IMG/VR virus record: IMGVR_UViG_3300030372_004173
Coordinates: 1 to 49,318 of that record
Source: a virus
Taxonomy: Duplodnaviria > Caudoviricetes
Length of the DNA: 49,318 bases
Reading direction: 5' to 3' (one strand)
The notes beneath the pieces are model-generated. The model was not told where the DNA came from, did no database searches, and saw only the letters and a program-made list of their open reading frames with translations. The translations under genes and the position numbers were made by a program. Each line of letters begins with the position of its first letter. Position 1 is the first letter of the stretch. This document shows, piece after piece, positions 1-49,318 of this stretch.

Positions 1-246
1 CACAATCAAGTTCAGACGTTAGAGGCCAAGCCCTCTGCGGAAGATATGGCAAAGGCTGCGGCCGTTGCCGAAGCAGAAGAAGAAGCAAAGAAGCCTCGCC
101 CTGCGGCGAAGCTGACCAATGGAGCAACTGGAGCCGCCCGACCTCAAGTTGCTAAGAAGTCAATGGGTGACGCTAAGTCATTCGATGAGATGAGAAGCCT
201 TGCCGCCGCACGAGCCCTGCGAGTGCATTCAGGTGGTAAGCAATAA
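1..246 (+). CDS. Probable scaffolding protein, C-terminal part (5'-truncated)
   Basis: Frame +1 is open from base 1 (HNQVQTLEAKPSAED-MAKAAA...). Ala/Glu/Lys-rich with a short C-terminal helix, directly upstream of the major capsid gene. Call is positional. Confidence 0.55.
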   Translation, partial: HNQVQTLEAKPSAEDMAKAAAVAEAEEEAKKPRPAAKLTNGATGAARPQVAKKSMGDAKSFDEMRSLAAARALRVHSGGKQ

Positions 247-290
247 ACCAACGGGGGAATTCTCCCCTCCCAGACAAGGAAGATTGAGAA

Positions 291-1367
291 ATGGCTATTT
301 CTCCTGATGTATTGCAGACTGCACTACAAGACTTGGCTCCGGGATATTCGGAGCTGTTCACCCAATATCATCCAATTATGGAGCGCGTTGTTAAGCGCGG
401 AAACATGGAGCGGGCAACACTTAAGGGCCCCTTCCGTGAATTCGTCGTGGTCGCAGGCGGTCCTGGTAACGTGACTCAGGTCCAAACGGGCTCCGAGATT
501 ATCACAGGCGGCCGTAACCAACAGGCTTCTCGTGGTAACGCTTACGGACCTCGCCTGATTTATGCGTTTGACGTGCCCGGCAAGGACTTGGCAGAGGCAA
601 ATGGCGAGAACGATCTGGCTAAGATCATTAAGCGCTATCCTGAATTGGCTCTGTCTGATTTCCACTCGCGCATTTCAGACCAGATTGCAGCCGGTAACGG
701 TGCTGGAGTCAACTCGTTCCCTACCTTTAACGGCGATGTTAACTACTTCTCCAACGGTAGCCGTGACGGTGTGTTCCAGTTTGCTGCTCCTGCTGCACAA
801 AACGACACCGTGTTTGGTCTGACCAAGCAAGGTGGCGCTGGCGGAGTTAACGGCTGGTTTAACCAGTACGGACAAATCTCCTCCTTTGCTACTGACGGTC
901 GTTCGACTTTGCGTCAGGTGTATTACGCTGCTTCTCGCCAAGGTGCGATGGCAACGGGTCCTGTTGACTTGCTCCTCGGTGATGAGGCTTCATATCTCAA
1001 CTACATCGACGATCTCGACGATCAGGTTCGCGTGATGAAGATCGAAGGCGACAAGGCACCCAAGGCTCTTCGCCAGGGTATTCCTTTCCTCGAGGCAGAT
1101 TTCTTCCTCGAAGAGTCCATCGACCTTACCCAGTTCACCAATGGTGGAGCCAACAACGGCGTTGTGTACATGATCAAGAGCGATACTTGGCATATGTTCA
1201 CTCTGGGCCACGATTCTGGCATGGAAACAAAGGGCGACTTCGCAATCCGAGGACCGTTCCGTATTCCTGAGCAGGATCTGTTCCGCTACGAGTATGTGCT
1301 CAACATGGGCTTGTACTGCGATCAGCTTCGTTCCAACGGTGTTGTCACCGGCGGCGCTACCCCATAA
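291..1367 (+). CDS. Major capsid protein (HK97 fold, P22-like module)
   Basis: 358 aa with capsid-like size, composition and C-terminus (YEYVLNMGLYCDQLRSNGVVTG). Lies between the scaffold-like and cement genes; leader ACAAGGAAG. Confidence 0.85.
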   Translation: MAISPDVLQTALQDLAPGYSELFTQYHPIMERVVKRGNMERATLKGPFREFVVVAGGPGNVTQVQTGSEIITGGRNQQASRGNAYGPRLIYAFDVPGKDLAEANGENDLAKIIKRYPELALSDFHSRISDQIAAGNGAGVNSFPTFNGDVNYFSNGSRDGVFQFAAPAAQNDTVFGLTKQGGAGGVNGWFNQYGQISSFATDGRSTLRQVYYAASRQGAMATGPVDLLLGDEASYLNYIDDLDDQVRVMKIEGDKAPKALRQGIPFLEADFFLEESIDLTQFTNGGANNGVVYMIKSDTWHMFTLGHDSGMETKGDFAIRGPFRIPEQDLFRYEYVLNMGLYCDQLRSNGVVTGGATP

Positions 1368-1394
1368 ACTTTTAGAGTCTTAAGGAGACTTATC

Positions 1395-1868
1395 ATGGCT
1401 ATTACAACTGCTGCTGGTATTACCAGCACTACAGTTACCACGACTCAGCAAGCTCCTCTGGGGTTTGAACTGGTTGTTCCCAACGGAGACCAAGGTGAGC
1501 AGGTTTACGTTTACATCTTTAATGATGAAGCTTCGAACCCTCTCGCTGTCGGAATGTTGGCTCAGATCGACACAGACTATGTGCCGTATCACGCAATCAT
1601 TTCGACTGGCCCCCACGCTGCCCAGAAGATCATCGGAGCCGCACAAACGGCTATTCCTGCTGGGTCTTATGGGTTCGTCCTCAAACGAGGTGTTGGCCTC
1701 GCTCAGGGAGACGGCAGCGTTGCCCAAGGCGAATCCATCGTAAGCCACTCAAGCGGCCAGGTAGATACGATGGCGGCTGGCGAAGAGCACCAGGTCATTG
1801 GCCTTGCTCTTGCCGCTGACGGCTCGGCTGGTGACACGTTTAGTGTGCTTCTCGACTGTCGCGGCTAA
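1395..1868 (+). CDS. Capsid cement/decoration protein
   Basis: 157 aa, Gly/Ala-rich beta protein (IIGAAQTAIPAGSYGFVLKRG; VIGLALAAD) right after the capsid gene; strong SD TAAGGAG. Confidence 0.7.
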   Translation: MAITTAAGITSTTVTTTQQAPLGFELVVPNGDQGEQVYVYIFNDEASNPLAVGMLAQIDTDYVPYHAIISTGPHAAQKIIGAAQTAIPAGSYGFVLKRGVGLAQGDGSVAQGESIVSHSSGQVDTMAAGEEHQVIGLALAADGSAGDTFSVLLDCRG

Positions 1869-1894
1869 TCCTGCCGAACTGTAGTAAACTTAGG

Positions 1895-1920
1895 AAGCAC
1901 CCCCTTTCGGGGGGGTGCTT
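1895..1920 (+). terminator. UUCG-capped hairpin after the capsid/cement genes (terminator or stabiliser)
   Basis: AAGCACCCCCT-TTCG-GGGGGGTGCTT, an 11-bp stem. The U-tail is weak, so read-through is likely. Confidence 0.7.
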
Positions 1921-1939
1921 ACCCTAATAGGAGTGTGTT

Positions 1940-3514
1940 GTGAACCTTAAAGACATCCGAGACGCTATTTTCTCTCAGGCTGACTGGGCTCCAACGCAAT
2001 CCACCGACGCTAAAGACAGAGTCGACGCCTTTATCAATCGGGCCTACCTGCAAATGGCAGAAGAGGCCCCTTTCTTGTTTTTTGAGCAGACGATTCCGTT
2101 TGCCACAATGCCCGACATTACCGCAAGCGATGCTGTGCCAGACACCCTGGAAGTTGCGTCTACAGACCCTTTTGTGTTGTCTCGGACAGTAGCCGCAACA
2201 GCGGGGGGTGTTGCCTGGCGAACGGATGGGTATTGGAATGGCCGCATGATCGAGATTACCCGTGCTGATGGTACTCGATATCGACGACGCATCCGCGATG
2301 TTTGGACCGAACCCGGAGGGGGCTCTCCCCAACATCGGCTTTCTTTATACCAACCGTGGCCGAATCGAACCGACACCGGGCTTGAGTACAGGATTTACAA
2401 CCAAGCGTACTACTTGCCCCAAGACGTTATTCAAGTCAATTCAGTGCGTTTGTATGACCAAAATCAGAACTGGCCTTTGCAGGTCGTTGGGCAATACGAA
2501 GCTGAGATGCTTTCTCTTAAGGACATGCCCAACCGGCAAGTTACTGGAATTCCACGTACAATTTTCCGAGATGGTCATTTTCAACTCGAAGCCCCCACCC
2601 TAGTCCCTACAGTGGCTCCCAAAGCGGGAGACGAAGTTGTCGATAATTGGGTTGGGCCTGACGCTGCGGGCCAATTTGAGTATGTGTATACCTATATTTG
2701 GGGATACAGAGATGGGGATATCGTAAACGGAACTCACGTCCAAAATCACAACCCAAAACATAGTCTAATTGCCGCTCAGGGAACTCCCGCTGCTCGACCC
2801 ATCCCACGGTGGGAAAGCGCTCCGAGTCCTGTTGCTACAGGCACTACGACAAATGGTGGTCGTGGACTTTTAATTACGACTCCTGATCTGGACTTTATGG
2901 AAGGGTTTGGGCAAAACCCCGGCGGTGGCGCTAATGTCCGATACCAGCATGGTGGTTTAAGAAAACGGATTTACCGTAAACGAAAAACCTTAGACACTGC
3001 TACTCCGGGAAGTTTTACCCACACGGGAGCGGCGTACCCCGGCCAGTTTAATCAAGAACGGCCAGACGCTTTTTTTCTACTCGCTGATATTCCTGCGTAT
3101 CAGACAACTTATCTAGATCAAGGACTTATTGTCCCCGACTACCGTCACCGTCTTCGAGAAGTTCATGGGTATCAATCCATTCGAATGAACCCCCGTCCCG
3201 ACAGGCGGTACGAAGTAGAAGTTCGGTGTACCAGACGTCCTAAAATTTTAGAAGATGACCAAGACGTTCCAGTCATCCACAAAGATGGCATGACTTGTCT
3301 ATTGCAGAAATCTATTGCACTGCTTTATGAGGCCCAAGGCGACATTAATCTCGCTGACCGGGCCCTGGGCAGATACCAAGAAGCGTTATTTACTCTCACC
3401 AAAAGGTACGGAGATCTACGATATCCGGCCACCCCACTCAAACGACGTCCAGCGCGTGCTTCTTATGTCCTCGACGGACTGGAGCCATTCCGGCGTTGGT
3501 ACACCCTTCCATAG
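1940..3514 (+). CDS. Head-tail adaptor (tail tubular A-like) with large insertion
   Basis: N-terminus MNLKDIRDAI...DAFINRAY and C-terminal helices (IALLYEAQGD...YQEAL) are typical of adaptors; 524 aa; expected position. Confidence 0.65.
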   Translation: MNLKDIRDAIFSQADWAPTQSTDAKDRVDAFINRAYLQMAEEAPFLFFEQTIPFATMPDITASDAVPDTLEVASTDPFVLSRTVAATAGGVAWRTDGYWNGRMIEITRADGTRYRRRIRDVWTEPGGGSPQHRLSLYQPWPNRTDTGLEYRIYNQAYYLPQDVIQVNSVRLYDQNQNWPLQVVGQYEAEMLSLKDMPNRQVTGIPRTIFRDGHFQLEAPTLVPTVAPKAGDEVVDNWVGPDAAGQFEYVYTYIWGYRDGDIVNGTHVQNHNPKHSLIAAQGTPAARPIPRWESAPSPVATGTTTNGGRGLLITTPDLDFMEGFGQNPGGGANVRYQHGGLRKRIYRKRKTLDTATPGSFTHTGAAYPGQFNQERPDAFFLLADIPAYQTTYLDQGLIVPDYRHRLREVHGYQSIRMNPRPDRRYEVEVRCTRRPKILEDDQDVPVIHKDGMTCLLQKSIALLYEAQGDINLADRALGRYQEALFTLTKRYGDLRYPATPLKRRPARASYVLDGLEPFRRWYTLP

Positions 3515-3522
3515 GAAATCTA

Positions 3523-3792
3523 ATGGCTATCGACACCCCAATTATTGCAGGCGAAGTTTACGTTAGTGAATTCAACGGAGCGCCCGAAGAGATCGTCTGC
3601 GTTGCAACCGCAATTGTCCAAGGCAAAAAGTACGGCCTCTTTCGTCGAGTCAACATGGCTTTTGATCGGTTTGAAGAAAACTCTGACGATATGGTCGGAT
3701 GGGATCTTAAAGAAAAAAAGAAGGCTCCGTCTACCGTCGCTAAAAAACCAGGACGTCCTAAGAAATCACAAGTCGTAGCTGTCGCTAAGTAG
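3523..3792 (+). CDS. Hypothetical protein with basic tail
   Basis: ATG at 3523 after AGGA; ends in KKPGRPKK; fills the gap between structural genes. Confidence 0.6.
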   Translation: MAIDTPIIAGEVYVSEFNGAPEEIVCVATAIVQGKKYGLFRRVNMAFDRFEENSDDMVGWDLKEKKKAPSTVAKKPGRPKKSQVVAVAK

Positions 3793-3800
3793 GAGCAGCC

Positions 3801-6065
3801 ATGGCGTACACCGGAAACCGCGCAAGACGTGGGCCCCTCCTGATCCGAGCCGAATCTGGGAAGCTACTGCTCCCCCAGGATATTGGTTCCAAGATCGAGA
3901 ATATGTATCTCACGAAGGAAGGAACGCTCCGGTCTATCTGGGGTCCTGCTCCATACGTCCCCCATTACGGCAATGTCGTCAATTCGGTGTACCCCCACTA
4001 TGGGACGATGTATGGGATCTTCCACGCCCGACTGGGCAATGAGGGAAGCCGGGAGGTTCTCCTAGCCCAATGGAATAATGCTGTTTACGTCTTTGAGGGC
4101 TGGAATGCGAGGGCGGGAAATGCGTGGAGAGCCCTTGCTGGGCCATCCGCCAGTTCTCCAGATCTTGAAGTAGAGATCTTAGCAGATAATCGAGCAAGGT
4201 TTCCGCCGCAGTGGGAGGTTACTCCGCAGGGGATTGTAATTATTCCAAAAGGAGAAAATGCCCGTCCTCTCTTTTACGATGGAAATATCATTTTGCCCCT
4301 TGGGTATGACTCTGTCCCCGGCACCCCAACAGGTTGGGGGCCTAAGTCAGGAGGCGAAAACTATTACTACCATACAGGTACAGGAGCAAAGCTGGGTAAT
4401 TCATCTTCCGGAAACGATGCTCCCATTGGCCTTACTGTCGGGAAATTACCGACAGAATTTGGAGAAGGTCGAGTAGGAACAATCGAATTGGGAGATAACA
4501 ACACCACCGCTCTTTCTGAGGGAGAAGCTACGGGTCGTGTTTCCCAAGGGCGGTACAGAGCAGCAGCCCAGCTAATAGATATTTGGGGTAATCTCTCCCC
4601 GATTTCAGGACGTAGTATAGATCTTATTGTTCCAAGAACAGGTAATGTGTTCGAGCCTGAAAAATGCCTTCCTCAACTTCTTTGGGATTCCTTACCTATT
4701 GGATCAAACGGAACTGTTGGAAGATCTGTTTTACGGACAAAAGACCTCGAAAACGCAGATACTCAAGATCTTTTTGAGCTTCCCCCAAATAGCGCAGAGG
4801 GTGTTTTAGCCTTTGCGACAATTCCGGATAATGTCTCTCAGATGTACCCGGACAACTGTCCCGATAGTTGGCTAATCACAAAACCCGCTACTCCCGTTCC
4901 AGTTACCCCGTTCAAGTTGTATAAAACAGCCTTCGGTCGAGGATGGGCAGCGAACTTCCAAGGAGATCCCGGTCGTTTGCACCCCACAATGCCTGGTCGG
5001 TTTGGGACTTTCTTAGAAGGCAAAGAGATCTACCCTGACCCTCGGGGGGCTGAGATTACTGGGCTGTACCCAATGCCTGGTGGGCTTCTGACTTTCACAG
5101 AAACTACGACGTTCTTGGTCGCATTCAATGACTATGCTCGGGACGAGTTCTTTGTACAGACAATCCACCCTACTATTGGGTGTGTTGCTCCTTCTTCTAT
5201 CGCTGTAATGCCAGATGGAATGATTATTTGGTTAAGCCAGGACGGCTTCTACGGAATGAAAGACAACCAAATTAGTCCCGTATCCGATTCCATTGAGTAT
5301 CAACTCCGACGAATTAACCGGGCTCGAATGGTTCAAGCTTGCGCTGCTTACGATGTCCACGAGAAGAAATACCGTTGCTGGCTTCCGATGGAAGCGTCGA
5401 AAGAAAACAACGTATGCTGGGAGTTCGACGGTGCGGGCTGGACTCAAAGAACAGACACTAAAGCGGCCGATGTTTGTGTGACCCAAGATCATCGGGCATA
5501 CATGCTTGTTTCAGGCAAGTCAACCAAACTGGGTGGTGGACTTAATCCGAGTCCCGTAGACGTTTCAGGTGTTTGGTTGCTGGACCATCAAGTCCGAACT
5601 TTTACTCCAATTGCTAGATCGGCAATTATAGAAACTTGTTGGATCGGCGGTCCCGACACTGACGGACGAGCTTCTCCTAAGACTGTGTATTTGTGGCTCC
5701 GGGAAACCACCAAAGAAGAAGACGGTCTTCCCGGCTTAGGGCCTGGGCCTGCTGATCGTGGAATCCTTTCTGTTACAGTAGAGCGGGATTGGCGCACCGA
5801 TACAAAGTACGCCACAACCGTAAAGTTGTATCCGACTGATGACGAGCCTCCCTTCTGGGGCATAACTACTTATGGGGGCACAACGGCTGGCGGGAATACC
5901 GCTCGTTGGGATCGGCGGCGCCCATACCATACACGAGCAGACATTTTCTTGCCCTCCTGCGAGACGTTTCGTCTTAGAATTCAATATGTAGGAGATTGGG
6001 AGTTTCTTGGACTTTCCGTAGATGAAGTCAGCCGAGACGACACTTTCAGGAGCTATCCGAAATGA
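3801..6065 (+). CDS. Tail nozzle / packaged-DNA stabilisation protein (P22 gp10 / tail tubular B-like)
   Basis: 754 aa with N-terminal IENMYLTKEGTLR and beta-propeller-type IGCVAPSSI...IIWLSQDGFY...SDSI segment; SD AGGAG. Confidence 0.75.
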   Translation: MAYTGNRARRGPLLIRAESGKLLLPQDIGSKIENMYLTKEGTLRSIWGPAPYVPHYGNVVNSVYPHYGTMYGIFHARLGNEGSREVLLAQWNNAVYVFEGWNARAGNAWRALAGPSASSPDLEVEILADNRARFPPQWEVTPQGIVIIPKGENARPLFYDGNIILPLGYDSVPGTPTGWGPKSGGENYYYHTGTGAKLGNSSSGNDAPIGLTVGKLPTEFGEGRVGTIELGDNNTTALSEGEATGRVSQGRYRAAAQLIDIWGNLSPISGRSIDLIVPRTGNVFEPEKCLPQLLWDSLPIGSNGTVGRSVLRTKDLENADTQDLFELPPNSAEGVLAFATIPDNVSQMYPDNCPDSWLITKPATPVPVTPFKLYKTAFGRGWAANFQGDPGRLHPTMPGRFGTFLEGKEIYPDPRGAEITGLYPMPGGLLTFTETTTFLVAFNDYARDEFFVQTIHPTIGCVAPSSIAVMPDGMIIWLSQDGFYGMKDNQISPVSDSIEYQLRRINRARMVQACAAYDVHEKKYRCWLPMEASKENNVCWEFDGAGWTQRTDTKAADVCVTQDHRAYMLVSGKSTKLGGGLNPSPVDVSGVWLLDHQVRTFTPIARSAIIETCWIGGPDTDGRASPKTVYLWLRETTKEEDGLPGLGPGPADRGILSVTVERDWRTDTKYATTVKLYPTDDEPPFWGITTYGGTTAGGNTARWDRRRPYHTRADIFLPSCETFRLRIQYVGDWEFLGLSVDEVSRDDTFRSYPK

Positions 6066-6784
6066 GTTGGAAATTTCCGAAGCATCCCCTCAAGGACAAC
6101 AGAGTTCCTGACGCCGATGAGATGAACGAGAACTTTCTTGCTTCGGGCCAAGAGCTTGTAGGTCGCCTCAACGAACACAACTTCAAAGCAAACACGTTTA
6201 CTCAAGCTAATGTTTCTACCAGAGCGGCATTTGTCTGGCATGTAGGAGTGGGGATAGACGGTCCTGGAGGAGCGGGAAACCAGGATAGAAACTATATTCC
6301 ATACTCGTTTGGGCCTTCTGGCTATAACGCCCACGACGACACAAAGACCCATTTTTTAGTTTTTGCAGAAACCCAGAGTTGGCAAGAAGTATCAGATTCT
6401 GTTCTCGAGTTTAGTTCTTCGAGTTGTCTTGCTCAGATTCATGCGTCTGCCCAAATCTGGGTAGATGGGGGGATTAGCACTCTCGGTCCCGGTTCTGGAT
6501 TTAGGACTACTGATTTTTTCGAACCATGCCAACCTCAAATGGCAATTAAGGTAGACGGAGTAGTTATCCCAGAAACAATCACTGGTGGGGTGGAGACATC
6601 GCAAGACGAATACCTGGGAATTCGGCCAAAGCAATTTGCTATGCCGGGTTTAACTTCTGTTGTGCTCCCCCTCCCCCCCGGCCCTCACCGGATCGCAATT
6701 GTAGTTCGTTCTGCGGGAGTCCCAAAAGGGCGGGCATTTCGGGTTGCAGCCAATGAATTAATTTGTCTTGAAATGAGGGTTTAA
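6062..6784 (+). CDS. Putative tail/virion protein
   Basis: ATGA overlap with the nozzle gene; fibre-like N-terminal motif DADEMNENF; beta-rich C-terminus. Confidence 0.6.
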   Translation: MSWKFPKHPLKDNRVPDADEMNENFLASGQELVGRLNEHNFKANTFTQANVSTRAAFVWHVGVGIDGPGGAGNQDRNYIPYSFGPSGYNAHDDTKTHFLVFAETQSWQEVSDSVLEFSSSSCLAQIHASAQIWVDGGISTLGPGSGFRTTDFFEPCQPQMAIKVDGVVIPETITGGVETSQDEYLGIRPKQFAMPGLTSVVLPLPPGPHRIAIVVRSAGVPKGRAFRVAANELICLEMRV

Positions 6785-6785
6785 A

Positions 6786-7541
6786 ATGGCCGAGCTTACT
6801 TATGATAGTTTGGATCCGGGAGAGGAACTTACGGGCGCTTCTCTCACTACTCGATTCGCGTCGATAACTACTGTTATCAATGATTTAGATCCTCTAACTT
6901 TTTCTCCCGGCGCTCTTAACGAAGCCCACATTCCCAGCCTAGTCCAGGCCAAAGCAACCATCAGTCGACTGGGCACAGTACAGTACGACAATAACTCCAC
7001 AGGTTCTCGGCACTATCCCCAGCCTCTCGATGGGACAGATACGAGTGGGGTGTTTGATGTCATTAATATTGGCGGAAATTTGGAGGTAGATCTTGGAGTT
7101 CTTCAAATTCCAGGAGGTACGGTTGGAGGAGTCCTTGCTACTGTTGACATTACTATGGTTCGGTTGGAGGTAAAATCGGGCGGGAGTTATACTTCCCCAC
7201 AAACTCACAATCCCCTGATGTGGGTGGCTTTTAGGCTTGAGCACTCCGTCAACGGAAGTTCTTGGACGACCATCCCCAAGACCCAAAGGGTGGTCCATGA
7301 CGGGTCTCCGATTGATTATAACCCAGACTCCCCCAAGAACCTCCTCAATCAGACTTACAGTACGGAACAAAATTCCAGAGTAGGAATTACTACTTTAATT
7401 ACTGCGGCTGATGCTCCGAGCGGTCTTCGCTACGTTCGCGCTGTCGTCTCTGTCTTTGGCAGCGCGAATCCGGCAACGGTACGGGTAACACTCGGGGATT
7501 CGCACCTTACGGCAATTTCTCTTCGATCTTCTTTGGGCTAA
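6786..7541 (+). CDS. Putative tail/virion protein
   Basis: N-terminus PGEELTGASLTTRF...LNEAH resembles the neighbouring genes; beta-rich. Confidence 0.6.
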   Translation: MAELTYDSLDPGEELTGASLTTRFASITTVINDLDPLTFSPGALNEAHIPSLVQAKATISRLGTVQYDNNSTGSRHYPQPLDGTDTSGVFDVINIGGNLEVDLGVLQIPGGTVGGVLATVDITMVRLEVKSGGSYTSPQTHNPLMWVAFRLEHSVNGSSWTTIPKTQRVVHDGSPIDYNPDSPKNLLNQTYSTEQNSRVGITTLITAADAPSGLRYVRAVVSVFGSANPATVRVTLGDSHLTAISLRSSLG

Positions 7542-7543
7542 TT

Positions 7544-8215
7544 ATGAGTGATATTACCCTACCCCACCCCACGTTTACTGATGGAAACACACTGGTAGCA
7601 GACGATGTGTGGGAGAACTTATATACGACTGAGAATACTCCCAATTCCTTTGAAGTAATTAACGGAGGTCTTGAAGCCGCAAATGTTGTCGCTCCGATAA
7701 CTAATTCTTTAATAACCGAAACAATTCGACCTGGATCCCTCTCTGGGGGAAAGGGTGTTGGGGCGACTGCCAACCTCGACTATTTTGAAAACGCTTTCGG
7801 GGACTGGGTAAGCAACCCAAATTCGGACGCTACTGGGGATATTGATTCCTTTTACCAACCAATTCCAGGAGCGGCTGTTAGTTTCTACCTGCCTTACGCT
7901 GCCGATTCTTTGTTTCTTTTCTGGAGGATAAAGTCAATTACCCTACAAGCTGCGCCTGACGGGGAACACGTAAGTGTGATTCGGTTGTTTGTAGACAACA
8001 CTCGAATCGACGCTGTTTATCAGGAGCTTCCTAAATACATCGCTCCCCTTCTGGGAGGAGGATTAGTAGGGCGAGAGTGGGCAGGGCACTACTTAAAAAC
8101 TTCTGGACTCTCGAAAGGGTGGCACTCTGCTTCGCTAAGGATTGCAGTAGACATGAAAAACACATCACACGTCCGAGTCCAAGTTCGGAATTTTAATTAT
8201 GTATACTTCCGATAG
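7544..8215 (+). CDS. Putative tail/virion protein
   Basis: N-terminus FTDGNTLVADDVWENL; C-terminal GWHSASLRI strand. Confidence 0.6.
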   Translation: MSDITLPHPTFTDGNTLVADDVWENLYTTENTPNSFEVINGGLEAANVVAPITNSLITETIRPGSLSGGKGVGATANLDYFENAFGDWVSNPNSDATGDIDSFYQPIPGAAVSFYLPYAADSLFLFWRIKSITLQAAPDGEHVSVIRLFVDNTRIDAVYQELPKYIAPLLGGGLVGREWAGHYLKTSGLSKGWHSASLRIAVDMKNTSHVRVQVRNFNYVYFR

Positions 8216-8220
8216 AGGAA

Positions 8221-8805
8221 ATGAAAATGGCGACTAGCTACAGCATGGGGAAACGCGCACAAGACCAAGCGTTTCGAAAAGCTTCTTCATTATTAGCGGC
8301 AGGCGGCCCTTCTGCGAGTAGTTCTGCCGCGAAGAGAAGACAGTATGCTGGAGAAGCTCGAGATGCCGCAGGACGTGAACTTGGATCTGTTGCAGGCGCT
8401 GTGGCCCAAACACAACTGACAGATCCCCGTACAGGCGCTCCTGGACAGCAAACTCCAGCAGACATTGCCCGCCAACAAGCTGAATTTGCCCAAGCAGCGC
8501 AGGGTGCTGCGGCTGACCGAGTAACAGCAGAGAATCAGGCAATGATGGAGCAAGCCCGAAAAACAGTGGCTCAAGAAATGGCAGAAAGGAGAGCCAGGAG
8601 AGCAAGGGCTCTCGCTATTGGCGCTTCTCTTGCTCTTCCCGCTCTTGGGCCTGTTTCTGGTGCTCTTGGCGCTGCTGCGGCCAAAGCGGCCGAAGGCTCT
8701 TTTAAACGAAATCTTATGTCTGGTGCCTCGCAATACCTTAGTTCTCTGCAATCTCAATATGGCGGCGGCGGTAACAGTAGCGGCGCAAGCAATGGAGAAT
8801 CCTAA
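8221..8805 (+). CDS. Putative ejection/internal virion protein (small)
   Basis: Ala/Gln-rich and helical with a hydrophobic Gly/Ala segment; first of three genes of increasing size. Confidence 0.55.
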   Translation: MKMATSYSMGKRAQDQAFRKASSLLAAGGPSASSSAAKRRQYAGEARDAAGRELGSVAGAVAQTQLTDPRTGAPGQQTPADIARQQAEFAQAAQGAAADRVTAENQAMMEQARKTVAQEMAERRARRARALAIGASLALPALGPVSGALGAAAAKAAEGSFKRNLMSGASQYLSSLQSQYGGGGNSSGASNGES

Positions 8806-11243
8806 TGGCTGAACGAGACCTTCTCCCACAAGCTTTAAATTCATTCGGACCTCAAATCACCGGAGATATTGAGGATCTGTACGGGCTTCGCTCTGAAGAA
8901 TTTCTCAGGGGAATTGCCCCAGATGTCGCTAATCGAATCTACGGGCCTCGGACTCGTATTTCTCCGCAAGCAGCAGCCGAACTTAAGGTAGACCTGGCTA
9001 AGACTTACAAAGACCTGGCTAAGGTTTCTCAAGATGGCAGCACTGCTTCTGCCTCAGATCGAGTAAAGCTGGCAATAGCGGCCCTCCAAGCCGGGGCAAA
9101 GACAGAGGCCGCTAGCATTACCGCCCGTGCCGGCATTACTCGGATGGAAATGTCGGGTCAGTTTAACTTGGCTCTCGAGAACCTTAAGCAGGCAGACGAC
9201 GCCTTGGGCTCTTTGGGTCCGATCAGTACTGCTGATCGTGATGATGCCGCCCGTGTCGCTAATGCTGTGTCGGGCACAGCCTTGCTACAAGAACTCCCCC
9301 GAGCAGACTTGTTTGAAGTCGGTGCTGCTGGGACACAAGCTGGGCAAGATGCTGGCCTTCAAGCAGCGCAGGACGCAGCATATAATCAGATGCGTCAGAT
9401 AATCGCAGAAGACCCTGATCCAGAACGGGTTGCTCGGATCACAGCACAGGTTGCGACGACGATGGGCACTACTCCCGAACGCGTCAAAAACATGATGGTT
9501 AGGAAAGCCGGAGCCAGAGGTGACCGTGCTGAGAATGTGATGGTAACCGAAGCTTACGAGGGGGAAGCAAGCACGTCTGCTATGGAAGCTCTTGCTCGTT
9601 ATGAGCGCAGTACCCTAGACGCGCAATCTGCACTCCAAGCAGGGGCGAGAAAACCTGGGGGTACTGGCGCACAGTCTTTCCTAAACATCGGCCTGGCCGC
9701 ACTCGAACCAGGCCCAGCCGGTGTGCAGGTCGATAATGACACACTTCGTTCTTTGGGCGTTACCGCAGAACAACTCCAAGACCCTAACGCGACAAACGAC
9801 ATCCAATCCGCTGCTCAAGCACAGATCGAAAATCTGTTTACTGCAATTGATGATGGCGCTGCTGCAACCCCCTACATGCAGCAGAAGGTCGACGCAATCA
9901 AAGAAAGCGCTCGAATCGAGGGCTCGGAGTTTCGAGAATTTTTAAAGCAGTCTGGTTTGGACCCTGACAGCCCCGCTGCTGTCGATGTCGGGTTTCAGCT
10001 TTTAGAAGATGAATACGCAGAAGTTCGCAAGTATGAGACTCGTCAGGCAAAGATGCAGGCAAACGTCGCACGCAGACAACGCCGTCTACAGCGAGCAGCC
10101 CAGCGCCAACGGGACGCTGAAGGAGAACTGGCCGCTGGAACTGTGCAAGCGGGTCCGGATCCCATGATGCCCATCGACCAAGAATTGGAGATGATGGAGC
10201 AACAAGCTCTTCAGCGTCAAGGACAAACCGCCCCAGCAGCCGAAGCTCCAGCAGCCGAAGCCCCCGCAGCCCCCGATCCAGAAGAAGCAGATCTTGTACA
10301 GCGTGGACTAATCCTCGAAGGGACCAAGATTATCCCACTGGGAAAATTAGAAGGCGACAACACATACGAGTATGCGTTCGATGCTGCTACAAATGAGTTT
10401 ATTGGTTATCAGCCCGGACAAGATCCTCAGACAGGCAATCGGTTTAGCCTTGAGACATTTGCTGAAGGAGGAACTAATCCTCGCCTTGTAAGCTCTTTAG
10501 CAAACGCCGCCGCTTCTCGAGTTGCAGAAGCTCAAGGACCGGCTCCCCAAGAAGCTCCAACACAAGAGGCTCAGGGCGCTGATCCCGCTGTCCAGCGTGA
10601 AGGAATTGGAGTCCGTAGGTCACAAACGGAGAACATGCAGACGATTGAAAAGCGTCTTCGCGCTGCCGCTCGAGCAGCAAGAAAACGTGGTAACGAGGAG
10701 TCCGCAAATAATCTTGAGGAAGAAGCCGACAGGTATCTAACCTTGGAATCGGGCGTTGTTTACCGAGACGAAGAAGCACGGGCCCAGGGCGTAGGAACTG
10801 GGTTCGAACAAGAAGAAGCGCTTCCCGGTGATGAGCGATTTTCGATAGGGGCCATTCCAGAGGATGTGGACCAATACGAGGTGCCAGAAGAGAAGCAAAC
10901 ATTAGAAGATTTGATTCCAGAAGATCAGCCTTCTCAGCCGATACAAACACGTCTTCGGCCCCAACCTTTAGAGCCAATCGAAAATCTACTTCGTACAGAA
11001 GAAGAAAAAGCAGAAATGGAAGAAGCAAATCCTCCGGAGTTTGAGGGGCAGCCTGGAACGGAGCCTACTCTTTCTCAGTTTGAAAGATCTAGGTCTCTCA
11101 TGGGACTCCCAGCAGGATTTATTCCGCAAACAAATAAACCCGCTTCTGCTGGAAATACGGGCTCTTTGCAAGAAGCAGCAGCTAAACGGCTCGAAGAAAT
11201 GAAAAAACGCAAAGAACAATCTTCGGCAGGGGCCGCCCAGTAA
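8805..11243 (+). CDS. Putative ejection/internal virion protein (medium)
   Basis: 812 aa, acidic and Ala/Gln/Glu-rich; TAATG coupling at both ends. Confidence 0.55.
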   Translation: MAERDLLPQALNSFGPQITGDIEDLYGLRSEEFLRGIAPDVANRIYGPRTRISPQAAAELKVDLAKTYKDLAKVSQDGSTASASDRVKLAIAALQAGAKTEAASITARAGITRMEMSGQFNLALENLKQADDALGSLGPISTADRDDAARVANAVSGTALLQELPRADLFEVGAAGTQAGQDAGLQAAQDAAYNQMRQIIAEDPDPERVARITAQVATTMGTTPERVKNMMVRKAGARGDRAENVMVTEAYEGEASTSAMEALARYERSTLDAQSALQAGARKPGGTGAQSFLNIGLAALEPGPAGVQVDNDTLRSLGVTAEQLQDPNATNDIQSAAQAQIENLFTAIDDGAAATPYMQQKVDAIKESARIEGSEFREFLKQSGLDPDSPAAVDVGFQLLEDEYAEVRKYETRQAKMQANVARRQRRLQRAAQRQRDAEGELAAGTVQAGPDPMMPIDQELEMMEQQALQRQGQTAPAAEAPAAEAPAAPDPEEADLVQRGLILEGTKIIPLGKLEGDNTYEYAFDAATNEFIGYQPGQDPQTGNRFSLETFAEGGTNPRLVSSLANAAASRVAEAQGPAPQEAPTQEAQGADPAVQREGIGVRRSQTENMQTIEKRLRAAARAARKRGNEESANNLEEEADRYLTLESGVVYRDEEARAQGVGTGFEQEEALPGDERFSIGAIPEDVDQYEVPEEKQTLEDLIPEDQPSQPIQTRLRPQPLEPIENLLRTEEEKAEMEEANPPEFEGQPGTEPTLSQFERSRSLMGLPAGFIPQTNKPASAGNTGSLQEAAAKRLEEMKKRKEQSSAGAAQ

Positions 11244-14200
11244 TGGCAGATCCGCAGGACTATCAGCTAGGGTTTACAACCTCGGGCCTCCCTTTCTTGG
11301 AAGGGAAGAAGGGTGAGAGCGTCCAGGCATTGACTCCTACGCAAGCAAGGAAACGGCTAAACGAGCTTTTACTACAACAGGGCGACACACCCAACACTAC
11401 TCGTCCTGCTCCTCGCCCTCGCACAGGCCCACAGCTTCCTGTGACTCCTGCGGTTTCTGCCCCTCCGGTACAACCCGTACAACCTGCACAACCTGCACAA
11501 CCCGTACAGCCTGTTCCCGAGGCTCTCCAAGAGCCTATAGAAGCTGTGCGGCAACGATTACCAGGACGCTTAATCGGTTCTCTTCCTGGACTACAAGGAT
11601 CTCCAGCCGCTTCCCTTCTTCTCCAACAATCCGGGCTCACCGACCGTAAACGGCCTGCCGGACCAATTATCCCAGAAGAAGAGATGGAAAGAGCCCTTGA
11701 GGGTGTTGAGGGCGCAGAAGACTTGTCCGAAGCTGGCCGACGCTTTGAGTATTATCAAAGGACACGGACTCCTCCGCAAGGCTGGAACCCCACCCCTGCT
11801 GAGACCGGCTCTCTTCTCCGAGAAGGGCTGGTGACGGATGCAGACCTAAAGGGGCAGGGGAATCGGCAGATTATTTGGGATGCTCTCCGAGCACAGCAGA
11901 CCGGCCCGCTGCAAGTTGCCGCCCGCCTTCGGGCCTTAAATGTCGTACAGCAAGAAGCGGTAGCTCCAGGGGAAAGAGCAGTCCGGCAGCGTCTATACAA
12001 GAGAGGATTAGCCTTTTCAGAACTGGGCTCTTCGCTTGATTGGTACGGCAATCTCGCAAAGCTTGAAGATGAGTATTACACCTACTTGGGCGAAGAACGG
12101 ATAGAGGAAGGAAAGGGTCCAATTGAAGACGCCTCTCCTGAAGAGCAAGAAGAGTTTAAACGAACGGTCGCATTCCGCGCAGCCCAGACACTCCAGAGCA
12201 TTGCTTCTGCTTCTGGGCTTTCTGTTTCCGATGTAAACAACCCCGAGATTCAAAAGAACATTGAATGGTGGTGGGCTGGACTCGAACCGTACAGGGCCAT
12301 TTTTTCTCCGGTGACTTTCTTTGAGCCGTCGCCCGGAGGAGGTCTTGCCGTTTCTCCTGAAGAAGCGGTTTACAATATAGGAGAACCTCGGTACATCCCC
12401 CAGGCCCAAGAAGCGTACGGATCTTTACAGAAGTTCGCTATGTTTGCTTCCTTAGTCGGAACTCCTGTCGCTGCCATGATGGAGTCTGGCGAAAGTTGGA
12501 GAGATGATCAAACGATTGCAGCTATTCGAGAAGGGCGTGCTGACCCGTTCGATCACCTCGATAAGTTTGGCTACCTGCTCACAGGAGACGAGGACAGCAG
12601 ATTCAACAAAGTTTTGGGCACATCGCTCTTAACCGTAGGTCTTTTGCTTGAGCCCGAACCCTTTACTGCACTCTTGTCTGTTCCAGCCGCAGGAAGAAAA
12701 GCGATAGCTTACGCTATGCGGAAAAGAAACCTGACCCGCCCCGAACGAGTGCTTAGTCGAGAATTGACAAAGCTAAGGGAGGGAAGAGTAACTGAACAAC
12801 AATTCCTCGAAAATGTCCGAGAGGCCGGAGAACCCGCTCTTGCGGATTTTCTCAGTACAATGGGACAACAATCCCTCGGTGTAATGGGATCAAATCGTAC
12901 GGCTTTTGCCAAATTTAATAGATATATTGAAGGGTTAGAGCAAAAAGCAGTAGAGTCCCAAAGAAAATTGGTAGAGCTTTCGGGAGAATCTGCGTCTGCG
13001 AGCCAGCGAGCGTCTGTGGCACAAGCCCAACTTCAAGCTCTAGAAGACGCCGAAAACCTCGCGATGGCAACGATGGTGAGGGAAAGAGCGCTCCTTGATG
13101 CGACTCTTGGGCTTCGAGGATTGACCCCGGAAGAAGCGGCACGCGTTGTTGATCCCAAGGATCTTAAACGATCTAAATACACTGCGGATTCTCGGTACCG
13201 AGATATCACAGAACGTCGAGGAAGGGCACTCGAACGTGAAGCAAACAAAGCACAGAAACAATATGACGCAGGTCTTCGAAGCTTAAATCGCGAAAATCAA
13301 CAAGTGGGTAGAGCCCTTCAAGATATCCTGGGCACTGAAGTTCCGGCTGCTGGCCGAACATCAACAGGCCGAGTCTCAGCCCGTTGGTATCCAGTTGTGA
13401 CTACCGACTCTGCTGGCGCTGTTCGAATTGCGGATAGCGTACCTACAGTCACGGGCGCGGATATTGTTGCAGTTTGGGATAATACTGCGGGCAAATGGAT
13501 AGAACCCACTGGGATTAATCCCAATCGAGTTTACGGAGGAAAACGGGGGGGACCACTTCAAATTGAAAACATCTCAGCAGGCCCAAGCAGCCAACGAAGG
13601 CGTCCGGCTGGATCTGCATCTCTCCCCGAAGCCTCGAATCGAAAATACGATCTTTGGTTTGATGTTGTTGACGGCTCGGGCAATCGGTTTCGAGTCCGGC
13701 ATCCCGTCTCTCGGTCAAGTTGGGGCCGCCGCGCAGACGCCCGAAAACTACAAAGAGAAGGGTTTGGAATTGACGTTAGACAAGCCCAGGCTTTGAACAA
13801 CGCATCACGCCTTCGGGCCGAAAAGCTTAAGGAGTTTGGACCTATCGCCGCTGCCCGCGACATCGCTGTGTCTAGACGAAAAGCATTCATGGTTGCTGTA
13901 GACGAAGCTGAAAAGGGGACGACGGCTGCTTCTCGAATCAGAGCTTGGCGTAACTCACGGAATAGGTACGAGTCAGCAAGCCGAACCCGGAAAGAAGCCG
14001 CTAAGAAAGCCGGAAAAGCGGCCAGAGAAAAGACTAGTGCAGCTTCTCGAATCAGAACTCAAGTGATCAAGTTTGCAGAAAGAGAAGCGGATATTGCGGC
14101 CTCAAAGGCTCAAAGAGAAGTGTTGGGCGAAATTAGCGGTAAGGTTGAGCAAGGGCTGGGGGATCTTCAAAAGATCTTAAAAGAACGTACTGGCGGAATC

Positions 14201-17200
14201 TTAGGGGCTACATTCCGGCGTGGCCTCAACGATATTATTGATTACCAAAAGCTGCGTCCTGAAGAAGTTCGAGAAGCTGTCCAAAACATCGTCACGAAGA
14301 AAATCAAAGACACTAAGGATGGTGGAGGCGTTATCCGGTCGGATGGCTTTAAGTCAGGGCTAGAGATGCAATACATGCAGGCTCCGAACGCAACTCGGGA
14401 GACAGCAGAGCAGGCTCTCGAACTTCTCAAGGGCAGGAGTCCTGTAGCTAAGAAAGTCTTAGATGCTGCCGAAGAAGGCAAACGTGTGTCCCTAACAGGG
14501 GAGGAGATTGCAGACCTTCAGCAAGCAACATCTGAGTGGGTCTCTAAGACTTGGAAAATGCGCCAGAACTCAGGCCCCCTAAGTTACGGGAGCGCGTTGC
14601 AGAGAGAGCGTGATTACTATGCTCGCCTTCCCGCAACATCACTTAAACAGAGCGTAGGAAATTGGTTTAGGAGAAGGGCGACCAAGAAAGTCAAAGATCC
14701 AGTGACCGCTGCCCGCGCTCTTAAGATGCGGCAGTTAGGCGTTACTGATGAAGAGATCGCGGACGTTTACATTGCGGCTTCGAACCTTTACGACTTGGGC
14801 ATGGACGAACTTCTCGCGGCTACTAACTTTGGAAAAATGGGCCCTGAGAACGCCACACAAAACATGATCAAGCTGATGGACAATGAGGAAAGACTTGTCC
14901 TAAGAACTACTGAAAGCCGTCTTACTCCCGAATCTCTTGTATCCGAAGAGACCCAAAAGCTCGACGACCTCCTCGGGCTCGACTCGCGTTTTATAGGTGC
15001 TAAGGCTTCTCTTCTGGACGACCTTCGCGTTGTGCCCCTTCGAGGGTTGAGTGATAAAGCTTTTTATGAAAAGAGGCTTAAGCTCGCAGAAAGCTTAGGC
15101 GTTCCAGTAGATGAAATTGATCCAGCACTTGTTCACCGAGCATTAGATGAGGCCGCAAATGACCAGAGCACTCGTGCTCTCGAAACTATCGCATTCGCTT
15201 TCTACCCCCCGGCGATCAACGTAGAACAGGGGACCGGCGCAAAACTTACTTACGCTGCGCTTGAGATCCTACGAGGGAAAAGAGCGGCGGACGGCACATT
15301 CAAAGGGGGCGCTAAGACTTTCCGAGAGTTCTCGACTCGAATGATTGAAGCCACTCGAAGGATTACGGGAGGAGCAGACGATAGCGCCCGTGCTTACGCG
15401 ATGGCATCTACAGGATTTACTGGGGCTGCTGTTACTGGTTACGCTAAGACTTTAGCAGCACGAGTTACTTATGCGCCGATTACCCCAGACCAGGCGGTTG
15501 CTCTAAATAGACTTTTAGTGGGCAATCCCACAACCGTAGTAGATTCGTCCAAAAAGGGATACGCGGCATATGCTTTGACCGGAAAGCAAATTGATGAAGG
15601 CATCGAAGCTCTTGCCCAGCTTGGGGTTCCCCTTACCGAACGGGGAGTTAAGCTGTGGTTTAAAGATGGAAGGATAAAGGGCGAAGTCGCAGAGACTGTA
15701 AAAGAGTTGGTTCGAGTCGGAAGTGACCCTTCTGCTAACCCATACATGATTCGCGGGTTGTTGGATCAATTAGACTCCCTTACTCAAGGCGCCACGAAGA
15801 AGCTCACGGGCTTTAATCCACTAAAACCTGAGATGAATTTAGCGGAAGCGGCGTTTATGAAGACCCAGAACTCTTGGGATTTTCTAAACTCCGCGTGGAG
15901 AACGTCACTCACTACGGGCATTTTGTACCCAAACCCCGCTTACTGGGCCAACAACGTTATGGGAGATTTCTCCCAAATGTGGTTCGAGACGGGGCTAACG
16001 ACTGCGGCTCGCTTGTCTTTTAACAACTTCGCCAACAACATCCCGGTTTGGGGACGAGGGCTTGCAGAACGACAAGCCCAGATGCAGGCTTGGGCAGCGA
16101 AAAAAGGGGCTGACGCTCTTCCTTCTCCTCTCGAAGTTACCGTGAATCCCTACCTGGGCAAACTCCTCAAGGGTGATGACTTCGTAGTAGTTGCCCGAGA
16201 TGGTACTCGTATCCGAGGCTCAGACTTGATGCGAGAGGCCATCGAAGATGGAATCTACGCAACCCAAGTCAATCAGGAGTTGTTCACTCTCTTTAAAAAA
16301 GAGCTTGAGAAAAACGGGTGGTCTAAGACTTGGAAAGAAAGCTTTGGAGCAGCCGTAAAGGGCGATGCTCGAATTACGCAGCTTATTGCAGATCACGCAA
16401 ACTTAGTCCAACAGCGGCAGAGAATGGCTCTGTATGCAGACTTTCGAATGAAAGGCCTGTCTCGAATAGAGGCCAGACGCCGGACTCTTGACGCGCTGTA
16501 TGATTGGAAAGACGGGGTATCTGCTCTTGAAATCAACACGTTTGTCCGACTTTCTCCTTTTTACCGATTCTGGAGACTGGGCTTACGGCAGATGTCCGGC
16601 GCTTTCTTAGAGCCTGTGACTAAGCCGATTACAACTCAGCTTCTTAAGTCCCTAAAAGGGCAAACCAAAGCTGCTCGGACTAAGCAGCAAATCCTGCTGT
16701 TTGGTGGAATGCCCGAAATCTTTGGGTATGGCGACATGAGTAATGCAGACTCTGAAGCTAGTATCATGGCTGATTTCTATGCGTTCAAATACCCGAATTA
16801 CCTGGATAGCAAGGTTATCGGTACGTTCTCGGCAATGCCGTCTGACAAGAACTGGAGAGACTGGTACATCCGAGAGACTGGCGTAAACTACGATTCTATC
16901 GCTCGTGTTCTTCCTACAGCAACGATCTTAGACCTTGCTTCACTGATGAGCAGTACTTTCCAAGGGCTCTACCACATAGGCACAAAAGTTACAGGCAAAG
17001 AGCCTTTCGGAAAAGCCCCACCGAATTGGGCATCGCAAGCTACTGAACCCTGGGTTCAGCAACTCAGTCCTCCAATCCAACAGGCTACTCGATCTGTCTT
17101 AGCTGGAGCAGGGGTGCCTACAGAATACTATTCAAGTAACGGACAGATTAAACTGAGCTTAGGCGCACAAGAAGTTGTACTTGGTATTGATAAAGTCCTG

Positions 17201-17572
17201 GGTGGCATTCCGCTTACAAACGGACTGTTTGGGCTTCCTATTTCAGACGAGCCCGATCCCAATTCGGGCAAGTACACAATGAATAAGTACGCATACCTTA
17301 TGTTAGAACTTCTTACTGCTCCTACAGGAGGTCTCCTGACTCAGACTCCTCGGTATATCAAAGCAGCGAAAAACCCAGCTTGGGAAGATAGTTGGCAAGA
17401 GGGCGTACAGTGGATGCTGCAATCCCTATTCCGTGTAGGAGCACCAACTCCATACTCGGGCAAGAAGGGATTAGAAATGGCGATGAGAAAGGTGGACCGT
17501 GCGTTCTCTGAAAGAGAAACCGCAGACGTCTTCAAACAGTTTGAGGATCCTCGCGATCCAAATTTGAGATAA
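11243..17572 (+). CDS. Large ejection/internal virion protein
   Basis: 2109 aa, largely helical. The C-terminal region (NPAYWANNVMGD; LYDW...LSPFYRFW) resembles large podovirus core proteins. Last gene of the tail operon. Confidence 0.65.
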   Translation: MADPQDYQLGFTTSGLPFLEGKKGESVQALTPTQARKRLNELLLQQGDTPNTTRPAPRPRTGPQLPVTPAVSAPPVQPVQPAQPAQPVQPVPEALQEPIEAVRQRLPGRLIGSLPGLQGSPAASLLLQQSGLTDRKRPAGPIIPEEEMERALEGVEGAEDLSEAGRRFEYYQRTRTPPQGWNPTPAETGSLLREGLVTDADLKGQGNRQIIWDALRAQQTGPLQVAARLRALNVVQQEAVAPGERAVRQRLYKRGLAFSELGSSLDWYGNLAKLEDEYYTYLGEERIEEGKGPIEDASPEEQEEFKRTVAFRAAQTLQSIASASGLSVSDVNNPEIQKNIEWWWAGLEPYRAIFSPVTFFEPSPGGGLAVSPEEAVYNIGEPRYIPQAQEAYGSLQKFAMFASLVGTPVAAMMESGESWRDDQTIAAIREGRADPFDHLDKFGYLLTGDEDSRFNKVLGTSLLTVGLLLEPEPFTALLSVPAAGRKAIAYAMRKRNLTRPERVLSRELTKLREGRVTEQQFLENVREAGEPALADFLSTMGQQSLGVMGSNRTAFAKFNRYIEGLEQKAVESQRKLVELSGESASASQRASVAQAQLQALEDAENLAMATMVRERALLDATLGLRGLTPEEAARVVDPKDLKRSKYTADSRYRDITERRGRALEREANKAQKQYDAGLRSLNRENQQVGRALQDILGTEVPAAGRTSTGRVSARWYPVVTTDSAGAVRIADSVPTVTGADIVAVWDNTAGKWIEPTGINPNRVYGGKRGGPLQIENISAGPSSQRRRPAGSASLPEASNRKYDLWFDVVDGSGNRFRVRHPVSRSSWGRRADARKLQREGFGIDVRQAQALNNASRLRAEKLKEFGPIAAARDIAVSRRKAFMVAVDEAEKGTTAASRIRAWRNSRNRYESASRTRKEAAKKAGKAAREKTSAASRIRTQVIKFAEREADIAASKAQREVLGEISGKVEQGLGDLQKILKERTGGILGATFRRGLNDIIDYQKLRPEEVREAVQNIVTKKIKDTKDGGGVIRSDGFKSGLEMQYMQAPNATRETAEQALELLKGRSPVAKKVLDAAEEGKRVSLTGEEIADLQQATSEWVSKTWKMRQNSGPLSYGSALQRERDYYARLPATSLKQSVGNWFRRRATKKVKDPVTAARALKMRQLGVTDEEIADVYIAASNLYDLGMDELLAATNFGKMGPENATQNMIKLMDNEERLVLRTTESRLTPESLVSEETQKLDDLLGLDSRFIGAKASLLDDLRVVPLRGLSDKAFYEKRLKLAESLGVPVDEIDPALVHRALDEAANDQSTRALETIAFAFYPPAINVEQGTGAKLTYAALEILRGKRAADGTFKGGAKTFREFSTRMIEATRRITGGADDSARAYAMASTGFTGAAVTGYAKTLAARVTYAPITPDQAVALNRLLVGNPTTVVDSSKKGYAAYALTGKQIDEGIEALAQLGVPLTERGVKLWFKDGRIKGEVAETVKELVRVGSDPSANPYMIRGLLDQLDSLTQGATKKLTGFNPLKPEMNLAEAAFMKTQNSWDFLNSAWRTSLTTGILYPNPAYWANNVMGDFSQMWFETGLTTAARLSFNNFANNIPVWGRGLAERQAQMQAWAAKKGADALPSPLEVTVNPYLGKLLKGDDFVVVARDGTRIRGSDLMREAIEDGIYATQVNQELFTLFKKELEKNGWSKTWKESFGAAVKGDARITQLIADHANLVQQRQRMALYADFRMKGLSRIEARRRTLDALYDWKDGVSALEINTFVRLSPFYRFWRLGLRQMSGAFLEPVTKPITTQLLKSLKGQTKAARTKQQILLFGGMPEIFGYGDMSNADSEASIMADFYAFKYPNYLDSKVIGTFSAMPSDKNWRDWYIRETGVNYDSIARVLPTATILDLASLMSSTFQGLYHIGTKVTGKEPFGKAPPNWASQATEPWVQQLSPPIQQATRSVLAGAGVPTEYYSSNGQIKLSLGAQEVVLGIDKVLGGIPLTNGLFGLPISDEPDPNSGKYTMNKYAYLMLELLTAPTGGLLTQTPRYIKAAKNPAWEDSWQEGVQWMLQSLFRVGAPTPYSGKKGLEMAMRKVDRAFSERETADVFKQFEDPRDPNLR

Positions 17573-17577
17573 TCGTC

Positions 17578-17606
17578 TCGACAGGTTCGATATAAGATAG
17601 TAAGAT
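17578..17606 (+). promoter_or_regulatory. Putative sigma70-type promoter
   Basis: TCGACA-N17-TAAGAT in the 107-bp gap before 17680. Confidence 0.45.
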
Positions 17607-17679
17607 TTCAACAACTTCTGTGAAGAACAGAAGTCCTCACTGAAGATAGTTAGAGAAGACTCTAAATAGGAGAGTAAAA

Positions 17680-18147
17680 ATGCCAGTCATGAAGCAGAAG
17701 TCCATCCAGCCTGCTACAAACGTCCCGTACTCTGAGGGAATCCTCGTTACCAACGACACACCCAATACTATTCCTGCCGGACGTATGGTGACCTTCCAAC
17801 GTACCGTAGGAACCACGGCCACGTCTGGAGCCACGCTGACTGTCGAGCTTGCTGACGCTTCGTCTGCGGCTCGGTCCAAGAACCCACTTCTTGTTACTAA
17901 ACACGCGATTCCTTCCGGAAAACGCGGTGTTTGTCTGCCCTGGTCGATGCTTACTGGCCTCGACACCTCGGCTCTTGCCGTTGGCGCTAATGTTTATCTC
18001 TCCGCAGCCGCAAACTTGGGCGCTCCCAAACTCACTGCGGGCGCTGTCGGCGGTGGAGCAGATCGAATCATCGGAGTAGTATTCGAGTCTCATGCAACTA
18101 CAGGCCGTATCTTCTGTTGTCCGACCCTAATGGCTGGTCAGAACTAA
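17680..18147 (+). CDS. Second cement/decoration-like structural protein
   Basis: Gly/Ala/Thr-rich, LDTSALAVGANVYLS...RIIGVV pattern (DUF2190-like); SD AGGAG. Confidence 0.5.
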   Translation: MPVMKQKSIQPATNVPYSEGILVTNDTPNTIPAGRMVTFQRTVGTTATSGATLTVELADASSAARSKNPLLVTKHAIPSGKRGVCLPWSMLTGLDTSALAVGANVYLSAAANLGAPKLTAGAVGGGADRIIGVVFESHATTGRIFCCPTLMAGQN

Positions 18148-18159
18148 TAGAGGTGCCTA

Positions 18160-18516
18160 ATGGCTGGACCAGTAAACAGAAAAACCTGGATACGAATTTC
18201 AGGCTCTCGGACTGGGGATGGTGAGATTTCTCTCGCCAACGTCCCCATCCGGGGCTGGATTCGACGTGCTCGAGCAGCGGGAACGGGTAACCTCACCTTG
18301 TCTATTGGGGAGGCCTCTTCCCCTGGTACTTTCGGAACTGTCCTTGCCTATGGTTCGACAGCAACTCCAATTGACCAAGAAGAAGATCCTGGAATTTTCT
18401 ATCAAGTAGATCCCACTGCAACTGCTGGTAGTGTCGGCACTCTATATGCTGATGTGACGACGAGCAGCGCAGGAAGTGCGATCAATATCCAACTCGACAT
18501 CGAGCCCGCTAACTAG
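18160..18516 (+). CDS. Small beta-rich putative virion protein
   Basis: 118 aa, Gly/Thr/Ser-rich; SD GAGGT. Confidence 0.5.
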   Translation: MAGPVNRKTWIRISGSRTGDGEISLANVPIRGWIRRARAAGTGNLTLSIGEASSPGTFGTVLAYGSTATPIDQEEDPGIFYQVDPTATAGSVGTLYADVTTSSAGSAINIQLDIEPAN

Positions 18517-18524
18517 GGGGCTCA

Positions 18525-19598
18525 ATGGCTGAGATCTCAGGCTCAAGCTACCGATCTCGGGCAGAGGAGCGCATGCGGGAGAACGCTCGCAATGCGACCG
18601 CTCGTCTTGTGGAACAACGGAAAGAAGAAGAAGAAGAAGAGCGTCAGCGTAGAGAGCGGGCAATTCAGGAGCGACAAGAAAGGCGGCGCATTCGGTTGTC
18701 GCAAGATTTCTCTGAACCAGGCGTATTAGAAGCAAAGCTCCAACAGCAAGCCGAACAGTCGGGCCCAGAACGATCAAGGGTTCGACAAGAGCAACGCCTT
18801 AGAGAACTTCGCCAATCCCCAAGAGAACGGGGCATGGCCTCTTCCGCAGAGTCTGAAGAAATAAAAGGGTTGATAGAGTCGATTGGCCGCACCCCTCCCG
18901 TCCTTCTTCCAGGCGAGCGTATGTTGAAAGAAGCAAAAGAAGATTTTGGCAACCGTTTTCACCCCCTGCCTCCTCCAGCAACGTCTGTTGGAGAATTCCT
19001 CACTCTGCCTATAGCTTTTGCTTTCAACCAGTATGAGCTAAACAAGAAGGCTATTGAACACGGGGATAAACCTTACGAAGACCAAATTCGAGAGACGATC
19101 TTTGGGTCGGGCAGAGAAGAATACGGCCACCCCGAACCTGGAACTTCGATCAAGGGATTGCTTAAAAAACCGCCTCATCCAACTTTCCGGCGAGAATACG
19201 TTAATGCGTACAACGAATTCTCCAATCAAATTCGAGAGGGTCAGTTTATTCCCCGAGGCGTAGATGTACGAGAATTTGATGTAGCCCTCGACGAAGCGGA
19301 GCAAGCCCTCTTGGCTAAACTAGACCGCCGGGCACAAGGCTTATACTATACGTTTGTACTGGGGGGAAATCCGACAAGGCGATACATACCAGCACAAGAA
19401 ATGTTGGATGCATACAGCAATGGCCGTCCTGACGAATTCAACAAGTTTGTCCGAGAATTAGCTCGAATTCAAGCCCGCAGACAGGCAAAAGCTGACTTCT
19501 ATCAAGTATTTGGCGCCCAAGAGGATGAGGTTGAGTATCTTCAAAGCGAAAGGGACCGAGCGGCTAAACGCGCAGCCGAACGCAGGAGTCTCCGATAA
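18525..19598 (+). CDS. Hypothetical protein with charged coiled-coil N-terminus
   Basis: 357-aa ORF, Glu/Arg-rich N-terminus, coupled to the next gene. Confidence 0.6.
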   Translation: MAEISGSSYRSRAEERMRENARNATARLVEQRKEEEEEERQRRERAIQERQERRRIRLSQDFSEPGVLEAKLQQQAEQSGPERSRVRQEQRLRELRQSPRERGMASSAESEEIKGLIESIGRTPPVLLPGERMLKEAKEDFGNRFHPLPPPATSVGEFLTLPIAFAFNQYELNKKAIEHGDKPYEDQIRETIFGSGREEYGHPEPGTSIKGLLKKPPHPTFRREYVNAYNEFSNQIREGQFIPRGVDVREFDVALDEAEQALLAKLDRRAQGLYYTFVLGGNPTRRYIPAQEMLDAYSNGRPDEFNKFVRELARIQARRQAKADFYQVFGAQEDEVEYLQSERDRAAKRAAERRSLR

Positions 19599-19903
19599 TG
19601 AAATGCCCTGGGCACAAAGACAAAGAAAAACGAGACTATAAGTGTGAGAACAAAGCTTATGGTTCTCGTCCTGATCAGAAGAAGCGTCGTGCCGCCCGGA
19701 ACAAGGCTCGGTCGGATGCTGAGAAGAAAGGACTTGTCCGTAAGGGTGATGGGAAAGACGTCCACCACACTCAACCAAATGGAGATCTAAGAAAATCTCC
19801 GGTCGTGGTAATCTCAGCTTCAGTTAATAGGAGTATGAGTGCGCCCCAGAATCTTAGAAAGATGAGAAACAGGGTAGCAAAGAAACACGCGAGGAAGTCA
19901 TAA
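19598..19903 (+). CDS. Small basic HNH-like protein
   Basis: GDGKDVHH...NG...SASVNRS motif characteristic of small phage HNH proteins. Confidence 0.6.
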   Translation: MKCPGHKDKEKRDYKCENKAYGSRPDQKKRRAARNKARSDAEKKGLVRKGDGKDVHHTQPNGDLRKSPVVVISASVNRSMSAPQNLRKMRNRVAKKHARKS

Positions 19904-20868
19904 TGGCAAGATCAATCCCAGCCGCGTCAGCGGGAAGAACAATCCCTGCACCAGAAGCCGGTGGTGGCGGTGGTGGCGGAGGCGGAAACGCCTGGAAAGA
20001 ATGGGTCGAACTTCCACTCGACCCCACTGACGCCAACGGGTGGATCGTTCGGGATGGAGTGGGCGTAACCGGAGCTACGACCTTGGCTATGGACGGCGAT
20101 ATTTTGAAGTTCAATCAGGACGGACTGGCAAGATTGCAGATCCAAGGGTCTACAATGAAAGGGAAGTGCATGATTAGAAAGCAGCACCTTCGCCCTTGGA
20201 ATGAAGCTGGAATAGCACAACCCTCTGGAGTGCCTGAACACCTCTTTCAGCCCGAGAGCCTGATACTGAAATTGGAAGTTTTGTTCGACACTGATGGAGG
20301 GGGGCCAATTAACGGAGTGTCTTCTGGCGGGTACGGGCAAAACCTCACTTGTATGGTAGGTCTAACCGGGTACTCTTCAGACCAGGAGGGTGCGCCAACT
20401 ATTGGAGGTACCAGTGTGCTTTGGATTGCTGCTCAATGCAAAAAGAGCGGCGGGAATGAGCCGTCTGGGTACGCGAACTCAAATCTCTATGCTGCCGGAT
20501 ACAAGACGTATTTCACTACGTCGGGCACATCTTCTGGATATACTTGGAAGAACCAGGCATCTGCTCCAGCTCAGGCCCATGACTCTATCGTCTTTTGTAC
20601 GCCACCAATGAGGAAAGAAAACAGTGCGGGACGCAACGATGTCTGGGGTGGGAGCTACTCTGCGACGACCCCGTTTTTTCCGCTCGCACTCAACGGGCAG
20701 TCTTGCTACGACAATGCGACCAAGTTTAGCAACGAGAGCGCTCAAACTTTTTGGCACATCGCTGTCTGGTTTGGAGCAGACAATAACAATGTGAGTCAGG
20801 GAAATATTAGGGTGAAACGCATTCGATATCTTTGGCAACCTGTACAGAATAGGGAGCCATTGACATGA
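19903..20868 (+). CDS. Putative receptor-binding/lectin-like virion protein
   Basis: Short repeated N-terminus (RSIPA/RTIPA), poly-Gly linker, then a Trp-rich beta domain. Confidence 0.45.
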   Translation: MARSIPAASAGRTIPAPEAGGGGGGGGGNAWKEWVELPLDPTDANGWIVRDGVGVTGATTLAMDGDILKFNQDGLARLQIQGSTMKGKCMIRKQHLRPWNEAGIAQPSGVPEHLFQPESLILKLEVLFDTDGGGPINGVSSGGYGQNLTCMVGLTGYSSDQEGAPTIGGTSVLWIAAQCKKSGGNEPSGYANSNLYAAGYKTYFTTSGTSSGYTWKNQASAPAQAHDSIVFCTPPMRKENSAGRNDVWGGSYSATTPFFPLALNGQSCYDNATKFSNESAQTFWHIAVWFGADNNNVSQGNIRVKRIRYLWQPVQNREPLT

Positions 20869-21152
20869 CGGTTTTATTTATTCAATGTTCAAGCTCCTCA
20901 ACCGCACAGCAGATTGTTACCGATGTTGAGGCAGGAGAACTGTGGGGTGTTGACATGGGCAGCACTTCGAAAGTCGCTGCCTACTCTAACTATGCCTTGA
21001 TCGAGTGTACCGAAACTCGTCATCTTAATTTGATTGACGCAGAGAAGGATCTCGATAAATACGAAATCACATACGGAACTACAGATCCAGATTCTTTCAC
21101 AGAAGCTCCGTCAGATTGGAAAGTGTGGTTCTTGCGTGGAAGAATCCAATAG
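20865..21152 (+). CDS. Hypothetical protein
   Basis: ATGA overlap with the upstream gene; 95 aa. Confidence 0.6.
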   Translation: MTVLFIQCSSSSTAQQIVTDVEAGELWGVDMGSTSKVAAYSNYALIECTETRHLNLIDAEKDLDKYEITYGTTDPDSFTEAPSDWKVWFLRGRIQ

Positions 21153-21160
21153 GGGGATGA

Positions 21161-21352
21161 ATGGAACAGCGTGTGCGCAAACTTGAGACTGATGTAGCCG
21201 TCTTGGGCCAACGAGCGGACACGGTAGAAGGTGAAGTGTCTTCGATTCGTCAGGATATTCAGGGCATCAAGAAAGAGATTCACAAGGCCCAAGGTTTGAT
21301 CTTAGCGACCATCGTTATCATGCAGTGCATCGCGATCTTTATGGAGGGATGA
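21161..21352 (+). CDS. XhlA-like coiled-coil plus C-terminal TM protein (holin-like)
   Basis: MEQRVRKLETDVAVL heptads followed by hydrophobic GLILATIVIMQCIAIFM. Confidence 0.55.
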   Translation: MEQRVRKLETDVAVLGQRADTVEGEVSSIRQDIQGIKKEIHKAQGLILATIVIMQCIAIFMEG

Positions 21353-21511
21353 TTGGAATCGGAATTCATAGCACACCTCTTAGACCTAGGCATGACCGGC
21401 GTGTTTGTCGGATACCTCATCTATCAAAATAAAAAGATGGGAATTCAACTCACTAAGATGACTAGAAAATACGAGGAACTTTTTGAGCGCGTGCTAAAGG
21501 CGGTCGAATGA
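21353..21511 (+). CDS. Small holin-like protein (BhlA/UviB-like architecture), not in ORF track
   Basis: TTG start after GGAGG. Translates MESEFIAHLLDLGMTGVFVGYLIYQNKKMGIQLTKMTRKYEELFERVLKAVE (52 aa): one N-terminal TM plus a charged helix. Fills the gap exactly. Confidence 0.6.
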   Translation: MESEFIAHLLDLGMTGVFVGYLIYQNKKMGIQLTKMTRKYEELFERVLKAVE

Positions 21512-21846
21512 GTATGGCTAAAGACCGTAGAACTGCGGCACGCGGGGCTATGCTGAAAAAGAAATATGGGTTTGATGGCTACAACAAGCCGAAGAGAACC
21601 CCAAACCATCCCACTAAATCCCACATGGTGCTCGCCAAAGAAGGCAGCACAATCAAGCTAATTCGTTTTGGGCAGCAGGGAGTAAAGACGAACCAGACCG
21701 CTGGGCAGCGTAAAGCGTTCAAGTCTCGCCACGCTAAGAATATCTCAAAGGGTAAACTGAGCGCAGCGTATTGGGCGGACAAAGTGAAGTGGTCCCCCAG
21801 TAAAACAAAACAACCTAAAAATCAAAAATGGAAAAAAGGGTCTTAG
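21508..21846 (+). CDS. Basic conserved phage protein (DUF5754-like)
   Basis: KSHMVLAK...KLIRFGQQG...RKAFKSRH...SAAYWADKVKW pattern; start may be 21514. Confidence 0.6.
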   Translation: MSMAKDRRTAARGAMLKKKYGFDGYNKPKRTPNHPTKSHMVLAKEGSTIKLIRFGQQGVKTNQTAGQRKAFKSRHAKNISKGKLSAAYWADKVKWSPSKTKQPKNQKWKKGS

Positions 21847-21855
21847 GAGATAATC

Positions 21856-22119
21856 ATGGCCAAAGGCGTAGCCCATTACAAAGAAGACGGAACTCTCTAT
21901 GACGGAGAAACCCACAAGATGCCTGACGGCACTCTCCATACAGGCAAAGAACACTCAGATTCTTCTGTTCCCTTATTCCATATGGAGGATCTTTCAGAAG
22001 AAGCAAAGGAAAAGGCGATGAAAGGCAAGGGTAAAAAGAAATTTAATCTAAAAGAAATGCGGGAAAAAGCGGCTAAAAAAGCCATGTCTAAAAAGAAGAA
22101 GAGTGGAAGTGCCTACTAA
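21856..22119 (+). CDS. Hypothetical His/Lys-rich protein
   Basis: HKMPDGTLHTGKEH motif; SD AGGAG. Confidence 0.65.
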   Translation: MAKGVAHYKEDGTLYDGETHKMPDGTLHTGKEHSDSSVPLFHMEDLSEEAKEKAMKGKGKKKFNLKEMREKAAKKAMSKKKKSGSAY

Positions 22120-22324
22120 ACTCAAAAAAATGCGAAAAAAGGCGGCAAAGAAAGCTAGCCGAGTAAACGAATCCGGGAACTACACCAAACCTGGAATGCG
22201 TAAGCGCCTTTTTGAGAAGATTAAAGCCGGAAGCAAGGGTGGAAATGCGGGGCAGTGGTCTGCCCGTAAAGCCCAGATGCTCGCCAAGCAGTACAAAGCC
22301 GCTGGCGGAGGCTATAAAAACTGA
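22103..22324 (+). CDS. DUF5872-like protein, N-terminal half
   Basis: NYTKP...IKAGSKGGNAGQWSARKAQMLAKQYKAAGGGY motif. Confidence 0.65.
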   Translation: MEVPTKLKKMRKKAAKKASRVNESGNYTKPGMRKRLFEKIKAGSKGGNAGQWSARKAQMLAKQYKAAGGGYKN

Positions 22325-22569
22325 TGGCAAAGACGAAGACACAAAGATCTTTGGATACCTGGACCGGACAAGAGTGGACAACACCTTCGGGCAAAAAAAG
22401 CAAAGATACCGGAGAAGTCTACGCGCCAAAAAATAAGATTAAAGCTCTCCAGTCTTCTGCTAAAGGCAGGGCAAAGTTAGCGAGAGCGAACAAAAAGAAA
22501 AGAGAAGCAACTGCAAAAGGCGAGCAGCACGCCGATCACGGTCTTCACTCGAGAAAGAAGAAAGCATAA
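22324..22569 (+). CDS. DUF5872-associated protein, C-terminal half
   Basis: QRSLDTWTGQEWTT...YAPK...NKKKR...KGEQH; TGATG coupling. Confidence 0.6.
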   Translation: MAKTKTQRSLDTWTGQEWTTPSGKKSKDTGEVYAPKNKIKALQSSAKGRAKLARANKKKREATAKGEQHADHGLHSRKKKA

Positions 22570-22611
22570 AAAGCCGTGCCCCAACTTTAGCGGCTTGAAC
22601 AAGGAACAGAC

Positions 22612-23100
22612 ATGGCTCATTTTTCTCTCGACGAATTTGTCGGAGCGATCCAAGAAGCGGTGGTTAAGTCCACTGATATTGCGGAACAACACGAACTCGA
22701 TAACATCCGCAAAGAAGAGTATTGGATTGCTACTGACGAGAAAGCAGAGGATGGTACTCCGATTTACAAACCTCGGATGGTTACTGTTCGTTTGCCTGTG
22801 TGGGTCGAGGGCAAGCAAACTGAACAAGACATCCAAGTTCCAATGCAAACGCTCGTCACTGGACAATCGCTCGCCATTGAGCAGATGACAGTTGAGATGG
22901 ATATTGAACTTCAAGGCATGGAAGACGGAGCAGACATTGGCTGCATACACCGTAAGTTGAAAATAAATCCCTCGATTGGAGGTAATGGATGGTTCGCTAA
23001 AAAGCGAAATACTGCTAAGATTTCAATCACTTTCAAGGGGCAGGAGCCCCCAGAAGGTTATGCAAGAATCGACAATCAACTTATTAAACTACTTCCGTAG
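22612..23100 (+). CDS. DUF2589-family protein
   Basis: LDEFVGAIQEAV...VPMQTLV..QSLAIEQMTVEM...AKISITFKGQEPPEG. Confidence 0.7.
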   Translation: MAHFSLDEFVGAIQEAVVKSTDIAEQHELDNIRKEEYWIATDEKAEDGTPIYKPRMVTVRLPVWVEGKQTEQDIQVPMQTLVTGQSLAIEQMTVEMDIELQGMEDGADIGCIHRKLKINPSIGGNGWFAKKRNTAKISITFKGQEPPEGYARIDNQLIKLLP

Positions 23101-23109
23101 GAGAGAACA

Positions 23110-23736
23110 ATGGCAGACGGTCTCGTAAAAATGTCCGACCAATTTGGCGGCCTTCCAATGGACCAACTTATCGGTGGTCCCCTCAAAGCAGCTTGCGACT
23201 CCCAAGTCCAGCTTGCCAAGGCTACTGCTGACTTTATTCAGAATGTTGGACTTGAGGCCGATTCAACAGGCGCTCTCAAAGCTCGAACTGTTGACTTTAC
23301 TTACTCCAAGCCCGTGAATGACGGCGCTGGCGGATACACCGAGGTTACCAATCAACTTGATGTCCCGATCCTTGCAATTCTCAATACTCCTTCTCTTCAA
23401 GTAAAAGAGGTCGAAGTCGACTTTACTATGGAAGTGAAGTCCAGCACCTCCGAAAAAAGTAGCCGAGACTACGAAGCTGCCATGGACACTCACGTCAAGG
23501 CAGGCTGGGGCCCAGTTAGTGTTGACGTGAAAATCCACGGTTCTATCTCAGCAAAGAGCGAGAACACTCGATCTTCTGACAACTCGGCTAAGTACAACGT
23601 CAAGGTCATTGCTCGAGACGATGGTATGCCAGAAGGACTCAAGCGTTGTCTCGACATCGTCCAATCCGCAATCGCAGAAAAGCCCGCCGCTGCGCCCGCG
23701 CCTGCGCCTACTCCTGCCCCAGCACCGAGGTCATAA
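23110..23736 (+). CDS. DUF2589-family protein
   Basis: LPMDQLIGGPLKAACDSQVQLA...VPILAILNTPSLQVKEVEVDFTMEV...SAKYNVKV.A....MPEGL. Confidence 0.8.
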   Translation: MADGLVKMSDQFGGLPMDQLIGGPLKAACDSQVQLAKATADFIQNVGLEADSTGALKARTVDFTYSKPVNDGAGGYTEVTNQLDVPILAILNTPSLQVKEVEVDFTMEVKSSTSEKSSRDYEAAMDTHVKAGWGPVSVDVKIHGSISAKSENTRSSDNSAKYNVKVIARDDGMPEGLKRCLDIVQSAIAEKPAAAPAPAPTPAPAPRS

Positions 23737-23738
23737 CC

Positions 23739-23966
23739 ATGAAGAATAAAGGAAAAATCCTACAACAAGCGATTGTTATGGCAGAGGATCTCTTTCCGGG
23801 CCCTAAGATGGGGAAGAAAAAGAAAGCCTGGGTTGTAAAGTTCATCAACGAACACGTCAATCTTCCAATCCTCAATGAGAGGCAAGAGGCAAAGATCATT
23901 GGATTCGCTGTTGATGTTCTATGCGATCTCATGTTCCAAAAAGTCCAAGAGATCAAAGCACAATGA
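23739..23966 (+). CDS. Small lysis-cassette protein
   Basis: 75 aa (AEDLFPGPKMGKKKKAWV), ATGA-coupled to the endolysin. Confidence 0.55.
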   Translation: MKNKGKILQQAIVMAEDLFPGPKMGKKKKAWVVKFINEHVNLPILNERQEAKIIGFAVDVLCDLMFQKVQEIKAQ

Positions 23967-24556
23967 TCCCTGCGATTCTAAAACACGTCCAATCTCTGGG
24001 CTATCGTATTTTCGATGGTGGCCACGCCTATAATCTGAACATTATTGGTATTCGAAACAGCAAAAACGTAAACTCGTTCAACGATTTTCTTTGTTGTGTG
24101 TATCGAGAAACAGAAGATGGCGCTTGGACCGTAAAATACTGGCCAGCAACAACTGATCCGGGGAAGTTTTGTCTTGAAAACCCTGAAGTCTACGGAACAT
24201 CGGCAGGAACGGCAATCATCGTCCCAGGGCAGTACCGTGGTGTTTACAAACTCGATCTCCACCGAGGTAAATACGAAGCGCTCTGCCAACGGAACGGAAA
24301 GATCAAAGTCTATAGAGACGGAAACCGAGATGATGTCCTCGACATGGACCCAGACACGATCCAAGAGGGCTTTTTCGGCTGTAATATCCACAAAGCTGGC
24401 GCAAACTCCACTCAAGTAGATAAGTGGTCTGCCGGGTGCCAGGTCTTTGCCCGAAGCAGAGATTTTGATGAGCTAATCGCGCTTTGCCATAAGCAAATTG
24501 AACATCATCCCACCTGGGCACCTTCTTTCACCTACACCCTCATCACGGAGTGGTAG
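23963..24556 (+). CDS. Putative endolysin with His/Cys (L,D-transpeptidase-like) catalytic motif
   Basis: TTDPG, GQY and GCNIH-x12-SAGCQV motifs; lies in the lysis region. Confidence 0.65.
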   Translation: MIPAILKHVQSLGYRIFDGGHAYNLNIIGIRNSKNVNSFNDFLCCVYRETEDGAWTVKYWPATTDPGKFCLENPEVYGTSAGTAIIVPGQYRGVYKLDLHRGKYEALCQRNGKIKVYRDGNRDDVLDMDPDTIQEGFFGCNIHKAGANSTQVDKWSAGCQVFARSRDFDELIALCHKQIEHHPTWAPSFTYTLITEW

Positions 24557-24558
24557 AA

Positions 24559-24777
24559 ATGGAAAAACTAAAAGAACTCTGGGAGAAACTCAACCTTAAA
24601 GTAGCCCTCGTTGGAGGGGTGGTTGTGGTTTCTACTTCCTTGGGCACTTGCCATCTTGTAAAAGATGACGCGCCTGAAGAGTCTCCGATTGAGGAGACTA
24701 CTACGACCGAAGAGGTCGCTCCGGCTGAAGTGCCAGAAGAGGTTCCGGCTACGCCAGAAACTCCAGAAGAAGAGTAA
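24559..24777 (+). CDS. Small membrane/secreted protein with acidic tail (possible lipoprotein or spanin-like)
   Basis: Hydrophobic VALVGGVVVVSTSLGTC followed by a Glu/Pro/Thr-rich tail; GGAG SD. Confidence 0.55.
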   Translation: MEKLKELWEKLNLKVALVGGVVVVSTSLGTCHLVKDDAPEESPIEETTTTEEVAPAEVPEEVPATPETPEEE

Positions 24778-24779
24778 GA

Positions 24780-24875
24780 GGTGGGGGATAGCGTCGGTGT
24801 TGGGCTTGACGTTAGTCGGGTTGTTTCTGTTTCTACTTCCCGATTTTCTATCCCCCACCCCTTTATTTCTCTTTC
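24780..24875 (+). terminator. Long-range stem with U-rich tail ending the late transcript
   Basis: GGTGGGGGATAG (24780-24791) and CTATCCCCCACC (24848-24859) form a perfect 12-bp inverted repeat, followed by CTTTATTTCTCTTT at the convergence point. Confidence 0.5.
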
Positions 24876-24974
24876 TCGGGCTTCCAACCCATTTTTCTTT
24901 TAGTGCCATAGACATAGGCGTCTGCCCTGTCTTTGGACATCTTCTTTTTCTTTGCTTGATTCCTGAGCCGGTCT

Positions 24975-26333
24975 TCAACCGACTTCAGAATCTCCTCGCT
25001 CGGTGCCATCGTTAATCTCCAAAGGGTGGCCTGGGGTTCTTTTAATTTCTACATAACTCCAAGAACTCCGCTTCCGTCCTCTAGGCTTGATGGTCGACAT
25101 TACGACAACCTGGCAGGGGGACTTCTCCAAGACCTCTAAAGTCTTGCCCAAAGTGAGTGGATCCCACATCCGGTCATCCACTACAATCAAATCGCCAGAA
25201 AACGCTATCCCTGCGGCGATTGCAGCGAGAAGACGAGCCTCCGTGCTTCCAGACAGCGCGGTGTGCTCCTCCCCATCTCTGGTAAGTCCGATGTTTATGG
25301 CGCCGCCGGAAGCATCGAACAAAAGGGTGTCTCCCTTGGGCAAGAACTTACCTACAGATTTACAGAATTTGTCAGCTACTTCGTCGAGCATATCGTGCAT
25401 GACTTGGATGACTGCATTCTTTAAAGCCTTAAGAGAAGAAGACAAATCAGAAGCTCGTACCTCCCCATTCTTGGCTAGTGAAGCAACTTTCGTCATTCTA
25501 CGGTGTAGAAGAGTTTCTCCGATCTCTCCGAGCAAGTCCTCAGTCGGCGGAATGCGTTGGATGGCATCCTTGCCCCCGAGTTGCTTGGTCAAGTGCGAAA
25601 GCACATGCCCTGCTTGGAGCATCGGGTCTGCTTTGTAGTCAAGGTAGATCACCTTTAGTAGATCCCGAAGCATGGCCCGTTGTAGGGTGTTCCAGACTCC
25701 TCCAAGCTCGTCATCTCCGACAAACCGGACTGTGCCCATAGACTCTAAGGCGATCTTACTCGCTTTTACCTGGGCACTCTGATCACGTTGAAGAGATCCT
25801 ATTTTCGTTAGAAGATCTGTAAGGCTGACTGGCCGGTCAAGGGGGCACACGAGGACCAGCGTTTCGTGTAGTTCCTTGGGCAAAAGGTCCATCAGGTCTG
25901 CCGCTGTGATGTCCTTACAGAGCACTTCCCAGAAAAACTTCACTTTGGTTTCGGTGCTCCCCGACATTACAGCGTGTAGTTCTGCGATTGATAATGCACT
26001 TTGACCTTCGTTTGCTCCCGAAGACTTAGGCCTTTTCCCGCGCTCAAGAACCCACCTTCGGATGCTTCCATTATCAAAACGGGCAACAGCCACAGCTTCA
26101 TTTTGTGAAGGGGGAATTAGAGCAGACAGAAGCTTCCCGTCTTTGATGGGCTTGTCTCGGTACAAAAGACCATAAGCACTTCCCGTTCGGGCAAGCTGTA
26201 GGGCTTCTGCGATAGCGCTTTTTCCAGACTCGTTGTTACCGATTAGAAGGGTGTGTTTACCGATGTTTACGGTGTAGTCCCCACCATCTGGGCTCTTGAT
26301 GTTTGTTTGAATCTGAGTGACAAAGTTGCTCAT
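24975..26333 (-). CDS. ABC/SMC-like (Rad50/SbcC-type) ATPase
   Basis: Walker A GNNESGKS near the N-terminus; signature-like LSGSTE and Walker B LIVVDD near the C-terminus; helical middle. Start placed at MSNF (ATGA overlap). Confidence 0.7.
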   Translation of the reverse strand: MSNFVTQIQTNIKSPDGGDYTVNIGKHTLLIGNNESGKSAIAEALQLARTGSAYGLLYRDKPIKDGKLLSALIPPSQNEAVAVARFDNGSIRRWVLERGKRPKSSGANEGQSALSIAELHAVMSGSTETKVKFFWEVLCKDITAADLMDLLPKELHETLVLVCPLDRPVSLTDLLTKIGSLQRDQSAQVKASKIALESMGTVRFVGDDELGGVWNTLQRAMLRDLLKVIYLDYKADPMLQAGHVLSHLTKQLGGKDAIQRIPPTEDLLGEIGETLLHRRMTKVASLAKNGEVRASDLSSSLKALKNAVIQVMHDMLDEVADKFCKSVGKFLPKGDTLLFDASGGAINIGLTRDGEEHTALSGSTEARLLAAIAAGIAFSGDLIVVDDRMWDPLTLGKTLEVLEKSPCQVVVMSTIKPRGRKRSSWSYVEIKRTPGHPLEINDGTERGDSEVG

Positions 26334-26575
26334 TGGGACTCTCCGCAAAATTCTTGGTGGACCAAAGCTAGTGCTGCGCCATTCATTCGAGAAGGCGTAG
26401 TCTTACCCATCTTCCAACGACGTAGGCTTTGTACGCTTGGATTAGCTCCTGCAAGATGTTTTCCCATCTCGACCGCGATCTTTTCATAAGAGAGGCCAAT
26501 TGCCCCAAGGTCGTACAGTAATTTACCAGGCTCTACTTGAGCCTTTACTCTCGCTTCAATTGTCGGACTACGCAT
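26330..26575 (-). CDS. Small HTH DNA-binding protein
   Basis: GLSYEKIAVEM...SVQSLRRWKMGKTTP (XRE-like HTH); SD AAGGAG before the ATG at 26575. Confidence 0.65.
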   Translation of the reverse strand: MRSPTIEARVKAQVEPGKLLYDLGAIGLSYEKIAVEMGKHLAGANPSVQSLRRWKMGKTTPSRMNGAALALVHQEFCGESQ

Positions 26576-27050
26576 TGTTCTTCTCCTTAAAAGGAAGGTT
26601 AAGTTGAGGGTCTGGATCACAGCGATAGCCTCCTGACCAGTCCTCTTCATCATAGGGATAAACCTGTGTAATTCTTTGGATTTCAGGGGCGTCTCCCCGC
26701 TCTTTGTGTTGGCAGAGGAGAAAAACCGGACGACCGACTCGGATTGCCATTCCAACAATCTGAGCAGTCGCCCGGCCCACGAAAGGGGTTGGAATAACGA
26801 TCATGTCGTAGTAGGGCTTTCTGGTAATCGAGTGCTCCCTCTGGACCACACTCTTTGCCCAAGAATTCCAGTCTCCTCTGTGGTGAACCCGAAAATCTTC
26901 CCTTCCGGGAACGATGTTGATCTTCAAGTCCTTACCCGCACGTTCTCCCCGCGCTTGGATAATCTTTCGGATATTCCCGCAATCCTCCTCGATCTTATCT
27001 TCTGTATCGAAAGAGGGGTGTGCGTAGAAAATGCTCACTTTCTTGCTCAT
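26568..27050 (-). CDS. Hypothetical alpha/beta protein (Rossmann/TIR/NDT-like pattern)
   Basis: SIFYAHP...YDMIVI...VGRAT...AIRVGRPVF. Confidence 0.55.
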   Translation of the reverse strand: MSKKVSIFYAHPSFDTEDKIEEDCGNIRKIIQARGERAGKDLKINIVPGREDFRVHHRGDWNSWAKSVVQREHSITRKPYYDMIVIPTPFVGRATAQIVGMAIRVGRPVFLLCQHKERGDAPEIQRITQVYPYDEEDWSGGYRCDPDPQLNLPFKEKNNA

Positions 27051-27118
27051 TTCTTTTTCCTCGCTTTTTTCCGCATCTCACGGCATTTTTCACAATCACA
27101 AAAGACAGGACGTCTCAT
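27047..27118 (-). CDS. 23-aa Cys/basic micro-ORF
   Basis: MRRPVFCDCEKCREMRKKARKKK, with ATGA overlaps on both sides. Confidence 0.5.
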   Translation of the reverse strand: MRRPVFCDCEKCREMRKKARKKK

Positions 27119-29601
27119 ACTTCGCTCCAACGATTTCCGATGTCGGCTTCTGCCGTATAGTCGAGAAGGGGGTTCTTCTTCCGTCGTCGATTCATTACGC
27201 CCTCTAAAATCTTAGCCGCCTCTTCCGCCTTATCTTCGGGCACCTCAAGGTAAAGCGCGTCGTGGCCATGGTTGATCAGCCATTCGACTGGAATAGTCTT
27301 TCCAGTAGGGTCGATGGCTTCTGTAGAAAACCATGGACGTTTTCCATAGATAAGCTCGATCATCCCCTCGTTTACTATGACAGCCCCCCCTGACTGGATG
27401 GGGTGATTGACAAGCTCGTTGATCTTATCCTCGTTTCGAAAGTACCGACGCCGGTCCCAGAGAGAATCTCCGATGAAACCCTCTCGCCTGTATCTCCCCT
27501 CGATCATTCGCCACCACTTTGGGATTTCAGGATCGGCTTTCTTTAGGCCATGGACAACCTGGCGCACGTCCTCAACTGTAAGGTGGGCATAGAGGAGGTT
27601 GCCTTGGTCATCCTCAACTGAACAAATCTGTTCGTGGATTCTCTTAGTAGAAGCTGCGTACTGCCACGCGTATCGAGTGTTCTTAGTAATATCTCGCGTA
27701 GCTTTAAAAGTGCCCTTCCCCTTTTCTCTCCTTTCTTTGGGCGCTCCTTCCAAGCTCCAAATTCCCTTACCGTACACAACTTCCATTGTTTCGTTGTGGG
27801 GATCGAGACCCTCTCGAATGACGCGCAAAGAGTGTTTAGCCTGGGCCTCTTCTACAATTAGCCTCAACTCAAGCTGGTCCATATCCGCACCGATAAGAAC
27901 GCAACCTTCTCGGGCAACGTAGATATCACGGAGGGTGTAAGGAATGTTCTGGGCATTTGGGTTGCTGGAAGAGTACCGTCCTGTCGCGGGTAGACGATTG
28001 TACGAAGGGTGGATTCTTGTAATCTGCTTCTCGATTAAAGGACGAACGTAAGTGCCCAGAAGCTTTGATACTTTTCGATAAGACCTCACAGATCTTAGAA
28101 ACTCAACTTTCTCTTCAGAAAGGCCGTAGTGGACAATCATCGTCCGGAGAGTTTCATCGTCTGTAGAAGGGTCTCCTGTTTTCTCAGAGTAGTGATGGGG
28201 GGACAGGTTCCATTCTTTAAAAAGAAGCTGTGCCATCTGGCGTGTGCTTTGGGGATTAAAGCTTTCCCCAGCAATCTCCTTGCAGGCTTTTAGTTGTTTC
28301 TTGGCCTCGAGGTCTAGCCGGAACAAGTGTTCCTGAGCACGCTCCTGATCTACTTCAATGCCATTACGCTGCATCGTAGTGCCCAGGTGTTGTAAGGTGT
28401 GTTCACGAGGCAACAGGTGCATCTGGCTTCGCTTCTTCACATCTTGGGCAAGAGGCTTTGCAATCCTCGCAGTAACACAAACATCTTTCCCGCAGTAAAT
28501 GTGGAGTTCTTCGTCCGTCTTCGCCTCAACTGCGGTATGGTCTGCTTTCCAAGCTTCTGGGTTATCAGTATAAAAGGAACCCACGAAACCAAGATTATGG
28601 GGAAGTTCGTTGTCTGCTAAGAGATGGAGTAGGATGGTGTCACAGGATAGATTGGGAGTGATCCCTGTCCATTGCTCCATGACGAGTCGATCATATTGCC
28701 CTGCATTGTGTCCCAGGACAGGGATTCCCGGCTCCTGGAAGAAGGTTCGGAATATCTTCTTCAGCGCAGCTTGCTGTTCTGGGGACGCAAGAGGTCTGCC
28801 AACGATGCTTTCGATCTCGACAACGAGAGCCTCGTCCTCCGTCCCTAAGCCGACACAGCGGACGTTTGCAGTAAGCGGATCAATACCGTCAGTCTCAAGG
28901 TCATAGGCAACGAACTTCCCCTCTTCCTGCCACTTCTTCAAATAAGCAGAAACCACTTCGGGCTCATTGGTCCGAGTTATTTTAGGCTCCGGCCAGTTTA
29001 ATTTAGAGTCAAAATATCTCAGTGCCTTCCTCAAATCGTGGAAGAAAACTTCTCGGTATGCTGGCTGACGCATGACCCAAGCAGGGTGCATCGTGTATCC
29101 AACCTTTAAAGTTATGTTTGGATCCCAGGGAGCAGGTAGTTCTTCACACCCACCTCGGATCTTCATTACAGATACGTCTTTCTGTCGGATCGCTCGGGCC
29201 GCTTCCTTGCCCAGGCAGATAATCTTATGGATTCCTGTGGCTTGGAGTTCCCGGTACAGTCGACCCCGACAAGCCTCGGCGGGTTTAAGGGCTCGTTCCT
29301 CTTCACTCTTCCCTTTGTTCCTCCTGGATATCTGAATGTTAGTGGCTTCCAAATCATTCTTGGGAGGACGGCAGCAAATCGCATTCGTCAGGTGACATGA
29401 AAATCTCTTGAGGTCCAAGCGGTCGAGCGCTCGCTGAAGCTCCACACCCCCTGGGCCTACAAAAGGGCGCCCCTCTACAGTCTCATGTATTCCAGGAAAG
29501 TCTCCAATAATGATCACTTGATCATTTGAGTGAATCTCTGGACCTACAGGATCACCAGTTCCGCTGTGTCGCAGCGGACATTTTGAACAAAAGGTAGACA
29601 T
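27115..29601 (-). CDS. polA: Family A DNA polymerase with N-terminal family-4 uracil-DNA-glycosylase-like domain and 3'-5' exonuclease
   Basis: UDG part: CSKC, GDFPG..E...GRPFVG, TNAICCRPP, HPA. Exonuclease: YDLET, HNAGQYD, YCGKD. Polymerase: TGRYSSSNPNAQNIP, DMDQLELR, RDITKNTRY, NHPIQS, HDAL. Confidence 0.93.
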   Translation of the reverse strand: MSTFCSKCPLRHSGTGDPVGPEIHSNDQVIIIGDFPGIHETVEGRPFVGPGGVELQRALDRLDLKRFSCHLTNAICCRPPKNDLEATNIQISRRNKGKSEEERALKPAEACRGRLYRELQATGIHKIICLGKEAARAIRQKDVSVMKIRGGCEELPAPWDPNITLKVGYTMHPAWVMRQPAYREVFFHDLRKALRYFDSKLNWPEPKITRTNEPEVVSAYLKKWQEEGKFVAYDLETDGIDPLTANVRCVGLGTEDEALVVEIESIVGRPLASPEQQAALKKIFRTFFQEPGIPVLGHNAGQYDRLVMEQWTGITPNLSCDTILLHLLADNELPHNLGFVGSFYTDNPEAWKADHTAVEAKTDEELHIYCGKDVCVTARIAKPLAQDVKKRSQMHLLPREHTLQHLGTTMQRNGIEVDQERAQEHLFRLDLEAKKQLKACKEIAGESFNPQSTRQMAQLLFKEWNLSPHHYSEKTGDPSTDDETLRTMIVHYGLSEEKVEFLRSVRSYRKVSKLLGTYVRPLIEKQITRIHPSYNRLPATGRYSSSNPNAQNIPYTLRDIYVAREGCVLIGADMDQLELRLIVEEAQAKHSLRVIREGLDPHNETMEVVYGKGIWSLEGAPKERREKGKGTFKATRDITKNTRYAWQYAASTKRIHEQICSVEDDQGNLLYAHLTVEDVRQVVHGLKKADPEIPKWWRMIEGRYRREGFIGDSLWDRRRYFRNEDKINELVNHPIQSGGAVIVNEGMIELIYGKRPWFSTEAIDPTGKTIPVEWLINHGHDALYLEVPEDKAEEAAKILEGVMNRRRKKNPLLDYTAEADIGNRWSEV

Positions 29602-29611
29602 GGTGTTGGGC

Positions 29612-29865
29612 TAAAAAGTGGAGACGGCGGGGGCTGGTACAAAATCCACCGGGCGGATTCCCATTATGGTTTGAGTCCCACCGTCTCCGGGAAAGGGAGG
29701 GCCGCTACCCAAGTTTACTGAACACCCAAATTAATTATTAATTGGAGGGCAGCGACCCATAAAATTAAGGCATCTATTTGACCACGGACATGCCTTCCTG
29801 CTCCGCCGTACTCGCACTAAAAGGACCAACCCAGAAAGAAATCCTCCTCTGTGCGCAAGTCAGTA
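29612..29865 (-). ncRNA. Array of four structured RNA stem-loops between ssb and polA
   Basis: Stems at 29620-29688, 29699-29758, 29767-29796 and 29810-29860. Plus-strand mismatches become G-U pairs on the minus strand. Confidence 0.55.
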
Positions 29866-30396
29866 TTAGTCAAGGAGGTAATCAAATCCCTCGTCGTCAC
29901 TGACGGGAGATTCAGGTAGCGCAGCGCCAGCCCCGTTGGGCGTGGGTGCGGTTTCTACTTTAGGCGCCTCAGCCTTAATAGTAGCTCCTTTGACCTGGTC
30001 GTACTGGAACTTCTGCATAAAGCGGTACTCGGGATAACTACCCTCAGTGGGTTGTCCGTTCTGTCCCATAGTGGGGGCCGTATACTTGAAGTGTACTTTC
30101 TTGTTTACAAGCTTGTGGAAGGGAAACTTCACACGAGAAGTAAGCTTGCTCTCATCCACACCGGCAGCGACCAAGAATCCCATGATAAAAGGAACAGCTT
30201 TGTCTACAAGAGAAAAGCTCTCTCTGTGACGAATGCCATCCGTAGCCATGTATACGTAGAGGCGGTTCGACTCTTCGTAGTGTTTAAACTCCAGGATGGT
30301 AGCTTCGTGTAATCCGCTAGTCAGGTAGCCAATACCACTCCCACCCGCTGGGGTCTTGCCAGTAAAATCCAACTCAATGACAACATCGTTGCTCAT
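29866..30396 (-). CDS. Single-stranded DNA-binding protein (DUF669-like)
   Basis: OB-fold-like N-terminus (GLHEATI), acidic aromatic tail DDEGFDYLLD; follows the Sak4-like gene. Confidence 0.65.
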   Translation of the reverse strand: MSNDVVIELDFTGKTPAGGSGIGYLTSGLHEATILEFKHYEESNRLYVYMATDGIRHRESFSLVDKAVPFIMGFLVAAGVDESKLTSRVKFPFHKLVNKKVHFKYTAPTMGQNGQPTEGSYPEYRFMQKFQYDQVKGATIKAEAPKVETAPTPNGAGAALPESPVSDDEGFDYLLD

Positions 30397-30447
30397 TTTC
30401 TATTCTCCTTGCCCATCTGGGCACTGTTATTCACACACATTGTGAGG

Positions 30448-30510
30448 GGGTTGGGGCCGGAGGAGAGTGAAGAGAAAAGGACAAGAAATCTCCCACTCTT
30501 CCCCCAACCC
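30448..30510 (-). ncRNA. Candidate anti-RBS small RNA hairpin
   Basis: Stems GGGUUGGGG/CCCCAACCC and AGAGUGGGAGA/UCUCUUCACUCU. The apical loop UUUCUUGUCCUUU is the exact complement of the leader AAAGGACAAGAAA (43371-43383). Confidence 0.55.
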
Positions 30511-30511
30511 A

Positions 30512-31468
30512 CTAAACGAATAATCCATCTTCTTCTGCGGGCATTGAAAAAGCTCTCAATGCTTCTACTTCTGTGTAGTGCCGGAGGATGGCACGGTGCA
30601 GTCCGTCTTGGAGTGCCCAGCGTAGGTGTTCAAGACGCTTCTTGTCTTTAAGCTGCGCTGACACTTTCTGGAGTACCTCGGGCCAGTCTTCAATGCCCTG
30701 TTCCAGAATCTTGTCAGATACTTTCTGGGCGACATCACCGATCCACTCCAAGCCTTTGGGATATGCAATCTGGTATCCTGCTGCCCGGAGTCCTTCTGCA
30801 ATGTTCATGGGAGACATGCCTGGGAATACAGACAATCGATCTCCGGACATATAGTCTGGCTGGGGGCGGAAACAAAGCTGGTACTTCCACGGCGCAGCGG
30901 TAGGCTCATACATTGCTCGGCCAATCACGTCGACCATGCCACTAAACTTTTCTGGAAGCTGACCGGGCAGTGAAGGACCACCGCGAACGAACTTACCGCT
31001 GCTTTGACGTGGCGGCTGCTCATGGCAGTTAAAGATTACGACGATCCCCATCGCTGTAGCGGCACGGGCTGAATCCCGGCAGGCGAGAACATCGCGGGTA
31101 AGAGCAGACCACATACCAGCACGGCCTTTGGTAGATTCATAGGCGTTGATGGTGGTCTCTACCATAAGAGAGAAGTCGTCGATAACAATAGAAGGCGGGC
31201 ACTTCTTAGGATCTGAAATCGCATCATTGATGACTTGGGTTGCCTCGGGCACAGTCATGGCCTTAGCAACATTCATACCCTCGATCCCTAAGAATCTCTG
31301 GGCTGAGAGAAGACCGGAGGGGTCTCCGATGAAAAGCCCACAGGCTCCCGCCGCTGCTGACGCGACAGTCTTTCCTGCTTTACTCGGGCCGTAGAGGCAG
31401 ATGAATACGCCCCCAGAAGGCGGACGGCCTCCGCCATTGGAGCCATTAGCTCCAGCTTTACTAGACAT
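30512..31468 (-). CDS. Sak4/AAA_24-like recombination ATPase
   Basis: LYGPSKAGKT, SIVIDDFS, FNCHE, GPSLPGQ...VDVIG motifs; adjacent to the SSB and nuclease genes. Confidence 0.75.
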   Translation of the reverse strand: MSSKAGANGSNGGGRPPSGGVFICLYGPSKAGKTVASAAAGACGLFIGDPSGLLSAQRFLGIEGMNVAKAMTVPEATQVINDAISDPKKCPPSIVIDDFSLMVETTINAYESTKGRAGMWSALTRDVLACRDSARAATAMGIVVIFNCHEQPPRQSSGKFVRGGPSLPGQLPEKFSGMVDVIGRAMYEPTAAPWKYQLCFRPQPDYMSGDRLSVFPGMSPMNIAEGLRAAGYQIAYPKGLEWIGDVAQKVSDKILEQGIEDWPEVLQKVSAQLKDKKRLEHLRWALQDGLHRAILRHYTEVEALRAFSMPAEEDGLFV

Positions 31469-31505
31469 TGATTTCTCCAAACACACACTTGTTTATTGAG
31501 GGAAG

Positions 31506-31697
31506 CTAACACACTGGTTTTTTCTGAGTCAATTGAATGACGTCGATAATTTGATCTATGATTTCTAATTTACTGATCTCTTCAGGAGTCTTCTCGTCCG
31601 GACCCTGTTTGATCATGTCTTCCAATTCCCTACCAAAGAAATGGAGGGCTTCGAGAACAGTAGGTATTTCATCTTCTGTAAGTTTGAGGAGGATCAT
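31506..31697 (-). CDS. Hypothetical protein
   Basis: 63 aa, TAATG-coupled to the nuclease gene. Confidence 0.55.
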   Translation of the reverse strand: MILLKLTEDEIPTVLEALHFFGRELEDMIKQGPDEKTPEEISKLEIIDQIIDVIQLTQKKPVC

Positions 31698-32506
31698 TAC
31701 TCACCCCCAAAGCGGCACAGGTTGTAGGCATCACACTGTCCGTACTTGCCGTAGCAGACTTGGTTGGTCAGGGTCATCGGCCACTCTCGGGGCTCTTTTC
31801 CCTGCCAGGTTTCTACTCTCCGTTCGGCTTCAACAAGGGACGGCACAAAGTCTTTGAGAGCAGCAGGTGCAGGCTCAATGGGCCGACGATCAAAGTCATA
31901 TTTCGGAGACGCTTTGATGCGATTGAGGATGACCCCCGCAAATCTCTCACCGTATTTCGCGTGTCCAAACATTTGATAGCCAATGAACTGGCCGTCCAAA
32001 GTGTATTGACGTAGAGTCTTTGAGACAATGCGGTATGCGGTTTTATGATCGACGATCCAGACCTTGCCGTCCGGGTCTTCCACAATGAGATCCGCCCTCT
32101 GAGTGTATAGATATTTCCCAGATACTTTCGCCCGTAATTCGTATTCGACCTCAAGAACTCTCCAAGATTCGTGGAGCCAATTGTTGATGTAGGCAGTGCA
32201 GACATCAATGGCTAAAGGAACAAGCTTTTCCCAAAGTGGAGAAGAGTTTGATTCTTCTCGGGCCAAAGCTTGAATGGCATCCTCATAGGTGTACCACTGT
32301 TCCGTGTTCCCACCCAACTGCTTTTCTTTCATACGTTGATAGTGGTGGGCCAGCCCTACATGAATCAGAGAACCACGAGCGAGGGGCTCAGAAATCTGTC
32401 TCTCCACTAAACCCGAGTGCTCCCAGGCATACAACCTTGGGCACCTCATTACGCTTTCTATCCGATGCCACCCCCTCTCGGATGGCCCTGAATTAATGAG
32501 CTTCAT
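31697..32506 (-). CDS. PD-(D/E)XK Cas4/RecB-like exonuclease
   Basis: CPR...GSLIH, E.E, RADLIV..., IVDHKT, Q...Y, and C-terminal C...C.....C (Fe-S staple pattern). Confidence 0.85.
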   Translation of the reverse strand: MKLINSGPSERGWHRIESVMRCPRLYAWEHSGLVERQISEPLARGSLIHVGLAHHYQRMKEKQLGGNTEQWYTYEDAIQALAREESNSSPLWEKLVPLAIDVCTAYINNWLHESWRVLEVEYELRAKVSGKYLYTQRADLIVEDPDGKVWIVDHKTAYRIVSKTLRQYTLDGQFIGYQMFGHAKYGERFAGVILNRIKASPKYDFDRRPIEPAPAALKDFVPSLVEAERRVETWQGKEPREWPMTLTNQVCYGKYGQCDAYNLCRFGGE

Positions 32507-32524
32507 TGTTTTGTCCTTTCTCCT

Positions 32525-32552
32525 ACTATAGCTTGTCTGTCATATGATGCAA
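32525..32552 (-). promoter_or_regulatory. Putative sigma70-type promoter
   Basis: Minus strand TTGCAT-N16-TATAGT just upstream of the nuclease RBS. Confidence 0.4.
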
Positions 32553-32562
32553 CACTAATATG

Positions 32563-34176
32563 TCAGGTGGGTGTCAACTGAGCTACACGAGCGAGCAAAG
32601 ATGCCATACCTTCTGACGATTCATCTACGCCCCCAAGCACTCCCTCGATCTCATCGGCAGCAGCGTCTTCTGCAATCTCTCCAACGTGTGGCAGCTTCTC
32701 CAACAGCAGGTCCGACACATGCTCATCGGCTGTGTTCCGAGCAACAACGTAGGAGACTAGCACTGGTCTCTTCTGCCCGAGTCGAGAGAAGCGGCCCTCC
32801 CACTGGATTATCTTATCTGGAGTCCAGGGAAGCATAGTGATGAGTGCGAGATCAGTGTCTTGTAAGTCTACACTCTCACCCCAGGCGTCACCCGTTCCGA
32901 TGAGGAGGCACGGTCCAGGATGGGCCATGTACTCGTGCCTGATTCGGTCACGTTCAGTCGGGTCAACGCCTCCGTGTGCTGCCCAAACAGAGCAGCCTTT
33001 TATATTCTGGACTGCCTTGTCGAGTCGGGAAGACAAGCGGTCACAGTCATTACGTCGGGCTGTGAAGACAACTACCTTCTGGTCGGAAGATAAAGCTTCA
33101 AGTACCCGGTCCTGGATGTAGTCATGCTTCCGAGAAGCAGCTTCCATAAGCAGGGTTTCAAAGTAGGATTCTCCTCCCTCCTTCTGTGCCCGTTTGATGT
33201 CCCGCTTCATCGCCGCTGGCTTGTTCTGTTCGGCGTGGGACAGGCGTACAACCTGCCTTCTTTTCTTGGGCAAATGGCGGTTGACCTCATCCCGCTTAAC
33301 CCTTACCTTCACATACGAAAGGCGCTCTTTCAACTCGGGGGCATTGGTCACACCATTGTATTGGTAGCCATACCCGTTGTGCATTCCCTGGCAGTACCGC
33401 ATTCCAAACTGATGGAAAGTGCCCCACTGCCACGGCTCTACCAAATCTAGTTGAGTCCAGAGATCTTTCACCCTTCCAGGGATTGGGGTCGCAGTCATTC
33501 CAAGCTTTCGGTGGGCTCTCCCCGCCACTTTGCGAGCCGAGTCTAAGCTGTTCCCGAGTCCCTCAAATTGTATAGAACCGTCACGGCGAACAATCGCCTT
33601 GGTATGTTTAGGGCGGCGTAGCCAATGGATCTCATCCCAGACAACCGATGTGGGCTCAAGTGCGACCAGAGCATCTGCCCAGTACTTCAAAGTCTCCCAG
33701 GCTGTAATGTAGAGGCAGGTTCGGTCGCTCTTGAGTCCTTTCGGTGGTGTCTGCCCGGTAAGGAGAACAGGCTTCAAGGTTGTGTATTGCTCACACTGTT
33801 CGGCCCAAGTCCCCCGAGCGGCAGCCTTCGTAACCACGAGCTTGATACCTGGGGAGGAGACGAGGAAGACAAGACCGACGAGTGTCTTCCCGGCACCTGG
33901 TGGGGCCCACACATGGGTTCCTGGAATAGCCAAGGACTTAGCAAGCATCCTCTTCTGGTGCTGCTTCATAAAGTCCGTAAGTCCTTCTCTCAAAAGAGGA
34001 TTCCGTAAAGAAGCTTCGACTTGTGTAAGGTCAATGATGGGCGGCTCAGTAATTAAGCCTAAAACTGAATGGGCATTCAGTGGAATACGATACCCCCCTC
34101 CGTGCTTGTTGGGCCAGACTCCTGGGATCTCCAAGCCGAGCGAGGGCACCGAACGTCTGTGAACGAACGGTTTCAT
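32563..34176 (-). CDS. SNF2-like superfamily 2 helicase
   Basis: PGAGKT, WDEIH, MTATP, GESVDLQ and QWEGRFSRLGQ motifs. Confidence 0.88.
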   Translation of the reverse strand: MKPFVHRRSVPSLGLEIPGVWPNKHGGGYRIPLNAHSVLGLITEPPIIDLTQVEASLRNPLLREGLTDFMKQHQKRMLAKSLAIPGTHVWAPPGAGKTLVGLVFLVSSPGIKLVVTKAAARGTWAEQCEQYTTLKPVLLTGQTPPKGLKSDRTCLYITAWETLKYWADALVALEPTSVVWDEIHWLRRPKHTKAIVRRDGSIQFEGLGNSLDSARKVAGRAHRKLGMTATPIPGRVKDLWTQLDLVEPWQWGTFHQFGMRYCQGMHNGYGYQYNGVTNAPELKERLSYVKVRVKRDEVNRHLPKKRRQVVRLSHAEQNKPAAMKRDIKRAQKEGGESYFETLLMEAASRKHDYIQDRVLEALSSDQKVVVFTARRNDCDRLSSRLDKAVQNIKGCSVWAAHGGVDPTERDRIRHEYMAHPGPCLLIGTGDAWGESVDLQDTDLALITMLPWTPDKIIQWEGRFSRLGQKRPVLVSYVVARNTADEHVSDLLLEKLPHVGEIAEDAAADEIEGVLGGVDESSEGMASLLARVAQLTPT

Positions 34177-34187
34177 GTTGTGTCCTT

Positions 34188-36434
34188 TTATTTTTCTGGG
34201 CTAATGCTAATTACATTCTCTGATTTTGTTTCTACGCTTGGCGATGGGAGTCCGAGGTAGCAGTAAATTCCCTGGCCTCCGAGTACGATTCGCTTGACTG
34301 CGACTGCTCCCATCTGCTGGAAGCAAAGCCTAAGATTCATTTCCTGGTAGACATCCCTCCGACCGTGCCGCTCACACCAAGTCTTGTAAGAACCGTAGAG
34401 TAGTTCGCATGAGACTGCGCGGTGGGTTGCTGCGCTTGTCACCTGGGCAAACTCGGGACCGGCTGGGTAGTCGGTGATGAGAGAGGCAGGGCCATACTGA
34501 AGAACCAATCTTACAAAGTGTTCGATGGAAGAACGGGACGCGGCTTGCAGGAGGAGACGCGCCTTGGTCTCGTGTGGCTTGGCGATGAGAGAGTAGTCCA
34601 CCTTCAGGGCATGGAGCGCATGAGCAAAGGCTGAGACTTCCTCGGCAAAGTCTTTCGTGTACTTGCCCAGTGATGGGTCGAAGCATTTGGAAAGCATCTT
34701 TCTATATTCTGGGTCTACCTTCTCAGGCACCAGGACGGTGAAGCGACGGTCGTCTTCCTCCACCATGAGGGGTCGTCTCTCATTAGACGTAAGCCACCAG
34801 GTCATACGATTCTGTACTTCTGTCCGGGCTGCGTAGGGGGCGCGGCAGGGTACGCGATCGTCAGTGATGTAGGCTTTGAGCGCTGCTGTGACGTCTCCGT
34901 CCTTACCTCCGATTCCTACTTCGTCTGCCAGCACCAAGAGTTTAGTGACGTAGCTCGCGTTGAAGGAGTCCTTCAGTGCCCGATTGGATACGATGGCTGA
35001 GTTCCTTTCCCCAATAATGTGGGCCAGGATTCTGCCGTACATAGATTTACCGATTCCCTGTTGGGGAGATAGGCAAAGTACGGCGACCATTGAACGGCGT
35101 TCAGGGCGTTGGACTACGGAAGCACTCCAGTGCAGCAGCCAGTTCATCACGCTGGCGTCTCCGGAAGAGAGAACCTCCAACATCTTTTCTATTCTGGGCC
35201 AAGCTCCTTTACTGGGCTCGACCTCGGGCTTCGCATAGAGGTTTAGCATTGGGCCAATGTGGTTGGGCACGATGGCTCCTCGGGATGAGTCGCATTCAAA
35301 TCCATAAACCTGGCGGGACAAGATGTGATCGACCAGGGCCTGGACATGCTTGCCCGACAGGTCTCCACTCAGTTTACCTACGAGGTGGTGGACGATTGTC
35401 TCTTTGCGGAGTGGCGTCTGAATCTGCCAAGCTCCTGTCTCCCGCCGGTAGAAGACACCCTGCGGGAAGTTGAAGCACAGGTTGGTCTCCACATACTGGA
35501 TCATAGAATCTGGGATCTCTCCGAGGAGTTCCTTTCGTCCTGCGGCTGACCGAGTGGACGCCTTCTTTTTCTTCTCCTTCTTGTTGCCCAACCAGAATTG
35601 TTTCTGCTCGTGGTCGTGATTGTCGCTCGTGCATTGAAGGAACACGCGTCCGTCTTTGCACACTCGGAGGAAAGCACTTCCAAAAGATGCGCCCCCTTGG
35701 AATGGGCAAGCGCATTTGTATTTATCTGGGCCCTCTTCAATTAGGGCAGCGACGTCTGCTGTCTCCCCGGAAGAAGAGATTACAAGAACCGTTTCTGGAG
35801 TAAGGACAAGCCCGCCTTCAGCGTCGTCTTTCTGTTCAGTCATCAATGAATCCACACACAAGGGAGGCAAAGATAACTCAAGATAGCTTTCGTAGGAAGC
35901 GCCAGTTCGTCTCACAGGGAGAGCATAATGGCGGGCATAGTCTTCGCACTGAGTATCAACGCCGTCTGTGTAGCCTATCAAAGATAGGACTGCTTCTCTC
36001 GTAGACTTGACTTCTTTTATTTTAAGAGGACGGGACAGGAAGATGACCACTCGATAGCGCGGAGCCTCATCCGTGTGAGACCAGGTTGTATAAACTCCGT
36101 TGGCTATGCCCAGAGTATTGAGGTGTGTAGCCATGCGGGCGGCAGACCAGTCGGGGTCATCGTAGTCGAACACCACAGCACTAATCTTGGCTACGTTCTT
36201 GTTCGCTCGTGTCTTCCCTTCTGGGTAGAGGGCTGGGCTCCAACAGTCTAGTTTCTTTTTATTGAAAGCAGCAGCACGCCATGGGGGCTGGGCGAACAGG
36301 CGGCGCAGCACTGCCTCTTCCTTGACAACCACACTGGACGGACGTACAGTAGTGAAGCCGCCCTTGAACATAGAAATGTGCCAAGGCAAAATACCTTCAG
36401 CAAGTGAAGCTTTCTTCTTATCCATTAGCTTCAT
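34188..36434 (-). CDS. Primase-helicase (AEP-like primase plus SF3/DUF5906-type helicase)
   Basis: FDYDD, YTTWSH, RYRVVIFLSRP primase motifs; Cys/His cluster; QGIGKS, LADEV, TSN, DRRF helicase motifs. Start placed at the ATG after AAGGAG (36434). Confidence 0.85.
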   Translation of the reverse strand: MKLMDKKKASLAEGILPWHISMFKGGFTTVRPSSVVVKEEAVLRRLFAQPPWRAAAFNKKKLDCWSPALYPEGKTRANKNVAKISAVVFDYDDPDWSAARMATHLNTLGIANGVYTTWSHTDEAPRYRVVIFLSRPLKIKEVKSTREAVLSLIGYTDGVDTQCEDYARHYALPVRRTGASYESYLELSLPPLCVDSLMTEQKDDAEGGLVLTPETVLVISSSGETADVAALIEEGPDKYKCACPFQGGASFGSAFLRVCKDGRVFLQCTSDNHDHEQKQFWLGNKKEKKKKASTRSAAGRKELLGEIPDSMIQYVETNLCFNFPQGVFYRRETGAWQIQTPLRKETIVHHLVGKLSGDLSGKHVQALVDHILSRQVYGFECDSSRGAIVPNHIGPMLNLYAKPEVEPSKGAWPRIEKMLEVLSSGDASVMNWLLHWSASVVQRPERRSMVAVLCLSPQQGIGKSMYGRILAHIIGERNSAIVSNRALKDSFNASYVTKLLVLADEVGIGGKDGDVTAALKAYITDDRVPCRAPYAARTEVQNRMTWWLTSNERRPLMVEEDDRRFTVLVPEKVDPEYRKMLSKCFDPSLGKYTKDFAEEVSAFAHALHALKVDYSLIAKPHETKARLLLQAASRSSIEHFVRLVLQYGPASLITDYPAGPEFAQVTSAATHRAVSCELLYGSYKTWCERHGRRDVYQEMNLRLCFQQMGAVAVKRIVLGGQGIYCYLGLPSPSVETKSENVISISPEK

Positions 36435-36483
36435 TCTCCTTGGACCCCGGAGTGAATGTGACCTCGCTCCGGGGTTCTTTGTC

Positions 36484-36867
36484 TTAAGTGATTGATGAGT
36501 TTGACTGGGATTCTCCCGCGAACCATACGAGAGGGCGATCCCCATCCCGATAGACCTGACGCCTCGTGAATCCGTACTGTCTGAGTAGCGCACTCAGAGC
36601 ATTCTTGTAGCGCTTAGGTCGAATAATCATAGCAGGGCCGACGCCCTCTATGAGTTCATCTAGTGTGAACCCTATCTCATCGAATCGTTTTGCATAAGAC
36701 AGAATGGCTTCTGTTGGGGGGTAGCCGGGCAATGCGTCCTGGGTAGACTCCAGAAACTTAACGTGGATTCTGAGGGCATTGACGGCTGCTTCTAAGCGAG
36801 AGGTGTGGGGGCCAAGTTCCCTGGCCCGTTCGGTAAGCTCTGCCAGTTCTTCTTTAAGGCTGGACAT
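36484..36867 (-). CDS. Hypothetical protein: coiled coil plus winged-helix-like C-terminus
   Basis: LSALLRQYGFTRRQ...RPLVW; SD AGGAG. Confidence 0.6.
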   Translation of the reverse strand: MSSLKEELAELTERARELGPHTSRLEAAVNALRIHVKFLESTQDALPGYPPTEAILSYAKRFDEIGFTLDELIEGVGPAMIIRPKRYKNALSALLRQYGFTRRQVYRDGDRPLVWFAGESQSNSSIT

Positions 36868-37223
36868 ACATTCTCCTAGGTGTTGGGTGAGATTTACTAA
36901 TTATTCTAACCAGTGCTGTCAAGAACAGTATGGTACTTTTACTACCACTACCCCTACATGGTACATAAAAAACATTGAAGAGGATGCAATTGCTCGCCGT
37001 TTTACTAACAATACAACAAGATTACAGGGGGTTAGCTTGTGCATGACCTCACTAACAAGATTCTAAAAAGCTGAGGTTTACGTGTCAACGTCTGAGTTCA
37101 TGCTTTAGATAACGTGCGATGTTAGTCGGCGTAGTTACTATCTAATAAGTGGGGTCATGCAGTTGGCGGCTGGATAGCGTGCTTTCCTATGACAGCCACC
37201 GAAAAAAACAAACAACCTGACGG

Positions 37224-37309
37224 GCTCGGGGGGTGACTCCCCCGGAGGGGAGCCAGATATTTATCCGCACATCACAAGGAAAAACATGCACAATAAATAC
37301 CACCCGAGC
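37224..37309 (-). ncRNA. Candidate three-way-junction small RNA with anti-SD loop, followed by U-tract
   Basis: Closing stem GCUCGGG/CCCGAGC; arm 1 with loop GUUUUUCCUUGUG; arm 2 GGCUCCCC-UCCG-GGGGAGUC; then GUUGUUUGUUUUUUU (37202-37216). Confidence 0.5.
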
Positions 37310-37316
37310 ATTCCCA

Positions 37317-38168
37317 TCAGCTTGCAGCCATAGCTTCCAAGATTGCGAGAGAAGCTGTAGATTCTACCTCTTCAACACGGTCCCGGAGAGAAGTCATGGT
37401 CTTACCCAGAATCTTCTCGTAGTCCTGGACGAGAGAGTCAAGCTCGCCTGCCTCACGCTCTCGTGTCTGGAGTGCTCGCTTACCGAGATCTCCCTCTTCC
37501 AAGTCTGCCTCAAGCTGGCCGAGTTTACTCTCCACCTGGGCAACGAGCGCCACGCAGATCGCGTCAAGAGTATCGGTGTCCGTGGTTGTTTGAATACAAG
37601 ACACCGTATTCTTGTGGAATGCGAGCGAGATAACCCCTGCGATTTCCTTCCACCGGGCCTTACTGGTTTTTGGAATCCAGTAGAATCCTCCGCGTGGGCG
37701 CATCGAAATGCCTCCGAGTTTCCGAGCAGCATTCGATAGAACCGTACCGAGCACCGCACCGGACACCAGCTTTTTCTGAACATTGAACTCAGACTGGAGC
37801 ATGTCTTGCACATCGTGCCCGAATCTTACGGAAGTGTATACGTCGTGGTTTTCTACATAGTGGAGACCACCAGAAGAATCGAATGTTACTTTGAGGGCTT
37901 CGGTGTACCGAGTCTTCCCGTCGTGCAAGTCCTGACGTCCACAGACTTTGTAGCCGCTTGTCCCGCGTACGGTTTTGATGACTACATCCTGCTTACTGAA
38001 AACCCTGTTGAGGGCTCGCAATAAAGCTTGCGTGTCGTTCTTGGGAGAAGGGATAAGCTCGGCAAGTCCCAAGTCCTCGAATCCAACTTTTAGAATCTGG
38101 CGGTCGGAGTTATCCGAGAGTGACCAGTGGGTCAGGATTCCATTGTATTTGATAGTTTTCTCAATCAT
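37317..38168 (-). CDS. Conserved phage protein (DUF6744/DUF3150-like)
   Basis: GILTHWSL...PSP....AL.RAL and GISMRPRGGFYWIP motifs with a C-terminal coiled coil; next to the VWA/AAA genes. Confidence 0.55.
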   Translation of the reverse strand: MIEKTIKYNGILTHWSLSDNSDRQILKVGFEDLGLAELIPSPKNDTQALLRALNRVFSKQDVVIKTVRGTSGYKVCGRQDLHDGKTRYTEALKVTFDSSGGLHYVENHDVYTSVRFGHDVQDMLQSEFNVQKKLVSGAVLGTVLSNAARKLGGISMRPRGGFYWIPKTSKARWKEIAGVISLAFHKNTVSCIQTTTDTDTLDAICVALVAQVESKLGQLEADLEEGDLGKRALQTREREAGELDSLVQDYEKILGKTMTSLRDRVEEVESTASLAILEAMAAS

Positions 38169-38206
38169 TGTCTTGTCCTTTGTGAATGATGCTTGATTGC
38201 ACCAGA

Positions 38207-38234
38207 CAACCTACCGACTTTCGCCGATAGGTTG
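38207..38234 (-). repeat. Intercistronic hairpin, copy 1
   Basis: CAACCUAUCGGC-GAAA-GUCGGUAGGUUG on the minus strand. Confidence 0.65.
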
Positions 38235-38243
38235 CAGGGAGAA

Positions 38244-39533
38244 TCAGACGCGTTTCTCCACAAGGACAGTCTTCATCCAGTCAGGCACACCACGCTTCCC
38301 GCAATGGTTCCCAACGAGGGCAACCATAGCTGGGATTTTACAATCTGAACGACGGGGCCATGGGGTGTAGCCGTCTGTCAGAACGATGGTGCAATGCACT
38401 ATTGGATTTTCCTTTTCTACTCGGGCAATGAGTGGACGCATGTCCGTACCTCCCCGACCAGTAATCTTGACGCTGTGACCGGAGGAACTCCTACCGGACC
38501 AGCCAGTATCCGTGTCGCCCGTGACTACGAAACAAGAGCCACCTGCCGCGCGTGCGATCCCGTCAATCTCAGAAAGACAGACATTCAGATCGTCGTTTGA
38601 CATACTGCCAGAAGTATCCACGACCACGCCGATGCGTAGCTTGGGATGGAATACTGCGGGAATCAGCACGTTCCCCCGGACAGAATGCTGCCGCCGTGAA
38701 CGCTTGCGGAAAGTGTAGTCGGATGCGCCGACTGAGATTTCCATAGAATTCTTAGCGAAACGCCGCACGATTTCCTGCCAGGGAATTGTGGGTGGAGCAA
38801 GTTGCGCTTTGGCCCACAAGACGTCGGCGCTGTTGAGCCCACGTGTTTTAGAAGACTCCTGAATATCTCGGGCAATTTGCCTGCGGATAGACTCGCCTTG
38901 TTTTTCAGTAGTCCCAGGATTCTCGTCAGACGGGGGACCGTCTTCCCAATCCCGTGCGTTCTCGTCGAAACACTGGCCTGGTTTCTTGCCGCTCCCACCG
39001 TCGCCGTCCTCATCGTTATCCATGTGGAGGTAATACCATTCGGTAATCTGATTCTGTGGGAGGGGATTGCCGCCAGGGTCATTCATCTTTTCTGGGAACA
39101 CGCACCAGTCCTGGAGATGCTCGCGGAGGAAAGCATCAGACCCATTGATTTCTGCATCCGCTGCAATGTTCCAGCGCTTGGAACATTTCTCCATTCCGAC
39201 AGGCGGAGAGAACATTTCGAACCGCTCGGGATGTCGACGAATCCAGTGCCAGACTTCATGGATGAAATCTGCAATGAGAGTCTGGACAGAATACTGCTCC
39301 TCGCCAAGACCGAGAATCATTTCCGGGTCAAAGTAGCAGCGACCGTACTTGTCCATTCCCCAGCCTCCACACTCGTGGCGGAGACCGGGAACCGGACGGG
39401 GAATCATCGCATAGATTCCTTGACCGAGAAACGGATACTGTCTGGCAGCGCCCACGCGAATCGTGGCGAAACGAGCCAGGGATTTTTGGATGGTGACGTC
39501 ACTCACCTCGGGCATAGGGATAGAAGGTGTCAT
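38244..39533 (-). CDS. Metallopeptidase-VWA domain protein (DUF2201-like)
   Basis: HEVWH zinc motif, WNIAADAEIN, MIDAS DTSGSM, GRGGTD, LTDG. Confidence 0.85.
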   Translation of the reverse strand: MTPSIPMPEVSDVTIQKSLARFATIRVGAARQYPFLGQGIYAMIPRPVPGLRHECGGWGMDKYGRCYFDPEMILGLGEEQYSVQTLIADFIHEVWHWIRRHPERFEMFSPPVGMEKCSKRWNIAADAEINGSDAFLREHLQDWCVFPEKMNDPGGNPLPQNQITEWYYLHMDNDEDGDGGSGKKPGQCFDENARDWEDGPPSDENPGTTEKQGESIRRQIARDIQESSKTRGLNSADVLWAKAQLAPPTIPWQEIVRRFAKNSMEISVGASDYTFRKRSRRQHSVRGNVLIPAVFHPKLRIGVVVDTSGSMSNDDLNVCLSEIDGIARAAGGSCFVVTGDTDTGWSGRSSSGHSVKITGRGGTDMRPLIARVEKENPIVHCTIVLTDGYTPWPRRSDCKIPAMVALVGNHCGKRGVPDWMKTVLVEKRV

Positions 39534-39535
39534 CT

Positions 39536-40330
39536 TTATTGTCCTTTAGAAATGACGGTGTACTGGGAAGGATACTCGTCTGAACCGAGAAGAAACTGAA
39601 TACGAACCCACACTTCATCGTGTTCGTTCCAGCGGTGTCGCCCGTGTCGATGGCCCCCCATCGTAGGCGCTACTTTTCTATAGGCTTTTACAAACTGGGG
39701 ATATGACCGTTGCCATAAATCCACGGGGGGGAGGGCACACGGAAATAGTCCACAGTCTTTGATTGCTTTGAACCATGGAGTGTTTTCGAATACGAAAACT
39801 TCCGTAGGAATGGGGATTGCGTCAATACAAGAATTGATTCCGATGATTCTCGCAATCTTCCGCTGCCTCAATACTTTCAATCGATTTTGCGCATGACCCT
39901 TACTCATCTGGAGAAAACGTCCCTCGACTACAGACTCTCTCCAGGTTTTATGGCGCCGGTCCTGATTTTTCTGGGATGCCTCCTGAGCGTATGGACGCAA
40001 AGGTACAGGTAGCTGGCCGAGAAGTTGGGACGGAGTAGGCGCCTCAAAATATCCACGCTTTGCACTGAAGGCTTGTTCAACCCAAGGATGGTCCTCTCGG
40101 ATTTGATACCAGTCGGGTCCACGATATTCAGAAGTCTGTCTGTACCAATTCCAGAGAAGCTTTACTTCCCGACACCGGCAACGCTCATCTGGATTGAAAA
40201 CCAGAAGCGCGGATAGCGCGTCCTCGTTTTCTCCCTGATGGTCCAATAATGACAGCCTCCCTTTTGAGGTGAGTCCAATACGATGGTGGCGTCCCATGCA
40301 TTTGACTTTCGCAATTTCTAGAAATTCCAT
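39536..40330 (-). CDS. Hypothetical protein
   Basis: Start placed at MEFL (40330) after the AAGGACAA leader; N-terminal C...H, H...CRC possible metal site. Confidence 0.6.
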   Translation of the reverse strand: MEFLEIAKVKCMGRHHRIGLTSKGRLSLLDHQGENEDALSALLVFNPDERCRCREVKLLWNWYRQTSEYRGPDWYQIREDHPWVEQAFSAKRGYFEAPTPSQLLGQLPVPLRPYAQEASQKNQDRRHKTWRESVVEGRFLQMSKGHAQNRLKVLRQRKIARIIGINSCIDAIPIPTEVFVFENTPWFKAIKDCGLFPCALPPVDLWQRSYPQFVKAYRKVAPTMGGHRHGRHRWNEHDEVWVRIQFLLGSDEYPSQYTVISKGQ

Positions 40331-40404
40331 AGTTTTGTCCTTGTTTTCCCACATGATTGTAGGCCAAAGCCGCCCGCCAAAAGGCGGGAAGCTTGTGTCT
40401 ACAT

Positions 40405-40605
40405 TCAAGCGTCTCCACACTTGTCTGTTCGAATGGTTCTCTCTACCAATTCGATGAGGGGGAGAGACGGGTCTTCTTTCTTGTCCACGCAGAACACACA
40501 CTTATTCTTAGAGCTAATAAACTCCCCAAAATAAATAGTCTCCTTGCAACCTGGACAAGTCATGGCAATCCCGTCAATGTCTACGCCTTCATTCCAGGAC
40601 ATCAC
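40405..40605 (-). CDS. Small zinc-ribbon protein
   Basis: CPGC...CVFC; overlaps the stop codon of the AAA gene. Confidence 0.6.
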   Translation of the reverse strand: MMSWNEGVDIDGIAMTCPGCKETIYFGEFISSKNKCVFCVDKKEDPSLPLIELVERTIRTDKCGDA

Positions 40606-41684
40606 GCACCTCCATTCAACGCGCCAAGCTCACGGAACATGCTGGCGAAAATCGCAGCCTCCTTGGGAACATGGCGGCGGAGTTGCTTGCCTTCCGGACG
40701 GGAGAGAAGTCCAGCCAGACCTTGGGCACAAAGCGCGGCCTTGTCAAAGTGCGCAGTATTTTCCGTGCGTCCGATGAGAGTCCAGGCATTCTTCCAGTTG
40801 TCCACCGTAGGATTCTCAGCGACGTAGCCACTGACAGAGGAGAACATGAGATAGCAGAGGTCTGCCCGCTCAGGAAATGAAACCGTACTTGCCTGCCCGA
40901 GAATAATCTCAGGAGGGAGAACGTGTTCACGCATATCCCAGAATCCCATAAACTCAGAAGCTACGCCTTGACCGATGACACCCTCCGAAAGATTGTGGAT
41001 AACGTCGCGCGGCGCATCACCGGCAGCCTCCAATAGCTTTGCAAGATTTGTCCAGGTTCGCGGAGTAGCGCGTGGCTTGTTCACGAATTCTACCGTGGGC
41101 TCCTGCCGGAAAGCAGAACGACGGCGCTCAAGAAAAGCCACGATAGTATTCGAGGATTTCACGGGAGCCCAGTCGCCGGATAGCATGCCGGATTTCCAGA
41201 CGTCAAAGTCCAGCTTCCAGTTTATATGAACGAAACGCGTACACGTCGGAGGCTGAAAGTCTGACGCATTGACAGCGATTTCCGGAGGATTCGCAGCCAT
41301 CACATAGTGAACGAATTCCTTGGAAAGCTGAACGTCACCGGCCAGGCCTTCTTGAGTCAGCGTAAGCTGAGTCGCCTGGACAGCGGGAGCAGAAGTATTT
41401 CCCTCGTCCAGAAAAATGATGACGTGTTCTCCCTTGTCGCCCAGACGTTTTGCCTCGCGGATAGCGAGCGCGACTGGGAGCCTGGAAACTTCGCCGTCAA
41501 TGACAGCCGGGATTCCACCGATATCCGTGGGGTCCAGATTTGAACCGACCAGGAAAAAGCAGTGCCATCCTCGGGCTTTTGCCTCGGATAGAACGGCGGA
41601 GGTTTTGCCCTCACCATCCGGGCCCCAGAGAACACACGGGAGATTTGCGTCAAGACAGACGCGCAGAGTTTGCATAGCTAACAT
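40602..41684 (-). CDS. MoxR/AAA_5-type AAA+ ATPase
   Basis: GPDGEGKT, DPTDIGGIP, IIFLDE, AANP, TRF, TPRTW motifs. Confidence 0.88.
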   Translation of the reverse strand: MLAMQTLRVCLDANLPCVLWGPDGEGKTSAVLSEAKARGWHCFFLVGSNLDPTDIGGIPAVIDGEVSRLPVALAIREAKRLGDKGEHVIIFLDEGNTSAPAVQATQLTLTQEGLAGDVQLSKEFVHYVMAANPPEIAVNASDFQPPTCTRFVHINWKLDFDVWKSGMLSGDWAPVKSSNTIVAFLERRRSAFRQEPTVEFVNKPRATPRTWTNLAKLLEAAGDAPRDVIHNLSEGVIGQGVASEFMGFWDMREHVLPPEIILGQASTVSFPERADLCYLMFSSVSGYVAENPTVDNWKNAWTLIGRTENTAHFDKAALCAQGLAGLLSRPEGKQLRRHVPKEAAIFASMFRELGALNGGA

Positions 41685-41725
41685 TTGTTTTGTCCTTGTT
41701 TATCCGTAGCGGAATGCTAACGGCT

Positions 41726-41755
41726 GAATCCTACCAACCTGGGCCGATAGGATTC
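41726..41755 (-). repeat. Intercistronic hairpin, copy 2
   Basis: GAAUCCUAUCGGC-CCAG-GUUGGUAGGAUUC; same stem core as 38207-38234. Confidence 0.65.
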
Positions 41756-41763
41756 CGTCGTTG

Positions 41764-42144
41764 TCATTTCTCCCCGTCAGAATCTGGAGGAACGATGAGG
41801 AAGAATTCCCCGTCGTGCTGATAAATCCAGAGTTCTTCGCAGTATTTTTCTCCTTCCTCTCCTTCAAACTTCTTGGTCAAGCGGAAAGCGCACTTGTTTT
41901 CCAGATCGCAAGTCTTGGGAGGAACACCGTATCTTTCGTCTCCCTCACAATCTGCTCCGAACCATTTCAGTTTTTGCGGCCAGACATTTCGCTCCACATG
42001 GAAATAAGGGGAGGCAAAAACAAGAGCAGTCGCGGCTGCTTCTGGGATTTTGACGGGGTATCCAGTCATAGGATTTCGAACGTAGCGGAAACCGTGATCA
42101 TCTGTGGGGTAGCTCAGAAAGTATTCGTCTCTTGGCGTTTTCAT
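41764..42144 (-). CDS. Hypothetical protein
   Basis: 126 aa; ATGA overlap. Confidence 0.6.
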   Translation of the reverse strand: MKTPRDEYFLSYPTDDHGFRYVRNPMTGYPVKIPEAAATALVFASPYFHVERNVWPQKLKWFGADCEGDERYGVPPKTCDLENKCAFRLTKKFEGEEGEKYCEELWIYQHDGEFFLIVPPDSDGEK

Positions 42145-42386
42145 GCGTCCTCCACGAATTGTGGGCGGAGAGCTATAGCTACCGCGCCGAGCCGCTTCTT
42201 TTCTTCATACCGGGCACGAGACATTTGCCTCTCAACCTCGGCAATGAATCTGTCTCGATTGAATCGAGGATTGCTCTCTTCAAATAAATCCGCAAATTGA
42301 TTGGCGAGCTTTAGAATCTCATCCTCGGTCAGCGTCGATTTACCGAGATTCTCAGCGGTGGATTGAAAGTCTTTTTTAGTCAGCAT
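42141..42386 (-). CDS. Hypothetical early protein
   Basis: MLTKKDF...FADLFEESNPRFNRDRF pattern; AAAGGACAA leader. Confidence 0.65.
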   Translation of the reverse strand: MLTKKDFQSTAENLGKSTLTEDEILKLANQFADLFEESNPRFNRDRFIAEVERQMSRARYEEKKRLGAVAIALRPQFVEDA

Positions 42387-42669
42387 TATTTTGTCCTTTA
42401 CCGTTCATACAACGGGCAAAACCCATAGGAAAACCTGTGAGCTTTTCTCGGTGTAGGAGGGAGGGGGGAGGGGGGTCATTTTAAGATTGTATAAACTCCA
42501 GTGAGAAAAAGGATGGAAACGGAAATAATATCGAATGGAAAGGGAGGTAGCATGATGGACACCTGATAGTCAATGGAAAATGAAAATGGACGCGGTGGAT
42601 GGATAGCGTGGATTGGATAGATTTCTACAGAAATGACAGCCCCGAGGACTTTGAAAAATCCAGACGCAG

Positions 42670-42704
42670 AAAGGCCCGACCCGATAAAATCGGGCCGGAC
42701 CTTT
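42670..42704 (-). terminator. Long hairpin downstream of the first early gene
   Basis: AAAGGUCCGGCCCGAU-UUU-AUCGGGUCGGGCCUUU, 16 bp with two G-U pairs on the minus strand. Confidence 0.65.
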
Positions 42705-42719
42705 TCAGATTTTCCGCGC

Positions 42720-43370
42720 CTATTTGGAAGCTTTTCGCGTCCGGGTTTTCGGACTCAGTTTAGCTACCTCTTTTTCAAGCTTGGCCACTCTCTCCAAGGC
42801 CTCGGCAAGCTCGGCCTTCTTGAGTCGTAGCTTGTCCGCTCGTCGTTCCGATGCACTTTGGAGCAGGAGCGCCCCGACTGGACTGGATGAGCCCATCACA
42901 GAATCGTAGCGCGTGTCCGATGTCAGGAATCGGAAGAGCCTCGCCACCTCCAGACCGTCTACTTGGAAGCTCCAGAATTGACCGTCTTCCTTCACTGTCC
43001 AGCCCATAGGAAGCTCCAAGCTTGCCCTGTGTTGGGGCTTGCGGCTCGCTGGCCCCGTGTGCCAATTGTGGCCACCGTCTGAGATATTCAGCCCCTCCGC
43101 AACTTGCGGAGTGTAGAAGCCAAGATGCGTCCCTACTGGAAGCCCCAACTTTCTCGCTTTCTGTTCGAAAGCTTCCGAAAAGTGAGTGAGGCCGATTCTC
43201 GCTGTCTGGCTTCCATACGAGAGGGCCAGAAAGCCTCGGCTATCGCCTCCTGCATCCTGAACGGAAAAGGCCGTCTCGGGGAGTCCTACGCCCCAGATAG
43301 AGCCATCCGCGGTAGTCACTCCGCATTTAGTATTCTTGGAGTTAGGGCCGATTGTCGTTAGTTTGCTCAT
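42720..43370 (-). CDS. Hypothetical protein, first gene of the early arm
   Basis: ATG at 43370 after AAAGGACAAGAAA; C-terminal coiled coil and basic tail. Confidence 0.65.
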   Translation of the reverse strand: MSKLTTIGPNSKNTKCGVTTADGSIWGVGLPETAFSVQDAGGDSRGFLALSYGSQTARIGLTHFSEAFEQKARKLGLPVGTHLGFYTPQVAEGLNISDGGHNWHTGPASRKPQHRASLELPMGWTVKEDGQFWSFQVDGLEVARLFRFLTSDTRYDSVMGSSSPVGALLLQSASERRADKLRLKKAELAEALERVAKLEKEVAKLSPKTRTRKASK

Positions 43371-43624
43371 TTTCTTGTCCTTTAGTGAGCGTCTGAAAAC
43401 CGCCACCGGACGAATTCCGGTAGCGGATGCCAAACACTCCCCAAAGCCCGAGCGAAAAGACACGCTTTCTGGTCGCGTCCGTTTTCACACCATGCGCGGA
43501 AAATCCACGCGGGCGTCCGCGCTCTCGATTTTCCGCTCGTCAGAAAATCCCCGCGCGAAACGGGCCAGAAACAGCGATGGAAAAGAGCTACCAGGTAGCG
43601 CACGCGCCCCTCGCCCCTCTACTA

Positions 43625-43640
43625 TGCAAGCCGCGTGCCA
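43625..43640 (-). promoter_or_regulatory. Sigma54 (-24/-12) promoter
   Basis: Minus strand TGGCACGCGGCTTGCA matches TGGCACG-N4-TTGCW, with GG-N10-GC spacing; points into the early arm. Confidence 0.7.
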
Positions 43641-43670
43641 TGTTAGTCCATGGTAGCACTCCGCGAAAAC

Positions 43671-43781
43671 CCAGGTTCAACCTACGTTATCCGCTGTCAA
43701 GACTTAGCCGAGACTTGTTAGTCGCAGGTAGTCAAGGGAGCGGGGGACATTATTGTCTCAGCGATATGCCAGGTTCAACCT
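43671..43781. repeat. Two copies of CCAGGTTCAACCT (palindromic core AGGTT-C-AACCT)
   Basis: Exact 13-mers at 43671-43683 and 43769-43781. Confidence 0.7.
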
Positions 43782-44021
43782 TCCTTTTCGGGAGGTGGGG
43801 CGGGGATGTCGCACACTTGACTATCAAGTGACCCCCTTTCGATGCACTGTCAAGGGGACCCCTTATCTAGATTCTAGAGGTCAGAATCCAGCGCGTAAAA
43901 AAAGATTCCGTCGAACCTGGACCCATCCCCTCTGTGGCTATCCTATTTCCATCTATGCCCCTCCTCTCATGCGCGACCATTTTTGGGTCTACTTACATCT
44001 CTAACAAGTTATAGTCCCTAA

Positions 44022-44894
44022 ATGTGCAAGCATGAGGACACCAGATCTTGTACGCACCTGCTTAGGCATGGAGCGTTTGACTCGGGTTTTCAGTACGGAT
44101 TCTCTGTACGGGCTTCTACTTGGGGTACAGCAATCCAGGCGATGGGACTGGCTACGCCACGGCTTGTTGCTCTGGGCCAAGGAAACTACCGGCTGAAGAA
44201 GGCGAAACGCATAGCGATGCGCAATCGCATCCTCGGGTTCTGGCCGTTTGCTGAACAGATGCTGTCCAAGAGCTTCTGTGTAGCGCACTCACGCTGGACA
44301 CCCGGACTCCAGGACGCCTTCGGGCTCCAGGATCCGCCCAGTCCTTATGAAATGGCGCACTTCTTTGCAGACAGGGCTCAACAAATGACTGTAAGTAGGA
44401 GGTTCGGGTGCGGAAGAAGCGCACTGGCTTGGTGGTGCATGGGCATTGGAGCGGAGGCCATAGAACCGATCATACCGGGCTGGGAGGAGAAAGCGAGGGA
44501 GTACATCCAAGAGTTAATGAAGATGCCGTCTTTTGCTCTCTGGGCCCTAGGAACGGACATGCGTCCGGTGATCCGCCATAGGAAAGAAGCACTCGCACTG
44601 CTCCAGGACAACAAGAAGTTCAAGACCGAGAGGAACAGGCTGTACAATCATCCTTACATACAAGGACAACTTTTGTCCGGCCACCGCCGTAGGCCGGTTC
44701 CAAGAAGACTTTCCAACCACGCTCCAGTCTGGCAGACTATAGAAGACAGAGAGTCATGGGAGCAAACGCACCGAGATGATTGGAGAATGCGGAAACTCAC
44801 AGCCGTGCGCAAGCTATGCTGGGAGATTGCCAGAACTCCACAAGGCTATACAATGCCCAAGGGCTGGGAACCTAAACAACGAGCCATTTTGTGA
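44022..44894 (+). CDS. Hypothetical basic protein (start uncertain, possibly 44142)
   Basis: 290-aa ORF, GTGA-coupled to the next gene; first gene of the plus-strand arm. Confidence 0.55.
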   Translation: MCKHEDTRSCTHLLRHGAFDSGFQYGFSVRASTWGTAIQAMGLATPRLVALGQGNYRLKKAKRIAMRNRILGFWPFAEQMLSKSFCVAHSRWTPGLQDAFGLQDPPSPYEMAHFFADRAQQMTVSRRFGCGRSALAWWCMGIGAEAIEPIIPGWEEKAREYIQELMKMPSFALWALGTDMRPVIRHRKEALALLQDNKKFKTERNRLYNHPYIQGQLLSGHRRRPVPRRLSNHAPVWQTIEDRESWEQTHRDDWRMRKLTAVRKLCWEIARTPQGYTMPKGWEPKQRAIL

Positions 44895-45403
44895 GCAATT
44901 CTAAGTACGATCCGTTGGCCGATTTTAATGACATCTTCGAATCTTCTACGGGCCCTGAAGAGGGTGCCGAGGGAGAAACGGCGATTGTCGAGGATAAACC
45001 CCCCATTCCACAGGTTCTACCGGATGACGAATCCAGTCCTTCTATGCTCTCTACCCAAGTCCTCCAACAACTTGCGGAGGCCCCCGAAGGTCTACCGGCC
45101 GCGTTCCTCAAACAAGCCGCCCCGCACTTCCACAAAACTCAGTCAATTGTGGACTTTGCGGCCACGGTCTGTGTTGCGGTGGCCGAAGGTAAGCTCAAAA
45201 CGTCCCAGTCTGCTGAACTTCGTAAATGGGCTGAACTCATGTACACCTGCGTCGTTGCGAACGAGCCTCAACAAAACAACGTCCAAGTCAATTACGTGGA
45301 ACAGTTGATCCAGCTTGCAGGCGGCGAAAAAGCAGTTCAACCCGACGTTCTCGACGTTAGAGAAGCAATTACCTCACCCCGCAAGAAAGCCCAAGGAGAA
45401 TAG
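44891..45403 (+). CDS. Hypothetical protein, candidate terminase small subunit
   Basis: 170 aa, helical core and NNVQVNY strand, upstream of the terminase large subunit. Call is positional. Confidence 0.4.
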   Translation: MSNSKYDPLADFNDIFESSTGPEEGAEGETAIVEDKPPIPQVLPDDESSPSMLSTQVLQQLAEAPEGLPAAFLKQAAPHFHKTQSIVDFAATVCVAVAEGKLKTSQSAELRKWAELMYTCVVANEPQQNNVQVNYVEQLIQLAGGEKAVQPDVLDVREAITSPRKKAQGE

Positions 45404-45405
45404 CC

Positions 45406-46026
45406 GTGGCTGACCAATTAGACCTCCCGTTCGACTCACCGTCTTCTGAGCCGACTACACCCGAACTGACGGCTGAACAGCGTCGGCAGCAACAGCGCAT
45501 AGAAGAAAAAGCAGGAGAACTCCGACGAGAGATTTACGAGCAAGAGAGACGCCTCTCGGACCTTAATCCGGACAGCAGAAGCGGAAGACAAGCCAAGGCA
45601 CGAGTCAGTCGCGCAAGAGCAGCACTCCGTGGGTTAGGCCGATTGGCTGCCGTAGCCACAGGCGTTGGTACCCTTATGGAGGGGGCAGCTTATGCCCAGG
45701 ATGTAGCAGAAGAAGGCCCTGTCGGAGGAACGCGTAAATACGTGGGCGAGGGAATAGAAGGCACAGGCGCTCTGGCTTCTGGCATTGAATCACTGACCGA
45801 ACGCGAGAGTGTCGAAGAACAAGCAGGACTTCCTGCCTCGGGCATGACCAGAGCTATGCGGCTCGGTGGTGATGTTGCAGGAGCGTTCGGAAGAGGCATG
45901 GGTGCTGTTGGGCGAGCTATCGCAGGGTCTGATGAAGAGGAAAAACCAATTCGAGGATCTGCCGAAGAGATGAGAAGACAAGTAGCAGCCCGAACGATGG
46001 AACGAGAAAGAGCGAGGAAGGAGTGA
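45406..46026 (+). CDS. Hypothetical protein
   Basis: GTG start after AAGGAG; charged helices plus Gly/Ala-rich amphipathic segments. Confidence 0.6.
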   Translation: MADQLDLPFDSPSSEPTTPELTAEQRRQQQRIEEKAGELRREIYEQERRLSDLNPDSRSGRQAKARVSRARAALRGLGRLAAVATGVGTLMEGAAYAQDVAEEGPVGGTRKYVGEGIEGTGALASGIESLTERESVEEQAGLPASGMTRAMRLGGDVAGAFGRGMGAVGRAIAGSDEEEKPIRGSAEEMRRQVAARTMERERARKE

Positions 46027-47726
46027 GCCAAGCGAACGCAGTACAGCTTCTCAATACTCTACGCTCTCCGGCGCACGCCCTGCCTGCGTTTGGAGAAGTG
46101 CATGATCAGAAGACTGGCCGCTTTCGCAAGTACGACCCTACGGGCATTACCCACCAGCTTCAGCTTGAACTGTTGGATTACTACAGCAATCCCCCACGCT
46201 TAGACACAGGCGAAACTGTCTTCCTGACACTCCTGGGCTATCGACAGGGAGGAAAAAGTACGTCTGCCGAGTTCGCTGCATATTGCAAAGCAGCCTACAA
46301 TCCGGGCTGGGACCACGTCTGTATTGCAGATAACCGTGACCGTGCGGACTACCTACACAAGAGGGTTCACCATCTCCACCAAAGATGGCCTAAACAGCTA
46401 CGCTCAAGAACGCTGCCCACCCGAGAAAGCCGCCAGTTGACGTTCGATCAGCTACAAGGCGGCAAGATGCGTGTCCTGTCTGCCGAATCTGGCGCTGTCG
46501 GTGTCGGTCAGTCGCCTGATTCCTTCCATGCTTCGGAGTGTCACCTGTGGTCTGACTTCCACGGGTCCATGTTTCTCATCAATCCGTCGCTGATCAACAG
46601 GCAGAACGCTCTGGTCGTGTTTGAAGCTACGCCATGGGAGCGCAATTGCGCGTGGCATGACCACTATATGATGGCATCTCAGGGCTCTGGTCGGCACAAA
46701 GCCGTCTTCCTGCCGTTTTGGGATGGCAAACTGAACGCCCGTCCAGTACCCAAGGGCTTCCAACCCACGAATGAAGAGGTTGAACTGCTAAATCGCTATA
46801 GCCACCTGGGCCTTCAGCAAGAAAACCTGGTATTCCGGCGTTTTATCATGGATACGGACCCTGAAATCCGGCGAAATCCGGAAATGTTCGGCGTCATGTA
46901 CCCATTTGACGACGTATCTTGCTGGATCGCGTCTACTAACGCTGCAATTCCGGAACATGCGCTGGAAAAACACCTGAATAAGGAACTTACGGAGTGGTCT
47001 GGGACATATAAAGAGTATGAAGCGCCTGAGCCCAACGCAATCTACGTAATCGGCGTCGATCCTACTGGATATGCCGCACGAGATCATGCTGCTTTCCAAG
47101 TTTTGAAATGTTGGCGCGGAGAATGGACCCAAGTCGCGTGTTTCGCGGACCATGTCGACCCATTGACATTTACTGGGCACCTTTTGCGGGCAGCAAACCG
47201 CTATAACCAAGCCTTGATTGCAGTTGAGTCCAACGGTGTTGGACAAGCTGTTTTATCTCTCCTTGTTGAGCGCGGATACAGCAATCTTTATTATGAAGCC
47301 AAGTTCAAACCGGGGTTCACCTCTACATCGAAGTCTTTGGATGAGGCTACCGGCTGGCTTGTTGATAGTCTCCTTGATGATCTTATTCTGAACGACAAAG
47401 ATACTGTCCAGCAGCTACAAACTTATAAGAACGACAAGCGAATCGAAGAAAGCGCAAGCTCAGAAATTTTGCGTGGGGCTGCGTCGGGTAAAAGAAGAGA
47501 GCGGCATCACTGGGATAAAGTTTCTGCTTTGATCCTCGCAATTGTTGGAGCGAGATATGCTCCTAAACGAACGAAACCAGGCCAAACCCCTGAAATGGAA
47601 AATGTTCTTTTCTTCACTAAGATGGGTTACGATCAACGAGAAAAGTATCTCCAGCAAATAGAGAAAGAAAAAGCCCCCAAAAAACGTCGTCGGCCAACAT
47701 ACCGACGACCTAGTCGGAGACGATGA
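46023..47726 (+). CDS. terL: Terminase large subunit
   Basis: Walker A GYRQGGKST, Walker B FHASE, coupling motif EATP, nuclease IGVDP...D, AVESNGVG, HWDKVSA. Confidence 0.92.
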   Translation: MSQANAVQLLNTLRSPAHALPAFGEVHDQKTGRFRKYDPTGITHQLQLELLDYYSNPPRLDTGETVFLTLLGYRQGGKSTSAEFAAYCKAAYNPGWDHVCIADNRDRADYLHKRVHHLHQRWPKQLRSRTLPTRESRQLTFDQLQGGKMRVLSAESGAVGVGQSPDSFHASECHLWSDFHGSMFLINPSLINRQNALVVFEATPWERNCAWHDHYMMASQGSGRHKAVFLPFWDGKLNARPVPKGFQPTNEEVELLNRYSHLGLQQENLVFRRFIMDTDPEIRRNPEMFGVMYPFDDVSCWIASTNAAIPEHALEKHLNKELTEWSGTYKEYEAPEPNAIYVIGVDPTGYAARDHAAFQVLKCWRGEWTQVACFADHVDPLTFTGHLLRAANRYNQALIAVESNGVGQAVLSLLVERGYSNLYYEAKFKPGFTSTSKSLDEATGWLVDSLLDDLILNDKDTVQQLQTYKNDKRIEESASSEILRGAASGKRRERHHWDKVSALILAIVGARYAPKRTKPGQTPEMENVLFFTKMGYDQREKYLQQIEKEKAPKKRRRPTYRRPSRRR

Positions 47727-48043
47727 TGGCAGACACACCAGCACCCAAACGTGACCCTCGCGAGCCTACGCCAGGAGCGCCCGGACTTTCGAGCGCTGAA
47801 TTTGAGAAGATGATGGAAGAGCTTGAAGCAGGCATTGAAAGGGCCCGATCAACTCGAGCGCCGTTGACTACAGAGTCCGCTCTCGAGCAAGTAAAATCGG
47901 AAGGAATTACAGACAGAAAAGGAGCCCTCCGCCGTGCTGCGTCCAGGCGAGCGATGGAACGCACTAATGAAGAGCGGCGGCGTGAAGCACAGGAACAGAT
48001 TCGACGGAACCAAGCCCCACCGATGCGGAAAAAAAGTGAGTAA
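47723..48043 (+). CDS. Hypothetical charged protein
   Basis: ATGA overlap with terL. Confidence 0.6.
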   Translation: MMADTPAPKRDPREPTPGAPGLSSAEFEKMMEELEAGIERARSTRAPLTTESALEQVKSEGITDRKGALRRAASRRAMERTNEERRREAQEQIRRNQAPPMRKKSE

Positions 48044-48272
48044 TCCTGCTGAAATTTATCGAGACCCGTCTCGAGACTCAGCGCTCCTAGACCTGAGTCC
48101 ACATTTGCGCCTTTCTGTGCCCATGTGGTTGTTTGCAAAGTACGGCCCACTCCACGCAGACTGGGAAGAACTCGACAAAAAGATCAAAGAAGTCTATAGC
48201 CTTCTTTCTCTGGGCTCTCCGGAAGATAAGACTTCATTGGCTGATGCTTTAGGATTAAACAAAGATGGCTGA
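48036..48272 (+). CDS. Hypothetical protein
   Basis: GTG start at 48036 overlapping the previous gene (MSNPAEIYRDP...). Confidence 0.55.
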   Translation: MSNPAEIYRDPSRDSALLDLSPHLRLSVPMWLFAKYGPLHADWEELDKKIKEVYSLLSLGSPEDKTSLADALGLNKDG

Positions 48273-48435
48273 ACCCACCGTAGCAGATCTCGCAAAAAGC
48301 AGTCTTCGTTCCCGTATTGCTCAGATCCTAAGCCAAACGCGAGAAGCTACACAAGAAGCCACAGGAATCCCAACGGCTACGGGAGCAAGTCCGCTTCCAG
48401 CCCCTGTGGTTGAGGAAGAAGAGGAAACTGCGTAA
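48265..48435 (+). CDS. Hypothetical 56-aa protein, not in ORF track
   Basis: MAEPTVADLAKSSLRSRIAQILSQTREA...VVEEEEETA; TAATG-coupled to the portal gene. Confidence 0.55.
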   Translation: MAEPTVADLAKSSLRSRIAQILSQTREATQEATGIPTATGASPLPAPVVEEEEETA

Positions 48436-49318
48436 TGCTTAATAAGAAACAACTCCGGGGTCTGATCGACACCCACAAAGCACGAGCACACTACGAACGA
48501 CGAGAGTTCGATAAGTTCCGCTCTTGGTATACCAGTAGCTGGTGGGGAGATGACAATGATGTTCCACAAGGTGCTGGCGCTGGAATCCCAGTAGAAACAG
48601 ATCTGCACTTTGAGACCAACTACCCGTACGCATTTGTCGATACGATGGTCGCAAACATCTGCCCGTCCAACCCCAAAGTTACAGTCAATCCCAGGCGCGA
48701 AGAGTTCAGCGGTCCTGCGAAATATCGCGAGGCGCTTATTAATGATTTGTTCCACCGAGAGGATGCCCACCGCACTCTTTGGCGTGCCTCTACGATGGCA
48801 AGCATCTACCCCCGTTCTTTTGTCAAAACTGTCTGGAACTTCAACAAAGGCAGTGCAGACTACGTGGTTATCGATCCGCGCTTTGTCTGGTTTGACTTGA
48901 GCGTAGATCGCTTTGAAGACATTCGGTATCTTATTGAAGTTACTGTACTTACACGAGCCGACTTTAACGAGCGGATTAAAAAGATTGACCCCGACACAGG
49001 CGAAGAAATTGGCGAGTACTCGCCCGAGGTTGCCAAGAAAGCTCAATTTGGCGCGTACCCAAGTTGGCTTCGAGACGAGAGTCGTGATCAAACCATGATG
49101 AATGAGGCGACCCGAGATGTCTTTGAGTGGGTCACCGTCTACGAAATCTATGACTTTTCTGGAGAAGGAAGGTTCTTCCACTGTTTGGCAGACTTAGACG
49201 AGCCGTTGTTTGAAGGCCAACTGCCTTATCGTTTTAACCGTAACCCCTTCCACAAAGTAGCGTTCAACGACAACCTCCGTAACAGTGGTGGACTGTCAGA
49301 CGTCAAACTTATCCAAAA
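48435..49318 (+). CDS. Portal protein (3'-truncated), not in ORF track
   Basis: Frame appears open to the window end: MLNKKQLRGLIDTHK...ETNYPYAFVDTMVANICPSNPKVTVNP...FVKTVW...VIDPRFVWFD...VTVYEIYD. P22-like portal pattern downstream of terL. Confidence 0.82.
   Translation, partial: MLNKKQLRGLIDTHKARAHYERREFDKFRSWYTSSWWGDDNDVPQGAGAGIPVETDLHFETNYPYAFVDTMVANICPSNPKVTVNPRREEFSGPAKYREALINDLFHREDAHRTLWRASTMASIYPRSFVKTVWNFNKGSADYVVIDPRFVWFDLSVDRFEDIRYLIEVTVLTRADFNERIKKIDPDTGEEIGEYSPEVAKKAQFGAYPSWLRDESRDQTMMNEATRDVFEWVTVYEIYDFSGEGRFFHCLADLDEPLFEGQLPYRFNRNPFHKVAFNDNLRNSGGLSDVKLIQ

Follow-up and report, generated by a model that had tools for sequence, protein, structure and literature searches.

A conserved phage hairpin whose loop co-evolves with the ribosome-binding sites of early and replication genes

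The C4 RNA of phages P1 and P7 has exposed sequences with lineage-specific specificity. C4, sar (P22), OOP and aQ (lambda) all control phage genes by base pairing, each acting on one gene or operon, in lysis-lysogeny control and mostly from the opposite strand (PMC12197685, PMC8201110); known phage antisense RNAs more generally control one gene or act on the host (PMC12197685). In Staphylococcus aureus, RsaE and RNAIII use an unpaired UCC(C) to pair with the Shine-Dalgarno sequences (SDs) of several mRNAs, the flanking bases giving specificity, and the pairing footprint of RsaE over the SD blocks 30S binding (PMC2790875). OppZ and CarZ of Vibrio cholerae are autoregulatory small RNAs (sRNAs) derived from 3'UTRs and released by RNase E from the 3' end of an operon (PMC7398697). 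RNA from downstream in the operon thereby inhibits translation of its own transcript, in a negative feedback. Start-associated sequences (SAS) are known from mycobacteriophages of cluster K and from Microbacterium phages of cluster EF (PMC3203893, PMC7302621, PMC11373665). They are over-conserved asymmetric motifs at the ribosome-binding site (RBS) of many non-structural genes, and four K1 genomes have a single copy that is oppositely oriented and has no tie to a gene start (Pope et al., PMC3203893). The role of SAS was called unknown in 2011, 2020 and 2024 (PMC3203893, PMC7302621, PMC11373665). Statements about these papers refer to the portions of each that were available.

We describe a hairpin in a virus record of 49.3 kb that is ~90% complete; the whole stretch analysed (49,318 nt) is called the window in what follows. 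As with RsaE and RNAIII, its loop is an unpaired C-rich seed facing several SDs, the flanking bases would give specificity, and pairing is kept by compensatory change, with misfits in a few clades that are given below. RsaE and RNAIII are chromosomal, independently transcribed and have host targets (PMC2790875), whereas this hairpin faces the phage's own genes, which have a built-in co-evolving motif. A helicase and a nuclease gene among its targets fit the OppZ and CarZ scheme. The hairpin is intercistronic, however, and not at an operon 3' end, has no U-tract terminator, and also reaches a separate early block, while OppZ and CarZ regulate their own operon (PMC7398697). Its target motif shares with SAS the association with the RBSs of a non-structural gene class. 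The motif is AAGGACA, unlike the GGGATAGGAGCCC-type SAS consensus, and both sequence and phages are unrelated (PMC3203893). SAS have ESAS inverted repeats upstream, of which none is evident on inspection in the leaders of the window, and the available portions of the SAS papers describe the reverse copy neither as a hairpin loop nor as a regulator, whereas here the copy is a loop that co-varies with the motif. The phage antisense RNAs have single targets, against up to eight dispersed targets here. Full-text searches, in the portions available and with subscription journals thinly covered, found no account of a hairpin loop in a phage co-varying with an RBS that early genes have in common. Rfam gave no match in the window at E <= 1 (RsaE, RNAIII and C4 included), and in seven relative loci only tRNAs reached the gathering score.

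Setting, fold and conservation of the hairpin

The plus strand of the window encodes virion genes and the minus strand an early/replication arm with AAA ATPase, DUF2201, DUF6744, primase-helicase, SNF2-type helicase, PD-(D/E)XK nuclease, Sak4-like protein, family A polymerase and a probable DUF669-like single-stranded DNA-binding protein (SSB). A tblastn search of 50,697 phage records with the Sak4 or capsid protein found no cultured relative, and the helicase had only ~26% identity to any of these records. The features around the hairpin are:

30454..30510, minus strand: conserved RNA hairpin of 57 nt and 21 bp, after the Sak4-like stop
30476..30488, minus strand: unpaired 13-nt anti-RBS loop UUUCUUGUCCUUU, the proposed seed, with its UCC core opposite GGA
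30512..31468, minus strand: gene for a Sak4-like ssDNA annealing protein (PHROG 124, Pfam AAA_24), upstream neighbour of the hairpin and a non-target
29866..30396, minus strand: 176-aa gene, probable DUF669-like SSB (Atlas feature match 0.94), downstream neighbour of the hairpin
30432..30439, minus strand: UGUGUG element 3' of the hairpin, with a second copy before Sak4 at 31481-31488
37060..37088, minus strand: candidate promoter of sigma70 type, TTGACA-17-TAGAAT, preceding the replication genes

The 176-aa protein has neither a Pfam nor a PHROG match; the Atlas match is to a cluster with DUF669 in 37% of its members and serves as a lead only.

The preliminary description had the hairpin starting 2 nt after the Sak4-like stop, as a long stem formed by the minus-strand transcript. 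The hairpin and its long stem are there, but the stem begins one base past the stop, and in the window the fold is not strand-specific, the opposite strand being about equal (-33.6 vs -32.8 kcal/mol). The 5' arm is G-rich and the 3' arm C/U-rich, with some G-U pairs, and the fold has z = -2.6 against shuffles. Accessibility of the loop, a check named in that description, held up: all 13 bases are predicted to be unpaired (P at least 0.99) in a 360-nt context. Strands were compared in 24 sequences over a span chosen to be fair to both. The mRNA-sense strand was the better fold in 22 of them, the window being among the two exceptions, and had G-U at 81 of 581 pairs, against 39 of 559 on the opposite strand. 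G-U tolerance in the loop-leader pairs was dropped as strand evidence, being confounded with the default AGGAG. By the criteria of a short GC stem, a 3-8 nt loop and a U-tract, the hairpin is not an intrinsic terminator, and none follows it.

The helicase and nuclease genes lie upstream of the hairpin, co-oriented and closely spaced, and are probably co-transcribed with it. The only strong promoter-like site upstream is the sigma70-type site at 37088, which has a counterpart in only 4 of 15 relatives. One metatranscriptome (8% of words) gave three contigs of 172-299 nt on 24500-44400, none of them over the hairpin, which says nothing either way. The preliminary description proposed an sRNA made in the replication phase; neither a discrete RNA nor that timing gains support from these observations.

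A Sak4 homologue search yielded 42 loci in viral records, 37 in metagenomes, with some phages common to both, and one in a genome; individual relatives are given below by L numbers. A long hairpin with a pyrimidine-rich UCC loop follows Sak4 in 26 of 31 distinct post-Sak4 sequences. It is missing from L033, from L040, which retains the stem without the loop, and from three distant phages (~49% Sak4 identity); L041 likewise has no such loop after Sak4. The outer stem of 11 bp is 89% paired in an alignment of 17 sequences, with two-sided changes at 8 of its 11 pairs, and 27 stem cells are changed on both sides, against 9.2 when shuffled. Co-variation of the outer stem exceeded shuffles on four of five measures and exceeded all slid controls, the latter a comparison biased in favour of the stem, whose structure was taken from the window's fold. 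L063, with a Sak4 92% identical to that of the window, has had much of the stem replaced and has kept the loop. A covariance model found one strong copy per genome among the phages with a Sak4 loop, and no strong second match.

Several other elements were observed nearby. UGUGU(G) occurs within 60 nt of the start in 26 of 28 Sak4 genes and 17 of 21 genes for the 176-aa protein, and in at most 3 of 24 for other genes. The motif thus precedes exactly the two genes that flank the hairpin and could be a second regulatory code, for example SSB autoregulation or a processing site. A second UCC hairpin follows the 176-aa gene at about 29805-29863 (minus strand) and contains GGUUGGUCCUUUU, close to the loop type of the relative L119 described below; it was set aside, as it is not conserved in L063 or L003. 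A third hairpin follows DUF6744 at about 37250-37300 (minus strand), with the loop UUUCCUUGU, anti ACAAGGAAA. It is kept in L063 and was seen in the window's clade only; a terminator-like GC hairpin downstream of it was seen in most relatives. tRNA genes were found in L005 (11681-11753), L011 (11708-11780) and L119 (17684-17756). Those of L005 and L011 come right behind the SSB-like gene, at a place that in the window is structured and has no Rfam match. The family A polymerase (27115-29601, minus strand) has an N-terminal uracil-DNA-glycosylase-like domain, and its annotated start is without an SD and preceded by a long structured leader. A direct repeat with the core CCAGGTTCAACCT at 43659-43691 and 43757-43789 lies where the early and late arms diverge, in the promoter region between them.

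Complementarity and co-variation of loop and leaders

The window has exactly two copies of AAAGGACAAGAAA, one at the loop (plus strand) and the other at 43371-43383 (minus strand), directly before the ATG at 43370. A third-order Markov model predicts 0.006 additional exact copies of the 13-mer. The full complement to the leader of the first early gene was claimed in the preliminary description and is borne out, as are the shorter matches to seven further leaders. Matches were scored with a 17-nt window centred on the loop; the gene starts given for these seven leaders are in brackets:

43371..43383, minus strand: leader of the first early gene (no family, product of 216 aa), complementary at 13/13
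42391..42399, minus strand: leader of an 81-aa gene (42386), 9 nt
41690..41697, minus strand: leader of the AAA ATPase gene (41684), 8 nt
40335..40342, minus strand: leader of a 264-aa gene (40330), 8 nt
39539..39547, minus strand: leader of the DUF2201 metallopeptidase/VWA-like gene (39533), 9 nt
38171..38181, minus strand: leader of the DUF6744 gene (38168), 11 nt
34181..34189, minus strand: leader of the SNF2-type helicase gene (34176), 9 nt, the most consistently co-varying target
32511..32519, minus strand: leader of the PD-(D/E)XK nuclease gene (32506), 9 nt, matching in few relatives

Eight of the ten AAGGACA sites on the minus strand are just before one of these eight target starts; the late genes mostly have AGGAG or GGAG instead. 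Across six genomes, none of 146 late-strand leaders matches its own loop by at least 8 nt. Of the 19 GGA-containing matches of at least 10 nt, which stem from four of seven genomes, 13 fall at ORF starts; for AGGA in general the figure is 454 of 4364 (10%). When the 48 leaders of the window are ranked by duplex energy, the eight targets are inside the top 12, mixed with the SSB-like (third), capsid (seventh), terminase and 160-aa leaders. Many of the loop-leader duplexes have just 8-9 bp and are A/U-rich.

For the comparison among relatives we took 23 representative loops in 17-nt windows, excluding the near-duplicate hairpins of L002, L007 and L016 and anchoring L064 and L083 by hand. All candidate starts of each orthologous gene were scored with all loops, and the window defined which genes made up the target set. 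Target leaders matched their own loop by 6.55 nt and foreign loops by 5.61 nt (p 2e-5, or 0.006 by energy; 19 relatives, window excluded), helicase leaders by 8.33 and 6.15 nt (z 6.0; 15 relatives, window excluded), and the leaders of seven non-target genes by 4.89 and 4.87 (p 0.38; 22 relatives), p values that overstate certainty because related phages and leaders are not independent. Collapsing to 10 clades drawn from the Sak4 tree gave 8.65 vs 6.4 nt for the helicase (permutation p about 1e-5), p 1.4e-4 for the target set and p 0.23 for the non-target genes, values to be taken as guides only, since the tree backbone is unresolved and three clades have one common loop. Co-variation of loop and leader motifs in relatives, the test set in the preliminary description, is thus seen, and the non-target control is flat.

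The base after GGA follows the loop. Among 61 target leaders it is C in 24 of the 31 opposite a loop G (the rest being U in 3 and other bases in 4), and A or G in 26 of the 27 opposite a loop U (A 18, G 8, with C in one); of 57 non-target leaders, 45 have G at that position and one has C. Matched pairs specific to a lineage are GUUUUUCCUUUGU with ACAAAGGAAAAAC in L011 (13 nt), GUUUAUCCUUU with AAAGGATAAAC in L018 (11 nt), UUAGUCCUUUU with AAAAGGACTAA in L032 (11 nt) and UUCUUCUUUCC with GGAAAGAAGAA in L038 (11 nt). Further such pairs occur in L019 and L005 (12 nt each).

The relative L119, on a 57-kb phage-like contig in a 'Proteobacteria bacterium' assembly, was found after these analyses. 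Its loop is UUUGUUGGUCCUUU, whose GG is absent from all other Sak4 loops, and the matching AAAGGACCA is found in seven early/replication leaders, complementary over 9-14 nt and in one case 14/14. Six of these leaders belong to homologues of window targets, and the seventh belongs to the gene that comes first in the arm by position; the nuclease leader, counterpart of the eighth target, has no match. The seven leaders, which were chosen after the matches were seen, match their own loop by 10.9 nt and any of the other 23 loops by at most 7.6 nt. This private GG/CC change confirms the co-variation out of sample. The L119 helicase (5134-7794) has an insertion of ~330 aa with weak Hint and LAGLIDADG matches, probably an intein.

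Some relatives fit poorly. In clades J (L013) and K (L022) the loop is kept and the leaders match by just 4-6 nt, a comparison made on helicase and nuclease leaders only, as no overlapping contigs reach the early regions of these clades; if the model holds, their early leaders should be of the AAAGGACAAG and GAAGGACAAT types. Loop-leader fits are weak in clades I, M and Q. The helicase leader ranks its own loop first or tied first in 11 of 16 phages, and those of L003, L028 and L080 do slightly better with the loops of other phages. L021, L026 and L035 have no match of at least 10 nt in the sequence examined, only matches of 7-9 nt, and the early leaders of L021 fit the window's loop better than their own.

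In L099 (G001), the capsid gene and the next late gene (17270, 18376) have AAAGGAC leaders, which mismatch the U-type loop of that phage; this motif, late in L099, marks targets in G-loop phages. Other pyrimidine-loop hairpins were seen in L115 (G008), ~50-70 nt after the SSB-like gene, and in L089, ~80 nt after DUF6744. They fit their own DUF6744 leader (14 bp, one G-U) or helicase leader (9 nt), and it is possible that the element has relocated in these phages, which are without the Sak4 loop. Both displaced hairpins were picked post hoc and are leads only: one or two leaders fit, the rest do not, and foreign loops do nearly as well.

Function of the hairpin

As judged from the comparison of sequences, the RNA is structured on the mRNA strand and its loop is under selection to complement an RBS class. 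The co-variation, together with the complementarity of the loop and a phage-specific extended RBS motif, makes an antisense RNA likely. We consider it probable that the hairpin pairs over the SD and spacer of the eight early/replication leaders and so blocks translation initiation. The preliminary description had a single seed silencing the early mRNAs as a class. The pairing of one seed with one RBS class stands, on the co-variation and on L119, while repression is what we infer from the position of the pairing over SD and spacer. It had also proposed early shut-off. The early block is indeed among the targets, but the set is not purely early, and since the helicase and nuclease genes are probably in the hairpin's own transcription unit, feedback dosage control fits equally well.

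On the antisense reading, the seed would be presented by the stem, a stable scaffold. Its UCC core would face GGA, and the flanking bases would give specificity, with C after GGA in the window's targets and mostly G in non-targets. Pairing across SD and spacer would occlude the 30S subunit, as with RsaE. The accumulating transcript of the Sak4 region, or a processed piece of it, would reduce translation of the early block in trans. The helicase and nuclease genes, which lie upstream in the probable operon, would be under negative feedback, and Sak4, polymerase and virion genes would be spared.

Co-variation reveals pairing and not its sign, so the hairpin might instead recruit its target mRNAs to the ribosome, a nuclease or a phage protein, as a trans anti-SD adaptor or processing guide. 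The UCCUUU of the loop resembles the 16S 3' tail CCUCCUUUCU of L119's assembly, which may not be the host's, and pairing with that tail is a little weaker for target leaders than for other leaders (-6.2 vs -7.3 kcal/mol). The duplex, however, spans SD and spacer up to the AUG, the same footprint as in the 30S block by RsaE (PMC2790875, in the portion available). A usable AAGGA is still present in the targets, capsid and Sak4, whose products are required in large amounts, do not belong to the motif class, and scans of 22 proteins in Pfam and 44 in PHROGs found no RNA-binding family. We regard recruitment as unlikely.

ANGGA, the CsrA core, is present in all targets, and the plus strand of the window's hairpin is equally stable. 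The leader motif might thus be a binding site, in RNA or DNA, for a CsrA-like protein or a phage repressor, with the opposite strand of the hairpin as a decoy that has the motif in sense orientation. This is very unlikely. The mRNA-sense strand is the one favoured among relatives, with twice the G-U pairs, a protein would have had to change its specificity each time to follow the base-by-base changes of at least five lineages, there is a single copy per genome, and the hairpin is a long way from 24556, where the plus-strand gene block ends. For SAS, the available portion of Pope et al. leaves RNA and protein binding both open (PMC3203893).

That the hairpin between Sak4 and the SSB-like gene serves only in mRNA processing or stability, its pyrimidine loop matching purine RBSs by chance and ancestry, is largely refuted by the co-variation and barely credible. 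A long irregular stem can be an RNase III substrate, as this one potentially is, L040 has the stem without the loop, and J and K have the loop with no matching targets seen; yet purine-rich non-target and late leaders show little or no preference for their own loop, and the private change of L119 recurs in seven leaders. A processing role may coexist with antisense pairing but leaves the co-variation unexplained and so is not sufficient alone.

Implications for phage gene control

The feature is real, conserved and co-evolving, and it is most likely the anti-SD principle of bacterial sRNAs used by a phage on a class of its own genes. The comparison among relatives points to one 13-nt loop that addresses a whole class of the phage's mRNAs, the seed changing base by base together with its targets. 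If antisense repression is true, this would be a protein-free means to time or dose early and replication genes.

A wider reading, which we hold tentatively and as somewhat short of probable, is that phages build an RNA-addressed translational regulon, in which a lineage-specific RBS barcode is read by one hairpin loop. The code would diverge like immunity specificity, and the reader would be movable between intergenic sites. If so, it would be a general layer of phage control and would account for the SAS of actinobacteriophages, a question open since 2011; for these it gives the testable idea that the single reverse copy is the regulator. The natural, partly orthogonal pairs of seed and RBS may also lend themselves to synthetic translation control.
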